Positions 1 through 64,000 of a stretch of 64,000 nucleotides of DNA are shown one piece after another (positions within the stretch are counted from its first letter, which is position 1; each line of letters starts with the position of its first letter). The stretch is from Pseudomonadota bacterium (lineage in GTDB: Bacteria > Bdellovibrionota > Bdellovibrionia > Bdellovibrionales > Bdellovibrionaceae): assembly GCA_041178425.1 (NCBI GenBank), contig JBEGVH010000009.1:209250-273249 (forward strand), read 5' to 3'. The notes under the pieces were generated by a model. It worked only from the letters and a program-made list of their open reading frames with translations. It searched no databases and was not told the origin of the DNA. A program made the position numbers and the translations under genes.

Positions 1-443
1 AATATAATTTGCCGAGGAAAAATCAGAGAAAAGAGCAAAATCAGACCAGAGATGGCCCCCGAGGCTCCCAAGGCTGAGAGATCGGGCCGACTCATGATTG
101 TTGCTGAAACGATGGCATGGCAAAGAGAGCTAAAGGCTCCTGCCCCTAAATAAAAACAAATAAACTCTCGGCGCCCTAATAAGTTTTCGAGAAAATGGCC
201 AAAGTTATAAAGAACATACATATTTAAAAACAAATGTAAGAATAAATTATGAGAAAAAACCGCCGTAATCAGCGTCCAAAGGCGACCCTCCGATAGACTT
301 TGCCAGCTCACTAAAAAGTTTTCGATCATAAATCCTTCTGGCAAAAACAAAAGCCCCTGAGTACCATTCATAGAAAAAAACCAGAGACTAAAAATAATAA
401 TATTAATGATTAAAATAGTCTTCACCGCTGGAGCATTAAGCAT
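1..443 (-). CDS. Rhomboid-family intramembrane serine protease (3' end outside window)
   Basis: Not in the ORF track. Manual translation from the ATG at 443 (GAGGG upstream, overlapping the ftsH stop) gives [18 protein letters not shown]...GRLWTLITAVFSHNLFLHLFLNMYVL...LGASGAISG, with the rhomboid HxxxN and GxSG motifs. Confidence 0.85.
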   Translation of the reverse strand, partial: MLNAPAVKTILIINIIIFSLWFFSMNGTQGLLFLPEGFMIENFLVSWQSLSEGRLWTLITAVFSHNLFLHLFLNMYVLYNFGHFLENLLGRREFICFYLGAGAFSSLCHAIVSATIMSRPDLSALGASGAISGLILLFSLIFPRQII

Positions 444-2265
444 TTAAACCCTCTATTTTCAAGCTACTCTCTCTATGATGAGCATTCCATAAATGATTGA
501 TTATTTCTTCATCGAGCGTCTCCCTCGCTAAGAGTTCCCTCGCCGCCTCTTCTATAAATTCTTCATTTTCACGAATCACGTTATTCGCCACAACCATCGC
601 CTTTTCTAAAATGGCCTTTACTTCTAAATCAATTTCTCTTGCTGTTCCCTGACTGATTCTCGGAGACAAGTAATCATTGCTCGGATCTAAATAAGGAGCC
701 CGCCGAAGTTCGAAAGTCTCCAATCCCAGTGAATCACTCATACCAAATTGAACCACCATCGACCGGGCAATGTCACTGGCCTTTGCCAGGTCATCCGCGG
801 CGCCGGTAGAGACCGAGGTAAAAACCATCAACTCAGAGGATCTACCACCTAGGAGCACGGCAATTTTATTCATTAACTCTTTTTCATCAAGAAGATAACG
901 ATCTTCCATTGGCCGTTGTAGAGTGTAACCCAGGGCACTAAAACCCCTTGGAATGACACTGATCTTTTGCACCCGTTCAGGAACTCTCAAGGCCAGTGCA
1001 ACAGTAGCATGTCCGATCTCGTGGTAGGCCACCCGCCTTTTCTCTTGAGGACTTATCAACCTAGTCTTCTTTTCGAGCCCGGCCACGATTCTTTCTATGG
1101 CCGCGGAGAAATCCTGTTCAAAAACACTTTCGGCGTTTCTCCGAGTGGCCACAATTGCTGCTTCATTCACCAAGTTTGCCAAATCGGCTCCACTAAAACC
1201 AGAGGTCAATGCAGCGATTTTTTTTAGATCCAGCTTAGGATCGATTTTGACCTTCTTGGCATGCACCACTAAAATTTGAAAACGCCCCACTTGATCTGGA
1301 AGACTCAATAGAATCTGTCTATCAAAACGGCCTGCCCTCAAGAGAGCTGGATCTAAGATTTCTGGGCGATTTGTTGCTGCTAGCATAATCACTCCCTCTG
1401 CGGAATCAAACCCATCCATTTCGGCTAACAGTTGATTGAGAGTTTGCTCTTTTTCATCGCTGGCGCCGCTACCATACCCACCAAAAGCTCTCGATTTTCC
1501 AAGTGCATCGATTTCATCGATAAACAAAATGCATGGTGCCGCTTTGCGGGCCTTTTCAAAGAGATCTCGAACTCGAGCTGCTCCCAACCCGACAAACATT
1601 TCAACAAACTCGGAACCGTTAATTGAATAAAAGGGAACTCGGGCTTCGCCTGCCACGGCTCGAGCTAATAGTGTTTTTCCAGTTCCTGGGGCTCCCACCA
1701 ATAATACTCCTTTGGGGGCCCGGCCTCCAAGCCTGGTATAGCGCTTAGGATCTTGCAGAAAATTCACAATCTCCGACAATTCTTCTCTTGCCTCGTCAAT
1801 GCCTGCAACGTCATTAAAGGTTGTTTTTATCTCCGTTTCCATACTCGTCTTAGCCAGCGACTTAGTAACGGAAAGCAATCCCGTCGGAGCAGGGCCTAAC
1901 CGACCCGAAATAAACTTCCAAAAGATTAAGAGCAACAATATAGGAAAAAACCAAGACAGAAAAACCTGCCAAAACCCTTCCGCGCTTTCTGCCCGGATAG
2001 TCACCCCGTGAGCACTCAATTCATCCAGGAACTTAGCATCCTTAGGCACTACCGATATAAAATTAGGAGCTTCTCTCCCAGAACTTTGTTTAAAGGTTCC
2101 TTGAATGCGGTCTCCTACTATAACTACTGATTCGACCGAGCCAAGCTTAACGGAATCAAGAAACTCACTATAGGCAATGGTATTGAACACTCGCGACGAA
2201 AAAAAATAGAGATTTGCGCCATAAAGAAAAAGTATCACAAGAATAACTATACCCCAACGTTTCAT
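436..2265 (-). CDS. ftsH: ATP-dependent zinc metalloprotease FtsH
   Basis: Two N-terminal TM segments, Walker A GAPGTGKT, Walker [36 protein letters not shown] zinc motif. The ATG at 2265 follows AGGAGG. Confidence 0.95.
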
Positions 2266-2470
2266 GAAACCTCCTGCAACCACCCTTAACACGGCTCTCT
2301 ATCGCTTGAAATCGTGTGGGACATCCAAACCCAATGGGAGAGAAACCTCCCGTTCAAATTACACAGAAATCTTAGCTTTTTCTTTGCAGTCTTGGACTTC
2401 ATCCGCTAGGTTTTAGGACAAATGACGCCCGAGAAAAAATTCTGTTTTTTCAATTCAGGAAGGATGACCT

Positions 2471-3550
2471 ATGTCACAAAAACTACTCGATTTAGTAAAA
2501 CCCGGTGTTGCAACAGGAGATGATGTTCAAAAGATTTTTTCATTTTGCAAAAAAAATAAATGCGCTCTCCCTGCCGTCAATGTGATTAGCACAGACTCTG
2601 TGAATGCTGTTCTTGAATCGGCAGCAAAAGCCAAAGCTCCGGTTATTGTTCAATTCTCAAATGGTGGAGCTCAGTTTTTCGCAGGCAAAGGTCTCAAGCT
2701 CGAAGGTCAAAAGGCTCCTATTTTGGGCGCGGTTGCGGGAGCGCAGTACCTTCACACGGTAGCAGAACATTACGGTGTACCGGTGATTGTTCATACCGAT
2801 CACGCTGCAAAAAAATTATTACCCTGGATCGATGGCCTCCTCGAAATGGGAGAACAGCAATTTGAAAAAACCGGAAAGCCGCTTTTCAGCTCTCACATGT
2901 TAGATCTATCTGAGGAGAGCCTCGAAGAAAACATTGAAACTTGCGCCAAATACCTCAAGCGCATGTCTAAAATGGGAATGACACTCGAAATCGAGCTAGG
3001 TTGTACCGGCGGAGAAGAGGATGGTGTCGATAATACCGGCCTCGAGAATTCCGCCCTCTACACTCAACCAGAAGATGTGGCTTACGCGTATAAGGTGTTA
3101 AGCGCGATTAGCCCCCGCTTTACTATTGCGGCCTCATTCGGAAATGTTCACGGTGTCTATGCACCAGGAAACGTAAAACTCACACCAAAGATTTTAGAGA
3201 ATTCTCAACAATTTTTATCGCAAAAGTTTGGCGTGGCCAATAATAGCCTCGATTTTGTTTTTCACGGAGGTTCTGGTTCGAGCGCTGAGGAAATCAAAGA
3301 GTCGATCAGCTACGGCGTGGTAAAAATGAATATTGACACCGACACCCAATGGGCAACGTGGAATGGTGTGCGCGAGTATTACATTAAAAACCAAGGTTAC
3401 CTACAAGGACAAATTGGCAATCCTGAGGGCGCCGACAAACCAAATAAAAAATACTATGATCCGAGAGTATGGATACGTGCCGGACAAGCCAGCATGATTG
3501 ACCGCCTAGAGCAGGCCTTCAAAGATTTAAACTCAACCAATTCGCTTTAG
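2471..3550 (+). CDS. fbaA: Class II fructose-bisphosphate aldolase
   Basis: HTDH, SSHMLDLSEE, GNVHGVY, FHGGSG and PNKKYYDPR motifs of E. coli-type FbaA. Confidence 0.97.
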   Translation: MSQKLLDLVKPGVATGDDVQKIFSFCKKNKCALPAVNVISTDSVNAVLESAAKAKAPVIVQFSNGGAQFFAGKGLKLEGQKAPILGAVAGAQYLHTVAEHYGVPVIVHTDHAAKKLLPWIDGLLEMGEQQFEKTGKPLFSSHMLDLSEESLEENIETCAKYLKRMSKMGMTLEIELGCTGGEEDGVDNTGLENSALYTQPEDVAYAYKVLSAISPRFTIAASFGNVHGVYAPGNVKLTPKILENSQQFLSQKFGVANNSLDFVFHGGSGSSAEEIKESISYGVVKMNIDTDTQWATWNGVREYYIKNQGYLQGQIGNPEGADKPNKKYYDPRVWIRAGQASMIDRLEQAFKDLNSTNSL

Positions 3551-3570
3551 AATTTTTTAGAATTATAAAT

Positions 3571-3600
3571 AAAAAAGGGCCGATTCCAATGGCCCTTTTT
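3571..3600. terminator. Bidirectional intrinsic terminator
   Basis: AAAAAAGGGCC-loop-GGCCCTTTTT between convergent genes. Confidence 0.75.
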
Positions 3601-4259
3601 TATATTTGGGCCGCCTCAATTATTTTTAAGTCAGTCTCGGAAGTCATCGCTTCTTCCACCATCCTAAAGGCCAGTCGATCAATGTTAGTGGCCATTTTTT
3701 TTCTTAAGGTCAGAGGAACAAGATTTTCAATTTTTCGCATCAACCGAATGGATTGATGCTCGAGAAATCGATACTCCGACCGATCCCCAATCAGTAATGA
3801 CGGGCGAAAAATACAAGTACCAGGAATTCCAAGATGAATAACTCCGTTTTCTGCTTCACCTTTAACTCGGCTGTAGAAAATAAGTGAATCCGTCGCTGCC
3901 CCGACGGCCGAAACCATAATAAATTTCTTTGCCCCAAACGTTTTTGCCACTTTGGCAACATTAATTACACCGTCAAAGTCGATCTTTCTGAAAGCTTCCC
4001 GAGATCCAGCTTTTTTAATGGTAGTTCCTAAACAACAAAAATAAATATGTCCAGAAAAACGCTGATCTTCAGACTGAATCTCATCCACCGACGAAATGAG
4101 AATTTGTTCGATTCTTGGATCAGACACTGCGATTTCTCTTCGCGTGATTAACTTTACCTTAGAAAACACATCTCTCGATAGAATTTCTCTTGTTAGAGCC
4201 ATTCCCGTTAATCCGGTTGCACCTGCGACAACGGCGGTTTTTGCACTCATTTCCATCAA
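3600..4259 (-). CDS. NAD(P)-binding Rossmann oxidoreductase (YraR/HTATIP2-like)
   Basis: GATGLTG, FCCLGTTIKKAGS, YSRVKG and RPSLLIG motifs. Confidence 0.88.
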   Translation of the reverse strand: MMEMSAKTAVVAGATGLTGMALTREILSRDVFSKVKLITRREIAVSDPRIEQILISSVDEIQSEDQRFSGHIYFCCLGTTIKKAGSREAFRKIDFDGVINVAKVAKTFGAKKFIMVSAVGAATDSLIFYSRVKGEAENGVIHLGIPGTCIFRPSLLIGDRSEYRFLEHQSIRLMRKIENLVPLTLRKKMATNIDRLAFRMVEEAMTSETDLKIIEAAQI

Positions 4260-4277
4260 ACGAACTCCCTCACCATT

Positions 4278-4934
4278 TTAATTGACCTCTTTAGGGTAAA
4301 CTGCTTTTGAAATTTCGTACACCCCTTTTGCAGAGCTGAATTTGATTGAAACCCAATGTTCTAATTGTTTCTTATTTTTAGTTATTTCGTAGATTTTTCC
4401 TAACAATGAAGGGCAATCGGCTTCGGCAATTCCGCTCTCAATCCCCATCACTGATGGGATCGGTTCAACGACCAAAGATATAGCTCTGTGCTGATCATCA
4501 AAAATGTAAAATTCGGTCCAAAATTCATCTTTCCTTAAGGCCGTGGGATTTGAATTACCTCTTGAGATTTTCGACCGGCCAGTGACTTCAGTTCTCTTAT
4601 AGTGAAAGAGAAAAAGATCGCGCCCTTGGCATTTAACGTTGGTGTGCAAAAGCATAAACTGGCTAAGTTGCGATTTTTGTTTATTTTCTTTTTGCTCCAC
4701 TGATCTTTTTAATTCTTCAAACTCAGATCCGTTATTCAAGCGTATTACGGAAATCGGTAGATACGCCGGAGTGCTCTCTTGAGAGATTGTGCGAGCAGCA
4801 AGCTCGGTTTCTACGGCTCGTGCCGATTGAAAGAGAAGGGCGCTCGAAAAGGGGGGAGCCTTTGCCACAAGGTATAGCCCTAACAAAAATGAACAGAGTC
4901 CTAAAAATTGAATGATGCCTGAGTATCTCAACAT
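4278..4934 (-). CDS. Hypothetical membrane-anchored or secreted protein
   Basis: 218-aa ORF with an N-terminal hydrophobic helix, co-oriented with its neighbours. Confidence 0.65.
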   Translation of the reverse strand: MLRYSGIIQFLGLCSFLLGLYLVAKAPPFSSALLFQSARAVETELAARTISQESTPAYLPISVIRLNNGSEFEELKRSVEQKENKQKSQLSQFMLLHTNVKCQGRDLFLFHYKRTEVTGRSKISRGNSNPTALRKDEFWTEFYIFDDQHRAISLVVEPIPSVMGIESGIAEADCPSLLGKIYEITKNKKQLEHWVSIKFSSAKGVYEISKAVYPKEVN

Positions 4935-5046
4935 GGTTTACGTTCCGATTCTGATTTAAACTTGTTATTGAATGAAGCCAGACATACAAAAATTCAGTAA
5001 CAAATTCGCCTTAATTTTTATCAAGGTCAGAGATCGGGAAGCCGTT

Positions 5047-5080
5047 AAAAAAAACGGGCAGAATTTTTTACTCTGCCCGC
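5047..5080 (-). terminator. Intrinsic terminator after fadA
   Basis: CGGGCAGA...TCTGCCCG inverted repeat with an A-tract on its left (U-tract on the minus strand). Confidence 0.7.
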
Positions 5081-5102
5081 TTCACCATTTTGGAACTAAC
5101 AA

Positions 5103-6302
<1,200 letters not shown>

Positions 6303-8519
6303 TTAAGCACCATAAACATCTGTGTAAAAACCTTTACCCGCCGATGCGAGTTGCTGCATTTGAGCTGTAGGCTCATAGAGCTTGCCAAGATTTTTATACT
6401 TCTCACAAAGAGTAATAAGATTTTTCAAACCGACGCTATCTGCATACTTTAGGGCGCCTCCTCGGAAAGGAGGAAAGCCGAGCCCATAGATCAAACCAAG
6501 ATCGACTTCTATTGGCGAATCGACGATTTTTTCTTCGAGGCAGCGCGAACACTCGATAATCATTGGCAACATCATCCGCTCAATAATTTCTTCGTCGGTT
6601 ACCGTTTTGCTCTCAGTCATGATAGGCTTCAAAATCCCAACAACTTCAGGATCGAGCTCTTTTTTGGGAGCCCCCTTCTTGTCGGCAACATACTTATAGA
6701 AACCAACACCATTTTTTTGTCCAAAGCGCTTGCCCTCGTACATAACCGCAATGGCTGTTTTAAATGTAGCCTTCATTCTGTCGGGGAATGCTTCTGCTAG
6801 TACGGCATCTGCATGGTGAGCTGTATCTATTCCAACCACATCCAGAAGATACGCTGGTCCCATTGGCCATCCAAATTTCTCCATTAATTTATCAACACGA
6901 GTAAACTCAACCCCGTCGCGTAACAGCGCCATAAAGCCAGCAAAATAAGGAAACAACACTCTGTTAACTAAGAAGCCTGGGCAGTCATTCACGACAATAG
7001 CTGTTTTTCCCATCGACGTCGCATAGGCCACAGTTGTTGCAATAGCTTTCTCACTTGATTTCTTACCACGAATGACTTCAACCAACGGCATTCGATGAAC
7101 TGGATTGAAAAAGTGCATCCCACAAAAGTTCTCGGGTCTTTTTAAACCTTCAGCCAATTTGTTGATGGAAATTGTTGAGGTATTACTGGTGATAATAGCC
7201 TCTGGCTTGACGTTATTTTCGGTTTCTGTCAGCACGGCTTTTTTAATATTTTCATTTTCTACAACAGCCTCAACCACGAGATCAACATTTTTAAAATCCG
7301 CGTAGTTTAGAGTTCCTTGAATTCTTGTAAGCGTAGCTCCCATTTCAAGAGCTGACATCTTTCCACGTGAAACTTGTTTATCTAATAGCTTAGTGGCTTC
7401 GTTGTATCCAAGCTCGAGAGCTTTGGTATTAATGTCTTTCATGATGATCGGAATCTTTTTGGAAGCCGATTGGTAAGCGACCCCGCCTCCCATGATGCCG
7501 GCCCCTAAGACGGCCGTTTGATTGACTGGATTTGCTACTTTTGAAAGTTTCTTAGCCACTTTCTTTACGTACTGATCAGCTAGAAAAATACCTACCAGGC
7601 TCGAAGCCGCTGGTGTTTGAGTGACTTCCGCAAATCGTTCTGCTTCAATCTTGAGGGCGTCCTCTCTACCCAGCATGGCCCCTTTCTGCATTACTTCGAT
7701 CGCAGCAACTGGCGCTGGATAATTGGGCCCCGCTTTTCCAAGCACAAATGCCTTGGCTCCTTCAAAAACCATCACCGACTCGATAGCATTTAATTTAAGT
7801 GGCGCCTTCTTTTCTGCCTGACGCGATTGCCAGGCAATTTTTCCGGTCATTGCTTGATGAAGAACCTCAAGTGCAGATTCTCGAAGATTTTCTGGCGCAA
7901 CTACTGAATCAACAACACCTGTTTTTAAAGCTGTTTCAGCGTCATACTGTTCACCACCAGCAATCCATTCGATGGCATTATCAGCACCCACCATACGCGA
8001 AAGTCTTACCGTTCCACCCCAACCTGGAAAAATTCCCAATTTAGTTTCTGGAAGACCAATTTTTGCATTCGTCGTCATCACCCTGTAACTCGCTGCGAGT
8101 GTAAACTCACAACCTCCACCTAAGCAAATTCCATTAATGGCCATGACAGAAGGAATCGGAAGATCTTCAATATCCGAAAAAATCTTGTCTGTATCAAGGA
8201 GCCACTGAGTTAATTCAGCCTTAGTTTTTTTAAAATGAGTGAGAAATTCGGTGATATCAGCGCCGACTACGAAGACATCTTTTCCACTCGACGCAAGCAA
8301 ACCCTTAATTTTTTTAGCACCAAGATCATTTTGAATTTTCGTAACGACCTCGCGTAGTTCCTTCAGAGTCACCGCATTGAACTTGTTAACGGAATCACTC
8401 TTTAGATCTAACCGAATCTCTGCGATTTGACCGTCTGCGATTTCATTGGCTGAATGTAGAATATATTGTACAGCCTGCCCTTCGAACATAGGAACAGACT
8501 TAGTGATCGTCAATGCCAT
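6303..8519 (-). CDS. fadB: Fatty acid oxidation complex subunit alpha (enoyl-CoA hydratase / 3-hydroxyacyl-CoA dehydrogenase)
   Basis: GADITEF, GGGCE and PETKLG crotonase motifs; GAGIMGGG, SNTS and HFFNP dehydrogenase motifs. Confidence 0.95.
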   Translation of the reverse strand: MALTITKSVPMFEGQAVQYILHSANEIADGQIAEIRLDLKSDSVNKFNAVTLKELREVVTKIQNDLGAKKIKGLLASSGKDVFVVGADITEFLTHFKKTKAELTQWLLDTDKIFSDIEDLPIPSVMAINGICLGGGCEFTLAASYRVMTTNAKIGLPETKLGIFPGWGGTVRLSRMVGADNAIEWIAGGEQYDAETALKTGVVDSVVAPENLRESALEVLHQAMTGKIAWQSRQAEKKAPLKLNAIESVMVFEGAKAFVLGKAGPNYPAPVAAIEVMQKGAMLGREDALKIEAERFAEVTQTPAASSLVGIFLADQYVKKVAKKLSKVANPVNQTAVLGAGIMGGGVAYQSASKKIPIIMKDINTKALELGYNEATKLLDKQVSRGKMSALEMGATLTRIQGTLNYADFKNVDLVVEAVVENENIKKAVLTETENNVKPEAIITSNTSTISINKLAEGLKRPENFCGMHFFNPVHRMPLVEVIRGKKSSEKAIATTVAYATSMGKTAIVVNDCPGFLVNRVLFPYFAGFMALLRDGVEFTRVDKLMEKFGWPMGPAYLLDVVGIDTAHHADAVLAEAFPDRMKATFKTAIAVMYEGKRFGQKNGVGFYKYVADKKGAPKKELDPEVVGILKPIMTESKTVTDEEIIERMMLPMIIECSRCLEEKIVDSPIEVDLGLIYGLGFPPFRGGALKYADSVGLKNLITLCEKYKNLGKLYEPTAQMQQLASAGKGFYTDVYGA

Positions 8520-8686
8520 ATAAAACTCCCTGTTTTGAGTCTCTATGGTAATGCGTAGGTCTTCGGGGAGCTAGGCCGTATTTTTCGTGAAACGCAAGGC
8601 GTAAACAATTAGACTTTAGATGAGCATCATCGTATTTGGTAGAGTTTCATTGAAAAACATCCAGTTGCTCAACTTAGGTTGAGCCC

Positions 8687-8717
8687 AAAAAAAGCGCCTC
8701 TTTGAGAGACGCTTTTT
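8687..8717. terminator. Intrinsic terminator after the L,D-transpeptidase gene
   Basis: AAAAAGCGCCTC...GAGACGCTTTTT hairpin flanked by A/T tracts. Confidence 0.65.
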
Positions 8718-8744
8718 AATTTTCTTTAATTTTTATGTCTTTAA

Positions 8745-9539
8745 TTAATTCACGATAATGACAGTGCTGTAACCATTGGTGTATCGACCCGTCGACTTTC
8801 CAGCCTGATATTTAGGAACGATATCGGTGCCAACTTGGCCAATCAGATGATATAGGCGCTGAGCACGCTTTGATTCTAATCGAACACAACCATGAGAAGC
8901 TTTTTGCTTTCCAAGTCGAGAAATGGCTCGCGGCATTTCAAATTCGTTAAACGAATGAATTGCAATTCCCCCGTTAAAGAAAATCGTCCAATACATATCG
9001 ACCAACTCATATTTACTAGACATATGAACCGGCGAGAAGGAATTCACATTAAAAGTTCCAGAGGGGGTTTCAAAACCAGGTCGTCCAGTTGATGTTTTAA
9101 AGTAAAATAGGAGGCCTGTTTTTTTAATCGAAGGCAATGCTCCTTCTCGTGCAAATACGAGGATTCGTTGGCCAGGACCATATTTAGAACTACGATTCTT
9201 ATTGATAACCACAGCAATTTTAAAATCGCGATACTTAGGAAGATCTAAAGGATTTAACAAATTCACATCTTCGAGTTCTTCTTGACTAGGATCTTCGTAG
9301 CCAGCAAAGGAGCGTTCCGGCAACTCCCAATTCACCACATCAAAGTCAAAGTCAGCACACTTTTGATTGGCATAACTGGTACGAGGGGCAGTCCGACGAA
9401 CCACCGACTCACAAAGCCCGCCCATATATTCTTTAGCTTGAAGACGATCTCTAAACGTCATGCCATAATCTTGGTAATCGGCCTGAGCAAACACGGTAAA
9501 TGCGAGGGTGATGATTGTTATTGCTGATTGTAGTTTCAT
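8745..9539 (-). CDS. L,D-transpeptidase (YkuD family), secreted
   Basis: Signal peptide MKLQSAIT...VFAQA; STG..TPSG and IAIH...ASHGCVRL catalytic motifs. The ATG at 9539 follows AGGAG. Confidence 0.9.
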   Translation of the reverse strand: MKLQSAITIITLAFTVFAQADYQDYGMTFRDRLQAKEYMGGLCESVVRRTAPRTSYANQKCADFDFDVVNWELPERSFAGYEDPSQEELEDVNLLNPLDLPKYRDFKIAVVINKNRSSKYGPGQRILVFAREGALPSIKKTGLLFYFKTSTGRPGFETPSGTFNVNSFSPVHMSSKYELVDMYWTIFFNGGIAIHSFNEFEMPRAISRLGKQKASHGCVRLESKRAQRLYHLIGQVGTDIVPKYQAGKSTGRYTNGYSTVIIVN

Positions 9540-9570
9540 CGGAACTCCTTGGATAGTTGGTGTCCCTAAG

Positions 9571-9587
9571 AGCAAATAGCATTCCAA
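9571..9587 (-). promoter_or_regulatory. Putative sigma-54 -24/-12 promoter
   Basis: Minus strand reads TTGGAATGCTATTTGCT (GG-N10-GC), about 30 nt upstream of the L,D-transpeptidase ATG. Confidence 0.5.
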
Positions 9588-9854
9588 ATAAACAGTTTTA
9601 GTATAGATATCGAGACCTCTGTTATTCTCAATAGTTACGCTCGCAACCCAGAGCTATAAATTGGCGGCGCCCCTATGAAGACGCCTTAATTGGGAATTGA
9701 GCCTGAATAATTTACCACTCTTTCAATGGTAAGCACTCGAAAGGCTTATGTTTCTTTTTGTCAATGCTTCACCTTGGGACCCACCCTTGGTGAACGCCAC
9801 AAAAACCTTTACAATAAAGGATGAGCGGACGATTTGGAAATTTAATTTTAATTT

Positions 9855-10841
9855 TTGGTGACTCAAGAAGGGACACACAAAGGCTTTATGATTAGGATAA
9901 ACATCGTCACTATCGCCATCCTGCTCCTGGTTACCGGAGCGACTTTAGATTTTCATCAAGTCGCTATAGATCGTCCACTTTTTGGAACTCTCAGAAAGAG
10001 CGAAAAGGTTAAATCGATCTTAGAGCAACTAAGTTATCATCGGCGACAGAATCTCATTGCCCAACTCGATGGAGATATGGGTGATACCCTGCAGAGGACG
10101 GGCTCCTATTATACCTTATTGAGTTATCTCGGGGTCGAAAAAGATGACCTCGAAAGGCCATTGAGACAAGGTTTTGAAAATGACCTTAAAGAACTGATGG
10201 TCGAACCAGGCTACTATCGACGTTCAAACGACTTGAAGCACTGGAGCGGCGATCCACAAAATTGTAGCAGAGACCAAATGATCTCTCTTCAAACTGCCAT
10301 CGTAACCACTAGGGACATTAATCGTGGAAGAGAGATTTTTATGGCTTTTGCCAAACGAGGGTTCTTCAACCAGAATATCCGTCATAACGATACTCTCCCT
10401 GGAGACGCCAAGTACGCCTGGAAAATTCCCGATCCACCATCTCCCATGCAATTGTCTCTGATGTTGCGAGGTCTAGGAACTTGGACCGTATACCCCATGG
10501 TTTTTGTATTAGATACGGCACTGATGTTCGACGTGACTGTTTTTAGAAGACTCAACTCAAGAGAACTTTGGGATTCGGATATTAAAAATCTTCCCATCTT
10601 GATAGCGGCGAATTCTTATTTGCCAACCCCCTGGTCTGCTATTGCCATTGAGTTGTATATCGAACAACACCGCGACATCGAACGACGAGTTAACTATTAC
10701 AATGACCCCTCCAACAATGGCATTCCGCCCCTAGCAAAAATCTATTCTCTTGCCATAGAAGAACTTGCCCAACCAAACACGATAGAACCACACTCAGAGC
10801 TTGCTCATGATCGGCGCCCGGCGAGCCACCCCTTTGAATAA
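9855..10841 (+). CDS. Hypothetical secreted or membrane-anchored protein
   Basis: 328-aa ORF with an N-terminal hydrophobic segment (likely start at ATG 9888) and a C-terminal RRPAS motif. Confidence 0.7.
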   Translation: MVTQEGTHKGFMIRINIVTIAILLLVTGATLDFHQVAIDRPLFGTLRKSEKVKSILEQLSYHRRQNLIAQLDGDMGDTLQRTGSYYTLLSYLGVEKDDLERPLRQGFENDLKELMVEPGYYRRSNDLKHWSGDPQNCSRDQMISLQTAIVTTRDINRGREIFMAFAKRGFFNQNIRHNDTLPGDAKYAWKIPDPPSPMQLSLMLRGLGTWTVYPMVFVLDTALMFDVTVFRRLNSRELWDSDIKNLPILIAANSYLPTPWSAIAIELYIEQHRDIERRVNYYNDPSNNGIPPLAKIYSLAIEELAQPNTIEPHSELAHDRRPASHPFE

Positions 10842-11013
10842 ATCCAGTCCATCGAAGTTCGTGACGGGAGTCTGCCGTTTAAACTTCTGTGTCTACCAAA
10901 TTTTGTCAGAATTCTTTTTGCAAACTGCTTGTCTCATTTTCGATCTATGAAAAAGAAATAAACTACTTTTCATTTTTTGATTTTTTCAATCATCTCAAAT
11001 TGAAACAGTTTAT

Positions 11014-11030
11014 TAGGCACTCTGTTTGCT
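11014..11030 (+). promoter_or_regulatory. Putative sigma-54 -24/-12 promoter
   Basis: TAGGCACTCTGTTTGCT closely matches TGGCAC-N5-TTGCW, about 50 nt upstream of the S8 protease ATG. Confidence 0.6.
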
Positions 11031-11078
11031 CCTGTCTTTTCCTGACAACGCCGCTCCGGCAAAACAAGAAGGGGTCGA

Positions 11079-13109
11079 ATGGACTTTTCACATCTGTCAA
11101 AAATTAAATGGTCACTGTTTTCATCTCAACTAACATACGTAGCCCTTGGCCTCGTCTTACTGAATAGCTTTAATGTGCAAGCGGGGACTTTCAAAAGAGT
11201 TCCTAAACCTATTAATGGTCAATACATAGTGATTTACAATGGCAGCTCGATTGGAGACAACGGTAGCGATCTTGATGACAAAGTCTCCAAAGTGCAAATG
11301 AATTACGGAGCTCGCATTGGAACCCGTTGGAAGAAACATATCAGAGGATTTGTTGCAAAGATGTCTGAGAAAGATGCGCAACGATTAGCAACTCAATCTG
11401 ACGTAGCCATTGTAGAACAAGACAGTATCGTGTATGCCAACACGACTCAAAATGGCGCTCCCTGGGGACTTGATAGGATTGATCAAAAAAGTAGACCTCT
11501 CGACGGGCAATTCAGCTTTCAAACCACAGGCGCGGGGACAACCGCCTATGTGATCGACACCGGCATTCGCTCAACCCACCTTGAATTTTCGGGCCGAGTA
11601 AAATCTGGATATAGTGCCATTGACGATGGCTATGGAACCGAAGACTGCAATGGCCATGGTACACACGTGGCCGGAATCCTCGGTGGAACAACCTACGGAG
11701 TTGCAAAAGACGTGACCTTAGTTCCGGTGAGAGTGCTTGATTGTAATGGCAGTGGTTCTGTCTCTGGTGTAATTTCTGGGATTGAGTGGGTTACAAGTAA
11801 ACAAAAACAGTTTGGTGGTGCTGCCGTTGCTAATCTCAGCTTAGGCGGTTCTGCTTCTTACGCACTTGACACCGCCGTCCAAAATTCTGTTGCGGCCGGA
11901 GTCACGCTTGTAGTCGCTGCTGGAAACGACGGGGCCGATGCTTGCCTCTTCTCACCTTCAAGAGTGACCTCAGCGATCACAGTGGGCGCAACAAACTCAA
12001 GCGACGCACGAGAAGCGTACTCAAACTACGGATCCTGCATTGACATTTTTGCTCCTGGTGAAGCGATAACATCGGCTTTCAACACAAGCAATACCTCAAC
12101 CGCCATCTACAGTGGAACTTCAATGGCGGTTCCACACGTTGCTGGCGCGGCGGCACTTTACCTCGGGCTCAACCCTGGTGCTACTCCAAGTCAAGTGGTC
12201 AATGCCCTTACTGCCAATGCTACAACCAATATAGTTAGTCTTGCTGGAACGGAATCTCCCAATCGATTACTCTTTTCGGGTTTTATCGGAGCGAATCAGC
12301 CGACGATCGACACCATTGCGCCAACCATCAACCTGACCAGTCCCACCGCGGGAGCCTCTCTTCAAGGAACCGTCACACTACTTGCTTCGGCCCAAGATGA
12401 GGCTGGTGGTAGTGGCATGGCTAAGGTTGAATTCTTTGTCGACGGCGTCAGCGTTGGCACTGTGACAACGAGCCCTTTTCAAATGGCCTGGAATTCGATC
12501 AACGCTGCTAACGGAAGCCACAACTTCTTTGCGAAAGCTACAGACGTCGCAGGCAATCTCGCTACCTCGAGCACCATCAATGCCTTGGTCTCTAACCCAA
12601 CAACAACTCCAACGCCCGTCCCCGCGTGTTCAACCACAAGTCAGATTCTTGTTAATCCTGGTTTCGAGAGCGGCTCTCGATCCGGATGGCTTGCCTCCTC
12701 TGGAGTGATCACGAGCAGCTCTTCTGCACCGGCTAATTCGGGAATTTGGAAGGCTTGGCTCAATGGTTATGGAAAGTCTTCAATCAATGCCATCTCTCAA
12801 AAAGTCACGATCCCTGCCAACGCCTGCTCTGTGATCTTGAGCTATTGGTTACGAGTTGTAACAGCAGAGCCCACCAGCGGGGGCGCGAAGGATACTCTCG
12901 TTGTATCTTTAAATTCGGCCAATGGCACCTACTTAAAGACTGTGGCTAATTACTCAAACCTCAATGCCTCATCGACTTACCAAATGATGCGAGTCGATCT
13001 TTCGGCCTACAAAGGGCAAACCATCCAAATTCAGTTCACGGGCATTGAAAATTCATCGAAATCGACCAGCTTCTTAGTGGATGACACCGCACTCACAATA
13101 AGTAAATAA
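11079..13109 (+). CDS. Secreted S8 subtilisin-like (aqualysin/proteinase K type) protease with I9 propeptide, Ig-like domain and C-terminal beta-sandwich domain
   Basis: Signal peptide; PWGLDRIDQ; catalytic triad motifs DTG, HGTHVAG and GTSMA. Confidence 0.93.
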   Translation: MDFSHLSKIKWSLFSSQLTYVALGLVLLNSFNVQAGTFKRVPKPINGQYIVIYNGSSIGDNGSDLDDKVSKVQMNYGARIGTRWKKHIRGFVAKMSEKDAQRLATQSDVAIVEQDSIVYANTTQNGAPWGLDRIDQKSRPLDGQFSFQTTGAGTTAYVIDTGIRSTHLEFSGRVKSGYSAIDDGYGTEDCNGHGTHVAGILGGTTYGVAKDVTLVPVRVLDCNGSGSVSGVISGIEWVTSKQKQFGGAAVANLSLGGSASYALDTAVQNSVAAGVTLVVAAGNDGADACLFSPSRVTSAITVGATNSSDAREAYSNYGSCIDIFAPGEAITSAFNTSNTSTAIYSGTSMAVPHVAGAAALYLGLNPGATPSQVVNALTANATTNIVSLAGTESPNRLLFSGFIGANQPTIDTIAPTINLTSPTAGASLQGTVTLLASAQDEAGGSGMAKVEFFVDGVSVGTVTTSPFQMAWNSINAANGSHNFFAKATDVAGNLATSSTINALVSNPTTTPTPVPACSTTSQILVNPGFESGSRSGWLASSGVITSSSSAPANSGIWKAWLNGYGKSSINAISQKVTIPANACSVILSYWLRVVTAEPTSGGAKDTLVVSLNSANGTYLKTVANYSNLNASSTYQMMRVDLSAYKGQTIQIQFTGIENSSKSTSFLVDDTALTISK

Positions 13110-13129
13110 GCTCACTTTATTTACATCAT

Positions 13130-13174
13130 CAAAACAAAGGGTCTGCACAACAAGAGCAGACACTTTGTTTTTGA
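13130..13174 (+). terminator. Hairpin/terminator after the S8 protease gene
   Basis: CAAAACAAAGGGTCTGC...GCAGACACTTTGTTTTTG inverted repeat. Confidence 0.6.
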
Positions 13175-13210
13175 ACCTAAAAGCTCACCGACCTAGCTTA
13201 GGACGCCTAT

Positions 13211-13240
13211 TTGACAAGGGTTTCAGGCATGCGATAAAAT
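13211..13240 (+). promoter_or_regulatory. Putative sigma-70 promoter
   Basis: TTGACA-N18-TAAAAT, ending 6 nt before the ATG at 13247. Confidence 0.5.
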
Positions 13241-13246
13241 TACGTT

Positions 13247-13900
13247 ATGAGAAGGATGCTCACGTGTCTCAAGTTGATATGTCTTCTTGGAGCCACATTT
13301 TTTCAAAACCGATCACTTGCCATAAGTTCGAGGCTGAACATTCGGGAGACGATCGATCAAGCGACAGTGAACGTGGTTGAAATCTATTCTTATGCTCAAC
13401 ACCCACTAACGAGCTCTAAATTAGATCGAGTCATACTTAACAACTGCCAGAATTTATCCTACGGACCCGAACATGAGCAGCCAATGATAGGTTTTTCTTT
13501 GATGGCATTTCCCGCGGAACTCCTCGTTGACTATTTTCGGACACATCCTAATATTTGCCCGTACTCAGCTCGCGAGGCTCTCGCCGTTATCGAAGCCAAG
13601 CTTGGTAAAAAAGTGGCTCTGAAAGTGGCCACAAATTATTTAACTTCTTTTAAAGATTTTCAAAACTACGCCTGGTTCGATGTTGTCTGGGACTTTATTC
13701 CTATGCTTCATCTTTATGATTCAACATGCACCCGCGCCCACTTGGCTGCTTTCACAAATATCTACTGCGGCTATGCTAAAACCGACGATCTCAATCATCT
13801 CATCAAACAATACTACAAAAAGTGTAAAAACCGGTTTGTTCAATGCGAGAAACACAGAAGAAACTTATTTAATCAAACGGCAACTAATTTAGGAACTTGA
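13247..13900 (+). CDS. Hypothetical secreted protein
   Basis: 217-aa ORF with a signal-peptide-like N-terminus and several Cys. Confidence 0.7.
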   Translation: MRRMLTCLKLICLLGATFFQNRSLAISSRLNIRETIDQATVNVVEIYSYAQHPLTSSKLDRVILNNCQNLSYGPEHEQPMIGFSLMAFPAELLVDYFRTHPNICPYSAREALAVIEAKLGKKVALKVATNYLTSFKDFQNYAWFDVVWDFIPMLHLYDSTCTRAHLAAFTNIYCGYAKTDDLNHLIKQYYKKCKNRFVQCEKHRRNLFNQTATNLGT

Positions 13901-13931
13901 CCCCTCCATTGCCTGGAGTTATGCCTTCGGT

Positions 13932-15812
13932 ATGATTGACTCAAATTTAAAAACCGAAGACGAAGCAACGCCTCACTTAAACCCAAATTCCTCCTTAGAT
14001 ACCAGCAGGGATCCGGAGTTACATTGGTTCCAGACGGTCTACCAGGGTGACACCGTTCCTCAACTCACTTTTCGAGCCATAGCCATGGGTTCTCTCCTCG
14101 GCGGATTTATGGCGCTATCGAACCTCTATGTGGGTCTTAAAACTGGGTGGGGCCTTGGCGTCGCTATCACCGCTTGTATTTTATCTTTTGCTATTTATCG
14201 CACATTGATGACAGTTTTTCCCAAGCTTTTTCGTTCAGAGCTTTCGATCTTAGAAAACAACTGCATGCAATCAACTGCGTCTTCCGCTGGCTACTCCACG
14301 GGCGGCACAATGACTTCAGCTATTGCCGCCTATCTTCTCGTCACAGGCCAACACATTCCTTGGGGCTTACTCGCGTGGTGGACTTTTTTCCTCGCCGCCC
14401 TTGGTGTTTTTATGGCGATCCCGATGAAGCGCCAAATGATCAATATCGAACAACTCAAGTTCCCAAGCGGTATCGCCGCCGCCGAAACTCTCAAGAGCTT
14501 GCACTCACAAGGAACTGAAGCCGTTAGTAAGGCGCGATCACTGGGTGTGGCCGGAGCTTTTGGTGCTCTCATCGCTTGGTTCAGAGATGCCGGCAAACCT
14601 TTTTCTATTCCTGGAATGATTCCCTTTCCAGGTTCGATCAACGGAATCCCCTTAGCAAAATACACCATCTCTTTTGAAATGAGTGCCATCATGATCGCAG
14701 CCGGTGCTATCATGGGTTGGAAAATTGCCTGGTCTATGCTTCTCGGCGGAATCATCAATTATGGATTTATTACTCCATGGATGGTTGAGCTCGGAGCTAT
14801 CGATGCTACAAAAATTGGATATCGTGCCATTGTTAGCTGGAGCACGTGGACAGGGGGCGCCATTATGGTTACCTCAGGCCTTATCAACTTTGCTTTTCAA
14901 TGGAAAAGCATCGCGCGAGCGTTTGGTAGCTTTTCAAGTGTCTTCAAAAAATCTAAGAACACTGACGCCACAAGGGATGCACTCGCTGCCATAGAAGTTC
15001 CTACGAGTTGGTTTCTTTTGGGAACTCTTATTTCTGGTCTTGGTTGTATTGCTATTCTTTATAACTACTTTGGAACTTCTCTCCTTATGGGAATCATCGC
15101 AGTACTTCTGACCTTCTTTTTGAGCCTTGTGGCGTGCCGAGTGACGGGTGAATCCGATATTGCTCCCGTGGGTGCTATGGGAAAAATCACCCAGTTGACC
15201 TTTGGAGCCTTGGCTCCTTCTAATTTGGTTACCAACCTTATGACCGCAAGTGTAACGGCGGGTGCGGCTGGGAGTTCTGCTGATTTGCTAACCGACTTAA
15301 AGAGTGGGTACATTTTAGGTGCAAACCCACGAAAACAGTTTCTCGCACAGTTTATTGGAATCTTTGCGGGAGTATTGATTGTTGTTCCTGCGTTTTATCT
15401 CATTGTTCCTGATGCTTCGGTTTTAGGAACTGACACCTGGCCAGCCCCTTCGGCCCAAGTTTGGGCTTCAGTGGCAAAACTTCTCTCGGCTGGGATTCAT
15501 TCTCTTCATCCAACAGCGCAAACAGGAATTCTTCTGGGAGGTCTGATCGGAATTATCATTCCACTTTTAGAAAAAGCCTTCCCTAAAATGAGACCCTACA
15601 TTCCGTCGGCTACGGGCCTTGGCTTATCAATGGTAATTCCGTTCTTTAACTCACTTTCAATGTTTATCGGAGCTCTCATCTCTCTGGTTCTTGAAAAGAA
15701 AGCTCCGGCCTTTGCCGATAAATTTATTGTTCCCGTGAGTTCAGGAATCATTGCTGGAGAATCTTTGTTAGGGGTGGCTGTTGCACTCCTAAGCGCCAGC
15801 GGCTTACTTTAA
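13932..15812 (+). CDS. OPT-family (YSL-like) oligopeptide/metal-chelate transporter
   Basis: QLTFRA, NLYVGLKTG, ENNCMQS, LKFPSG.A.AE, DLKSGY.LG and PAPSA motifs; many TM helices. Confidence 0.92.
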   Translation: MIDSNLKTEDEATPHLNPNSSLDTSRDPELHWFQTVYQGDTVPQLTFRAIAMGSLLGGFMALSNLYVGLKTGWGLGVAITACILSFAIYRTLMTVFPKLFRSELSILENNCMQSTASSAGYSTGGTMTSAIAAYLLVTGQHIPWGLLAWWTFFLAALGVFMAIPMKRQMINIEQLKFPSGIAAAETLKSLHSQGTEAVSKARSLGVAGAFGALIAWFRDAGKPFSIPGMIPFPGSINGIPLAKYTISFEMSAIMIAAGAIMGWKIAWSMLLGGIINYGFITPWMVELGAIDATKIGYRAIVSWSTWTGGAIMVTSGLINFAFQWKSIARAFGSFSSVFKKSKNTDATRDALAAIEVPTSWFLLGTLISGLGCIAILYNYFGTSLLMGIIAVLLTFFLSLVACRVTGESDIAPVGAMGKITQLTFGALAPSNLVTNLMTASVTAGAAGSSADLLTDLKSGYILGANPRKQFLAQFIGIFAGVLIVVPAFYLIVPDASVLGTDTWPAPSAQVWASVAKLLSAGIHSLHPTAQTGILLGGLIGIIIPLLEKAFPKMRPYIPSATGLGLSMVIPFFNSLSMFIGALISLVLEKKAPAFADKFIVPVSSGIIAGESLLGVAVALLSASGLL

Positions 15813-15827
15813 CTAAATAAATCATTT

Positions 15828-15865
15828 GTGGCTGTAGCCAGAGATTTTCTCTCGACTACAGCCAT
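15828..15865. terminator. Hairpin between convergent genes
   Basis: TGGCTGTAG...CTACAGCCA inverted repeat. Confidence 0.6.
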
Positions 15866-15883
15866 GATGGCCATCATCAATAA

Positions 15884-16390
15884 TCAGTGACCACTGCGCT
15901 TCATTTGTTTGCCTCGCATAGACCGAATCATCAACATACAGTTAAAAGCATCTTCTCTTTGCGACGGTTGTAACACAGAGTAATTAACTTCCAGTGTAAG
16001 ATCCTGACGAATCTTTAAATGCGCGGCGAGAGCAGAATTAACAGCGGATTGTGCTGCAGCTGCCTCTTCGCGATTTGAGTTTGCGTCTTTAAACGTATGT
16101 CCCAGTGTCAGCATGGCTTTTTTAAGATCGGCTTCCGTTTGGATAGCCTTCTGTTTAGCCTCGTACACCATTTCTTTGATGGTCGACTTTTGTGAATCAC
16201 TCAAGCTGACTTTAGCACAAGGCCCTTTCATCTTAGCCGAGTGTTCATCCTTTTGTTGCTCCCCAGTCTGCGAAGCCTGACTCCCCTGAACTAAATAAGA
16301 CTCCGAAAACAGGGCTTCCGAAGGTTCTGCCGAAGCGAGAGACCAGACCGGGGCCAAACAAAACGTTAATGCCAATAGTTTATTTTTCAT
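15884..16390 (-). CDS. Periplasmic Spy/CpxP-like helical protein
   Basis: Signal peptide; LSDSQK and VLQPSQR resemble the two LTxxQ motifs. The ATG at 16390 follows GGAGG. Confidence 0.7.
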   Translation of the reverse strand: MKNKLLALTFCLAPVWSLASAEPSEALFSESYLVQGSQASQTGEQQKDEHSAKMKGPCAKVSLSDSQKSTIKEMVYEAKQKAIQTEADLKKAMLTLGHTFKDANSNREEAAAAQSAVNSALAAHLKIRQDLTLEVNYSVLQPSQREDAFNCMLMIRSMRGKQMKRSGH

Positions 16391-16488
16391 AATTTCCTCC
16401 TCTGGAAAATATTTGAAGGCCATCATTGAGGAAGAACATTGGCTAATTATTAAAACGATATGATTGAATTATAAAAATAAGGATTATT

Positions 16489-17634
16489 TTACGCGCCGCC
16501 TGGTACGGGCACTGGAGACAATCCAGGTACCCATTGAAAATCGCGCTCGGTCTCACGCTTTTGTTCTTTTTGTGGTTTTTTGCCTGCCGGTCGTTTTTGA
16601 TAGGCACGGTAAAAGAACTGCCAAACATACTCGCCAGCCTCTTTATCGAAGTAAACTATATGATCAAGGTAAAGCCGACGATTGAGGTTGCCAGCATTAC
16701 TCACTTCTCGTGCCATTCTCTCATCGAAACGGTCTTTCAGGTAAAAGAAGTTGCCGAAGGTCTTATCTAAAAAACTACCTCCTATTTCGGTGGTCGCCAC
16801 TTGGCGAGCATAATCGACCGACGCAGGATCGTTAGACATTAACATTTGATGAAACTCAACAGGAACCATGATTGAAGATCCAGAAACAAAGATCTCGTTT
16901 TCGGACCGTTGATTATTATTTAGAAACATTTTTAGTTTATAAAAATTAAGATCGAACTTTTCTTTATTGTAATCAAGCATCGGTTTCCAAAAGTCAGCTA
17001 CGAGATTAGCAGCAAAGATCATCTGAAAAAAAATACTCCTATTGGTTTCAGTTCCTAAGTGAGAAAAATACTCAATAGCGTCATAACTAATGTCGATAAA
17101 TGATGTGAGCATAAATAAGCCTAAAGCCTGACTCACAACCTGCGTCTTTTTCGACCAGGTTTCATTATACACTTTGCGATAGAGCGGCTCTAGCTCTTTA
17201 CCCTTGACCTCTAAATAATCCATAGCTTTCTTGATGTCGTCTCCACGAATTTCATAAGAAATAATTTGTTGGTCGAGTTTAGTGCTTGTGAGATGCTCTT
17301 CGAGGCCATTGAGTCGATCGATGATTTGATTGGCTTTCTTTTTATCGATATTCGCTAATGGGCCTGAATAGGCTAAATCTGAAAAACTTATTCCATCATT
17401 GGAACGGTCGCCAATTTCTTTTTGAATTCGATATTTGATATCTCGAAGGGCGGGCAACGGTGAATTTTTAACAGAGTGGTTTTTAAAATCAGAGTTCAGC
17501 ATGACCTCACAGGTGAGGAGCTTAGACTTTCTGCCAAAAAGAGAGGGCGTGGCCCAAATGGTCGAATTGAAGAAAATTCCGCCGACTAAAGCTAGAGCGA
17601 TTCCAGTTTTATGTAAAAATGCATAGGTCTTCAT
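16489..17634 (-). CDS. Hypothetical secreted/membrane protein
   Basis: 381-aa ORF with a signal peptide and two internal hydrophobic segments; AAGGA upstream. Confidence 0.75.
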   Translation of the reverse strand: MKTYAFLHKTGIALALVGGIFFNSTIWATPSLFGRKSKLLTCEVMLNSDFKNHSVKNSPLPALRDIKYRIQKEIGDRSNDGISFSDLAYSGPLANIDKKKANQIIDRLNGLEEHLTSTKLDQQIISYEIRGDDIKKAMDYLEVKGKELEPLYRKVYNETWSKKTQVVSQALGLFMLTSFIDISYDAIEYFSHLGTETNRSIFFQMIFAANLVADFWKPMLDYNKEKFDLNFYKLKMFLNNNQRSENEIFVSGSSIMVPVEFHQMLMSNDPASVDYARQVATTEIGGSFLDKTFGNFFYLKDRFDERMAREVSNAGNLNRRLYLDHIVYFDKEAGEYVWQFFYRAYQKRPAGKKPQKEQKRETERDFQWVPGLSPVPVPGGA

Positions 17635-17935
17635 AAAAGTTCCTTTTCAAATAAATAAACTTTATATGGGCTTTGATTTACAAAACCGACCACAGAAAGG
17701 CCATCAATAGTTGACCCCTGAAAAAACTTTTCACCGCTCTGGCAATATTTGTTTTTTGCATAATGTGAATTTATTTATTCACTGAGTGAATAGAAAAATT
17801 AAGGTTTTTTCCGATCGAAATCTGCCAAACGTCTCGAAATCGTGCGTTTTTAGAGTTCACCCTGTGGACTGGCTCGGTAAATTTCTTCGCAACCTAAAAC
17901 CTTTGAGTTGACACAAACAAAAACGACCCAAGCAC

Positions 17936-17963
17936 TAAAGTAATTATCCAATAATACCGATAA
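17936..17963 (+). promoter_or_regulatory. Putative sigma-28 (FliA) promoter
   Basis: TAAA-N16-ACCGATAA compared with the consensus TAAA-N15-GCCGATAA. Confidence 0.45.
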
Positions 17964-17971
17964 TTTAAGTA

Positions 17972-20900
17972 ATGATATTCAGGACGAATAAATTCATTTT
18001 TGAGCGCTCTTTGAACCAGTTTTTACTGATGGTTTTGTCTTCTTTTTTTCTAGCATGCCAAATGGACGTTGCTGTTAATTACTCAGACGCATCCAAATCG
18101 TTTCGCATTGCAGGCACAGAAAACCTCGAAAAGATTTACATGAAAGGCAACTCCAGTTTTCAAGTTGTCTGGGACCCAAATGATCTTTCGGAAGAAGATC
18201 AAGATATTATTTTTGAGCTCTCTCTAGACAACGGCAAAACATTTCAAATTGTTGGTGAGGCCAAACGTTTCTCGGGTTCAGCCCTCTTAAATATGCCCAT
18301 CGCCAACACGCCCGGCGCCCTGATAAGGATGCGCGTATCTGCTCAGGTGCTGGGAACCACCAAGGTTTTTACCATCGATTCAACCGCTCCAGAAATCCGT
18401 TCGTCAACTGTCTTAGATGGGAGAGTGAGAGGGGGCGCTGAACAGACCTTGAATCTTATTTTGGCTGATAGTCTTTCAGGAATCAGCTCACTCCAAGTTG
18501 AATTTGAATCGACCGAAAGCCAGGTCATCAAAACCGTATTTTTAAATACGATTCCTGCCGGAGACCTTGAGCGGCTTCAATTGAAGTTTTCCTTTCCCCG
18601 AGTCTCGAAGGAAGGGTTTTTAGTAACGAAGCTGTTCGATCGATCGGGAAATATTTCAATTATCAAGAACCCTCTTAGCATCGACTCAACACCCCCCGAC
18701 TCACCCAACTTCAATTTTGCAACTCCGTCACCGATTTCCACCAACGACGTGACCGTACAGGTGAGTAACTGCGAAGTCGGTACGAAGATACTCTTTACAG
18801 AAAGCTCACTCCAACCAGAAACCAACAGCCCAGATTGGAAGACCTGTGAGCCCGATCAAAACTTTCAACTCACACCCTCGGACGGACTAAAAACGATTCG
18901 TGGCTGGTCTATGGACGATGTCGAAAACATCTCAGGGCAGCCCAGTTCAAAAACCATCGTGCTGGACAGCTCACCTCCGACACTTGCCATATTGAGCCCT
19001 AATATTGGAACGGTGATTAAAGGTGGCACTGAATACAGCCTCTCTTGGCTTGCTTCTGATGCCCTTAGTAGTTTTCAAACCCAACTCGAATTTTCAACCG
19101 ACGGTGGCCTTACGTTTCAGGAACTCCCAAACGGAACCAATTCCAACACACAACCTTGGACTGTGCCACTCATTGATACCAATCAAGCAAAAGTACGGCT
19201 ACGAGCAACTGATGATGCCAATAATACAAGCTCTGTTGTTTCTACAAACTTTATTATCGACTCAACTCCTCCGATGATTACAGTTCCATCCTTGTCCAGC
19301 CTTCGCGGGGGAGCTGAGGCCGTGATTGAATTCTCAACTTCAGATAGTGGCAGTGGAATGGTCGGAGGCTTGTCGTCGGTTCGTTTTGAATACTCCGCTG
19401 ATGGTATAAGCTTTGATCCAATAGCAACCGTCTCAGGACTTGCTTCCTCTTTTCGTTGGTCAGTTCCAATCACAAACACCGAAACGGCAAAATTACGAAT
19501 CATCGCCGTTGATGCCATCGGGAATCAAAAAACCGAAACCACGGGCCCCTTCTCCATCGACTCCACCCCTCCGTCACAACCTACTTTTACCTGGGATACC
19601 CAAAGCCCAACGAATAGCCTCATCGTCAGTTTTACGGCCTCTTCCTGCAATGATATTGCTGGGTATTATGTTAACCTGGGAAGCCCGCCTACAGGAAATG
19701 AAGGGGGCTGGAGGCTCTGTAATACAACGGCTGGAGGTTTATCTTATATAACTTCGGGATTGATCGATGGTGATCAAACTTTTTTTGTTTGGGTCAAGGA
19801 TGCCGTCGGTAATATTAACCCCGTTTCTTCTCAAATGAATTTCGTTTACGATACCACTGCACCTGCACTTCAACTTCTGTCGCCGTCGTCGTCTTTATCT
19901 CTTGCTGGCGAAAAGCAACTCTCAGTGTCCTGGGAAGCCAGCGACGCGCACTTTGGTTTAAAACCAATGAAGCTTGAATACTCCTCAACGGGCACCAGCC
20001 CGTGGACAACACTCATCGCTAGTACGGAGAATGACGGAGCTTTTGTTTGGACGATACCCTCTCTCGATTCTCAAAATGTTAAATTTCGGCTCACAGCCTC
20101 TGACCTTGCAGGAAATATATCACGGGTAGAGAGCCCAACCTTATCAATCGACTCCACTCCACCTCAACCGCCATCAATAAGTTTAACGTCTTCTTCTCCC
20201 ACCGCAAATCGTCGTGTAACGATGACAGTGAATAACTGTAGCGATATACATAAGCTCGTTGCCACTGAAGGATTACCTCCCAATGTAGACGACGACGCCC
20301 TCTGGCACGAGTGTAGTACCGACGCCAACTCATTGGTTTATGATTTACCTACGTCAGAGCAGGGTTCCAGAACCATTAATATTTGGGCTATAGATTCAGT
20401 AAAAAATGTTTCCCTATCGTCTACAGATATCACCATTATTTATGATGATGTCTCCCCTCAATTGACCCTGCAAAGCCTACCAAATACAATCAACAGCGGT
20501 ACGAATATTACAATCACCTGGAGTATTACTGAGGCCACGATCAGTCCGAGTAAGTCTTTTTTAATTGAAGTTAAGCAAAATTCATCTGCCTCCTGGGAGA
20601 CCATCGCAACGGTCGCTTCAACGCTCGGACCGCTCAGCAATAAAACATTTTCGACGACTTGGGCTGTCCCATCGTGGACCACGAATGACGCTAGAATTCG
20701 GATTAGCATTTCGGATCTAGCGGGTAATTTTAGTACCATTGAGTCCAACAACTTTTCTATACAGTCAGGGTTTCCCAATCTTAATCTCACCGGAATTCCC
20801 GATGTGGTTAAGGGGGGTACTTCACTTAATCTCGAACTGATAGCGACCACTCCAGCAGGGCAACTCAATGAAGTGGTACTGAGTTATGCCGCCGATGGAA

Positions 20901-23863
20901 TAAATTATACCAATTTGAGTTCCTGGACTCCTAATGCGATAAGTTTTTCACAAACTTATGCCTTTACAGTACCACAAGCAAACACGAGCTCCGCAAAAAT
21001 TAAACTTACAGCTACCAACTCGATTAACAAAACGGCCTCCAGTGAATCTAATGCCTTTGTAATTGACTCTACGATTCCCTTAATGACGGCGAATCAATTC
21101 TTTCTCAACGGAGGCGCCACCACCACGACCACTAGCGCCTTCAAAGTTAGCTTGAAGGCTGCAGATAATCTTACTCCCATCACCGCTTTTTGCCTCAAAG
21201 CCAATTCAACGACTGCACCCACGAGCGAAGATAACTGCTGGCGATCAGTCTCTGCCTCCCCGCCCGGCCTCACACCAAACATAAATCTGAGTCTCGTGAA
21301 TTTTCCATTTGCAGCGGGTGCATCTCCCGGAAGCTACTCTATCTATGCGTGGGTTAAAGATAAGGCTCAAAACATTTCGACTTTGTCGAACGCCGGCAGC
21401 GGTACCGTCGGACTCGATAAGGCGTCTATTAGTTACAGTCCACCAGTGGCACCACTATTGATCAATTTGATCGCCTCAAAACGAAGTAATCCTGGTAACC
21501 CTCTCGATCCGATCGAAGATCTTTATGCCCCCGCAGGCACACCAATTTACCTCCGCTGGAAGGCAACCGATAATCAAACGCTTCCTGCAACTCCTATACA
21601 GGTCACATACACCCTTGATGGAGTCACTTTTTCACCAGTGGCAGCTGACCTTAGTAATGGCGTCAATGGTTCTTGTACCTTCAATGCGACCGATTACACA
21701 GGTTGCTTTCAGTTTGATTCTCCAACCACCTCGGCATTTTCTATTCGAGTCACTGTAACAGATGCAGAAGGTGTGTCGGTGTCTGCGAGCTCACAGCCTC
21801 TAAACAGTAAACCATTGAACATTATCGCCGGCAACACCGATACCGGGCTCGGTGGTAGCGCCGCCCTAGCTGTTATTTTTCACCGAGAACGAGGTCCTGG
21901 AACTTGGAGCGGATCGGGCGGTTTTGTTGTTCGCAACGAAGGCGATATGTATCTGATCGACGACCGAGGCCTAATGAAAGTCGATCTTTCAGATGGAATC
22001 TACAAACGATTCTTACCATACACTGGCTCCCACCAAGACGGCTCCATCGCGGCAGCGACCCTTTCGCGTTCACCCGTCAAAATTGCCCTCGATTTTTCTG
22101 ATCGGTTGCTTATTTATGATAACGATCGAATTAAACGGGTCGATTTTAAAACAAACACTATCAGCACGATCATCGGCGGCGGATCGTCAACAGCCAGCGG
22201 AACCAGCGCACTACAATTTAAGATCACACCTGTAGGATCTGTGAATGTGTCCTTCTATCCACTTCCGAACGGTGATATCTGGTTTCAAACAGGAGATGAT
22301 CATGGACACTCGCGAAGTGGCGGCGCAAAAATGCGTATTTACAAAGCGAGCCTCAACCAAGTATTCACTCTCACCCCCACCGGCACGGGCTCGCTCGAAG
22401 ACGCAGCTTTTGATCCGACAAATTACGGCATCTATAATTTTGGAATCGCGTTTAATCCCTCGACGTCAGAGGTCACGCACCTGAGATCCCGATCGATTAT
22501 TCCAACTTCGGGCGGTCATATTCCCCGCAGTGTCAGTTACGACCCAGTCACAGGCGTTACTAAGACGCCTCATGTTCCGTGGGTGAGTTACTGGAGCGAT
22601 GATACCACTATCAATAGTCGCTCCGGCGAAATGTATGTGGTAAATAGATTTACTTTGAATGGTTTATTTAAATATGTTCCCGCTACGAACAGTTGGACAC
22701 GCCTCTTAGGGACTGGCACCAAAGGGCAATGCCCCGACGGCACGCCAGCACTGAGTTGTAATATGGACATTGCCGACGCTTTTATTGGCGATCAAGATCG
22801 CATCTTTTTTCTAGATAGAGGGCGCATACGCACGCTCGATAGCGCGGGAAAAGTGGTAACACTCTACGGGCAAAATCTCTCTTTTGGTGATGGAGGGAAT
22901 CCGAGCTCGGCCCGAATAAATGAGATTCTCTGGCTCGATATAACGAATGCTGGCTCGGTCATCTTTATCGACAATGCTGAATTCAAGATTCGAGAATTTA
23001 GCATGGGCAATCCCATCCAACTCCTCGCGGGAACTGGTAGTGATGCCGCCCCAAATACCTCTGACCCTGCAAACACCCAACCGGTTACAGTCAATTACTG
23101 GGGTGGGCACTATCCATTCGTTGCGAATCCTAGCAATGGAAATATTTTTTACTCGCGCGGTGGGGGCGTTTTCTCAATGCTCGATCGCATATTGAACAAA
23201 TGGGTTGATTTTGCCGGGACGGGCTCGACAAATGACGTCAATGCCGACGGCCTTTTAGGTAATCAAATCGCGATGAGTGGGTATCCTACGGGGCCCAATG
23301 GCTTCAACGGCTCACAGGTGTTACGGCACCGCCACGAATGGAATGGCACTCAATACACCGACGCTTTTTTAAAACTCTATGATGTGAACACAGGACAACA
23401 AAGCGCTTTTGCCGGTGTAACAGGTATAGGACTTGCTGGAAGTATTGACAATTGTGCCGATGGCACTGCACTCACAAGTTGTGCCATGCCCCACAACCAC
23501 GGAACGCTCAGCAAAATTCACTGGGATCAAGCAAACAATCGTTGGCTAATTCATCAAGCCGGAAGCAATCGTATTCGCACAGGTGTTACAGGCGGAACTA
23601 TGCAGACCCTTGTCAATCTCCCCCATGGATCAAATGCCTTTGTTTATGTGCCAAAAGCCTCGGGGAACGTAGTCTATTACTGCACGAGTGGAAGACTCCA
23701 CCGCTACAATCTTACAAGTGCCACTGATGATACTCTACCTTGGCCCGACTCGACCACCAGCTGCAGCGGATTATCTATGGTTTGGAACGCGAATCGAACT
23801 TCAGTGGTGTTTCCAATTAGGAAAAACAATCTCGGAGGGGTTGCAGAATATATTGATCCGTGA
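17972..23863 (+). CDS. Large surface lipoprotein with tandem Ig-like repeats and a C-terminal NHL-like beta-propeller region (putative adhesin)
   Basis: Lipobox FLAC; many repeats ending D..GN...(I/L)DSTPP; C-terminal IAG/LAGTG propeller-like repeats. Confidence 0.85.
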   Translation: MIFRTNKFIFERSLNQFLLMVLSSFFLACQMDVAVNYSDASKSFRIAGTENLEKIYMKGNSSFQVVWDPNDLSEEDQDIIFELSLDNGKTFQIVGEAKRFSGSALLNMPIANTPGALIRMRVSAQVLGTTKVFTIDSTAPEIRSSTVLDGRVRGGAEQTLNLILADSLSGISSLQVEFESTESQVIKTVFLNTIPAGDLERLQLKFSFPRVSKEGFLVTKLFDRSGNISIIKNPLSIDSTPPDSPNFNFATPSPISTNDVTVQVSNCEVGTKILFTESSLQPETNSPDWKTCEPDQNFQLTPSDGLKTIRGWSMDDVENISGQPSSKTIVLDSSPPTLAILSPNIGTVIKGGTEYSLSWLASDALSSFQTQLEFSTDGGLTFQELPNGTNSNTQPWTVPLIDTNQAKVRLRATDDANNTSSVVSTNFIIDSTPPMITVPSLSSLRGGAEAVIEFSTSDSGSGMVGGLSSVRFEYSADGISFDPIATVSGLASSFRWSVPITNTETAKLRIIAVDAIGNQKTETTGPFSIDSTPPSQPTFTWDTQSPTNSLIVSFTASSCNDIAGYYVNLGSPPTGNEGGWRLCNTTAGGLSYITSGLIDGDQTFFVWVKDAVGNINPVSSQMNFVYDTTAPALQLLSPSSSLSLAGEKQLSVSWEASDAHFGLKPMKLEYSSTGTSPWTTLIASTENDGAFVWTIPSLDSQNVKFRLTASDLAGNISRVESPTLSIDSTPPQPPSISLTSSSPTANRRVTMTVNNCSDIHKLVATEGLPPNVDDDALWHECSTDANSLVYDLPTSEQGSRTINIWAIDSVKNVSLSSTDITIIYDDVSPQLTLQSLPNTINSGTNITITWSITEATISPSKSFLIEVKQNSSASWETIATVASTLGPLSNKTFSTTWAVPSWTTNDARIRISISDLAGNFSTIESNNFSIQSGFPNLNLTGIPDVVKGGTSLNLELIATTPAGQLNEVVLSYAADGINYTNLSSWTPNAISFSQTYAFTVPQANTSSAKIKLTATNSINKTASSESNAFVIDSTIPLMTANQFFLNGGATTTTTSAFKVSLKAADNLTPITAFCLKANSTTAPTSEDNCWRSVSASPPGLTPNINLSLVNFPFAAGASPGSYSIYAWVKDKAQNISTLSNAGSGTVGLDKASISYSPPVAPLLINLIASKRSNPGNPLDPIEDLYAPAGTPIYLRWKATDNQTLPATPIQVTYTLDGVTFSPVAADLSNGVNGSCTFNATDYTGCFQFDSPTTSAFSIRVTVTDAEGVSVSASSQPLNSKPLNIIAGNTDTGLGGSAALAVIFHRERGPGTWSGSGGFVVRNEGDMYLIDDRGLMKVDLSDGIYKRFLPYTGSHQDGSIAAATLSRSPVKIALDFSDRLLIYDNDRIKRVDFKTNTISTIIGGGSSTASGTSALQFKITPVGSVNVSFYPLPNGDIWFQTGDDHGHSRSGGAKMRIYKASLNQVFTLTPTGTGSLEDAAFDPTNYGIYNFGIAFNPSTSEVTHLRSRSIIPTSGGHIPRSVSYDPVTGVTKTPHVPWVSYWSDDTTINSRSGEMYVVNRFTLNGLFKYVPATNSWTRLLGTGTKGQCPDGTPALSCNMDIADAFIGDQDRIFFLDRGRIRTLDSAGKVVTLYGQNLSFGDGGNPSSARINEILWLDITNAGSVIFIDNAEFKIREFSMGNPIQLLAGTGSDAAPNTSDPANTQPVTVNYWGGHYPFVANPSNGNIFYSRGGGVFSMLDRILNKWVDFAGTGSTNDVNADGLLGNQIAMSGYPTGPNGFNGSQVLRHRHEWNGTQYTDAFLKLYDVNTGQQSAFAGVTGIGLAGSIDNCADGTALTSCAMPHNHGTLSKIHWDQANNRWLIHQAGSNRIRTGVTGGTMQTLVNLPHGSNAFVYVPKASGNVVYYCTSGRLHRYNLTSATDDTLPWPDSTTSCSGLSMVWNANRTSVVFPIRKNNLGGVAEYIDP

Positions 23864-23865
23864 AT

Positions 23866-24231
23866 CTATTTGGCATCCACTTTTAAACATTGGATATCGA
23901 TCACTTCTTGTTCGGCAGTCTCAAAAAAACCATCGAGTTCTGGAAGAAAAATACCAAGACCAACGGAGGCATTACTCTTGCCGATATCGCACGTAACACC
24001 AATAATGTCTTGCCCGTGCATTTGTGTGTATCGTTGTTCACAATTGGAATAGATCTGAGGTTCACCCGATCCGCGAACTTCCACAGTGCTTGGAATCCCC
24101 CCTTCGACCGAGGCCCCTTTGGCGCGTACAAGTACGGTTAATTTTTTATCTTCGCTCGAGCAATCAAAGGCTTTCGCCATCGCCGTACTGCCCAGAACAA
24201 AACAAAGAACTGCACAAATTGAAGCTTTCAT
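23866..24231 (-). CDS. Small secreted hypothetical protein
   Basis: Signal peptide ending TAMA; 4 Cys in the mature part; GGGGG upstream. Confidence 0.7.
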   Translation of the reverse strand: MKASICAVLCFVLGSTAMAKAFDCSSEDKKLTVLVRAKGASVEGGIPSTVEVRGSGEPQIYSNCEQRYTQMHGQDIIGVTCDIGKSNASVGLGIFLPELDGFFETAEQEVIDIQCLKVDAK

Positions 24232-24418
24232 AGGCCCCCCTTGAATAGCGTTCTGCCTATCTAGCGCCGTTTACCAGCTATGACAATCCAAAATCTAGAT
24301 CCGAGGGTGTAATTTATCCTCGCCCCCTTTCTCACCGTCCTGCTAGTGTTGACAGGCGAACGACCCATCCACTATCTCTTTTGGCTCCAAACTCGTTGGA
24401 TCGTAGGAGACTAATATT

Positions 24419-24937
24419 ATGAATTTCTCTTTGGTTTTTGCCGTTGTCGTAGGGCTCACTTCTTTTGCCAATGCGCGAACCTTCTACAAAACTCAATGGG
24501 CTCAGTCTTTTAGCTATTCAAATGCTATTGCTGAAACAGCCGTACAAAAGTCACTAGAACTGACCGGCACGGCCACATATTCCGACGATTTTGTTTTTTG
24601 CCAAATCACGTTGGATGAAAAACGCATCCCCTGCCAGATGTTTACCGACCGCCCAGGAATTACCGCTTTTTTTAAAACGTCGGAATACATCACTCTTTTG
24701 AAAAACCACTCAAAAAAATTAGACCCCTCTGGACGCCGAACGCTTGAAATTGTCATTGCCCATCTAGAAAATGATGCGGCCGAAAAAAAGGAAAACGACA
24801 GAGAATCCTATGAAGGGATTCTCATAAAGATCTTGTTTTCTAAATACAGTGATCGAATCACTCAATTTCATGACCCGGCGAGCGACTTTGAATCGGTTCA
24901 CCGCCGAAGCTCAGCCACTTTAGTAAGAAGCTACTAA
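24419..24937 (+). CDS. Secreted hypothetical protein
   Basis: AGGAG SD; signal peptide ending ANA. Confidence 0.75.
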   Translation: MNFSLVFAVVVGLTSFANARTFYKTQWAQSFSYSNAIAETAVQKSLELTGTATYSDDFVFCQITLDEKRIPCQMFTDRPGITAFFKTSEYITLLKNHSKKLDPSGRRTLEIVIAHLENDAAEKKENDRESYEGILIKILFSKYSDRITQFHDPASDFESVHRRSSATLVRSY

Positions 24938-24954
24938 GCTCTCACGCTGATTCG

Positions 24955-27348
24955 CTACTCCAAAATTGGCTCGTTAGTAATAAAAGCATTTCTCCAAGGG
25001 ACCGAGGGTAAGACCTTCGAGTCTTCGGCAACATTCAATGGAACCAAGCTTGCCATCGTTTTTGGGATGATTCGCACCTTAGTTTCTTCACATAGCTGTT
25101 GCACAGAGTTCTCTTCGTAGCGAGACGTTACTAAGACCGCTTGTTTTGCAAGACCATGCTTTTTAATAATTTCAAGCCCTGTTACACCCTGGCCAATCAG
25201 TTCAAAATCAATCAAAAAGAAACACTTCTCCAATTCCGCGCTGGCCTGTAAATGAAACCACTGCTCGAATTCCTGAGCTGATGTAAAACTAACCTGTGGT
25301 AGAAGCACTTCTGGAGAACGTAATTCTTCTATGCGCTCCCTCCAAACCTGATGAATCGAAATGTCATCATCGATGGAAATGACTTTTATTCCCTTTTCAA
25401 ATAGCAATTGATCTACAAACCAGATAGGCATTGCCGCCTTCGGAAAAATCAATTCGATGGTTGCTCCAGCTCCTGGCCTATTGATGATCTTTAATTGCCC
25501 CCCTGAAGCATCCATCGTCTTTTTTGCGTGGTAAAGCCCGAGTCCTGAGCCATTACTTGCTCCTACCTTGCCATCACTCAGTCCCCACTCACCCAAACCA
25601 GAAATCACCTTTTCAGGTATTCCCGGTCCGGAGTCTCGCACAGAGATGACGGCCTCATTCCCACGAGAAAAAACATTCACAATAACAGGTCCGGCAGAAC
25701 CACTCATGGCCTCAATCGAATTATTAATAAGATTCGAAAGAACCCGTTTAAGCTCCATGGAACTGACACAAATGAAAAGGCCATAGGCATTACTAATATC
25801 AATGCTGATATTAACTCCCTGGCGTTCTCTATACTCGGTTCGTTTTTCAGAAACGATGCTATCAACAAGTGAAGCTAAAAGGACTTTTTCTTGTTTGGAA
25901 CCATCCATCGCCATTCGCCGGCGCGGATCTTTTAACCTTTTGCTCTTTGCTAATAGCTCATTTGCGATATCATTTATTCGATGAACTGCATCTCGTATTA
26001 AAATTCGTTTTTCCTCGGGAAGCTCCGAAGAATGACCCATGATCAGCGATAATGCACTCAATGGACTTCGAATATCGTGCGCCACCTGAGCCGCCGACTC
26101 ACCCACTGCCGCCTGAAGCTTGAGTTTATCTTTTTCGGCGCGCAGCCGCAGACTTTCGAGCGTCTTTTGTTGGGCCATTTCAAGCGCTTCTTTTTTTTCT
26201 TCGATCACCAATGCGTATCGCTTCCAGAGTGTCACCAAAAACAACAAGGCTTCTATTAGAGTGATGGGAATAAATGCCGCATCGATGACATCCGAAAAAG
26301 GCATGCTGACTCGGTCGTTAAGAAACCCCAAACCACTGATCAAGAAATTGATCCCCACAAATAAAGAGAGCCAGCGATTCTCTTTCGAACGATAGGATTG
26401 GCTGAAGGCAATGATGGCAATTAAAAACTGAATCGTCACGCCGACGGAATAAATCAGACCAAAGGCTTTTGGCACAGAGCTGACAAGCACAACCACGCCG
26501 AAGACTACGCTTAAAACTGCGAGAGTCTGTATCAACATTTTCAATGATCTTCTAACAACGACAAATAGCCGTTCTATGAAAACTAAGATCAAAGCATTGG
26601 CTATTCCAAATGAAAACATCGAAAGACCCGGCGACCACATTGAAAAAAACTGATACCCGTAGCCTTGTATCCCTAAAAATAAACCCATGGTGGCAACTAA
26701 ATAGCCACCGTAGAGAAGATAAATAGTTTCTCGTGTGGCAACAAAAGTAAAAAAAGCGAGCATTGCAATACAGAAAAAGAAACTATAGCTAATGGCACTC
26801 AGCATATACTCTTTCGACGTAGAGTCTACAAATCGATTCCACTTTACCATCTCGGGACTGTAGCTTGAACGTTTTGAAGAGCCGGCGACCCAAAAGTACA
26901 AAGTTTCTTGCGGTTGAAGGTTAGAAAGCAATATTGCCGTTTTACGAAACTTAATTTTTTCATCCGAAGAGTCTCTATACCCATGCAAAGTGGCCTTGAA
27001 GTCGCCTTGTTGTTGACGAAACATTTTAAACGTTTGCGCTAACGGAAACAGTAAAACCCACTCAGAGCTTTTCTGACTCCAATCGCCTAGGTTTAAGCGA
27101 TACCAGTTGCCCGAAAAAGCTGCCAGTTTCTCACCTTCAGGAGAATACGCTTGAGTCCATTGGGTTTCATACTCCAAGGCTTCGGCTCGTTGAATAGCAT
27201 TCGTCGATGGCAACAACTCAAGCATGGGTTTAAGGTCAACAACATCTGTTTGTGAGTCTTCGGCCAAACCAGAGGATGAAAGGGATAATGACGATAAAAT
27301 AAAAACGAGAAAGGCTGTTAAAACGATTTTCCCTGCACTGATGAACAT
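24955..27348 (-). CDS. 7TM-DISM-type sensor histidine kinase with a degenerate C-terminal receiver-like domain
   Basis: Periplasmic domain and about 7 TM helices; H-box QVAHDIRSPL, N-box NLINNSIEA, G-boxes DSGPG and GSGLGL; C-terminal IDDD...LIDFE. Confidence 0.9.
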   Translation of the reverse strand: MFISAGKIVLTAFLVFILSSLSLSSSGLAEDSQTDVVDLKPMLELLPSTNAIQRAEALEYETQWTQAYSPEGEKLAAFSGNWYRLNLGDWSQKSSEWVLLFPLAQTFKMFRQQQGDFKATLHGYRDSSDEKIKFRKTAILLSNLQPQETLYFWVAGSSKRSSYSPEMVKWNRFVDSTSKEYMLSAISYSFFFCIAMLAFFTFVATRETIYLLYGGYLVATMGLFLGIQGYGYQFFSMWSPGLSMFSFGIANALILVFIERLFVVVRRSLKMLIQTLAVLSVVFGVVVLVSSVPKAFGLIYSVGVTIQFLIAIIAFSQSYRSKENRWLSLFVGINFLISGLGFLNDRVSMPFSDVIDAAFIPITLIEALLFLVTLWKRYALVIEEKKEALEMAQQKTLESLRLRAEKDKLKLQAAVGESAAQVAHDIRSPLSALSLIMGHSSELPEEKRILIRDAVHRINDIANELLAKSKRLKDPRRRMAMDGSKQEKVLLASLVDSIVSEKRTEYRERQGVNISIDISNAYGLFICVSSMELKRVLSNLINNSIEAMSGSAGPVIVNVFSRGNEAVISVRDSGPGIPEKVISGLGEWGLSDGKVGASNGSGLGLYHAKKTMDASGGQLKIINRPGAGATIELIFPKAAMPIWFVDQLLFEKGIKVISIDDDISIHQVWRERIEELRSPEVLLPQVSFTSAQEFEQWFHLQASAELEKCFFLIDFELIGQGVTGLEIIKKHGLAKQAVLVTSRYEENSVQQLCEETKVRIIPKTMASLVPLNVAEDSKVLPSVPWRNAFITNEPILE

Positions 27349-27435
27349 TTCACACCTACATTCCGACGGTAAAACATACGTTTTTTCACGCCATCGGCCC
27401 TAAGATTTGCAATGACAATGCCATGACTTGCAGCC

Positions 27436-28470
27436 CTAGGGTTTCTTAACCGGCACAAGCGGGGTATCTATTTGAACGCACAACTGTGTGGCCAGTTGGC
27501 CTCCCAACCTATACTTAAGGGTGTCGCTTTTAAAATTGTCTACAGATTCCTGCCAAGGCACGCTATCAATGAGAACGTGGCCTAGAAAATCCTGACTCTC
27601 ATAAATAGCACCAATACCCGAAATGGCCCATTGAACAATGGAATCCGAATATCCTCTCGTTGTAAGTTCACACCCAACGTAAAGCGCCGAAAAAAAGTGA
27701 TACTTTCGACTCAATCCTATTGTTTGTCCGCGGATAGTAACGCTTTGACGGCCCATATAAATGGGCCTTAGTTGTGGAAAAAAGGTTTCAAAGCGCCGCG
27801 AAAACAAAAGTGCCAATCGGTTTAGTCGCTCATATTGCTTTGTTTTATAGAGCTTTTCTTGAATCAGTGGCCAAGTGACATAACTTGAAAATACCGCTAA
27901 ACCGAGGAGCGTATCCCGAACACTCCCTTTACCTATCACCCGAAGGTAATGGTCAAAATTGTCTCCAATCTCTGAACTCGAATGCGTAGTGAAAACATCG
28001 GCGAAAGCAAATAACACCTTATCTAGCTCAGGCCGAGCAATAATCTGATCAGATATATGTCCGTAGAGAGCCGTGCAAGGATTGCTATCGTTCACCTTGC
28101 CATCATTGATCCGAGTGCATTTGGGGCTCACAATCTCGAAGAGATCTTCGATAAAATGCTCGCAGAATTTCACCTGACGTCTGAAACCCTTCTGAGTCGC
28201 CAGTAAAACCGGTGTCTGAACGGCAATGCATGCATCGATGCCTACTTCTTTGTAGGTAGCCATGGGATTGAAGCCCTCGGGTTCGTAGTTCTCTGTGATG
28301 GATTTTTGTCTTTCGGCAAGTGCTTGGCAGAGTTCACTCCCTCTGGAATATCTTTGATGAGACGGGATTCGTTCTTGGGCCTCTTCGCATTCGGAGGCCA
28401 TTCCAAAAGAAGGCGACAGTAAGAAAACAGCCAGTATCCAATGCAAAATCAAGGGTTCCTCCGATATCAA
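27436..28470 (-). CDS. Hypothetical secreted protein
   Basis: 344-aa ORF with a signal-like N-terminus and paired Cys; start uncertain. Confidence 0.7.
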   Translation of the reverse strand: MISEEPLILHWILAVFLLSPSFGMASECEEAQERIPSHQRYSRGSELCQALAERQKSITENYEPEGFNPMATYKEVGIDACIAVQTPVLLATQKGFRRQVKFCEHFIEDLFEIVSPKCTRINDGKVNDSNPCTALYGHISDQIIARPELDKVLFAFADVFTTHSSSEIGDNFDHYLRVIGKGSVRDTLLGLAVFSSYVTWPLIQEKLYKTKQYERLNRLALLFSRRFETFFPQLRPIYMGRQSVTIRGQTIGLSRKYHFFSALYVGCELTTRGYSDSIVQWAISGIGAIYESQDFLGHVLIDSVPWQESVDNFKSDTLKYRLGGQLATQLCVQIDTPLVPVKKP

Positions 28471-28656
28471 TCGAAGGCGCAGACTATCACAGATTCTGTC
28501 AATTTTACATTAAATCTGTTTAGACTGATGTGTTTCTTACCGGCCCCAAGGTTGTTAACCCATCCCAAAGAAGGGGGGTGACATTTTTTGTTCTAAAAAA
28601 CAATTTTTGATTACTAAAAGACCGTTATCAAAAATAAGAGACCTCAAAAAAAGTAC

Positions 28657-29262
28657 CTAATCCAAAACAATTTTAGCTTCCACTTCAACAGGAATGGAGC
28701 CCGGAACAAAGCGAATGATCTTTGCTTTCATCTCTTCGGGGGTCAAACGCGGAGGAAATGTAACTAAAGTAAAGAGATGACCATTATTAGTTGAACTGCG
28801 ATGGTGCCTCCAGCCGCTAAAGAGCCAGCTTGAAACTTTTTTAGAATTAAAAAAGACAACTACGCATTTCTTTGTTGTGCTATGACCATCTAATTCTGAA
28901 TACAAAACAGAATCAGCCACAACGAGTCGATCAATTTGGCTCCAATCATAGGCCGAAACACCCAGCGAAATAACGAGGTTCAAAGAGAGCTTGTCGGATC
29001 CAAACTTCATCAAGGGCAGGCCTGGGTGATGTTTTAAATAGTCAACAATTCTGAAAAGCACAAGGACACCCAAACCACTCACAGCGAGAAAAATAAATCC
29101 GAGTCCCTGAAAGACAAAGTGACCTGCCCCCTGCCCTAGATAGAAGAATAACAGTCCGAGAACAAAGACAACAGCGATAATAAAAATCGCGGTAATGACA
29201 GTCTCTTTTTTGCTTCGATAAATAACGAGTTCGTTTTCGTGTAATACTAATGATGCTTCCAT
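28657..29262 (-). CDS. Hypothetical membrane protein (2 TM)
   Basis: Two N-terminal TM helices followed by a soluble domain; ATG at 29262. Confidence 0.72.
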   Translation of the reverse strand: MEASLVLHENELVIYRSKKETVITAIFIIAVVFVLGLLFFYLGQGAGHFVFQGLGFIFLAVSGLGVLVLFRIVDYLKHHPGLPLMKFGSDKLSLNLVISLGVSAYDWSQIDRLVVADSVLYSELDGHSTTKKCVVVFFNSKKVSSWLFSGWRHHRSSTNNGHLFTLVTFPPRLTPEEMKAKIIRFVPGSIPVEVEAKIVLD

Positions 29263-29483
29263 GTTCTTAGTATAGAGCAAATCAACACCATCAAAGATGT
29301 TGTAGAACAGAATTTTATTTTTGTCTCAATTTCAAACGATGTTTGGATCAAGCTGGGATTTATGAATCTGGTAAGAGGGAACTTTTAATGAGAAGTAATT
29401 ATTTTAAGAGGTAGTAAAGACTTTAATTTATAAAAACAAATCCGATAAGAATCTAGATACTTCTCTTATTCTGGAGACTTTGG

Positions 29484-31757
29484 TTGCTTCAAAAATTTGT
29501 TTCTTGTTTATTCCTTGGTATCGTTCTTTTCCTCGCCGCTTGCGAGAGGCCCTCCCTTTCCAGAACAGGACTTCGTCTCATTATTGATACCTCCACAAAG
29601 CCCTCTGATTCTCAAAGTGCACAGCAAAAACAGGCCGTTCTCAATGCTTACGATGGCGGTAACGCCATCGACCCGTCCCTTATCTGCTTCGCCGTTAATA
29701 TCAATGGTCAAAGAATTCAAAGAACCAACCCGGCTAGCAACCAATCGCAAACGCTTACCTCTTCGCCAAATCCTTCGACCCCAGAGACACCATTCACTTG
29801 TGATGTGGATCGCGGTATTTTTAAATCACTCGAATCAAACGATGCATTGAGTGTCACTGTGGCCTCGGGTCAAACTCTAAAGATTGAGCTCTATGGCTAT
29901 TTACGGACGAGCACAGAAGAAACTTGCCCCACCGACATCGAGACTCATTGGAATTGGCCTCTCAACAAGATTTATCGTATCGATAGTAAGAATAACATCT
30001 CCACCGACAGTGCCAACGTTGATGTTGTGTTTCAACCCGAGTGGCCACAATCCGATCAAAACATCGTGGTTCAAAATCAGTGGCCTAAGACTTGCCTTCC
30101 TAGCCCCTCGGACACAGCTATTTTGTCGTACCTTAATCCGAATGATTTCGACTTCGATTCTGTGCACGTCTTTTTTAAAGAGGGGAAGGCCTTATTAAAG
30201 CCGAGTCACTCTTTTCAATTTACAGATGCAGAGACGACGTTTAGCAATCCCAGCAATGGAACTTTCGACAAGGTTCAATGGAGCCCTTCTAAGTCTGCTC
30301 TTATTCTCGATCACGAAGCCATAAACAACGCCACCGTTGCCTACGAAGTGCGCCCCTCAGGCAACTACACCTCCAAGGTCTTTGATGGCGGAAGCGTGCT
30401 CCAAAGCTGGACCCATCTTGGCTGGGTGTCACGACTGCCTTTTGGTAAACCACTGCCAGATACTAATGAGTCGGAAACTCCTTCAAACTATTCTGATTTA
30501 GTAGACTCGAATCTCATGGCGAATATCGTTGGAGTATGGCATATGGACAACCACAACGAAGCCCTAAATGCCACGTCAGTCCCTGGTCGGTTTCATGTAG
30601 CAACTCATTTTAGCGGGTCAACTAATAGCTATCGGCGAATACCAGCTCCCACGAGTCTTCCTCTTGGCAATACCTCGCGAACAGTGACCGCATGGATAAA
30701 GGCGGATTCTCCACTAGTATCGACCTGGGGTTCGATCGTTAACTGGGGCCAGGGTGACTGCTCAAATCTCATGTTTGGCTTGGGCACCCAATCGGCAAAA
30801 CTCACGATCTGGGGTGGATGTTACGACTACGATACAGGCTTATCTATTCCAACCAACCGCTGGGCATTTGTGGCGGTGGCTTTTGATGGAACGACTGTTC
30901 GCGCATACGTTGACCATCAAATGGCCTCTCAAAATAAGCCCAATTACAACACACAGCCGAGTGACCTTTTTATTGGTGGTGAGTCAATCAATAACAGTAC
31001 TATCCGGGCTTCCTTTAAAGGCGCCATTGACGAGGTGGCGATTTGGTCACGAGCCCTCACCGACGAAGAAATAAGACAAATTTATCGCCGCGGAGCGAAC
31101 CGTATTAACTTTCAGGTGAGGGTCAGCGATACCCATTCAATAGACTCCGCCGTTTCGCCCTGGCTAGGCGCTGACAGATCAGGGAACACCTCATTCTCTG
31201 AAATCTATAATTCCCTCTCAAACTCGCTGTTGGATCATATTAAAACAACTTTTGCTCTGATGAGTTTTGAGAATTTTGAATTAACAACCGCCTTGAGTAC
31301 TAAGAGGTACTTTCAATACAGAGTTACCCTCGAGAGCGATGATCAAAGCAATCATTGTAACTATGGAACCACCAACACCTGGTGCTCGCCTGAATTAAGC
31401 AAGGTTATGATAAATGAAGTCTCTCAATACACAAACTTATCCACTGTCATCAATACCAATGCATTGCCAGTTTCCAACCCCACTGGTTTTACTGAGCAGT
31501 TAGGAACCGCTGGATGTCCTGCGCGGATTGTCTATACACTCTCTCAAGACCGACAGGTTTGGAATTATTGGAATGGAACACGCTGGACAATCGCTGATGG
31601 CAGTGTGGTTCAAACAAATTCATCGCAAGACCTCGATACCCATATTGCGAGCTTTATGCCGACGAGCTCTTCGAAGAGTTCCCTTTACATTAAAGCGTTC
31701 TTACGCTCAAGCGGACAAAGCCCTTGTGAACTGAGTAGGATTGAAGTCGCGCAATGA
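29484..31757 (+). CDS. Lipoprotein with a LamG/concanavalin-A-like domain
   Basis: Lipobox LAAC; TVTAWIK, WAFVAVAFDG and FKGAIDEVAIWSRALTDEEI are LamG-like signatures. Confidence 0.85.
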   Translation: MLQKFVSCLFLGIVLFLAACERPSLSRTGLRLIIDTSTKPSDSQSAQQKQAVLNAYDGGNAIDPSLICFAVNINGQRIQRTNPASNQSQTLTSSPNPSTPETPFTCDVDRGIFKSLESNDALSVTVASGQTLKIELYGYLRTSTEETCPTDIETHWNWPLNKIYRIDSKNNISTDSANVDVVFQPEWPQSDQNIVVQNQWPKTCLPSPSDTAILSYLNPNDFDFDSVHVFFKEGKALLKPSHSFQFTDAETTFSNPSNGTFDKVQWSPSKSALILDHEAINNATVAYEVRPSGNYTSKVFDGGSVLQSWTHLGWVSRLPFGKPLPDTNESETPSNYSDLVDSNLMANIVGVWHMDNHNEALNATSVPGRFHVATHFSGSTNSYRRIPAPTSLPLGNTSRTVTAWIKADSPLVSTWGSIVNWGQGDCSNLMFGLGTQSAKLTIWGGCYDYDTGLSIPTNRWAFVAVAFDGTTVRAYVDHQMASQNKPNYNTQPSDLFIGGESINNSTIRASFKGAIDEVAIWSRALTDEEIRQIYRRGANRINFQVRVSDTHSIDSAVSPWLGADRSGNTSFSEIYNSLSNSLLDHIKTTFALMSFENFELTTALSTKRYFQYRVTLESDDQSNHCNYGTTNTWCSPELSKVMINEVSQYTNLSTVINTNALPVSNPTGFTEQLGTAGCPARIVYTLSQDRQVWNYWNGTRWTIADGSVVQTNSSQDLDTHIASFMPTSSSKSSLYIKAFLRSSGQSPCELSRIEVAQ

Positions 31758-31812
31758 GCAAACGTTCGAAAGCTTTTGATGAGGTGCCCTTGTCGAATAC
31801 TTTCACTCGCAC

Positions 31813-32928
31813 CTAAATAGGTTTTTCCTGCATAATTTTTTGTCTTAGTGCAGCCAATCGCTTCGATGTCTCTCTCTTCATGGCCTCGAGCCTTTCTAGT
31901 CGCATCTGCTGTTCTTCGATCATTCTATTGACATGGTTGAGCACGAAGGCACGCTCTTCAGCTTTTGAAGGTAAATCTGTCTCTCCGAGTGAAAAACTAA
32001 ATTCATACATATTATCGGTGAGACTGACTTTGAGTTTTTTTGCAGCACTTTCAGTGATGCGAATCACTCCGGCGCCACCCTTGATAATTTTAACGGCGTG
32101 ATCAAGCCTGCGGGCCGCAAACGATAACATACCTATTGAGTGCTGAAGACTATAAGAGACACCATTGACGAACTGCTTTTGCTCGACGGTGCTGAGTTCA
32201 TTTAATTGCGGAGACAAACTTGCTTTGTAGGCGTATTTAGCGTCTTGAAAATACGTGCCGATTTCTTGAAAACTGAGGTAAAGCTCATAGGGATGAGTGG
32301 TAGGGATATCTCTGTTAGTCATCACCACGAGCCCCTCAAAGAGGGACGGATCGCCTGTTCTTAATTTATGGGTGTAGCTCGCATGCCGAATCTCATGGTA
32401 AAGAAAAACATTGGGCTCGCCCGAGATCGCCACCAAATGAGGAATTCCAATTTCGTTGGTGGCCGACTGAAAATAAGCGGTGCTACCGTCCATGAGTTGG
32501 CGTGGATTATAGGTAAGACTCACTCCCATGGTTTTGTGAAGCTTGGCCGCCATTCGATTGAGAACTGAGCCTTGATCATCGGGAACAATTACGAGCTTCG
32601 AGCTCTTGGTCAAAACAAGATAACGCTTTTGCACGTCTTCGAGCACCGTGACACCATTTTTTTCAAAGGCCCGCCGTGCGTTTTCTAATTGTTCTTCTGG
32701 TTTCAATTTTACAAATAATCGATACTCTTCAGACTGAAGCAAACGATATTGACTTTCAAAGAGCCGAAACAACTGAGGATTGTCACGCAGCAAGACCTCA
32801 GCTTCCAACATCACTGGCGTAGGAATAAGCGTCGAATCTCGCAGTGACATTTGACACTGATCGGGCCGAGATTGGGAATAACCCCTCTGCAAGAAAAATA
32901 AAACTACACAAATCACAAAAAACTTCAT
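31813..32928 (-). CDS. Secreted protein with an HExxH motif (possible zincin metallopeptidase)
   Basis: Signal peptide MKFFVICVVLFF; YHEIRH plus a downstream SFQE; the ATG overlaps the stop of the upstream gene (ATGA). Confidence 0.7.
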   Translation of the reverse strand: MKFFVICVVLFFLQRGYSQSRPDQCQMSLRDSTLIPTPVMLEAEVLLRDNPQLFRLFESQYRLLQSEEYRLFVKLKPEEQLENARRAFEKNGVTVLEDVQKRYLVLTKSSKLVIVPDDQGSVLNRMAAKLHKTMGVSLTYNPRQLMDGSTAYFQSATNEIGIPHLVAISGEPNVFLYHEIRHASYTHKLRTGDPSLFEGLVVMTNRDIPTTHPYELYLSFQEIGTYFQDAKYAYKASLSPQLNELSTVEQKQFVNGVSYSLQHSIGMLSFAARRLDHAVKIIKGGAGVIRITESAAKKLKVSLTDNMYEFSFSLGETDLPSKAEERAFVLNHVNRMIEEQQMRLERLEAMKRETSKRLAALRQKIMQEKPI

Positions 32929-35900
32929 ATAGCCCTCTTGTTGAGAGATTTGCTGCATGCACCTTTACTCGATGGCCGATTTGAGGCCCGAGACTCTTTT
33001 TCTAACTGCTCTTCCATTTCAGTGATGATTTTTTGATAATTACGCCGAATCTCATAGTTCGCATCATCTATCATAAACTGACCAGGATCGCGCGGAATCA
33101 ACCCTTTCTTGAATGCCCTATAGAGACGACGATAAACAATAAGTCTTTGCTCGACATTGTTTGATTTTAAAAGGGATAGCATTCGTCCATCCAAAGGTTC
33201 GCTTATCGCTACCCGTTTTTCTATAGTATCATTCACGATCGAATTTTCGGCGAGACTAAGAATTTGCAAGAGATCTAAGACCGCAGGTCGCCCCCAAAAG
33301 CGGTTTGTTTTTTTAGGATTAGGATCAAGAAAATCGTCAAACCTAGAAATCGCTTCAAAAGAGGTCTTTTCGAGTGGGAGCTCTTTTTCGCGAGTTGTAT
33401 GATCCCAAATAAACGATGAAAGCTCTTGCCATTTGTGTTGTTCGAGAAGAGCGATCAATTGAGCTAAATTTAGATCTTCAGATGTTTTTTTGGCTACGGT
33501 CGATCTTGCCGATTTACCCCAATTAACCGAATTAAAAACGCTCGAAAACCAATTCTTCTTTTCAACCACCTCAGGTCTAAAGAGCTCCCTATCTGAATCG
33601 GCTAGGGTTCGCCCCTGCAAAAGGTCAGAGGAGGAAAGAGATAGTTTAGGTCGAAACACAACCATGACCTTCAAGAGAGTGATAGCATCCATCTTTTTTG
33701 TGCTAAAAAACTCACTGACTTCATTGGCAGTCCAGTCCTCATGGGCTATATAGCGCTTCACCAACTGAAGGTTTGCTAGTTTATTGGCTCGCTCAAGAAA
33801 CGTTAGCAACAACTCTTTATATTGCCTTGTAGTCATAAGCTTTCGAAACGCATCGAACCCATCACCCAACAAAAAAAAGGTCGAGTTGGAGAAACGATTC
33901 AATTCTCTGTTGGAATCGATTTTCCACTGTTCTGGCCAATAACCATTTTTTTTCGCTAAAGCTAGTTTTTCATCGAAGTTCAAACTCTCAAGCAAAGGGA
34001 TTGTCATCTCGAAAGTTAAAAGGGGCTTCAGAATTTCCTTCTCTTCATTCGTCAATTTTTTAAAGTTTTCTGGAAGAGCAAAAAACGCCGCCGACCTCGA
34101 ATCATGAACGCCAAACCTAATTCGATTGATTCGAATTTTTTCTGCTAAAGGTATATTCTCGTTACAAGATCTCATGATTTCGGCATCGCTAAGCTGGCGA
34201 TGGGCACGTAACAAACTTACGGCAAAGGAGGATTCCCCTGGCCATCGCTCTAAGACCTTTAACAAATCTGGCCATTGAGGCAAGGCCTCAAGTCGTTCCA
34301 TCGAGTGAGCCTCTAGCAAACCCTCCATCAGAGCAATGAAGGCCTTGGATTTTCTCTGAGTCTCGCTGAGCACTTTTTTTGGACTAGGGCTTAAAAACTC
34401 GTTGAGTCGTTTTAGATAGAGCAACGGATTAAGTTCAGACCTCCGAGCCGAGGCCATCGATTCTTCACTGTATTCGACGAGGAATCGATCGATGAGGGCC
34501 AGCAAAGACTCCGGGTTGGTTGTCGACAGGGAGGTGACAAGATTTCGAATGGATCGACTGTCAATTTCTCCGTGCAACCAATAATTCAAAAGAATATGGG
34601 ATAATTCATAATTGTTTGCATCAACACGAACAGCTTCAAGATTTTGGACCAACGGATAATGGTTAATAATGATATCAACATTGTAATAATTAACGAGGGC
34701 ATCCATCAACTCCCACTCGTCCGAAGAGAGCCCCTCGTTGGCTGAGAATTTTGAGTTTTGTAACTTATCGAAGTCGACTATTCTAAGATGGGAAATGTCT
34801 TCAGCCAGTCTCAGCGACAAAATATAACCTAGGTAATCGTTGTTTTTCTTTTTAGCGTAACCATCAGCGACGGAGATCCTGCCCGAAGTGTAAAGACCTC
34901 GGCCATGAACGGCGACCCCTTGTTCCGATGAACTTAAATAAAATCCATTTCTTAAAATTGACGTGACAGCACCGAGATCATCCACCCCATGATAAAGGCG
35001 GTGATTTTGATCGGTGTGTTTCTTTTTGAACTGATCCACAGTCATCAAATATTCAGCGGGCAGTTCCTTTTTAGGCCTTTGCCACAATGGCCTGATAGGA
35101 ACAAAGATTTTCAGTGGGCGTCCCATGTTGTTGGAGACCTCCAGAAATTTTTGCACTACGGGGTCATCAGGTTGCCGAAATAAGCGATTATTCCCAGCAC
35201 TCAATCGGGCGTTGAGTGCAATTTTCACAAGTTGTTTTTGGATTGCGGCTCTTTGATAGTCTTCAACATCGGCTAAGGGATAGGACAAGTCTTTGAGCAA
35301 TACGTCGCTCGTTTTTAGATTCAAAAACGGAATCTCTACCATTGGTCGCAACCCACGCAAGGCCTGCTTGAGATAATTATCAGTTCCGCTCTCTTCAAAT
35401 TCTGGTGCCAAGTAATCGTATTCGCCACGTATAAAGGAATCGATGGTGTCTGGTGCCCTTGAGGGGTTTATAAATTCACCCATCGTCAAATCAAAGGCTA
35501 GCATATCGAGAGTGCTCCCCCCCTGCGAAATGGCACGGTGGAGTTGTGACTGAACTTCGTGTACTTCACCAACGGTCGTCGTTAACCTTTGAAACCACTG
35601 GTCTGCCGGCTTCCCTTTCTGCTCATTCTGAAGTGTCTGGGTAAAAATCGATTCTACTTGTTCAATAGCTCGATATGAACGATCGGATCGCACATAAAGG
35701 TCGAAGTCGCTTCCCACTCCTAAAATCAACGATGAATCAAAAGACGACTGGGCGAGAATTTTGTTAAAAACCTCATTCGTTTTTACATCGGGATTGTTTC
35801 GCCATTCTTGATGAAGTCGATCATAAATAAACCCCAACATAGTTCGCACAATTCCCGGGGCCAATATTAGATGAGCCTCAGGATCAATAGCCTGCAAGCG

Positions 35901-36242
35901 TTCTTGAGCCAGAGTTAAAAGAGAGATTTTCTTTCCATCTTCGTATTTTATAAGCAAATGGGGTATAAGATGCTTAATAACGGCGGTTAATTGACTTTTA
36001 ACCCGATAAACTTCCGATGCAGGAATTTGCGACGGACCCAGTCTCCGGTACTCACGTGCAACAAACAAGTTCGGAAATTCTTTGTGTAGGTCAATTGCTC
36101 CACCCAGTTGATTGAGAATCTCATTACGGTCGCCCTTTGCAAAGGAGAGGGTGGCCGCCCCAACGATGAGCGCCAAAACAAAGAAGGCTATATTTCTGAA
36201 TCCTCTGAGGACCATGAGCGGGCTCAACATTTTACCTTTCAA
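32925..36242 (-). CDS. Large secreted multidomain protein with nucleotidyltransferase-like and PARP-type ADP-ribosyltransferase-like motifs
   Basis: Signal peptide ending LSFA; APGIVRTMLG...GSDFDLYV; LYHG...ILRNGF...HGRGLYTS...ADGYA. The ORF is solid, but the domain calls are motif-based. Confidence 0.7.
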   Translation of the reverse strand: MKGKMLSPLMVLRGFRNIAFFVLALIVGAATLSFAKGDRNEILNQLGGAIDLHKEFPNLFVAREYRRLGPSQIPASEVYRVKSQLTAVIKHLIPHLLIKYEDGKKISLLTLAQERLQAIDPEAHLILAPGIVRTMLGFIYDRLHQEWRNNPDVKTNEVFNKILAQSSFDSSLILGVGSDFDLYVRSDRSYRAIEQVESIFTQTLQNEQKGKPADQWFQRLTTTVGEVHEVQSQLHRAISQGGSTLDMLAFDLTMGEFINPSRAPDTIDSFIRGEYDYLAPEFEESGTDNYLKQALRGLRPMVEIPFLNLKTSDVLLKDLSYPLADVEDYQRAAIQKQLVKIALNARLSAGNNRLFRQPDDPVVQKFLEVSNNMGRPLKIFVPIRPLWQRPKKELPAEYLMTVDQFKKKHTDQNHRLYHGVDDLGAVTSILRNGFYLSSSEQGVAVHGRGLYTSGRISVADGYAKKKNNDYLGYILSLRLAEDISHLRIVDFDKLQNSKFSANEGLSSDEWELMDALVNYYNVDIIINHYPLVQNLEAVRVDANNYELSHILLNYWLHGEIDSRSIRNLVTSLSTTNPESLLALIDRFLVEYSEESMASARRSELNPLLYLKRLNEFLSPSPKKVLSETQRKSKAFIALMEGLLEAHSMERLEALPQWPDLLKVLERWPGESSFAVSLLRAHRQLSDAEIMRSCNENIPLAEKIRINRIRFGVHDSRSAAFFALPENFKKLTNEEKEILKPLLTFEMTIPLLESLNFDEKLALAKKNGYWPEQWKIDSNRELNRFSNSTFFLLGDGFDAFRKLMTTRQYKELLLTFLERANKLANLQLVKRYIAHEDWTANEVSEFFSTKKMDAITLLKVMVVFRPKLSLSSSDLLQGRTLADSDRELFRPEVVEKKNWFSSVFNSVNWGKSARSTVAKKTSEDLNLAQLIALLEQHKWQELSSFIWDHTTREKELPLEKTSFEAISRFDDFLDPNPKKTNRFWGRPAVLDLLQILSLAENSIVNDTIEKRVAISEPLDGRMLSLLKSNNVEQRLIVYRRLYRAFKKGLIPRDPGQFMIDDANYEIRRNYQKIITEMEEQLEKESRASNRPSSKGACSKSLNKRAI

Positions 36243-36637
36243 ACGATGAATTGGGCTCGAGTGCTAACAAAACTTTTTCTAACGCAAGAATTATTCCAAA
36301 AAATAACCCGCCAAGACGCTCTCCTGAGCGACCCAACTGTCAAAAGAAAAGACAGAGATGAGTCAAAAAAGGCAAACACCATCTTTTTTGCGTACTCCCT
36401 GCAGGGGAGTTTTTTAGCTCAACTTCTGGACACTTGCCGCAAGATCCACAAAAACACCTTTTGTTTACGACAGATAGCCTGTCTACTTTTTTTGTGTCCT
36501 TTTGAGACTTCGACACCGAATCTAGGTGGCGTTTCATCAATTTTTCCCATAGCATCCAATTTGTTTGATTTAATGGGCGGCTTTGGTTTTGCTTTTAAAC
36601 ACTATGAGCCATTAATACCTAGAGGAGCGTTGCGCCT

Positions 36638-38887
36638 ATGTTAAAAACAAAAATCACTGGTGTATCGATCGCTTTAGGGAGCTTGATTCTAGCGGCCTGT
36701 TCGCAAGGGCCCTTTGCGCTCGAATCCCTCGAGGGTCTCCAGCGAGGTTTAGCCAGTGAGGACGCCAATGATTCGAACCTCACGAGGTTAGCGACCGACT
36801 GTAATGTGAACCATGATCTCCCTCTACTCACTCACTATGATCTTAAAACGCAACAATTTAAATTGGATGGTGTTGATCCCGTACCGCAATTGGCAAACCT
36901 CAATGCTTTGATCGAATATCAATCCGGTGTGCCCTATACCTTTTTTTGGGCTAATCAGTTTATTCCTGGCCAAGGCAAAGCCTTAGCCACGAACTTCGAC
37001 GATCAAACCTTCTCTGACGATGAGGTAAAATCGGTTCTGCGAGATGTTTGCCGAATCACAGGTACGGCTTTTCATTTACGTCAACCCCGAACGATTATAA
37101 CCAACCGAAATAGTCTTAAAAAATCGCTCAAACGAATCGCCGATGGGCAAGTTGTCCATTCCCTGGTCTTCAGGGAAAATTTGTTCACTATTATTCTTCC
37201 CCCAAAATGGAATCCACAAGCTGCTTATAAATATCCTTTATTTATTAATGGCTTTTACGGACTGAACGCCAACCTGATTCGTCAAGAAGGCCCAAGCCTC
37301 ATGAAACTCGTTGCTCAGTCCTACTCGGTTGATCGACGAGGCGCGATCGGAATCCTATGGAATGGCGGCGGTGCCGCAGCTTCTTTCACGACGGCGGATC
37401 AAGCTTACATCGACTTGAATGACTTTTTAAAAATAGCCATTCCCGAACTCAATATCGCCGCTAACCGAGTAATTACCTTTGGCGGTTCTCGAGGGGCCTA
37501 CACGGCTTTAAGTATTGCCTCTCATCCAAAGGTGAGTGCCATTAACGTAAAGTATGTTCATGCGATGAACCCCTTTAACGATGTGAAAACAATTGACGAG
37601 CTCAAGGGCTCAACCATTTTTCAACTGATGAGTATTGGTGATCAACAGTCGGGATACTATGGTACTTGGGAAAAAGGCTTTAGAATGCCCGATGGAACGC
37701 CTCCGCCGACCACAGATGAAAGCGTTAATCTGGATCGTGCCGACAAATTACAGAAATTAAAGGCCAACAATACAGCGCTTAAGTTTTTTGTTGGTACACA
37801 TGATTTTATTGTTCCCACGATGGTCAAAATGCAGTTGTTCGAAACTTATTTGGCGAACGGACTGAATGCAGAGATGTCTCTCTTTTATCTGAATGGCCAT
37901 ACACCCGATAGACACCTTCGCGATCAGGAACTCCTGTCGGTGCTATTAAAAACAAAAAATCTCAAGAACTCTATCAGCCTTGTGACCAAAGGAAAGGTGA
38001 ACTCGTTCTTGCTTGACGAAAACGGCGCCAACCAAAATCTCAATCTTACGCAAACAAACGAGACTCCCCTCATCATAGAAATACCTCGTTATTTAAACGA
38101 CAACATCAAGGGCCATCTCTTTGCCAGGGGAAAACCAGGCTCCAGCTATGTTTTAACTTTTGTGAATTCAGTGAATGAGCGCTTCGAACTACCTTTTACA
38201 TTAGATCAAAAAGGCTATGTCATTCGGCCTCTCGAGACACTCTTTTTGCCTTATGGCGAATTGGAGTTAGAGAGCATTAAGCCTATGGGCGCGTCCAACA
38301 GCCTGAAGGGGTTCAAAACTACACTCCCGCTTCATACGCCCCTAAAAATGTTTCACTCGTCTGAACGCACTCGAAGTCTCCAGCAAACACCCTGGGATTT
38401 GAGCATTCAATCACTTAGGGGAAACAATGAAGCACTTGCTCTAAAGTTGAATGGTGTGGCCGTTGGCTCAAACAATGGGTTGGTTGTCTTTCCGGATGGT
38501 ACCTATGTACCGCCACAACTTTCGATCGATCAAAGTTGCGCGTCTGAAACTCATTGCGTCGTGCAAACCAAGGCAAAAATAAGCACTCAGCACATTGGTA
38601 AAAGCGGATCGCTCTACGCCTATGTGATTGGCACCGCGGGCCGCAAGAATTATTACGATGGCAAAGGGAATTGGATAAATGAAGCCAATTTAGTCGACGG
38701 TAAGCCGATTGCTTTCTACACCGGTCCACTAAAAACCGTTCATATTGATAGCGTGGCGGAGGGTGATCTCAGGGGCTCCGTCGGGCTCTCTATTTTCTTT
38801 GGCTATGGTCTTGGAACAAATGCTTACACCGAAATGATCGACTCTGGCCGATTCCTCCAGAGCGTTCGATCAAATAACAATCAATAA
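36638..38887 (+). CDS. Lipoprotein with an alpha/beta-hydrolase-like domain
   Basis: Lipobox LAAC; nucleophile elbow FGGSRGA; later HDFIVP and NGH candidate Asp/His residues; AGGAG SD. Confidence 0.75.
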   Translation: MLKTKITGVSIALGSLILAACSQGPFALESLEGLQRGLASEDANDSNLTRLATDCNVNHDLPLLTHYDLKTQQFKLDGVDPVPQLANLNALIEYQSGVPYTFFWANQFIPGQGKALATNFDDQTFSDDEVKSVLRDVCRITGTAFHLRQPRTIITNRNSLKKSLKRIADGQVVHSLVFRENLFTIILPPKWNPQAAYKYPLFINGFYGLNANLIRQEGPSLMKLVAQSYSVDRRGAIGILWNGGGAAASFTTADQAYIDLNDFLKIAIPELNIAANRVITFGGSRGAYTALSIASHPKVSAINVKYVHAMNPFNDVKTIDELKGSTIFQLMSIGDQQSGYYGTWEKGFRMPDGTPPPTTDESVNLDRADKLQKLKANNTALKFFVGTHDFIVPTMVKMQLFETYLANGLNAEMSLFYLNGHTPDRHLRDQELLSVLLKTKNLKNSISLVTKGKVNSFLLDENGANQNLNLTQTNETPLIIEIPRYLNDNIKGHLFARGKPGSSYVLTFVNSVNERFELPFTLDQKGYVIRPLETLFLPYGELELESIKPMGASNSLKGFKTTLPLHTPLKMFHSSERTRSLQQTPWDLSIQSLRGNNEALALKLNGVAVGSNNGLVVFPDGTYVPPQLSIDQSCASETHCVVQTKAKISTQHIGKSGSLYAYVIGTAGRKNYYDGKGNWINEANLVDGKPIAFYTGPLKTVHIDSVAEGDLRGSVGLSIFFGYGLGTNAYTEMIDSGRFLQSVRSNNNQ

Positions 38888-38890
38888 ATG

Positions 38891-39778
38891 CTAGGTGTGA
38901 TCTTTTAAAACAAAAATAGGTTGCTTACTGCCTCGAATAATTTGGCGAGTAACACTACCACCCATCAAGGCCTTAACCGCACTACTTTTTGCAGCAACCA
39001 CCAACAGATCGGCTTTAATTTTGTTGGCTGCTTTTAGGCAGAGTTTACTCGTCGATAGAAACTCTGACTTAACGACAACAGAGCAGGAAACACTATACCG
39101 TCGGGCCTGCTCTTCAATGGACGCTTTTATTTTTTCTATTTTTCGTCGCTCCTTCAAAATCTCTGGGCTAGATTCATCGAGAGACCAACGATACGTAACT
39201 GGGGCTGCATGAAACACTGTCACTTGTGCTTTATGCTCTTTTGCTAACTTGAGCACAGATGAGAGGTGCTTTTGTGTTTGTGGCCCCAAATCGCAGGCAA
39301 AGAAAATCTGCTTTAACCTTTTCGGTAGTGGATTTTTTGGGTGAACAATCAATAGATTGATCTTGCTACGGTGGATGGCAGTTTCAGCAAAGCTACCTAA
39401 TAAAAACCGACTTAACCCTTTTTTGTTATGACTGTAGAAGACGAGAAGTTCACTCTTCTTTTCTTTCGCCAGACTCAAAAGCGAATCCACCGCTTTAGTC
39501 AATGATGGGTTCGACGCTTCGACGACATGTACCTGCTCTTCTTGAACCTTAATTTTTGCCGACAGTAGGGACTGTTTCATTAAGTGTCGTGGGTCCACAG
39601 ATGGGCGCTCTTCTGGGGGAACTTCAAAGGCGAGGTGAAGTTCGGATTCGTATCGGGTAACGGCATATCCAATGTCTATAGCCTTTTTTTCTTTTGCAAA
39701 AAGATGGAGAAACGCAAATAGCTCCCTCAGTTTTTTCTTTTTCTGGTAAAAAGGTTCTAAAGCCCAAAGTATTTTCAT
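38891..39778 (-). CDS. Tandem universal stress protein
   Basis: Two USP domains with RFLLGSFAE and LMGGSVTRQII motifs. Confidence 0.88.
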   Translation of the reverse strand: MKILWALEPFYQKKKKLRELFAFLHLFAKEKKAIDIGYAVTRYESELHLAFEVPPEERPSVDPRHLMKQSLLSAKIKVQEEQVHVVEASNPSLTKAVDSLLSLAKEKKSELLVFYSHNKKGLSRFLLGSFAETAIHRSKINLLIVHPKNPLPKRLKQIFFACDLGPQTQKHLSSVLKLAKEHKAQVTVFHAAPVTYRWSLDESSPEILKERRKIEKIKASIEEQARRYSVSCSVVVKSEFLSTSKLCLKAANKIKADLLVVAAKSSAVKALMGGSVTRQIIRGSKQPIFVLKDHT

Positions 39779-39987
39779 ACTCACCCCCACTAGACCCGAA
39801 TAAACACATCTCGTTTTGTATCTGATCGATATAAATCAAAATGGGCAATTTAAGGTTTATTCATGAGCGAGCCCGTCTCGAGGCTCAGGAGTTTTTGTTG
39901 AGCCGGTGGCAGCGACATTTTTCGCCTTCACGCATGTAAAAAAACTAGGCCCTGGTTAGCTGACGGGTGCACACGATCGCCCTCGAA

Positions 39988-40004
39988 TGGGCACATCAAT
40001 TGCC
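39988..40004 (+). promoter_or_regulatory. Putative sigma-54 -24/-12 promoter
   Basis: TGGGCACATCAATTGCC (GGCAC-N5-TTGC) upstream of the secreted metallopeptidase-like gene. Confidence 0.55.
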
Positions 40005-40068
40005 AAAGAATCAGTGGACTCCCACTCATGATAATCGGAGTCGGCAGGACATATTTTGGAGGTCTTGA

Positions 40069-40998
40069 ATGAATCAAAGAGTTGAAAAGAAAATTGTTAA
40101 CAGAGCACCAAAAAGAACATTATTGGCAATCGCGATCTTCTTCCTTTCTTTAACCTCATTCCTATCTCCTGTTGCAATAGCCAAGGCTGTTAAACACGAT
40201 CGCGCTGCTGCTAAAGGCTGCATCAGCAAACTTAGTTATGACGAAGCGCTGAGTGCGCTCGAGCGATTTAACCTCACCACTGTTAATGGTTCACGCGAAG
40301 AAATCACTGCCCTCGGTACGGGTTTAGTGTGGATTGAGGAACTCAACGATGGAAAGCCTTTAGATATGGCGATTTATCGAGGTCCCAATAAATATCCGTT
40401 CATTTTTAAAAATAAAGGTACTCACAGCCAACAAACTCCTGCAGGCATTATTATCTCTCGTCGTGGAGCCATGAAGTTTGGTTCGAATGTAGCGCAACTT
40501 ATACACGAGTTGGGCCACTTGGTTGGCAACCAGGGTGGATATGCCGACTATTACCACCATGTGGGAAAAGCTCCATGCGTTGTTTCTGGATACAGCGACG
40601 ATCGTTTCAATGAACAGTTCGCCGAAGTCTTCGCCGCTTTCGTAACTCGCCCTAATCTGATTAAACGAAATCCCTCGGCCGCTTGTAAAAAAGCTTGGAA
40701 TTACTTTTCTAATGTTTTGTTTAGCACTGGTGATAATGCCATGGCCTGCATAAGAGGAAAAACAAAAGAACTTTTGGCTCGTCGGGCTGAGCTAGACGCG
40801 CAGAAAGCAGACGCCAAAGACGAGAACAACAGCGAGCAAGATCAGTCTCCTACCCAAGAGGCTCAAATAGCGCCCATTGATGAATTCGATAAAAAACGAC
40901 GAGAAGAAGAATATGAACGCTCCATTGAAGAAGCCATCAACCTAATGTTGAGAGATACGACTGAGTTTCAGCCCTTAGTTATTTCAGACGACGAGTGA
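40069..40998 (+). CDS. Secreted zincin-like metallopeptidase
   Basis: Signal peptide; IHELGH followed by SGYS...NEQFAE; GGAGG SD. Confidence 0.78.
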   Translation: MNQRVEKKIVNRAPKRTLLAIAIFFLSLTSFLSPVAIAKAVKHDRAAAKGCISKLSYDEALSALERFNLTTVNGSREEITALGTGLVWIEELNDGKPLDMAIYRGPNKYPFIFKNKGTHSQQTPAGIIISRRGAMKFGSNVAQLIHELGHLVGNQGGYADYYHHVGKAPCVVSGYSDDRFNEQFAEVFAAFVTRPNLIKRNPSAACKKAWNYFSNVLFSTGDNAMACIRGKTKELLARRAELDAQKADAKDENNSEQDQSPTQEAQIAPIDEFDKKRREEEYERSIEEAINLMLRDTTEFQPLVISDDE

Positions 40999-41020
40999 GT
41001 TTTTATCTCTCATTCATAAC

Positions 41021-43129
41021 TTATCGATAACAAATAACTTCGACCGAACGACTTCCAAAAGAACCTCCGTTCGGCGAAATCTCGGTGACGTAACCCGATC
41101 CATTAGTGTAATCGGCTTGTCGCCGGCAAAAACGTCGACCACAGGTATTCGTAAAACGTAATGATTGATGAACATTAATATTAGGATAACTTGCTTCTTT
41201 AGTTGGGTTCGCACCGTCGATACAGGCAATAGAGACTTCGTCGATGGTGGTTTGAATTCTCCTGACCACTGAGCCCGCTTCAAGCTGATTAAACACTTCT
41301 TCATTGTAGCAATTAATAAACGTTTTACCATTGCCTCGTTCGACCATTCGACCAGAGGTGTAGCCCTTCCCTAAGCCTCGACAGTATCGACTCGAGCACG
41401 TAAAAATCCAACGAACTTGCTTTAAGTCGCGTTCGACTCCGTTACTGGATTCTGGCAGACTTTGTCCAACAGGTACTACCGAATCGGCACACAAAGTATC
41501 AAGTCGACCATCTTCTACTTCTTCCGCCACTATTGCTGGAGGCAGAGAGAGAAGTTTTTGCCGACAGCTATCGGTGATGTCTGGTGGCGGTGAAGTTTTT
41601 CGGCACTCAAGCACTAAACCAATGTTACGTTCGACAACTCGACCTTCGATATACCCTTTTAAGGGGTTCAACATTTTGCAGTACCGATTTCCACACGTAT
41701 TAAAGAATCGAATCAGTTTGGGATCATCAGTCGGCATATTATCAGCCAACGTTGGCGTCACTGGGTCGATACAGGCTAGAGCCAAAGCATCATCGCTATT
41801 GAGAGATTCGGTTGAAAAATAGGAGCGACTTGCTTTCAAAACCTCCTCTTGAGTACAGGCCGAGATACATTTTTTTGCAGCAGCATCATAACGATAACCA
41901 CTACCACACTGACTACAACTCAAAACTCCAGAAGAACTTAAAATGAGCTCTTGGCCACTGGGGCAGGAACAACCATAGGCCGTATACGTTTGACCTGCAA
42001 TAGGACAAGAGCATCCCGAAGTGTTGGTTGAGCAACTGCCCGTCACCCATCGCAAAGGATTCACCTCGCAAGTAATTGAACACGTGGTGGTCGTCGTACC
42101 CGAGACCCCAGAGCCTTGGCACTGAGCAATGCTGCTCGTCGGCGGTTTGAGTTGTGGATCACAAGTCGTTACCTTACACCCCCCCGCACCGTCATCGACG
42201 GTCCCTGTCGCGCACTCGCAAAGACCCGAGGTAGAATTAAGAACCTTGCCGCTAGGGCATGCACATCCTGAGTAGTTCCACGAGGTGCAATTAAATCGTT
42301 CCCAATTATAAGTGTTGTTATTGCAGTTGACTCCACAAGTCCGGGTGGCTGTTCCTGCGCCATAGGAGCAAGCCTTTGATTCGGAGCTTGATGGTTTTTT
42401 GGCGGGGTCACAACTGTTGGCCACACACGTTTTTGTTGTTGAATCATGATGTTGCCAGTCGGGACAAGTACCACAGCTCGAACCAATAGGAAATTTGTTT
42501 GGCGGACACTGACATTGCCCACTAGAATCCATCGATTGCCCTGCCAGAGCGCAAGTACACTGCGAATAATTCCAAGGCGACCAAGTGCCGTATTCCCACT
42601 GGGTATTTAACGTATTGCAAATCTCGGTTCTCGCACGAGTCGCAAAATGAATTCCATCCGCGCAAATCTTCCGCTCGGTTGTACTCTGCCGCTGCGTTAG
42701 ATCACACTTAGGACTTTCGCAGCGACCGTTGATGAGTGTTTTTCCAGCAGGACACTGACAGATACCCGTCAGTGGATCAGGAATAAGAAGATTATTTGCA
42801 CAGCCACAATCTGAAATTGGAGAGGACTGCCACTCCCCTGGTGTCCATTGTCCATTTACGCAATAATACTCTCGCGTTCGTTTAACTGAATTTTTTAGAG
42901 GTCGGTTTCCACCATCAACAGGACACAAGATTAATTCTGAATCAAAGGGTTTTTTGCCGCTGCAAACCAAGCTACTAGGGCTACTCGAGCCCCCCCCGGG
43001 CGACAAAGATTGCAGGTTTGTTCGATCCACTGCGAACTGCACTTCGGAGCAATTTTGAAAGAGATTAAAGACAACCACTAATACAATGATTGGAAAAAGC
43101 ACTGCGATCTTCAATGAATACTCCCCCAT
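41021..43129 (-). CDS. Cysteine-rich surface (lipo)protein with TSP1/EGF-like repeats and three C-terminal TCxxR(Y/F)C repeats
   Basis: FQNCS lipobox-like N-terminus; repeated W..W..C.C units; NTCGNRYC, FTCSSRYC and NTCGRRFC; GAGGAG SD. Confidence 0.8.
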   Translation of the reverse strand: MGEYSLKIAVLFPIIVLVVVFNLFQNCSEVQFAVDRTNLQSLSPGGGSSSPSSLVCSGKKPFDSELILCPVDGGNRPLKNSVKRTREYYCVNGQWTPGEWQSSPISDCGCANNLLIPDPLTGICQCPAGKTLINGRCESPKCDLTQRQSTTERKICADGIHFATRARTEICNTLNTQWEYGTWSPWNYSQCTCALAGQSMDSSGQCQCPPNKFPIGSSCGTCPDWQHHDSTTKTCVANSCDPAKKPSSSESKACSYGAGTATRTCGVNCNNNTYNWERFNCTSWNYSGCACPSGKVLNSTSGLCECATGTVDDGAGGCKVTTCDPQLKPPTSSIAQCQGSGVSGTTTTTCSITCEVNPLRWVTGSCSTNTSGCSCPIAGQTYTAYGCSCPSGQELILSSSGVLSCSQCGSGYRYDAAAKKCISACTQEEVLKASRSYFSTESLNSDDALALACIDPVTPTLADNMPTDDPKLIRFFNTCGNRYCKMLNPLKGYIEGRVVERNIGLVLECRKTSPPPDITDSCRQKLLSLPPAIVAEEVEDGRLDTLCADSVVPVGQSLPESSNGVERDLKQVRWIFTCSSRYCRGLGKGYTSGRMVERGNGKTFINCYNEEVFNQLEAGSVVRRIQTTIDEVSIACIDGANPTKEASYPNINVHQSLRFTNTCGRRFCRRQADYTNGSGYVTEISPNGGSFGSRSVEVICYR

Positions 43130-43300
43130 TGAACTCCTCTTATTCTAGTGATTATTTCTAGCAATTCCCAATAGAATTTTAGGCGATATTCTTGCTTTGT
43201 CTCAAATTAGGATTTTTATAGCCAAGAAAACGATTTTGCCCCACCAAGGTCTCTTTTTGAGTATTCTAGAATGAGACACGGAAAACCAGAAGGGGTCGTC

Positions 43301-44260
43301 ATGCCTAGTCCGGATTATCGTTTTTCTATCATCCGCTTCGTTCTAATAACGACATCCCTATCGATCCTAGCCTGCCAGAAGTTTGTTCCGTTCGCTCAAG
43401 AAGCGAGCTCGAACTGGAATAGCCATTCAACATCTAACTCAAACGCAATTGATGACAGCAATACCAATACTAATTCTTCCTCCTTTGGCAGCGGCGGTGC
43501 AATAGAACCCGGGGCGCTGGGGCGTACCCCCAAAGGCGCAATCATCTACATACCGCAGGGCTATCGAAGTAGCAAATCAGCAAGTTCAGTCCTTGTTTTG
43601 TGGAATAGTAGCTACCAACATTGGAAGGCCTGGGCGGATCAAACAAATTTTATTCTTATCGATACCAATCCCCTCGACACAAAAGCAACCACAATCTGTA
43701 ACGGTGGCCAGACTATGCGAAGCAGTTATGTTGACCAAAAATATATTTTGACCCTGCTGGCCGAGGCCCGTGAGTTAGTATTGAAAGGCTATAATGTGGA
43801 TCGTTCAAAAATATTTTATGCAGGTTGGTCTCATGGGGGAGACCTCGCCATGAAGTTTGCGTCGCTTCCTCAAGCCGATAGTCTAGCCCCCGATGATCGC
43901 AACGACGTCTTCTGCTCCCCTCACCCTGATGAGCTTTTGGAGCTTCAGAAGGCCGCTCATGTTGGCCAGCAAGAGGTAGCGGGCGTTTTGGCCTTTCCTG
44001 GCCAATGGGGATTTAATCAAATCAATATGCTTAAGCAAACATACCAACTTAAGTTGCGTCAGTCGTGTTTTGCCTTTGTGGCCGGCGGCAACGACAGCGG
44101 CTACTCGCGCTCGCATCAAATCCTTGCCAACGAACTACAAAAGATTCCTGGTTATTCAAATCGTGTTTACCAAAAGGTTTGGCCAGGCTATGGACACAAC
44201 CTCAACAGCAACACCGCTGCCTTGAACGAGGCGATGAATTGGTTATTACAATGTCAATAA
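43301..44260 (+). CDS. Lipoprotein alpha/beta hydrolase (esterase-like)
   Basis: Lipobox ILAC; YAGWSHGG nucleophile motif; GGND and GYGH candidate Asp/His residues. Confidence 0.78.
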   Translation: MPSPDYRFSIIRFVLITTSLSILACQKFVPFAQEASSNWNSHSTSNSNAIDDSNTNTNSSSFGSGGAIEPGALGRTPKGAIIYIPQGYRSSKSASSVLVLWNSSYQHWKAWADQTNFILIDTNPLDTKATTICNGGQTMRSSYVDQKYILTLLAEARELVLKGYNVDRSKIFYAGWSHGGDLAMKFASLPQADSLAPDDRNDVFCSPHPDELLELQKAAHVGQQEVAGVLAFPGQWGFNQINMLKQTYQLKLRQSCFAFVAGGNDSGYSRSHQILANELQKIPGYSNRVYQKVWPGYGHNLNSNTAALNEAMNWLLQCQ

Positions 44261-44346
44261 TTGTGGATCAGAACTCATAAAAATTATAAAAAAAGATTCC
44301 AAGTCCTCCACTCATCGGGCTATAAAGGAGTCCTAGGAGAAATACA

Positions 44347-44871
44347 ATGGACGCGCATTATTCTAAAGTGATGAAAGCTCGAGAAGACGTAACTGAAACC
44401 GGGACCAAACTTTATTTTGCTTATTCAGGGGTTCTTGATCGTGAGGCCTTCGAACAGTGGCGTATGGAACACTCCTACCACTTTTTTAATCTCCCTGAGG
44501 GAAAAGTCGTTGCTGCTGAAAATCTTGATTTGATTTTTGATTTTCCCTCACGTTGGTGGGGTGGCCGTGTGGCTGGTCTTTGCGATAAAACAGGCAGTTC
44601 GGTCTACGGATTACTTTTTGAAATTCCAGCGAAGGAATGGCCGGTGGTGCAACACAAAGAAGGTGTCGTAACAGGAATGTCTATCGAACGCAAAGTGACG
44701 GTGCACGTCGACGGCCAAGCTATTGAGGCGACAGCCTTTACAACGAACCCTCAAAGAGCAAGTCTCGTTGGTCCGATTAGCGAGAACTACCTTGAAGCTC
44801 TTGAGCGTGGCGCTCGAAGTGCGGGGCTACCTGAGGCTTATGTTGTAGGTTTGGCTGAGCGAGCGAAGTAA
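44347..44871 (+). CDS. Gamma-glutamylcyclotransferase family protein
   Basis: LYFAYS, WWGGRVA, VYGLLFE, KEG and S..YL..L..GA...GLP..YV motifs. Confidence 0.85.
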   Translation: MDAHYSKVMKAREDVTETGTKLYFAYSGVLDREAFEQWRMEHSYHFFNLPEGKVVAAENLDLIFDFPSRWWGGRVAGLCDKTGSSVYGLLFEIPAKEWPVVQHKEGVVTGMSIERKVTVHVDGQAIEATAFTTNPQRASLVGPISENYLEALERGARSAGLPEAYVVGLAERAK

Positions 44872-44910
44872 ATAAAACAGGTGTTCAAACTACATTTGTG
44901 ATTACTACCT

Positions 44911-46173
44911 ATGAAACAAAAGCGTTGCCTCCTATGGTTTACAAAAGATCTTCGCATTCATGATAACCAACTCATCAATTGGGCTGTAAACGCTAATTGT
45001 GAGGTTCTGGCGATCGGGTTTGCATCGACCGAGAAATCGGTTTTTGCCAACAACTTTTATAATCAATCCCTCCTTGAGTTGAGGGATCGATTCCGCAACC
45101 AGGGCGTTCCCTTCTTTATTTTAGACGGTTCGCCAATCGACCAAATTCCCCAGTGGGTCGCAAACAATCACATTGATTATCTGGTTACCCAAGCTCCTTT
45201 TAACTCGAGGGAGCAGGTTACCTTAAACGGTTTAACAAGTCGCCTTGATCAAATTCAGGTCATTTCAATTTATCAACAAACGCTTTTAGACTTTGAACAT
45301 CTGCCCTTCAGTGTTGCAGAACTTCCTTTAGTCTTTACTGATTTTCGAAAAGACGTCGAAAGGCAACCTCCAATCCAATCGCCCAAGCCTTCCGAGCTAC
45401 ATTCGCTACAGGGATTCGAAGCCTTAAAGCCGAACGACTCGTTAATTTATGACGAAGTTATTAATCCTCCGCAAATCGAATGGCCCTTTGATCTTATTCC
45501 AGGAGAAGAGAGCGCCTTAAAAAGAGTGCATGAGTACTTTTGGGAAACTCAATCCATCTCAACCTACAAAGAAACTCGCAATGGCCTCCTCAATAAAAAT
45601 GATTCTTCAAAAATCTCTCCTTACTTAGCTTTGGGAGCTCTCTCCCCTCGATTGCTTTTTTATGAGCTTAAAAAGTTCGAAGAAATACACGGAGCCAATG
45701 AATCAACTCGATGGTTTTTCTATGAGCTTTTATGGCGTGATTATTTTAAATTTCTTGCTTTAGAAATTGGGCCAAAGCTTTTTTCTCCCAACGGCTTGAG
45801 CACCCCAACCAAAACATGGCTCAGCGATACTGAGATTTTAAACTCATGGAAAAACGGCGAAACAAAGGTGAATTTTGTTGATGCCAATATGCGAGAGTTA
45901 AAGCTCACCGGATGGATGTCGAATCGAGGTCGACAAAATGTTGCTAGTTACTTAGCAAAACACATCAATTTAGACTGGACTTTAGGAGCCAGACACTTCG
46001 AACAAAATTTAATCGACGATGACACCGAAAGCAACTGGGGCAATTGGCTCTATTTGGCCGGAGTGGGAACAGACCCCAGGAATCGACATTTTAACATTCA
46101 ACGCCAACAAGACTTGTACGATCCAAACGGCGATTACTGTAATAGATGGTTACCTCCCGCGAGCCTTCGATGA
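44911..46173 (+). CDS. Cryptochrome DASH / photolyase family flavoprotein
   Basis: WFTKDLRIHDN, YKETRNG, SSKISPYLALG, ELLWRDYF, GWMSNRGRQNVAS and GVGTDPR motifs. Confidence 0.92.
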   Translation: MKQKRCLLWFTKDLRIHDNQLINWAVNANCEVLAIGFASTEKSVFANNFYNQSLLELRDRFRNQGVPFFILDGSPIDQIPQWVANNHIDYLVTQAPFNSREQVTLNGLTSRLDQIQVISIYQQTLLDFEHLPFSVAELPLVFTDFRKDVERQPPIQSPKPSELHSLQGFEALKPNDSLIYDEVINPPQIEWPFDLIPGEESALKRVHEYFWETQSISTYKETRNGLLNKNDSSKISPYLALGALSPRLLFYELKKFEEIHGANESTRWFFYELLWRDYFKFLALEIGPKLFSPNGLSTPTKTWLSDTEILNSWKNGETKVNFVDANMRELKLTGWMSNRGRQNVASYLAKHINLDWTLGARHFEQNLIDDDTESNWGNWLYLAGVGTDPRNRHFNIQRQQDLYDPNGDYCNRWLPPASLR

Positions 46174-46278
46174 AGCCTCACCAAGGCCGAATTGGAAGAT
46201 GAAAGAGACAAAATCCTGCCCCATTGTTTCTTTTTGAGATTATTGTGAGATTCAAGATGAGATTGATCCATTTCTTTC

Positions 46279-46305
46279 TCAATCTATTCCGATAAATACC
46301 GATAA
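46279..46305 (+). promoter_or_regulatory. Putative sigma-28 (FliA) promoter with a duplicated -10 box
   Basis: TCAA-N15-ACCGATAA, plus a second TCCGATAA 10 nt upstream. Confidence 0.45.
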
Positions 46306-46319
46306 GATAAAGTGAGCAG

Positions 46320-48462
46320 TTGGGGGCTTTTATCTTAAGAACCGTGAGGGAATTAAATTATCATTTTAGAGATGATGGGGCGATACCCATTACAGGGAAT
46401 CGTTGGAATCGTTCTGTAAAAATAAACACAAAACGTTTAGTTTCTCATTCTGCTGGCGTATCTATTATCGAACTCATGCTCATGCTAGGGGTCATGGCGA
46501 TCGTTTCCCTGGGTGTTGCTTCCATCTTCAACTTTGGCTTTGAAGGCCTTCGGCATATGCAAGGAGGTACTGAGACTTTATCGCTTGAACAATTGATCGA
46601 AAGAACGCTTGCTCGCCCCCCCCTCTGTTAGCGAAAAGCAAAGTAATATTTCTAGAGTTTGTCCCGTAGGTCTCAGGGATATAGGTAACTACAGCGGTAC
46701 AAAAAAAGATTTAAATGGAATCTACGACGCTGGAGGATCAAATGTCGTTGCTTCCATCAACGTATTTGAGCTTTCACTTTCGACCTATGTGGACCAAGCC
46801 ATTGTTGGTCCTATTTCTTTTTCAGCCCCTGATGAGGCTCAACCAAATAGCCCTATGACTCCCTTTAACTACTGGCTTACAAACATTGTTGTAGTAGGCA
46901 CAAAAAATAATGCGAACAAGTTGGGAGGAGATACTTTTCGTGGCCGGGTTGGCGTTGGTTTAATTACTAAGGCAGACGGAACCCTTTATGATTGTAAGCT
47001 CAACACTCTCGATGAACGCAAAATTTGCGAACTCCTGGGAGGAACTCTCGCTCGAGATCCTATTCTGCTCCCACGATGTGTATTTAACCGACTTCCAGTT
47101 GTTCAAGACTGGAGCTTGATGCCAGCCAATAATACTCCCCCGTTTATTAATGGCGATACTTATGTTCAACGAATCCTGTTTGCGGGAGACGCTGCTACTT
47201 TGAATACTAGTTTTACAAACCGAACCAATTCGCCTAGACCTGTTGGCTTAGCCGTTGCCACTCCTGACAAAAAACTCCTTGCCGTTGGCGAAGGAGATGA
47301 CGGCAGCTTTGGATTTACTAGTTACAAAAACGGTTATCGAACTTGGTCGCTATTTCCTGATCCAAATACCGGCAATGGCTTATTCCCCAACGGCAAAATG
47401 GCTCTCAGAACCTATGGAGATACGCCATTTGTATTTGGCACAGGCTCTAGTACCTCAGCCGTCATCTCACCTCGGAGAAAACTTTTTGCCGTCAACGGCG
47501 CCATGACATCTACAGATCTTGGAAAAGCCAGATCCTACCTCAACGGCCAAAGCAGCACAAACCCACTCAGGGAAAATCTGGGTCTGCTCGTTATTCATGG
47601 TGATGACTCTAAGACCTTTCTTGGCTCAGCGGCGGGAGACAGCGCTTACGGTGTCTTCACGGTTTCTCCCACACAACCTTTGGGTGGCATTTTTTATGTT
47701 GATGCTTCGAGTCCTTACTGGAATGGCAGTCCCGCAGGGGGCATGGTCATGAAAGCCTATAACGGTAATGACCTCATCTTTATGAACAAAAATTCTTCTC
47801 CCTGCTTAGCCGACTGTGTTCCTCTCCTTATTAGAGGTGATACAGGGAACGCAAATATCGGCGGCGGTTTTACGATAAGGCATAACGCTAAACTCTATGT
47901 TAACGCAAAAGATAGCCTTATCGGAAATCCAGGGCTAAAGGTTTTAGGCCAGAGCACGTTTGACGGCGAAGTGAGATTTTCATCGATCAAAGAATCAATC
48001 TTTGATGGTGTTATGAGAGTCGCTGGTACGATTCATAACCCCAACACCGCAAGAATTGTTGTCGGGGATTCGGATGAACGGCTAAAAACAGACATTCAAC
48101 CTATTACTAATGCCCTCGAGAAACTTTTAAAAATAAATGGTGTTTATTACCGCTGGAAAAACAAAAAATGGGGGCCCCATCGCCAAATGGGTGTGATTGC
48201 CCAAACCGTGGAGAAGGTATTCCCTGAGGCCGTCTCTACGTCGCCATCTGGAACTAAGGCTGTTGCCTACCAAAACCTAGTGGCACCTCTCATTGAAGCC
48301 ATAAAATCTCAACAAAAAGAAATTGAAAGTCTCCAGCATGAGCATGATTCTTTAGCCGAAGAGCTAAATCAAATGCTCGAACGTCTGTGTCTTGATGCTC
48401 CGGATGAAGAGCTCTGTCGCCTAACAAGTGAAATTTCAAAAGAAGAATTGAGAACCCAATGA
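46320..48462 (+). pseudogene. Prepilin-like / fibre / peptidase-S74 protein 1, frameshifted at a C8 tract (phase-variable gene, pseudogene or sequencing error)
   Basis: ORF 46320-46631 holds G|VSIIELMLMLG, and ORF 46609-48462 holds the rest including SDERLK. Removing one C from 46616-46623 joins them into a protein collinear with the two downstream paralogs. Confidence 0.8.
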
Positions 48463-50492
48463 ACAATTTGACTTGGTTCTCTAAAATCAAATTGACGGCC
48501 GCAGACTTTAAAATAAAAGGCGATGAAGCTGGTGCCACTTTAATCGAGATGATGTTAATAGCGGGCCTCATTGGAATTCTAGCGACCGGAATTGCCGCGA
48601 TCTCAAATAATGGGTTTCAGAATTTGCGTAATATTCGTATCGGTAACGATCTTCAGAGCATTGAGAACTTAGTATCAACCGCACTTAAGAGGCCTGCCAC
48701 TCCCAATGAACTGCGACTCGGTGAACGAATTTGTCGCAAGAGCCTATCGAACCTCAATAAATATAATGGCCTTAAAATCACAGGTATAACCATCAATGGG
48801 CCAAATGGAGAGGAATTACTCGCTCCATTCAGAAAAAACTCATACACTGCAAAAGTCGAAATATCTGATGCTGTCATCGGGCCTATTCCAGCGATTTATC
48901 CAGACTCAGGTGCTAATGGAAAGCTAACAAATTTTAATGTTTTCATTACACACTTGCTGATCATTGGCGAAAAAGATGTTAACGATCAAAGTGTCGGAAG
49001 TAAAATAACCCGAACGCGTATTCCAATCGCCATCGTGACTTACCCTAATGGAGATCTCTACGATTGTGCTGTTAATCCAACGGATGACAAAAAAACATGT
49101 TTAATGCTTGGTGGTCGATTCACCGAGGATCCCTTATTAACTCCTCGTTGTTTGATGACCAAGCTTCCGATCGCAGATGATTGGGGCGCGATTCCTACAG
49201 CTTCAACATTTACTCTCGGAGATTTATTTGTTCAAAACGTAATCGGAATCGGAGTTAAAGATGAAATCACTAGAACGCGTCAGCTTTGGAAAGTACAACG
49301 AGGTGTTGCGCTAGGAGGTGCCGCGAATCAGGGAATGGCCTTTGGTGAACTAGAGAATGGAAACATTGGTATTGCTGCAAACCTCGATGGCTCTCGCTTT
49401 TATTCCTTATTGACCAAAGAGGATAAAAAAAATCTTTATAGCCAAGGTTATTTTTCATTAGATACCTATGGAGATCGAGCCTGGTATTTCGATGCCCTCA
49501 AGGGGACCTCTGGCAATAGCTTTGATATCGGCATGGGCCTGAATGGTTCCCGTAAGTTCTTCTTTTCTGAGGGTGCAATGGTTTCTGCCCGTCTCACAGA
49601 AGGCTTACAGTACCTTAATGGCACGCAAATGTTTCCTCTTGGTATCGATCGTGGCTTTATTGCCCATAATAGTGATAATAGAAAAACCTTACTCGGACGC
49701 TCTCTGGATGGGGCCTCAGGATTCTTTTTTGCTAACGATACCAACGTTTTCGGATCAACCAAAACTCTCGCAGGCGCCTATTGGACGAGTAACTACCCAG
49801 GTGGGGCCATGGTTTTCAAGGCCTATGGAGGTAGTGACCTCATTTTTCAGGTGGCACAACAACAAAATAATTGCAGCAACTGCACCGCGATGGTCATGAA
49901 GGGGCTAACCGGAGATATTGGAATTGGAACTGGATTTAGTCGACCAGAAGCGAAACTTCATGTCAGTGCAGGCAGTGCTTTTTCCCCCGCCTTGAGGGTG
50001 GTAGGTCGCACGGAGTTTCCGGGAGAAACAAGGATTATTGGCAACTCCTATTTGAATCGCTCCCTGGAGGTCAGAGGAACATTGCGTTCCAACCAGACGA
50101 TCTATGCGGCCTCCGATGAGAACCTAAAAACCGACATCGAACCTATCACCAACGCGCTCGAGCATATTCTTAAAATCAATGGAGTTTACTTTCGCTGGAA
50201 AAATGAACCCCCAAATTCATCTCCTACCATTGGTTTAATTGCCCAAAATGTTGAAAGGTCATTCCCCGAAGTTGTTTTTGATACAGAAAAAGGAACGAAG
50301 GCTGTGGCCTACGCTAATCTTGTCGCGCCTTTGATTGAAGCTATTCGCGAGCACCAAATTCAAATTAACGAATTAAAAAAGAAGAGAGATCAACTGCATC
50401 TAGGCGTTGAACGACTAAGAGCAAAACTCTGTGAAAAAAAATCTCAAGACATCATTGTGAAAAGAAACTGTAAGAAAGGAGGATCGCTGTGA
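48459..50492 (+). CDS. Prepilin-like / fibre / peptidase-S74 protein 2
   Basis: G|ATLIEMMLIAGLIG N-terminus; GDIGIGT..P.AKLHV fibre motif; SDENLKTDI...GLIAQNVE..FPEVV...VAYANLVAPLIEAI and a coiled coil. Confidence 0.88.
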   Translation: MNNLTWFSKIKLTAADFKIKGDEAGATLIEMMLIAGLIGILATGIAAISNNGFQNLRNIRIGNDLQSIENLVSTALKRPATPNELRLGERICRKSLSNLNKYNGLKITGITINGPNGEELLAPFRKNSYTAKVEISDAVIGPIPAIYPDSGANGKLTNFNVFITHLLIIGEKDVNDQSVGSKITRTRIPIAIVTYPNGDLYDCAVNPTDDKKTCLMLGGRFTEDPLLTPRCLMTKLPIADDWGAIPTASTFTLGDLFVQNVIGIGVKDEITRTRQLWKVQRGVALGGAANQGMAFGELENGNIGIAANLDGSRFYSLLTKEDKKNLYSQGYFSLDTYGDRAWYFDALKGTSGNSFDIGMGLNGSRKFFFSEGAMVSARLTEGLQYLNGTQMFPLGIDRGFIAHNSDNRKTLLGRSLDGASGFFFANDTNVFGSTKTLAGAYWTSNYPGGAMVFKAYGGSDLIFQVAQQQNNCSNCTAMVMKGLTGDIGIGTGFSRPEAKLHVSAGSAFSPALRVVGRTEFPGETRIIGNSYLNRSLEVRGTLRSNQTIYAASDENLKTDIEPITNALEHILKINGVYFRWKNEPPNSSPTIGLIAQNVERSFPEVVFDTEKGTKAVAYANLVAPLIEAIREHQIQINELKKKRDQLHLGVERLRAKLCEKKSQDIIVKRNCKKGGSL

Positions 50493-52540
50493 TTGCCAAA
50501 GACCCAGTATCGAAAAAAAATGTATCATTATCAAACGAACCCTCTTTATCGGGCTCTGAAACTGGAATTGCATTAATACAGATCACAATGATAATTGGGA
50601 TAATGTCTATCATTGCAATCTCAATCGCGACACTTTCAAACTCAAGTTTACAGGGTTTAAAACATATGCGAATGGGAAACGATCTTGACGCTTTGAAGGG
50701 TCTCATTAAACTCGCGCTAACTCGCCCTCAAACACCTCAGGAGGCACCTAAGAACGGTCCCCCATTTGATCCAGGCACTAAGGTTTGCTTGGCCACCCTC
50801 CCTGATCTAAAAAACTACAGATACGATGGTAAAGAATATCCTGCATCTCCCGATCAAAGTCTCCGAGTGGTTGGGCCCAGCGGAAATAACCTTCTTAGAT
50901 CGTTAATTGATTTACAAGCCAATAACAACCGACCCACTGATTATTCAATCAAAGCCCGATTGGTAAAAACGGTGGCCGCAAGTACACCCATTATTTATCC
51001 CGACCAAACGGGCTCTCCCAAAACCTATAATCTTTGGAAAACCAATATACTTATCGTCGGTGAAAAAGTAGCTGGTGATGACCAAGGGGGTAAAATCCTT
51101 CGAGGAGAAATACCTCTTGGCCTCATCACAGATCCTGCAACGGGTTACATTTTTGACTGTATCGTCGACCCAACAGACTACGAACAAATCTGCCGCACAC
51201 TGGGTGGCAAGTATGATATCACTAAAACTCCCAATTGCCTCCTGACCAGGGCGGCTGTTGCAGGCAGTTCTCCCCCACTCACGGAATGGGACAAACTTCC
51301 GAATGCACAAGGGTTTACAAATGGTGATCTGTTCACTGAAAACAGGATCCTCATTGGAAACACAGAACGCATTGATTGGTCATTAAACAATTGGCAAGCC
51401 GCGCGGTCCTTGTTAATCGGTGGCACCCAAAAAAACGGTATGACCCTCGGTCAAAATAAATCGAATGCCGTTGGAATATCTACAGACTTAAATAACTCCT
51501 CCATTTTTGCTATTTTTTCGGACATTGACTCCTCCAACGGAATTTTTCCGGCTGGCAAGGCGATCGTTCGAACATACGGCAGCCGACCATTTGTATTTTC
51601 TAACGTTTATCCATTGCAAAAACCCAATATTGATTCAGACCATTTGATCATGGATCCTACTAAAAAAATGCTCATTAATGATGGCCTTTTACTCGCTACT
51701 AATCCCGATAACAACCCAGGCCTGATGAATGGAAGCGAATCAATTCCACTCCTTGATAACGTAGGACTTGCAGCGGCCTATAGTGACGGACGACGAATCG
51801 CACTTGGCACAAATCAATCTTCGGATATGGGGCTTTGGAGCCGCAAATCAGGCCAAACCGACGGAGCTATTTATTTTTCGAGAACCCATAGTGCCATCGA
51901 TAGTAGTTTTGGAGGTTTTGTTTTTAAACATTACAAGGGGGGAGACCTTGTCTTTGTTCGAAAGCAATCTACCGATGGAGTTGCTATGACGATAAAAGGC
52001 AACAGTAACATTGGCATTAATGAATCTAATCCGCAGGCCCGTTTGCATATTAATGGAGTTGGCTCACTTGGTCTTCGCGTTGATGGCACCTCCACAATCC
52101 AAGGAGAGTTAATTGTTAATGGACCCACGTTTGTAGAAAACGACACCCGCGTCACGCGTGATATTTGGGGCAACCAAACGGTCTCTGCAGATTCTGACTT
52201 TCGCCTCAAAACGGCGATCAAACCAATTGAGGGAGCTTTAGAAAAGATCTTAAAACTAAACGGAGTTTATTTTCGATGGAAGAATCCCCTGCAGAGCCAA
52301 AAACGACAAATTGGCGTTATCGCTCAAAATGTCGAAGAGGTTTTTCCAGAACTTGTCATAAACAATCGAGATGGAACTAAATCGGTTGCCTACCAAAACT
52401 TAGTGGCTCCGATAATAGAAGCAATTCACACTCAAGATTCACTTCTCAGGGAAATTCGAGATAAAAATACCAAACTCAATGTAAAACTCGAAAAAATTCT
52501 AAAATGTCTAAACAAAGATGATACCACAAATAAAAAGTAA
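50489..52540 (+). CDS. Prepilin-like / fibre / peptidase-S74 protein 3
   Basis: G|IALIQITMIIGIM N-terminus; NIGINESNPQARLHI; SDFRLKTAI...GVIAQNVEEVFPELV. Confidence 0.88.
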   Translation: MIAKDPVSKKNVSLSNEPSLSGSETGIALIQITMIIGIMSIIAISIATLSNSSLQGLKHMRMGNDLDALKGLIKLALTRPQTPQEAPKNGPPFDPGTKVCLATLPDLKNYRYDGKEYPASPDQSLRVVGPSGNNLLRSLIDLQANNNRPTDYSIKARLVKTVAASTPIIYPDQTGSPKTYNLWKTNILIVGEKVAGDDQGGKILRGEIPLGLITDPATGYIFDCIVDPTDYEQICRTLGGKYDITKTPNCLLTRAAVAGSSPPLTEWDKLPNAQGFTNGDLFTENRILIGNTERIDWSLNNWQAARSLLIGGTQKNGMTLGQNKSNAVGISTDLNNSSIFAIFSDIDSSNGIFPAGKAIVRTYGSRPFVFSNVYPLQKPNIDSDHLIMDPTKKMLINDGLLLATNPDNNPGLMNGSESIPLLDNVGLAAAYSDGRRIALGTNQSSDMGLWSRKSGQTDGAIYFSRTHSAIDSSFGGFVFKHYKGGDLVFVRKQSTDGVAMTIKGNSNIGINESNPQARLHINGVGSLGLRVDGTSTIQGELIVNGPTFVENDTRVTRDIWGNQTVSADSDFRLKTAIKPIEGALEKILKLNGVYFRWKNPLQSQKRQIGVIAQNVEEVFPELVINNRDGTKSVAYQNLVAPIIEAIHTQDSLLREIRDKNTKLNVKLEKILKCLNKDDTTNKK

Positions 52541-52614
52541 AATTGGCCAATCCGCCAAAAGTGAGAGGCCCCACAGACAAAATTAACGTGCCACTTTAAT
52601 TAAAGCATCACTTT

Positions 52615-53568
52615 CTAGTTCGGATCGACCCTAAATGATCTATTTGCAGGCGTAACAAGTAAAACCCCTTTTAAATTTCTTACTGCCCCCGCCTGAACAT
52701 ACAGCGTATAGTTGTGACCATTGCACATGATATCTTGAAGCTTTGGTGCGCAGTGGGGAGTCGCTCGAACTGTCACCTTGTTGCCTGAGGCACTACACAC
52801 CCCGACTGGAACGTTGTACCCCACGGAGGTGTTGCGAAAATAAATCTTTGAACAATCAGCAATGGTGACGGGCTCATTAAAGGTAATCACGAAACCAGTG
52901 CCGCTCACAACGCCCTGATTTTGATAATAGAGCACCGAACCAATGCTTGGTCCCGGCACGGCATCAATCAAAGTGGACCGTGGTGGTGGTGGTGGCGGAC
53001 AAACCTTCGTGCAAGCTTGGGTTCTATTTGCAGGTCTTGGGCCGCAACAGTCGCCATTAGGAGCATTACAGTATGACGTTAAGATCTCAGTTCCGTTCTG
53101 CACACCATAACCACAAGTAGCACTGCAAGGACCAGCATTCCATGACCAGGCACAACAGCCTCCGTATGTTTGATTTGAAAGACACGCCCAAGTTCTTAGT
53201 TGGCCTACTTTATGGGGAATTAATCTTAAATCCACTGTCGTTCGGTTATCTGCAGGCCCCCATGAATACGTTTTTCGCAGTTGATTTATGTTAACGGTAT
53301 TCATTTTTCCAAAACAGCCTCGTTCTTCCCACCAGATAGTTTTATAAGGGAGGCTATTAATGGTGTAATCATTTGTTATTGCGGGATTATTGCAAGTCCA
53401 ATAGGTACAATTGGTGCCGCAGGAAGCCGTGCATCGATCATGGGGCTGTGGACAGTTATTGTTCATATTAGCCTGTGCCCGGGCATAGGGGCACATCGCC
53501 CAAGTGAGGCCAACAAATATCGATACAAAGAAGAATTTAAATCGCAAACCCCGACCCCTCGGAGCCAT
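52615..53568 (-). CDS. Secreted Cys-rich protein with a thrombospondin type-1-like repeat and a C-terminal Ig-like domain
   Basis: Signal peptide ending ARA; WSWNAGPCSATCGYGVQ; poly-Pro linker; ITFNEPV...YTLYVQAGAVRNLKG. Confidence 0.75.
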   Translation of the reverse strand: MAPRGRGLRFKFFFVSIFVGLTWAMCPYARAQANMNNNCPQPHDRCTASCGTNCTYWTCNNPAITNDYTINSLPYKTIWWEERGCFGKMNTVNINQLRKTYSWGPADNRTTVDLRLIPHKVGQLRTWACLSNQTYGGCCAWSWNAGPCSATCGYGVQNGTEILTSYCNAPNGDCCGPRPANRTQACTKVCPPPPPPRSTLIDAVPGPSIGSVLYYQNQGVVSGTGFVITFNEPVTIADCSKIYFRNTSVGYNVPVGVCSASGNKVTVRATPHCAPKLQDIMCNGHNYTLYVQAGAVRNLKGVLLVTPANRSFRVDPN

Positions 53569-53917
53569 GGACTTCTCCCCTTTACGAACCAGTATTTTCA
53601 TACTTATCAGAATCTCATTGAAGTCACTAATTCTGCAAATCATTTTATAGGCAGTCTCAATTTGAGGTTCGCTGAAGACTGAAAAATGTGAACATTCGAG
53701 CAGCTACCTTAACACAAATTCTTGCGCCGTTGGCACCAATTCTGAGACCCTGTGATGCTCGTTACGGCCGCACTCAACGCTAATCAATTAAGATAAGAGC
53801 TTCTTGACTCGCCCCCGGCACTTCAGTTAGCTAAAGGCTCCTAAAAAATCAGAATAAAATGAGAGTTCGCATGAGGGTGCTCGACTGTCTATTCTGAGTA
53901 ACCGTGGAGAAAAAAGT

Positions 53918-55984
53918 ATGGAAATGGAAACTTTATTGATGTCTCCAATTATCGTTGGAGTCGTTGGGTTGGTTGTGGCTTTAGGTCTTTACTTGAGAGT
54001 AAAGAAACAGCCCGCTGGAAACGAAACGATGAACCGCATCGCGGGCTATATTCGTGAAGGCGCGATGGCGTTTCTTGTGCGTGAGTACAAGGTTCTTGTT
54101 ATTTACGCTTTAGTCGTTGGCGCTGCCCTTTGGTACGCTTTAGGCGAGGTTGCTGCTGGCTCCTTTATTTTAGGATCTTTTCTCTCTTTATTAGCTGGTT
54201 TTTTTGGAATGAAAGCGGCGACCTATGCCAACGTTCGAACGTCTCAAGCGGCGGCGACGGGTTCAAAGGCTTCAGCCTTGTTGGTTGCTCTTGATGGCGG
54301 CGCCGTCATGGGTTTGTCAGTCGCAGGACTCGGACTTATTGGTCTAGCGGCTATTTATTATTATTTTGGTGATCAACCCGAATCAGTGGGCACTATTCTT
54401 CACTCTTTTGCTGTGGGTGCATCGTCTATAGCTTTGTTCGCTCGTATTGGCGGTGGTATTTACACTAAGGCCGCAGACGTTGGCGCTGATATCGCCGGTA
54501 AAGTGGTAGAAAACATTCCTGAAGACGATCCTCGTAACCCTGGTGTTATCGCTGATAACGTTGGCGACAACGTAGGTGACGTGGCCGGCATGGGTGCCGA
54601 TATCTACGAATCGATGGTGGCTGCCATTGTTTCTGCAATGGCCATCGCCTTGACTGTTCCTGTTGAAAAGCTCAATGGCTTGTTAGCTGACGGTAACTCT
54701 ACCGATCCAAGAAACATTGCCGTAGCATTGCCCTTGTTGCTCTCCACTTTAGGATTGTTAATTTCAGTTGTAGTCATTTTCTTGGCACGGCTTTTTAAGA
54801 ATGGCAAACCAGCAACGGTCTTAAGAAATTCGCTAATTGTTCCTCCCCTCTTTTTAGGTTTAGTGGCCTACGTTCTTATGCCTCTCTTTGGTTTATCACA
54901 AAACATTACGATGGCATTAATTGCGGGTACCGTTGGCGGAGCGCTCATCGGTTTGATTACCGAGTACTACACGGCGGCTCGCCCAATTCGTTTAGTGGCT
55001 GAAGCTTCTATCACTGGTGCAGGCACTGGTATCATCAGAGGTTTAGCTGTGGGAATGGAATCGTCAGCGCCTCCAATGATCGTCGTCGTTATTGCCGCTT
55101 ACATTGCCGATCAGGCCTTGGGTCTCTACGGAATCGCTATTGCGGCTGTGGGAATGTTGGCAGGAACAGCTGTGGTAATGACAGTTGATGCTTATGGTCC
55201 GATTGCTGATAATGCCGGCGGTATCTCTGAAATGTCGGGTTTAGGCAAAGAAGTTAGAGATATTACTGATGAGCTAGATGCAGTTGGTAACACCACGGCA
55301 GCAATCGGAAAAGGTTTTGCTATCGGTTCTGCCATTCTGACCGTTCTCGCCCTTTTCTCAGCATTTAACATGGAAGTGAACCATGTTAGACAAGTAGCCG
55401 GTAAAGCCGCGATGTCTCTCGATCTCACTTCTTCAGGAGTGTTGATTGGTATTTTGATTGGATCTATTTTACCACTATTGGTTGGTTCAACAACGATGAC
55501 AGCTGTTGGAAAAGCGGCTCAAAAAATCGTAAAAGAGATTGCACGTCAGTTCAAAGAAATCCCTGGTTTGCGTGAAGGCAAAGCAGAACCTCAACCAGCT
55601 AAAATTGTGGATATTGCAACTCAAGCGGCCCTCGTTGAGATGATCTTACCTGGATTGATTGCAGTTGTCTCTCCAGTGATTATTGGCTTCTGGCTTGGGC
55701 CTCAGGCTTTAGCGGGTCTTCTTGCCGGTGGTTTAGCCGTGGGCTCAACACTTTCTCTTTATATGGCCAACGCCGGTGGCGCTTGGGATAATGCTAAAAA
55801 GTTCATCGAAAAGGGCGGTCTCCCTGGTCACCCTAAAGGATCCGATACACATAAAGCAGCCGTTATCGGTGATACTGTTGGCGATCCATTCAAAGATACT
55901 TCAGGACCTGGCATTGCGATTTTGATTAAAGTAATGTCGGTCGTTTCTCTCTTGATCGCGCAATTGATTGCAACGATTGGCTAA
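53918..55984 (+). CDS. hppA: Membrane-bound ion-translocating pyrophosphatase (K+-dependent type)
   Basis: [39 protein letters not shown] and [10 protein letters not shown] motifs. GNTTAA (Ala rather than Lys) marks the K+-dependent subfamily. Confidence 0.96.
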
Positions 55985-56062
55985 AAAAGCCTTCTGATGG
56001 CGGTTGAGTGCCTCTCGCAAGAGGGGCCACAACCAATATCGGTTTTTCACCCACCAAAAAAA

Positions 56063-56085
56063 TGGGGCTCATCCTGAGCCCCAAA
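56063..56085. terminator. Hairpin between convergent hppA and the pilin-like gene
   Basis: GGGGCTCA-TCC-TGAGCCCC preceded by an A-tract; a second GCAA-loop hairpin lies at about 56002-56035. Confidence 0.6.
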
Positions 56086-56149
56086 ATAGAGGCCAGTGAG
56101 CGTGTCTGAAATCACCATTGAGTATCCGTCTCTTCTCTCTTTGTAGTCC

Positions 56150-57721
56150 TCAGAGAGGACTACAAAAAATCTTTAAATAATTCTCATAACAATTGGCTCC
56201 TCCACCGGAGTTTGATGACATTTGAACATTGATCGCCTTTGGGTAATAGCCGGCAATAGGAGTGCCCTCAACATGACAGCGTACGCTTTCAGCGCACGAT
56301 TCCGAACCCTTGGCAAAATTGAATTCTGTTGTTGGTGAATGTCGATTGGACTGCACAAGTCGCACACCTATACTTCTTTTAGAAGTCGCCGTACATTTAT
56401 GATCTGGGATGTGGAGCTCTCCACCTTTTGCTATAAATTTGGAAATGTAACATCCGTCATCACAAACACCTACTAAGAATCTAGAAATTTCCTCACCATC
56501 CACAGCCTTGTCTCCACCAAAGACTTTATCGTGGCATGTTGCAGCTCTACCCACTGGCTTCCACGTTGGAGGATTAGTTGCTGATCCATCGCCTCCACCA
56601 CAAATTTCCATCTGGTGAGTCACCTTATTGTAGCGAATCGCCCCTTCTGCATCAGTATTACAATTTACAGAATTTGTGTTTCCCACGATGACTTCACCAC
56701 TCACATCGAGTTTAGATCGTGGTGAATCTTTTCCAACTCCAACGTTTCCCGCGTTAGTAATCATAAGTCTTACCTTACTATTATTATCTGGCTCACTCGC
56801 GGTCATTGCCGTGTGCAATGCAATAGTACCAGGAGATTGGAGTCGAAGATTATGTCCGGGGTTTCCAACTCCGATACTCTCATAAGGATATGCCATATCA
56901 ACCCCTGTGCTTGAATGGCCAATAATGACACCATTTATCAAGGCACCTTCCCTGCTGTATAACCCCATGTTGGGTGTTGCCGCCTCCATATTTTCTCGAT
57001 CATTGAAATTATTGGCTATGCCTAACTTTTTCAGTAAACAGGGGGGTGATTTGCTCGGCTCGTATTGACCGCCTAAGACTTCACACATTGCCTTATAATC
57101 TTGAGAGGAAGTCGCACAATCATAAAAAGTGTTTGGACTTCCAGGCAGTGGTCCCGTTATTATCGAGATTGGAATTCTAGCCCTAATACTAATAGTTCCA
57201 GCAGGATCGTCAGATCTAATTCCATTAAGAGAAATAATAACTGAATTTTTATTGAAAGCTTTTAGAGTGCTATCCCTGCGATCAACAAGTTGTACGCTCG
57301 TGCCGGGCGCTGCGGGTGAAAACAACTTAGCTTCAATTCTGTAGCCACCGAGGGTATTTAGTAGAGTTTTTCCGTTCATCTGTATGTCACTCAAATTGAC
57401 CTTGGCGACTGGAGGATCTTGAAAGGGAAAATTATAGGTCGTAAGGGGTGCCCCGTTCACTTGAAGGGCGCTTCGACAAACCTCCGGCTCCGCAAGTGAC
57501 ATTTGTACGAGGTTTTGCACAGTTTGAAGATCGTTGCTCATTCGAACTTGCTGAAAACTGTTATTGCTGATCTTAAAAATCTCGGCGATGACCAAAATGA
57601 GAATTCCTAAAATGGCAGCACCGATGGTTACACTCGTTAAGGAGAATCCAAATTCATTTTTGAGTCGGCCTCGAAAAAGGTTCAGAAAACTAAGATCTCG
57701 TGATTCTTTTGAAGTCGCCAT
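56150..57721 (-). CDS. Prepilin-like adhesin, paralog of the 46-52 kb fibres but lacking S74
   Basis: G|FSLTSVTIGAAILG; shared YDC-x9-C-x2-LGG...PPC motif; GNVGVG..SP.SKLDVSG; C-x4-EGAIRYN..W linker followed by a Cys-rich C-terminal domain. Confidence 0.82.
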   Translation of the reverse strand: MATSKESRDLSFLNLFRGRLKNEFGFSLTSVTIGAAILGILILVIAEIFKISNNSFQQVRMSNDLQTVQNLVQMSLAEPEVCRSALQVNGAPLTTYNFPFQDPPVAKVNLSDIQMNGKTLLNTLGGYRIEAKLFSPAAPGTSVQLVDRRDSTLKAFNKNSVIISLNGIRSDDPAGTISIRARIPISIITGPLPGSPNTFYDCATSSQDYKAMCEVLGGQYEPSKSPPCLLKKLGIANNFNDRENMEAATPNMGLYSREGALINGVIIGHSSTGVDMAYPYESIGVGNPGHNLRLQSPGTIALHTAMTASEPDNNSKVRLMITNAGNVGVGKDSPRSKLDVSGEVIVGNTNSVNCNTDAEGAIRYNKVTHQMEICGGGDGSATNPPTWKPVGRAATCHDKVFGGDKAVDGEEISRFLVGVCDDGCYISKFIAKGGELHIPDHKCTATSKRSIGVRLVQSNRHSPTTEFNFAKGSESCAESVRCHVEGTPIAGYYPKAINVQMSSNSGGGANCYENYLKIFCSPL

Positions 57722-58021
57722 AAGATAATCTCCGAAAGTTATTATCTAGATGGTATCTGGAATTCAAAAGTTGTCGATATTTTAAAGGAAATGAAAAAGA
57801 ACAGATAACTGCGTTAACTTGTAACTCTTGACTTGTTTTTGTTACCATCTTCTTTAAAATTGCCCTTTTTCTTCCTCTTTTTTGCAATCTCGCGAATCTC
57901 CTATCGTTCTAATTGGCTTTTTTCAGATGGTCTGTTTTTTGCATAACCTATCTTCAATTGAAGTCTAGCGAGAGTTAAGCTAAATATATTACTGATAACG
58001 AAGGGTAATTAATCTTTATTT

Positions 58022-58441
58022 ATGAGAAACAATTTTTATTTCAAGGTTTTAGTTTCAGCTTTGATAACAGCAATCGCTGCGAGCCCTGCATCAGCCTATG
58101 TTTATGCAATTTGCAAAGGAGTTAACAGCAAAGTTAAAATGACTCCACACCAATCATACGGAAACCCACCGGGGGTTGTTATTCGGGCTTGGACCAGAGA
58201 GTATGAACGAGCTCAGTACCCCGATCTTTTCGAAGGATTCGTAGAGGCTAAAAATGTGAAGACTTTATTGGCACAGAAAAATATAAAGACAGTGGCATAT
58301 CCATCAAGTCTCACCTTAAAAAAGATTGTTCCGTCCGAACAGAACCCAGGACCAAGTCTTCTCTTTCGGGTGGCTATCGATAATGGGCATGGCCGAAAAA
58401 TTGAAGATGTTGTAGATTGTAGTTTATTAACCTATGAATAA
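58022..58441 (+). CDS. Small secreted hypothetical protein
   Basis: Signal peptide ending ASA; terminal Cys pair. Confidence 0.72.
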   Translation: MRNNFYFKVLVSALITAIAASPASAYVYAICKGVNSKVKMTPHQSYGNPPGVVIRAWTREYERAQYPDLFEGFVEAKNVKTLLAQKNIKTVAYPSSLTLKKIVPSEQNPGPSLLFRVAIDNGHGRKIEDVVDCSLLTYE

Positions 58442-58472
58442 AACTTCGACTCATTTTCACTAAAGATAAGCC

Positions 58473-59036
58473 ATGCAACAACTCTTAAAAGCTTCTAATT
58501 ATAGAAAAATGCCTTGGAAAAATAAAAAGGGTGTGACATCTGAGATCTATATTCACCCCCAAGAAAGCAACCTAGAAAACCTAAACTTCGAATTTCGATT
58601 GAGCTCTGCACCCATAATTGAAGACACCGTGTTTTCGAAATTTTCAGGCTTTGAGCGAATCCTGATTCCTATTAGGGGATCTGGGTTTATGCTGAACGGC
58701 CATATTTATGAAAAATTTGAAGCTGCGCACTTCGCTGGAGATGCCGACACCCATTGCGATTTAATCGAAGGAGAAGTGCTCGATCTGGGATTGATCTACG
58801 ATCCTCAATTCATGCAAGCACAAGTAAAGCTAATTAACTTCGAGAAGAGCTTAAAAATTACAACTTCAAAAGACTCTATTTTTCTTGTTTATATACTCAC
58901 CGGATCTGCAAGAATCGGCGACCAGGAAGGCCAAACGAATGACTGCTGGGTTGTTTCGCAATCAGAGAGTATACATTTTGAATCAAGCAAAAAAGCAATG
59001 TTGGCATTTTTCACCCTGAACCCAAAAACGAATTAA
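58473..59036 (+). CDS. HutD/Ves family cupin protein
   Basis: MPWKNKKGVTSEI, FRLSSA and FSKFSGFERIL motifs. Confidence 0.88.
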   Translation: MQQLLKASNYRKMPWKNKKGVTSEIYIHPQESNLENLNFEFRLSSAPIIEDTVFSKFSGFERILIPIRGSGFMLNGHIYEKFEAAHFAGDADTHCDLIEGEVLDLGLIYDPQFMQAQVKLINFEKSLKITTSKDSIFLVYILTGSARIGDQEGQTNDCWVVSQSESIHFESSKKAMLAFFTLNPKTN

Positions 59037-59192
59037 TTCCTCCAAAGAAAACCATTCACTGTCTGAAAGCAATGAGTGCGACCGCTTTACGATCTGGTAA
59101 TCCAATCACCGGACGTCAAACACCCCTCAATCGAGCTCACTGGTATTTCAAATTTGCAATAACAGCCCTCTGGCTGAACCACTCGAGGCCTT

Positions 59193-59370
59193 AAAAAAGA
59201 AACGACCCCCATTCTATGAAAAATGGAGGTCATTATGAAAAATCAGAACCACAACCTTGTTCTGATTCGACATATTTTGACTGTGGCTCAAGCGTTCTTA
59301 GGTCTAGTTTTACTAGCCCTAAAAATCTACGAGCTCTTAACCCAGCTTTTTTGAACTGCACGTTTGTGGA
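59193..59370 (-). ncRNA. Predicted cis-antisense RNA (candidate antitoxin), copy 1; 5' end approximate
   Basis: Minus-strand terminator GACCUCCAUU...AAUGGGGGUC-GUUUCUUUUUU; only weak promoter-like boxes at about 59372-59403. Confidence 0.5.
59235..59354 (+). CDS. 39-aa hydrophobic peptide (candidate type I toxin), copy 1: MKNQNHNLVLIRHILTVAQAFLGLVLLALKIYELLTQLF
   Basis: GGAGGT SD; start, stop and frame are conserved in copy 2, with synonymous and conservative substitutions. Confidence 0.75.
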   Translation: MKNQNHNLVLIRHILTVAQAFLGLVLLALKIYELLTQLF

Positions 59371-59584
59371 ACAGGTACGTTAACGGATGATTTTGTAAAT
59401 CAAATGTTTTTGTTCCCAATGAGGGAAGAGTGGTCATAGATCGCTCTTTCCTCAGCGCTCAACGGATAGGGCTTAAAACCCTGTGGGGCCTTTCACGGAG
59501 AGGCGAAGAGTGGTTCGGCCGCTTTGATTGCGATGATAAGATCGACCATAGTTCTTTAACTTTAGACTGCATCGAAAGACCTCC

Positions 59585-59608
59585 GTCCCCGCAATAGTCC
59601 CCGCAATA
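59585..59608 (+). repeat. 12-bp tandem duplication GTCCCCGCAATA x2
   Basis: Directly visible, ending 2 nt from the stop codon of the 59611-59928 gene. Confidence 0.85.
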
Positions 59609-59610
59609 AT

Positions 59611-59928
59611 TTACTCGATGTAAATTTCACCACTACTAACTCGATAAATTATGCCGTTGATCTCATCGCCAACATCACGCCGACAATCATGGCCGTCTTT
59701 GATACCCACATTGACTCCGAGATTTAAGACTTCTACTTGATCGAGAGGGCAAACCATACTTGAAGAGAAAAATCGAATATCCTTTAATTCAATTTGAGCT
59801 ACACAGGAATTAGTGTTTTTCACGACGCTCGAAATTTTGGCGATTATTTGCGCCTCTTGCTGATCGCAGGCAAACGATAATGAGCCAAAAAACATTGATC
59901 CAAATAAAATTAAGTTTTTCACAAACAC
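59611..59928 (-). CDS. Small secreted hypothetical protein
   Basis: Signal peptide ending SFA; 4 Cys; AGGAG SD (the start may be the GTG at 59922). Confidence 0.72.
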   Translation of the reverse strand: MFVKNLILFGSMFFGSLSFACDQQEAQIIAKISSVVKNTNSCVAQIELKDIRFFSSSMVCPLDQVEVLNLGVNVGIKDGHDCRRDVGDEINGIIYRVSSGEIYIE

Positions 59929-60246
59929 TCCTATAAAATCGGTTTGGTTATGAAAGTCATATCACCACTCTGCGATGGCTCTTAAAAAAAAGGGGTTGTT
60001 TTGAGAAAGACACTAGGAAAGCCCAAGTAGGAACTCTCTCTCCGTCTTTCGGATGACCTCGGAACCCTTCCACTATTTTCCTTCACCCCTACTAACCAAA
60101 GAAAACTCTTAACCATCTAATACCTATGGGTATTTAAGCGCTTATTTTCTATATGTAATCATCATCGAGAGTCTCGTAATCTTTAACTACAGGGGTGATT
60201 CACTACCCAATGAACGGCCCCATAAAAACAAAAAGAGGAGCATCTC

Positions 60247-60834
60247 ATGAAAAAAGCTATCTTCACAACAGTCTTGACCATTCTGTTTTCTTGGACCGCC
60301 AACGCAGGCGAATCTAAGAATCGTCTGAGTTACGGGTTTGGATTTTTTTCGATCAAGGTTTTTTCAGGAGTTGGTTATGAACGCTTACTCACTCCAAACC
60401 AATCGCTAGAAGTGAATCTTGGAGTAGACCCCTTTTATGGCGTGTCCTCTAGTTTGAGTTACAATTATATTGTCGGTGATAAAAACCACACAGCCAGTCG
60501 ATGTTTGATTTTTTTGAATTGTAAAAAATGGGATAAGTTCGGCTTTGGAGTACAACGGTTTTCATCTTGGAATTATGAATTCGGCGCTGAGGGATCAACC
60601 GAGCGCAGAGTCTACTCCGTCGGCATGAAAGACTGGGGACTCCTGAATTGGGAAAGCGGCGCTGAATTCAGCTTTGGAATTTATACCAGCGTGGCTTTTA
60701 CCTATAAATCTCCGCTACAAAAAACCAATCCAAAGGTAATCGAAGGTTCCGCCCTTCAAACTGATATCGACTTTATTAATTCACTCAAGAAACCTAGCGT
60801 GGGTATGGCCTTCAACATAGGTATTGCGTTATAG
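60247..60834 (+). CDS. Secreted protein, possible outer-membrane beta-barrel
   Basis: GAGGAG SD; signal peptide ending ANA; alternating aromatic/Gly strands. Confidence 0.7.
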   Translation: MKKAIFTTVLTILFSWTANAGESKNRLSYGFGFFSIKVFSGVGYERLLTPNQSLEVNLGVDPFYGVSSSLSYNYIVGDKNHTASRCLIFLNCKKWDKFGFGVQRFSSWNYEFGAEGSTERRVYSVGMKDWGLLNWESGAEFSFGIYTSVAFTYKSPLQKTNPKVIEGSALQTDIDFINSLKKPSVGMAFNIGIAL

Positions 60835-60867
60835 AATTTAACCCACCTTAAGACCAATCGAGGCACA

Positions 60868-60892
60868 AACGCGAGCAAGCTTGGCTCGCGTT
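60868..60892. terminator. Intergenic hairpin
   Basis: AACGCGAGC-N7-GCTCGCGTT perfect inverted repeat. Confidence 0.45.
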
Positions 60893-60991
60893 GTCCTCGT
60901 CGATCGTCTGTTTTTTTCGGTCCAAGAGTGAAAGTATGAACTATCTGTTTTATTCTCAAGGGGCTGCCAAATCATCTGCAGCGGAGGATCT

Positions 60992-62005
60992 ATGAAGAAC
61001 TGGAAATTGATCGCGCTCACCGTTCTTATCACAAAACTAGTACTCATCTCTGACCAGGCCTTTGCAAGATCAGTACATCCTCATCAATCAACAGATCTTG
61101 AATCGGCCATGGAACCAACGGAGATTGCCTCTTATACTGAACTGGAAGACCTAAACACGATGCCCAGCCACCTAAAGTATTTTGGATACTATGCCAGTGG
61201 CGCTAACCCCGAGGTCGCCTCCCACTCGAATGTGTATTGGATTCTTGACGGCCAAGGGGCGAACACTGAGGCTATTCTTGCGCAACTACAAAAATCTAAA
61301 GAGGATGGCTTGAAAGCCATCGTCAGTTTATCAGGCTATTTTTTTCAGGCTGACTTCAATCTGAAGGACCCAGCAGAGTACAATCAGAATTGGAATACTC
61401 TTGCCGCCCAAATCTCCCCTTACGTTGCCGATGGCACTATTCTCGCTTTTTACCCACTGGATGAGCCATACAACAAACTCGAAAAAAATAGGAAGACAAA
61501 AAAACAAATGCGGCAAATGTTAGAAACCATTGGTAGCACAATAAAAACAACATTTCCGGGAAGTCTTGTGGCGGTGATTTTTGGTGTCGATGGAAAAGGT
61601 TTTTCAGGGCAAGTGCCAAGAAACTACGATTGGATTGGCTTTGATGTTTATGACTGCTGGGACAACTGTGTGGGCAAATCGATTCCTCAAATCTATGAAG
61701 AGCTAAAATCAAACCTAACTTCAGCAGACCAAAAAATTTTCTTGGTTCCCGACACTTGGAAATGGTCGCTGGGCTTACCAAGTAATAATGAAATAAAAAA
61801 AATGATCACACTCTTTAACAAATATGTCGCCTTTGCCAAAAAGAAAGTCCGCATTATTGGGATGTTCAATTTTATTTATCAAGATCTCCCGTCCTACGAT
61901 AAAAAAGGTAACTTTAAGGGTTATTTTCCGGGAACAAAGAGTGCTCCTGCCCTTCTTGATAAAGTGAAAGCAGTTGGAATTGAGATTAAGCAAAATAATC
62001 CTTAG
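60992..62005 (+). CDS. Secreted TIM-barrel glycoside-hydrolase-like protein
   Basis: Signal peptide ending AFA; GLKAIV, FYPLDEP and DWIGFDVY resemble clan GH-A strand motifs; GGAGG SD. Confidence 0.65.
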   Translation: MKNWKLIALTVLITKLVLISDQAFARSVHPHQSTDLESAMEPTEIASYTELEDLNTMPSHLKYFGYYASGANPEVASHSNVYWILDGQGANTEAILAQLQKSKEDGLKAIVSLSGYFFQADFNLKDPAEYNQNWNTLAAQISPYVADGTILAFYPLDEPYNKLEKNRKTKKQMRQMLETIGSTIKTTFPGSLVAVIFGVDGKGFSGQVPRNYDWIGFDVYDCWDNCVGKSIPQIYEELKSNLTSADQKIFLVPDTWKWSLGLPSNNEIKKMITLFNKYVAFAKKKVRIIGMFNFIYQDLPSYDKKGNFKGYFPGTKSAPALLDKVKAVGIEIKQNNP

Positions 62006-62071
62006 TCTAACAAGGAAGTAGGGTCTTCACGATTGAATGAATCAAACTGAGGGTTTATGGGGAACGGTATT

Positions 62072-62128
62072 GTCTAGCTTTACTAGCCCTAAGGATCTAC
62101 GAGCTCACTGGGTTTTCAAATTTGCAAT
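62072..62128 (+). repeat. Permuted partial copy of the 59 kb / 63.7 kb repeat
   Basis: 62072-62106 matches 59302-59336 and 62100-62128 matches 59132-59160; the two are joined at a shared CGAGCTC. Confidence 0.85.
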
Positions 62129-62165
62129 CGCAAATCTCGGGTGAACCAAATAAGCGCTCGCATTT

Positions 62166-62453
62166 TCAAACCATTCCCGGACCGAGAAGTTTGATTCGAA
62201 TGGGACCCTTAGCTGTAGACGGATCAACTATAACTCTTTTTTGGAGGATCGCAATTTTTCCTTGGGCCGCGAGACGCCTTGCTGCCGAACGGACTTTTTC
62301 CATTAACAACTTATCCTGTTTCTGACTTTCTGGCAGAACTTCGGAAGGACAGATAGTTTTTCCAGCACCTCGACGTTTCAGTAGGTCAAGAATTTGTGCT
62401 TCATAGGTGTCCTGAGGCTCCATTATTCGTCCACAAGTGGCGCACGTCTTCAT
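62166..62453 (-). CDS. DUF3253-like small winged-helix protein with an N-terminal CxxC
   Basis: KTCATCGR, KTICPSEV, VRSAARRL and KGPIRI motifs; ATGA overlap with the upstream gene. Confidence 0.8.
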   Translation of the reverse strand: MKTCATCGRIMEPQDTYEAQILDLLKRRGAGKTICPSEVLPESQKQDKLLMEKVRSAARRLAAQGKIAILQKRVIVDPSTAKGPIRIKLLGPGMV

Positions 62454-63409
62454 GAGTGTTCACACTTTGCCACGAGGAACTTTTTGAGGTACTCCGCCAA
62501 ACTATTCGAACTCTTCAGAGCACCATTGAGACTCGCGCCACCAAATGCATCGCCGGCCAGATAAAGACTGGGAGCCGGGTTTTCAAAAAACTGATTCCAG
62601 ATCCGCGTAGGCTGAGCATATCGCCACTTTTTGACCTGAAGATTCAAAATGTTTGGGCGCGGAAACTTTTGGCTTACGATAGCGTGGGCTGCCTGCGCGA
62701 TTTCGCCGTCCAAGCGATCGAAGTGTGTATTTGTCCAAGGCTCCTGCATCACGAATGTGTAATCCGGCTGCTTCCCGAGACCCTTCGCTTGTTGGCTACA
62801 GATGGAAAAAATATTTTTGTCTACATTTTCAGAATAAATCATTTCGGTTTCGAGCGCCGCATCGAAACGCAATAGCAAGACGACTGCTTTTTGATAATGA
62901 ATGTTCACAAGGTCCGCCGCGAAGGAAATTCCAGACCGATTCAGAATCTCCAATGACTGTGGTAACGGGCACGTCAAAACTACCTGCTGGGCATCTAGAG
63001 GCTCACCCTCTTCAAATGAGACTCGCCAATGATCGCTCTGTTTCTCCAGCTTTTGGACTTTTAAATTATAAGAGATGTTCAACGGCGCCGCTAACTTCTT
63101 TGCCAAGTCGGTCATGCCGGAGGCGCCACAGTAAGCCTCGAAAAGGTCAGACGGAAATATCTTCAAAACATTTTCTTGCCGCCAAAATTCAAACAATTTT
63201 TGTGCACCCAGCGAATTCTTAATGAACTGAGCCCCGTGATCATATCTGGACTCATCCACTCGACGCGTGGCCATGCGCCCACCACAACTCTTTGATTTTT
63301 CGGCAATGAGAACCTGAAGGCTTGGCGTAGCCTGCTGAAGTTCCCACGCTAGGTTGAGGCCGGTAAGCCCCGCTCCCACTATCAGAAAATCGCACTTCGA
63401 AACTGACAT
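62450..63409 (-). CDS. FAD-dependent oxidoreductase (renalase-like)
   Basis: GAGLTG, EKS..GGRMATRR, DHGAQF, WRYAQP and AGDAF motifs. Confidence 0.9.
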   Translation of the reverse strand: MSVSKCDFLIVGAGLTGLNLAWELQQATPSLQVLIAEKSKSCGGRMATRRVDESRYDHGAQFIKNSLGAQKLFEFWRQENVLKIFPSDLFEAYCGASGMTDLAKKLAAPLNISYNLKVQKLEKQSDHWRVSFEEGEPLDAQQVVLTCPLPQSLEILNRSGISFAADLVNIHYQKAVVLLLRFDAALETEMIYSENVDKNIFSICSQQAKGLGKQPDYTFVMQEPWTNTHFDRLDGEIAQAAHAIVSQKFPRPNILNLQVKKWRYAQPTRIWNQFFENPAPSLYLAGDAFGGASLNGALKSSNSLAEYLKKFLVAKCEHS

Positions 63410-63734
63410 TTTTTTCCTTGTTTATCTTATCGTACTTCACGCAGGAAGCTTCTGCAAAAATAAGTTTCAATGATTCGTGGATGTGAGGGTCTACATAAAT
63501 AACGGAGGCGGTAGTACTTCTTTGCTTGCTGTTGAACATAGCCTTGGCCGTACCCAGCTTATCCACTCATTCAAGGTAGCTTGGCGATAAACTGATGGAG
63601 CTTCGAAAGGCACCCACGTTCGGCCGCCTTTCGATCTGGGATTCCAATCACCGGACGTCAAACACCTCTCAATCGAGCTCACTGGTATTTCATTATTGCA
63701 ATAACAGCCCTCTGGCTGAACCACTCGAGGCCTT

Positions 63735-63912
63735 AAAAAAGAAACGACCCCCATTCTACAAAAAATGGAGGTCATTATGAAAAATCAGAAGAAAAAGCTA
63801 ATTCTGATTCGACATATTTTGACTATAGCTCAAGCGATCTTAGGTCTAGTTTTGCTAGCCCTAAAGATCTACGAGCTTACTTGCCAGCTTTTTTGAACTG
63901 CACGTTTGTGGA
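63735..63912 (-). ncRNA. Predicted cis-antisense RNA (candidate antitoxin), copy 2; 5' end approximate
   Basis: Same minus-strand terminator stem (63746-63773) and U-tract; only the loop differs from copy 1. Confidence 0.5.
63777..63896 (+). CDS. 39-aa hydrophobic peptide (candidate type I toxin), copy 2: MKNQKKKLILIRHILTIAQAILGLVLLALKIYELTCQLF
   Basis: GGAGGT SD; 31 of 39 residues identical to copy 1. Confidence 0.75.
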   Translation: MKNQKKKLILIRHILTIAQAILGLVLLALKIYELTCQLF

Positions 63913-64000
63913 ACCGGTACGTTAACGGATGATTTTGTAAATCAAATGTTTTTGTTTCCAATGAGGGAAGAGTTGTCATCGATTGTACTCCCCTCGCCGC

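Follow-up and report, generated by a model that had tools for sequence, protein, structure and literature searches.

CofB of ETEC CFA/III is a homotrimeric tip pilin (PMC6048534), and both CofB and TcpB of the V. cholerae TCP combine an N-terminal pilin domain with a beta-rich C-terminal region, trimerise, and initiate the filament from its tip (PMC6048534, PMC5207764). The three linked paralogous genes described here (46320-52540, + strand; hereinafter referred to as the trio) probably follow the same plan, with a pilin-like part joined to a phage-style fibre in each. They lie in a 64,000-nucleotide stretch of DNA (the window) from a freshwater bacterium that is probably a Bdellovibrio-like predator. 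CofB, the only minor pilin encoded in its T4bP operon, terminates in an H-type lectin domain and lacks a self-cleaving chaperone (PMC6048534, PMC5207764), whereas the trio ends in Peptidase S74, belongs to a set of four S74 paralogs, and has no adjacent machinery.

The MAT fibres of Bdellovibrio, such as Bd3182 (Caulton et al. 2024, PMC10769870), resemble the trio in having a beta-fibre followed by S74 with an SDxxxK motif. Their mosaic exchange of parts (PMC10769870) also has a counterpart among prepilin+S74 genes, since one of these, P0003, joins a front like that of the solitary paralog described below to a trio-like S74. In all 21 MATs a signal peptide precedes a conserved beta domain of 130 aa (PMC10769870), where the trio instead has prepilin and pilin parts. 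The same genome has 10 MAT-like proteins, and a profile built from its MAT-like proteins matched 10 ORFs and none of the trio (0/3); a loose pattern for the MAT capping-loop motif matched genes 2 and 3 but not gene 1.

Tip complexes contain one subunit without Glu5 (PMC5207764). As in the trio, GspI/J/K and PilV/W/X are encoded by adjacent minor pilin genes, the one lacking Glu5 being placed last, but their subunits are dissimilar, held together by pilin domains, and have a hydrophobic residue 5 (PMC5207764, PMC10191384). The trio instead consists of three full-length paralogs, has Gln5, and is unlinked to T2SS or T4aP genes. The Kil (Tad) system of Myxococcus, likewise from a predator, has several alternative, interchangeable minor-pilin tips, proposed to fit different prey; these are Tad-type minor pilin complexes, and the abstract mentions no S74 fibre of phage type (PMC12075869).

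The pilin+S74 architecture has itself been catalogued among modular type IV pilins, in which a pilin N-terminal motif is fused to Peptidase S74: the survey of Raynaud et al. (2021) lists 29 proteins of architecture IPR012902-IPR030392, among the most frequent architectures (PMC8179133). The earlier note on this DNA knew of no described prepilin+S74 system, which holds for functional work in the accessible text of that survey and fails for the architecture. That text reads S74 as 'peptidase activity', with no discussion of trimer folding, tandem triples or switching (PMC8179133), and the survey would have missed the trio because its three proteins fall below the N_methyl cut-off. A literature search for studies of pilin+S74 fusions or S74 heterotrimers, with subscription papers mostly beyond reach, returned this survey only.

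Organisation of the operon and the gene 1 frameshift

The features of the locus are as follows (in leader motifs the slash marks the cleavage site).

46320..46631, + strand: gene 1, 5' piece (103 aa from TTG, 95 aa from GTG 46344), with a long leader, cleavage site G/VSIIE (Glu5) and hydrophobic helix
46455-46457, + strand: Gly codon of the gene 1 cleavage site
46609..48462, + strand: gene 1, 3' piece (617 aa), with the remaining pilin domain and its Cys motif, beta-fibre, S74 and coiled coil
46616..46623, + strand: homopolymer of eight C (C8) at the gene 1 frameshift; one C fewer restores the frame
48070-48234, + strand: gene 1 S74
48459..48462, + strand: ATGA stop/start overlap, gene 1 to gene 2
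48459..50492, + strand: gene 2 (677 aa), G25/ATLIE (Glu5), with pilin-like domain (about residues 26-235), beta-fibre (236-551), S74 from Ser552 (50112-50276) and coiled coil
50489..50492, + strand: GTGA stop/start overlap, gene 2 to gene 3
50489..52540, + strand: gene 3 (683 aa), G26/IALIQ (Gln5), with pilin-like domain and beta-fibre
52193-52357, + strand: gene 3 S74 from Ser569
56150..57721, - strand: fifth paralog (523 aa), G/FSLTS (Ser5), outside the operon

Both overlaps reported earlier were confirmed. The Shine-Dalgarno sequence upstream of gene 2 was weak, and gene 3 had an AGGAGG ribosome-binding site of its own. Two further paralogs had been missed: a solitary prepilin+S74 gene on another contig (G000:C26:35741-38257), and the fifth paralog listed above, which belongs to the same pilin-domain subfamily and has one fibre motif and a Cys-rich C-terminus, without S74. 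The genome encoded pilM-Q with an A24 peptidase (one of two in the genome) and gspC-F; a true gspG-H-I-J-K cluster was located apart from the trio, elsewhere on contig C9. A genome search for PilY1 gave no match, and neither did its controls. Scans for sigma-70 promoters and terminators at the operon gave results at chance level. CCGATAA, a word similar to the sigma-28 -10 box, is present twice upstream of gene 1, but it occurred 470 times, with no bias towards a -35 element. No RNA datasets containing the locus were listed. A prophage remnant was rejected as the origin of the locus: no phage record covered 80% of gene 2, the matches began after residue 380, and the neighbouring genes were unrelated host genes.

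Gene 1, previously taken as one chain, is split within the window into two ORF pieces in different frames that meet at the C8 run, just past which the 5' piece ends. C8 was present in contigs from runs X1 and X2 (depth 25 and 14), both possibly the source of the window DNA, while the contig from run X3, an independent metagenome, had one C fewer (C7) and was in frame, at depth 6; runs with small shares of the locus were left out of this comparison. An assembly error is unlikely, since C8 recurred in separate assemblies of X1 and X2. A single base decides whether the gene 1 reading frame is interrupted or continuous. Because C7 occurs in an independent metagenome and an unbroken orthologue (P0109; 61% identical over the N-terminus, 52% over 617 aa) exists in a relative, the frameshift is, judged from these sequences, a natural ON/OFF allele. 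Tracts of seven or eight C are short for phase variation. C or G runs of at least 8 occurred 18 times in 3.06 Mb.

S74 chaperone, predicted homotrimer and pilin-like base

The C-terminal S74 domain proposed in the earlier note was recovered in all three proteins (Pfam Peptidase_S74 over cut-off, E 4e-16 to 4e-20), each of which kept the Ser and Lys of the catalytic SDxxLK motif. The trio showed PF13884, the SDxxxK Ser/Lys motif, a C-terminal coiled coil (helix 618-660 in the gene 2 structure model), and the ICA fold, the S74 part of gene 2 matching the MyRF ICA (7dc3) with Z 8.8 and rmsd 2.4 over 121 aligned residues. The shared DC..C..LGG..PxC motif was likewise found in all three, and Cys residues and S/D/K were invariant across 25 fusions. 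S74 self-cleavage has been shown for Bdellovibrio Bd3182 (PMC10769870), and by analogy the trio proteins may self-cleave after trimer folding.

When residues 236-565 of gene 2 were modelled as three chains, the score was 0.80, compared with 0.00 for the best of 3 controls, with contact agreement between runs of at least 86% and pLDDT of at least 73; the mark used was reached by 20/30 solved homo-pairs and 1/23 single chains, and likeness to solved triple beta-fibres may explain the pass. The fibre region of gene 2 alone is therefore predicted to homotrimerise, which corresponds to the C-terminal homotrimerisation of CofB. Of the homo- versus heterotrimer comparison suggested earlier, this covers the homotrimer side, for gene 2. 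Against the ESM Atlas, the fibre region matched only unnamed, mostly viral clusters (TM <0.4).

At the N-terminus, a Gly at -1 followed by a single hydrophobic helix was present in 3/3 proteins, as had been described (Kyte-Doolittle 2.2-2.5 over 19 aa; helix 28-77 in the gene 2 model). Position +5 was Glu in genes 1 and 2 and polar Gln in gene 3. By a PilFind-like pattern, genes 1 and 2 fitted and gene 3 failed at its real cleavage site because Glu5 is absent. The profile searches that the earlier note had proposed detected S74 throughout, whereas with Pfam N_methyl gene 2 stayed under the cut-off (E 0.3) and genes 1 and 3 gave no match; the trio leaders were also below the TIGR02532 cut-off, and no NCBIfam family exceeded its cut-off for the trio. 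In gene 2 the residue at +1 is Ala, and gene 1 has a leader of 38-46 aa. These features of the N-termini count against a placement of the trio on pilus tips.

The gene 2 model consisted of a long N-terminal helix and an antiparallel sheet (pLDDT 82.6). Type IV pilins made up 15/50 rows of its structure search over residues ~26-208, each a weak match (Z 3.8-5.1), and a pilin fold is predicted for this part of gene 2 from the model. Fold searches with the pilin domain alone returned lists filled by long helices, with no clear match. Together, the S74, pilin-domain and trimer predictions support the earlier proposal of a pilin-like base with an S74-folded trimeric fibre, probably at the tip of a type IV filament.

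Gene number, residue 5 and competing readings

Gene number, whose free variation among relatives the earlier note had named as a refutation, was not constant: pilin+S74 loci in related genomes held 1, 2 or 3 genes, and 27/28 informative loci (with 2 kb or more of flanking sequence on both sides) held a single one. A single further S74 array with tight coupling was found, in genome G193, and it too had three genes; these were 41-46% identical among themselves and matched the trio mainly over the C-terminal, S74-containing part, and on this sequence evidence the array is an independent expansion. A gene 2 orthologue (P0002, 53% identical) was found as well; its longest contig has the same length as that of P0109 (14,793 bases), so the two are probably neighbours in one relative. 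No gene 3 orthologue was found among 8000 candidates scored. Scans of metagenome and genome contigs for the locus context in close relatives found nothing, and flanking genes in four same-genus genomes were only distant homologues.

The reading we favour, at a probability of roughly 45%, is that the trio encodes CofB/TcpB-like trimeric tips of a type IV filament, folded by S74 and here triplicated into alternative tips. The single hydrophobic helix would insert the prepilin into the inner membrane, prepilin peptidase would cleave after Gly, and the pilin domain would form its disulfides in the periplasm. Three S74 domains would then register three chains, fold the triple beta-fibre, and self-cleave at the SDxxLK serine. 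Three pilin helices would start a filament (T4aP, T2SS or Tad) that carries the fibre outward, and the new C-terminal end of the fibre would do the binding, most probably to glycans of prey or surfaces. Originally, and still as a rule, a single gene would give a homotrimer; triplication in this lineage, with the solitary fourth copy, would have produced a repertoire of alternative, self-trimerising tips, and among some strains or samples gene 1 may be turned off where its C run has slipped by one base.

A different outcome of the triplication, plausible but held more tentatively, is a 1:1:1 heterotrimeric fibre tip built from three specialised chains. In it the Gln5 chain of gene 3 would cap the filament like GspK/PilX and compatible S74 domains would bring all three chains into register, while the gene 1 C run would switch the whole tip through a lost subunit and lost translational coupling into gene 2. 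The ATGA/GTGA coupling suits a fixed complex, as does the weak ribosome-binding site at gene 2, and E/E/Q with the non-Glu5 gene last, the pattern claimed earlier and confirmed here, is the first-subunit signature given in PMC5207764; the overlaps, the last gene, the three-gene G193 array and the recurrence of one non-Glu5 in three in other triples likewise count against the reading of alternative tips. Fibre lengths are alike within the trio (331/321/319, compared with 450 in the solitary copy) and its S74 domains are closer to one another (63-67%) than to that copy (49-51%), but P0003 and P0008 share this type of S74 and this fibre length, which may therefore be ancestral rather than co-evolved. 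One non-Glu5 subunit in three recurs in tight pilin triples elsewhere (L102 E/E/G, L155 E/E/V, L053 I/E/E, L062 D/E/E), exactly one non-acidic residue 5 being found in 4/5 triples (P ~0.014 against a background of 7/71 solitary genes with non-Glu5; P was 0.046 when the window was left out and 0.033 with L107 E/E/E added), statistics that are post hoc, from hand-picked loci, and with two cleavage sites in the other triples assigned by pattern only. Against this stand non-Glu5 at 6/36 single-gene loci, Asp rather than a neutral residue at position 5 in the G193 triple, on its first gene, large-pilin arrays that come as 7 pairs against 4 triples, the missing gene 3 orthologue, and a literature search that yielded no S74 heterotrimer; the probable co-occurrence of P0109 and P0002 points the other way. 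An obligate heterotrimer as a rule for the prepilin+S74 architecture is not supported, because the genes are mostly single, the fourth copy is solitary, and gene 2 alone is predicted to trimerise. The fuller version, in which the operon forms an S74-folded 1:1:1 fibre capping a type IV filament with an asymmetric binding end and a phase-variable C-run switch, a homotrimeric CofB-like tip turning GspIJK-like in triples that arose more than once in the phylum, is only slightly less probable than the heterotrimer itself.

An S74-folded trimeric tip on a pilin base, common to both these readings, is considerably better placed, and the trio products are probably sticky pilus tips. Trimeric fibres that remain tethered to the inner membrane, or are passed on by the T2SS, without ever capping an extruded pilus, the helix being only an anchor or export tag, would agree with leaders under the N_methyl and TIGR02532 cut-offs, weak pilin-fold matches, and the lack of any pilus assembly gene adjoining the operon. 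That is improbable, since same-domain homologues have canonical GFSLVE-type motifs (8/22 S74-bearing ones pass N_methyl), the solitary paralog passes TIGR02532, and Glu5, kept in 36/43 fusion ORFs, is expected only if the subunits dock into a filament. Decay of a duplication, with the frameshift as gene loss under relaxed selection and no joint role for the trio, is very improbable. The genome and two runs carry gene 1 in its broken form, all 4 coding differences among samples change amino acids (too few for a selection test), and the subfamily was absent from 181 other family genomes at E 1e-60, but catalytic motifs, cysteines and overlaps are intact at a paralog identity of only 32-35%, full-length orthologues of genes 1 and 2 persist at about 52% in another organism, and the in-frame C7 allele exists today. 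For the favoured reading of alternative tips, the pilin domain's unclear fold searches and the single contig carrying C7 are weak points.

Possible significance for predator attachment

The link between MAT fibres and type IV pili was named as a question in the MAT paper (PMC10769870). Pilin+S74 fusions, which are common in this phylum, would provide a direct physical link, placing a phage-type receptor-binding fibre on a retractile filament, and they bear on how Bdellovibrio-like predators may first grip their prey. The locus adds a natural ON/OFF allele, as read from the sequences, and a clean test case for heterotrimer folding by S74 chaperones. Such folding, if true, would bear on the evolution of multi-subunit pilus tips and on the design of asymmetric fibre adhesins.

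The coupled trio and the break in its first gene

Three paralogous prepilin–S74 genes were found in the window, coupled by ATGA (genes 1 and 2) and GTGA (genes 2 and 3) overlaps:

46320–48462, plus strand, gene 1 (in two frames by ORF calling)
48459–50492, plus strand, gene 2
50489–52540, plus strand, gene 3

All three products carried a C-terminal S74 chaperone (Pfam Peptidase_S74 above cut-off, E 4e-16 to 4e-20, SDxxLK intact), a common cysteine motif, and leaders ending in G|VSIIE, G|ATLIE and G|IALIQ, each followed by the chain's only strongly hydrophobic stretch. Residue 5 after the cleavage site was therefore Glu in two subunits and Gln in the third. Pairwise identity was 32–35% overall (pilin part, 29–37%; fibre, 28–32%; S74, 63–67%). 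The earlier note had described the overlaps, motifs and leaders correctly, except that gene 1, which it read as a single ORF, consisted of a 103-aa prepilin piece (stop at 46631) and a 617-aa piece (start at 46609) in different frames.

The two pieces meet at a run of eight C (46616–46623), and deleting one C brings them into the same frame; the paralogs encode RP here and have no C run. Four metagenome runs were compared at the break, of which X5 had no coverage there. The C8 allele was present in single contigs of X1 (depth 25) and X2 (depth 14), both possible sources of the window DNA, and one contig (depth 6) of X3, from a separate study, lacked one C. An unbroken 697-aa orthologue in a relative (P0109) shared 61% identity with the 5' piece and 52% with the 3' piece. 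Because of the in-frame variant and this orthologue, we conclude that gene 1 exists as natural ON and OFF alleles; the contigs fit reversible switching and a fixed strain mutation equally. The whole genome contained 18 C/G runs of at least 8 nt. The ribosome-binding site of gene 2 was weak, and that of gene 3 was AGGAGG. The break could silence gene 1 alone or additionally lower gene 2, given the first-gene position and the weak site of gene 2, and thus does not discriminate between homo- and heterotrimers.

Four coding differences were found in X3/X5, at 47437, 48856, 51488 and 52111; all four change amino acids (G277S, within the 3' piece of gene 1 and from depth 2; V133A; L334I; L541F) and are too few to interpret. 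Just 5' of gene 1 (46289–46306), two CCGATAA words spaced 10 bases apart, which we take to resemble a sigma-28 -10 box, showed no genome-wide enrichment. A 342-aa Cys-rich protein (52615–53643, minus strand) is convergent with the trio and weakly resembled Big_5 at its C-terminus (E 0.005, short of the cut-off). An exported 702-aa Cys-rich repeat protein (41021–43129, minus strand) had no Pfam match and contained an in-frame C8/G8 run near residue 49.

Host genome, paralogs and distribution

The genome (3.06 Mb, completeness 100%) encoded 11 S74 genes. Ten of its proteins shared an N-terminal domain like that of the Bdellovibrio mosaic adhesive trimer (MAT) fibres, one of them weakly matching the solved Bdellovibrio fibre Bd2133, and its GspC was delta-type, which together suggest a Bdellovibrio-like predator. 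The best-matching runs for the locus were freshwater and lagoon metagenomes. No type IV or T2SS machinery genes adjoined the trio; elsewhere, the genome encoded pilM-Q adjoining an A24 peptidase, gspC-F, a separate gspG-H-I-J-K cluster, two A24 peptidases in all, several extension/retraction ATPases and four secretins. A 673-aa open frame ending in S74 (G000:C26:82327–84345, minus strand), whose start resembles a lipoprotein signal peptidase, is either an unusual fusion or an artefact of contig joining. The filament could not be assigned from the trio leaders, because PilD of B. bacteriovorus also processes Tad pilins (bioRxiv 10.64898/2026.07.08.737194). A 744-aa secretion ATPase adjoining a secretin (G000:C30; L170:2696–4930, minus strand) corresponded to the expected size of the TadZ-TadA hybrid that the preprint describes in B. 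bacteriovorus.

A fourth prepilin–S74 paralog (G000:C26:35741–38257; L010:7739–10240, minus strand) passed TIGR02532 and was solitary amid unrelated genes. Its fibre was about 130 residues longer, and it clustered with the proteins P0003, P0006 and P0016. The front of P0003 was 57% identical to this copy, and its S74 was nearer the trio (63–67%) than this copy (52%), a mosaic that points to module exchange. A fifth paralog (56150–57721, minus strand) combined a trio-type pilin domain and Ser5 with a single fibre motif, and ended in a Cys-rich region where the trio has S74. It was 48% identical from end to end to P0009, a Glu5 protein, and is probably a non-S74 tip of the trio's family.

The pilin-domain profile yielded 107 cluster representatives; among the 69 scanned for domains, 22 had S74, eight of these also exceeding the N_methyl cut-off. 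A pilin–S74 gene was present in 39 of 118 loci hand-picked by ORF length from phylum-wide genome searches. With flanks of at least 2 kb on both sides (28 loci), 27 had a single gene and one a tandem triple; short-flank loci (11) had one gene in nine cases and two, spaced 2.7 and 3.2 kb, in two. At L115 and L139 (the latter among the 27), a second S74 ORF was cut by the contig end, and these may be arrays. Gene number thus varies among genomes, an outcome that speaks against the earlier note's proposal, and an obligate heterotrimer is not supported as the rule for this architecture. One gene per locus is the norm for these fusions, which implies a homotrimer as the usual state. The tandem triple of G193 (L062:5201–10998), flanked by mutS and a gene for a PAS kinase, formed its own clade (support 100) and, by tree and identities, was not orthologous to the trio. 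At E 1e-60, the window subfamily was found in none of the 181 other family genomes. Each of four same-genus genomes had one S74 match, that of G003 being a solitary pilin–S74 gene. Glu5 was present in 36 of 43 fusion ORFs and missing at 6 of 36 single loci.

Self-trimers or a heterotrimeric tip

The N-terminus of the gene 2 model formed a helix of 50 residues; the model further comprised an antiparallel sheet and an S74 helix bundle, and the beta-rich middle of the monomer was poorly ordered. In a structure search, the matches to the S74 part were chaperones of MyRF and phages, at Z 8.8 (rmsd 2.4, 121 aligned), 7.2 and 6.9. Type IV pilins and pseudopilins made up 15 of the 50 rows (residues ~26–208), each with only Z 3.8–5.1, below clear-match level. 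Folded alone, the pilin domain reached pLDDT 82.6, and two fold searches with it gave no clear match. In complex prediction, three copies of gene 2 residues 236–565 were predicted to trimerise, scoring 0.80 against 0.00 for the best control (contact agreement between runs at least 86%, pLDDT at least 73). In the calibration, which suits such a trimer only roughly, 20 of the 30 solved homo-pairs reached the mark, as did 1 of the 23 single chains; the score may reflect resemblance to solved fibres.

We consider it probable (about 0.78) that the trio provides an S74-folded trimeric minor-pilin tip on a type IV filament, the core common to both readings below. Each chain would be a minor pilin: in the periplasm, its S74 domain would fold a triple beta-fibre before cutting itself off, and the three pilin helices would nucleate the filament. 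The processing, the kind of filament and the ligand are putative in this scheme. A 40 Å-wide tip should fit through a pilus secretin. S74 self-cleavage is demonstrated for Bd3182, with a tip 40 Å wide (PMC10769870), a CofB trimer nucleates a filament (PMC6048534), and Myxococcus uses interchangeable tips (PMC12075869), to which self-trimers acting as alternative tips would be comparable. We give this arrangement for the trio somewhat less than even odds.

That the three chains instead form a 1:1:1 tip is less likely but plausible, and such a tip with a C-run switch in gene 1 slightly less so. In its favour, one non-Glu5 member recurs in tight triples of large pilins. When large pilin-domain genes were counted regardless of S74, there were 99 singles, 7 tight pairs and 4 tight triples. 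Residue 5 in triples was E/E/Q in the window, E/E/G in L102, E/E/V in L155, I/E/E in L053 (one member of 224 aa) and D/E/E in L062; L108 was excluded, as no N-terminus could be located for its first member, L107 was E/E/E with one 668-base gap, and L059 had four Gln5 genes on both strands. Exactly one member with a non-acidic residue 5 was counted in 4 of 5 triples, against 7 of 71 solitary genes lacking Glu5 (P 0.014; 0.046 without the window, 3 of 4; 0.033 adding L107, 4 of 6). The test was post hoc, its loci were selected by hand, and two cleavage sites were set by pattern. Gene 3, the 3'-most, lacks Glu5 and fits the signature of the first tip-complex subunit, a 3'-end non-Glu5 gene (PMC5207764, PMC10191384). 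Fibre lengths were alike in the trio (331, 321 and 319) and unlike the solitary copy (450), but P0003 (326) is similar, so this length may be ancestral. For the orthologues of gene 1 (P0109) and gene 2 (P0002), the longest contig has an identical length (14,793 bases), and the pair is therefore probably old and linked. No gene 3 orthologue was found among 8000 candidates scored, and pilin–S74 genes mostly occur one per locus.

Three tight large-pilin paralog triples without S74, with only N_methyl in Pfam, were also observed: L102:6184–12155 (G509), L155:5690–10316 (G395) and L053:1882–6184 (G046). Having exactly one non-Glu5 member each, they are candidates for undescribed three-subunit tips.

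Relation to known systems

The trio is not a member of the MAT family, whose N-terminal domain it lacks, nor of CofB/TcpB, from which it differs in its C-terminal end and the absence of a T4bP operon, nor, by sequence, of GspI/J/K. It would work most like CofB, with an end of MAT/phage type. The earlier note knew of no described prepilin–S74 system; in Raynaud et al. (2021; PMC8179133), the IPR012902-IPR030392 architecture is listed for 29 proteins and interpreted as a peptidase module. In the part of the literature that was searched, no experiments with a pilin–S74 fusion and no S74 heterotrimers were found. To an architecture already catalogued, the present analysis adds the coupled E/E/Q triple, a natural C7/C8 allele, a homotrimer prediction and a census of array size.

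Follow-up and report, generated by a model that had tools for sequence, protein, structure and literature searches.

The duplicated repeat at the end of the DNA analysed here, a window of 64,000 nucleotides, is by its sequence a member of a large unannotated gene family from bacteria of predatory type, which we interpret, with a probability of roughly 0.73, as a new chromosomal type I toxin-antitoxin (TA) family with the layout of AapA/IsoA and wired to alternative sigma factors. An ORF with the marks of a coding gene, a hairpin over its Shine-Dalgarno sequence (SD), a helix joining the 5' and 3' ends of the predicted mRNA, and an antisense promoter motif followed by a terminator are all demonstrable at the sequence level, and together they support the type I reading that a first-pass annotation had proposed for the module. 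The unusual part, absent from that annotation, is the type of the promoters.

Sequence comparison across the window places two direct copies 4542 nt apart (start to start), with 90% identity over 300 nt ungapped and 91% over 368 nt in a BLAST alignment, a resemblance well beyond chance (BLAST E 1e-146). The copies and their spacing had been recognized before, whereas the length then given, about 375 bp, merely reflects the contig end: the window ends where contig C9 ends, so copy B is cut, while copy A extends to approximately 59521, and units across the family measure about 350-370 nt. Between the two copies lies the remnant of a third, in which part of the ORF directly abuts the upstream sequence, the junction being a 7-nt word that occurs in both, and which has neither a start codon nor the SD hairpin. 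The features are as follows.

59154..59521, + strand: copy A, complete unit, starting with the promoter box and ending with the 3' pairing strand; mRNA predicted at about 59169-59521, approximately 350 nt
59154..59158, + strand: TTGCA, putative sigma-54-type -12 box; nearest GG at N12, not the canonical N10
59171..59184, + strand: 5' strand of the long-distance 5'-3' helix of copy A (computed duplex)
59193..59234, - strand: intrinsic terminator of antisense gene A, 15-bp stem and U tract; the same hairpin on the + strand hides the SD
59193..59256, - strand: predicted antisense RNA A, candidate antitoxin, about 60-64 nt with two hairpins, covering codons 1-8, the start codon and the SD
59235..59354, + strand: ORF A, candidate toxin, a cationic hydrophobic peptide of 39 aa with a single helix (sequence, selection, structure prediction)
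59265..59291, - strand: FliA/sigma-28-type promoter within ORF A; -35 TTGAG 59291-59287, 16 nt, -10 TCGAAT 59270-59265
59355..59507, + strand: 3' UTR of copy A, with family-conserved boxes at 59374-59390 and a hairpin at 59464-59482 (alignment, folding)
59508..59521, + strand: 3' strand of the long-distance helix of copy A and predicted mRNA 3' end (computed duplex)
about 62070-62141, + strand: collapsed remnant of a third copy (repeat comparison, families D4/D5, and BLAST)
63696..64000, + strand: copy B, a unit as in copy A, its 3' UTR truncated where the contig stops; -12 box at 63696-63700 and 5' strand of the helix at 63713-63726
63735..63833, - strand: antisense gene of copy B; FliA-type promoter 63833-63807, predicted +1 at 63798, terminator 63776-63735
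63777..63896, + strand: ORF B, 39-aa peptide, 79% identical to that of A (sequence comparison)

As originally described, both ORFs are open over 39 codons and have a GGAGGT SD, which lies 4 nt before the ATG. The four synonymous differences between the copies listed at that time (CTT/CTA, TTA/TTG, AAA/AAG, CTC/CTT) and the replacements V/I, V/I and F/I are all present; the list was, however, incomplete, there being eight non-synonymous changes in total, with N5K, H6K, N7K, L35T and T36C as the five unnamed ones. Real coding, suggested on those differences, is borne out across the family (dN/dS 0.2-0.33): dN/dS, which is biased downward by the choice of members with a protein profile, is 0.33 over 30 disjoint pairs and 0.22 over the five closest paralogs from the DNA search, and together with the amino-acid pattern it shows selection on the ORF as a peptide. 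Family peptides are 32-45 aa long with a median charge of +5, and the single hydrophobic helix noted earlier recurs as a transmembrane-like window (19-residue Kyte-Doolittle mean of at least 1.6) in 59 of the 64 peptides and as one predicted cationic and amphipathic helix at residues 5-38 (pLDDT 86). The peptides have no signal peptide, the 94 members share no Pfam family, a PDB search gave no match better than E 1.3, and Foldseek with the single helix returned no matches. The peptide is most likely a self-poison.

In the predicted mRNA of copy A, the computed leader hairpin hides the ribosome-binding site (GGAGGT, 59225-59230); the location of the SD within the hairpin GACCCCCATT..AATGGAGGTC holds for both copies. 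The RNA of copy A folds with a z score of -6.5, and across the family the 5' and 3' ends of a unit pair with each other at 36.7, as against 24.7±4.6 for swapped partners (n=61). Two-sided (compensatory) changes affect 18 of 50 consensus pairs, with the measures being attained in 0-1 of 500 shuffles. An mRNA of 150-400 nt with a sequestered SD and 5'-3' pairing, as asked of type I TA systems, is thus what the computations with covariation yield; RNAalifold applied to a loose alignment of 40 distant members gave no consensus structure. Strong folding and the conserved 3' UTR boxes would also suit a structured RNA, or a trans-acting antisense RNA, as the functional product, with the ORF serving as a leader or attenuator peptide for its neighbours. 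We consider this highly improbable, given that each locus has different downstream neighbours, convergent at 42 of the 64, that the unit has no match in Rfam, and that selection acts on the peptide; the leader-peptide attenuator was rejected.

In the end-to-end pairing, G-U occurs 209 times and A-C 95 times, which suggests that the pairing molecule is RNA of the sense strand. The same asymmetry bears on the idea that the unit is a non-autonomous mobile repeat (a MITE or an IS end) with an incidental ORF, whose complementary ends would be terminal inverted repeats. Many dispersed copies, gained or lost as a unit, and a transposase adjoining two of the scanned loci are in keeping with it, yet the ends differ without constraint from one member to another and accept G-U but not A-C, the empty orthologous site bears no target duplication, the peptide is under selection, and no member was found on the phages, plasmids and viral contigs searched, for which the 39-aa query is an insensitive probe. 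The family shows no conserved terminal inverted repeats and no cognate transposase. Identity with an IS or MITE end, which the first-pass annotation had named among the findings that would speak against its proposal, is largely refuted and in our view scarcely credible. An integron cassette was likewise discarded, inspection by eye having revealed no attC-like ends.

The antisense gene, earlier only guessed at, can now be placed on the opposite strand within the ORF, where the sequence provides a FliA-type promoter and a terminator. The family consensus of the embedded promoter is TTxAG-N16-xCGAwx, of the sigma-28/FliA type; it agrees, variants included, with the flagellin promoters of this genome and with mapped FliA promoters of B. 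bacteriovorus (as reported in PMC3627812). When about 624 sites per element were ranked with a FliA matrix built on 111 sites in intergenic regions of the same genome, the predicted antisense promoter scored highest in 46 of 61 elements and among the top four in all 61, and it came first in 13 of 13 members found later. Its mean score is 10.5 bits, compared with -1.8±0.8 after synonymous recoding; the window copies reach 8.6, less than the 10.4 that marks the 10th percentile among the seed sites. Silent promoter sites are fixed beyond what codon use predicts (64/64 against 42 expected, 61/64 against 34 and 58/64 against 35), although some of this conservation may be structural, since the motif partly coincides with RNA helices. 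A purine occupies the predicted antisense +1 in 56 of 61 elements, and a terminator follows the promoter in 55 of 62 (21 of 243 for flanking segments), giving predicted RNAs of 51-64 or 85-107 nt in 53 of 55 cases. The copy of a relative occurs in RNA-library contigs of all four runs (three studies), which carry no strand or level information. One contig from that locus (depth 10, one of the four runs) terminates in eight non-genomic letters at the predicted antisense terminator, as expected of a tailed 3' end. Separately, the cover by RNA contigs has holes upstream of the relative's element, which we did not count as evidence.

On the sense side, the promoter looks sigma-54-like. GG-N10-GC is present in 39 of 62 members, comprising 38 of 50 in the main group and one of 12 of the window type; the window copies have N12, and for their subfamily the call is weak. 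The 5'-3' helix begins 12-14 nt after the C of the -12 box in 40 of 61 members. Scans for sigma-70 promoters gave a chance-level site only. On the sense strand, TTG occupies a -35 position in 3/49 and 1/12 members, and a sigma-70 sense promoter was rejected, as it would lack a -35 element and a main-group start before the leader hairpin would run into a U-tailed hairpin. The genome encodes fliA, rpoN and flgM.

In the type I TA interpretation, an mRNA of about 280-370 nt would be made, probably from the sigma-54-type promoter, and would be silent at full length, with its SD and start codon folded away and its ends clamped together. Following the precedent of AapA1 and hok, trimming at the 3' end would free the clamp and permit the peptide to be translated. 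Antisense RNA from the FliA promoter in the ORF, 50-60 nt long in this subfamily or 85-105 nt in other members, would pair over the start site and block or destroy the active form. Should FliA transcription stop with mRNA remaining, the peptide would be made, enter the inner membrane and depolarise the cell, leading to arrest or death. Silent changes in the embedded promoter should abolish the antidote while leaving the peptide unchanged.

It is unusual for a classical TA pair to have an antitoxin that is produced during a single life phase only. The flagellar sigma cascade, to which both promoters appear to be tied, runs the attack phase in Bdellovibrio, FliA being the attack-phase sigma factor that is released once the flagellum is complete. 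We tentatively suggest, as a possibility short of an even chance, that the family is built into the predator's life-cycle clock, with toxin mRNA made from sigma-54 during flagellar assembly and the antidote from FliA only. If so, the peptide would be made by progeny failing the sigma hand-over or by attack cells losing FliA transcription (through phage, starvation or prey entry), and the system could act as a developmental checkpoint, an abortive-infection switch for non-dividing hunters or a membrane-active pulse timed to prey entry. A genuine TA family of this kind would link addiction-type modules to the switch between attack and growth of obligate predators, which are under development as living antibiotics.

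The same anatomy might instead serve a non-lethal developmental or predation factor, with the peptide appearing only briefly, either in the interval that separates sigma-54 from sigma-28 activity or at FliA shut-off on prey entry, and tuning a membrane protein or the flagellar motor, or weakening the prey envelope. The membership of both promoter types in the flagellar cascade would fit this, as would the cationic, amphipathic helix, the near restriction of the family to one taxonomic family, and the role of FliA, which drives two thirds of the mapped attack-phase promoters of B. bacteriovorus (as reported in PMC3627812). Patchy occurrence, the existence of damaged copies and one cleanly empty site are, however, ill-suited to a needed life-cycle gene, a signal peptide and a constant partner gene are lacking, and multilayer translational locking is typical of self-toxic genes; we therefore regard a non-lethal role as unlikely.

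Among known systems, the candidate TA family most resembles AapA/IsoA of Helicobacter pylori, in which, as described in PMC5416894 and PMC8594479, the antisense RNA also lies wholly inside the mRNA, with its promoter in the ORF and overlap of the ORF start, and which also has multi-copy chromosomal loci, ghost copies, a 5'-3' paired mRNA and a small membrane peptide. That peptide has 30 aa compared with 32-45 aa here, the phylum is another, and toxicity in our case is a candidate property. The promoters differ as well, those given for IsoA1 and aapA1 being TATAAT and TAAAAT, in contrast to the FliA-type antisense and sigma-54-like sense promoters here; sigma-70-type TANNNT promoters were found in the family on neither strand. 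Searches of Pfam, PDB and Rfam detected no homology to AapA peptides or IsoA RNA, and no Pfam match links the family to Hok or Ldr. LDR tandem repeats measure about 530 bp. Ibs/Sib of E. coli, with an Ibs peptide of 18-19 aa, shares repeated loci, an antisense gene overlapping the ORF and a hairpin serving as antisense terminator, but Sib covers the whole ORF and not codons 1-8 only. TisB and DinQ, short amphipathic membrane helices, are among the nearest named ESM Atlas clusters (0.83 and 0.82, below 0.9 and hence a lead only), but the genes for their antitoxins are separate from the mRNA. Tandem repeats, a 5'-3' clamped mRNA, an antisense RNA of about 60 nt and a 35-50-aa membrane peptide are shared with Hok/Sok and Ldr/Rdl, whose antisense RNA, however, is located 5' of the ORF and works via a leader ORF instead of overlapping the toxin start directly (as outlined in PMC8594479). 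The FliA-dependent attack-phase sRNAs APsRNA3, 6 and 7 of B. bacteriovorus have the same promoter consensus (TTAAG-N16-CCGATA), but are intergenic and without a cis target reported in that account (PMC3627812). Our literature search found no type I TA family in Bdellovibrio-like predators and no antitoxin RNA controlled by a flagellar sigma factor.

The search of the genome and its relatives that had been proposed recovered both paralogs and homologs. This genome has no fewer than 10 copies that code for the peptide, and of 53 genomes sampled from the host's taxonomic family 31 gave matches; few came from elsewhere, which leaves the members almost entirely within one taxonomic family of the phylum. 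The number of matches per genome ranges from 0 to 15. We prefer the count of 31 to a looser one of 93/182 at E≤0.1, which includes chance matches. A DNA search of 40 relatives gave real matches in one same-genus genome only, the others being noise at E≤1, and the 25 matches of an exact 17-nt pattern in genome contigs, nearly all from unrelated taxa, were taken as chance. Clustering of the peptides at 50% identity yields 99 clusters, adding about a hundred short, predicted membrane-active peptides missed by annotation; a word-indexed homolog search returned six unnamed proteins. The scanned loci have no constant neighbour or partner gene, and include broken copies, one empty orthologous site and tandem copies, as in contig C23 with its three tandem repeats of about 470-510 nt each.

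The two direct copies that the first-pass annotation had placed 4542 nt apart are genuine repeats, with 300 nt aligning without gaps at 90% identity (91% over 368 nt in BLAST), and its claim that the coding differences keep the frame also holds, as both ORFs are open and their codons differ at four synonymous and eight non-synonymous sites. The extent it gave for the copies needs revision: the duplication stands, but copy B is incomplete because the window stops at its contig's end, and the similarity of copy A to other genomic copies reaches approximately 59521.

59235-59354, forward strand: 39-codon ORF of copy A
63777-63896, forward strand: 39-codon ORF of copy B
about 62070-62141: third copy, collapsed

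Each unit comprises a leader with an SD hairpin, the small-peptide ORF, a 3' UTR and a predicted antisense gene on the opposite strand, and by analogy with known systems we read it as a module that would work like a type I toxin-antitoxin (TA) system. In the same genome, three tandem copies (repeat lengths 508 and 474 nt) occur on contig C23 and two divergent tandem copies on C31, and C9 (the contig of the window), C23 and C32 carry a third subfamily. The genome also has several broken pieces of the unit. Because the assembly (G000) breaks at third-subfamily copies, found at contig ends (C23:1-250, the end of C31 and both ends of C32), the genomic copy number is uncertain. One of these terminal copies adjoins an AAA_14/DUF4143 ATPase gene.

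A profile of 14 peptides, run against 1.84 billion representative proteins (E ≤ 0.001), matched 99, of which 98 were judged by eye to be family members; the other is an unrelated protein of 546 aa. A 94-sequence profile, applied to 401 genomes drawn from the phylum with at most 18 candidates scored per genome, gave matches in 39: 31 of 53 genomes from the same family as the window's genome, plus that genome itself, five spread over three further families of the order and, outside it, two weak, partial matches only. One Bdellovibrionota bacterium genome holds 15 matches and a Saprospiraceae control genome none, and no peptide of the family was found in phages, plasmids or viral contigs. Together with the flagellin promoters described below, the 15 matches against none point to Bdellovibrionota as the host group, probably Bdellovibrionaceae. 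Statistics were derived from 84 of 90 recovered ORFs (six truncated or read-through ones were left out), thinned to 64 at <85% DNA identity, 61-62 of which have enough flank; the subfamily of copies A and B is referred to as window-type, the remaining members as the main group.

The peptides, 32-45 aa long across the family, have a polar, variable N-terminus, an invariant Arg, a core rich in Leu and Val and a charged tail. The 19-residue hydropathy mean is at least 1.6 in 59 of 64, the median net charge of the 64 is +5, and an AlphaFold model gives a single helix (residues 5-38, pLDDT 86). The dN/dS ratio is 0.33 for 30 disjoint pairs and 0.22 for the five closest paralogs, and stops close the other two sense frames in 64/64 and 54/64 members. 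The earlier statement that the peptide is not recognisable as a known toxin was borne out: no Pfam, NCBIfam or PHROG family was common to three or more of the peptides, the best E-value for a PDB chain was no lower than 1.3, and Foldseek with the helix returned no match. Judged by sequence, the family does not belong to any named type I TA family. In the ESM Atlas, clusters of TisB and of DinQ score 0.82-0.83, a likeness of features that is a lead only.

Despite freely varying sequence, a leader segment of 10-20 nt is complementary to the unit's 3' end, with a pairing score of 36.7 for own partners versus 24.7 ± 4.6 for swapped ones; the own 3' partner is the best of 61 in 19 cases and among the top five in 46. 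Wobble positions comprise 209 G-U versus 95 A-C, from which we take the end pairing to be a helix of the sense-strand RNA rather than a DNA inverted repeat. The computed fold of the copy A RNA (59169-59525; -129 kcal/mol, z = -6.5) is closed by this helix. In 11 window-type members, 18 of 50 consensus pairs show two-sided changes, the structure having come from the same alignment in which these were counted; the pairs include the SD hairpin, a start-codon hairpin and one hairpin within the ORF, and shuffled and slid controls lie well under the observed covariation measures. No consensus fold was obtained for forty distant members. Three short 3' UTR boxes (window 59374-59390 and 59464-59500), conserved in sequence in both subfamilies, are perhaps processing or protein-binding sites.

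In 40 of 61 elements a TGC box lies 12-14 nt ahead of the helix start, and GG precedes GC at N10 in 39 of 62, with 0-6 cases for every other spacing. This GG-N10-GC arrangement upstream of the units is the sigma-54 pattern and marks the predicted sense promoter. With 68 intergenic sites at N10 versus 16-30 at other spacings, the pattern is in use in the window's genome, where rpoN was also found. The spacing occurs in 38/50 main-group versus 1/12 window-type members; copies A and B have a correctly placed TTGCA but GG at N12, so a sigma-54 assignment of their sense promoter is tentative. A canonical sigma-54-type box also lies at approximately 57927-57943 (forward strand), 94 nt upstream of a 139-aa secreted-looking ORF at 58022, and many such boxes in the genome precede genes with signal-peptide-like starts.

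In codons 11-19, silent positions are fixed well above codon-use expectation, even where the residue changes (Ala/Thr/Ser; Lys/Gln/Arg; Ile/Phe/Tyr/Val), although part of these FliA-motif bases pair in the sense RNA too. Read on the minus strand, the fixed positions give TT(T/G)AG or TCGAG, 16 nt and (C/T/A)CGA(A/T)N; PMC3627812 gives the mapped B. bacteriovorus FliA consensus as TTAAG-N16-CCGATA, and the first of the two parts of its Table S2 contains the same promoter variants. Flagellin promoters in the window's genome look much like the one of B. bacteriovorus Bd0606, and fliA and flgM are present. A FliA matrix was built from 111 intergenic sites in the window's genome, with the B. bacteriovorus consensus as seed and the elements excluded. 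Among ~624 positions, both strands counted, it puts the predicted site first in 46/61 elements and in the top four in 61/61, at a mean score of 10.5 bits versus -1.8 ± 0.8 with synonymous recoding. The ninth base past the -10 box, where most entries of the PMC3627812 table place the transcription start, is a purine in 56/61, and all 13 later-recovered members have their best site at the predicted place with a purine start. For copies A and B the score is 8.6, which makes the match weak to middling. Downstream of the site, the minus strand carries a U-tailed hairpin in 55/62, versus 21/243 flanking segments and 18/310 shuffles. In the window subfamily the predicted terminator is the SD hairpin and the predicted antisense RNA has ~60 nt and two hairpins; in other subfamilies the leader hairpin would terminate an RNA of 85-107 nt. 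Differences between copies A and B concentrate in codons 5-9, where the predicted antisense RNA has its 5' end, and this part could set the specificity among paralogs.

Expression was examined for one relative's copy, at locus L121, which appears in RNA-library contigs of 4/4 runs from three studies. In run X4, a single contig of depth 10 (the contigs are strandless, carry no level and possibly include DNA) ends at position 1425 with eight non-genomic letters, which would be an A-tail of a minus-strand RNA, immediately past the U tract of the predicted antisense terminator (1433-1429); contigs of X3 and X5 continue upstream past this end. The tail is a hint, not proof, of an antisense RNA 3' end. 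A separate dispersed repeat of ~100 nt, with several copies in related genomes, adjoins this element (L121:1830-1950).

A constant partner protein was sought in 80 of 118 neighbour ORFs and none was found; neighbours vary by locus, with a Fic domain in three and two transposases. At one site the unit occurs in three genomes, one copy with an internal deletion, and a fourth genome, with flanks 89-92% identical, has 30 nt instead and no target duplication. The broadest profile, run on five complete genomes, gave nothing in one and a match at chance level alone in another. The main rival reading, that the peptide is a non-toxic developmental factor, is opposed by this patchy distribution and by the decay of copies. 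PMC5416894 describes the same evolutionary pattern for chromosomal type I loci of H. pylori. In contrast to most copies, one subgroup (loci L100, L101, L135 and L147) is long-lived: on several complete chromosomes it lies next to a gene of the phosphoglucomutase family, at a constant ~12 kb from the chromosome start.

If the unit is a type I TA module, mRNA processing, RNase III decay and membrane depolarisation would proceed as in AapA/IsoA-type systems, from which these steps are borrowed. In flagellar cascades, sigma-54 acts ahead of sigma-28. AapA/IsoA has the same layout, the antisense RNA lying within the mRNA and over the ORF start with its promoter inside the ORF (PMC8594479, PMC5416894); the predicted promoter logic is where the units differ, the antisense side being FliA-type and the sense side sigma-54-like. 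PMC3627812 attributes 92 of the 140 attack-phase promoters mapped in B. bacteriovorus to FliA. Most simply, the module would be selfish or defensive, its antidote made through the sigma factor that dominates in non-dividing hunting cells; a bolder reading is a life-cycle checkpoint. Among the papers listed, subscription journals aside, on Bdellovibrio TA systems of type I or any type, small proteins and antisense RNA, and on type I TA with FliA/sigma28, titles and abstract openings carry no report of the family, and Bdellovibrio is nowhere named in the main text of PMC2887945.

Elsewhere in the window, three tandem paralogous genes (46609-52540, forward strand) share C-terminal repeats, the last ~95 residues of the third matching a phage tail-fibre chain, and a 523-aa gene on the reverse strand (56150-57721) has a weak prepilin-type motif at its N-terminus. 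Together these genes resemble adhesin fibres of a predator, equipped with a self-cleaving chaperone. A class II aldolase and fadA/fadB (2471-8519), above the cut-offs of models named for gammaproteobacterial genes, were possibly acquired from prey-type bacteria. Within a 1963-aa protein (17972-23863), short repeats recur at a spacing of ~300 nt, and the protein has a domain match of the OmpL47 type.
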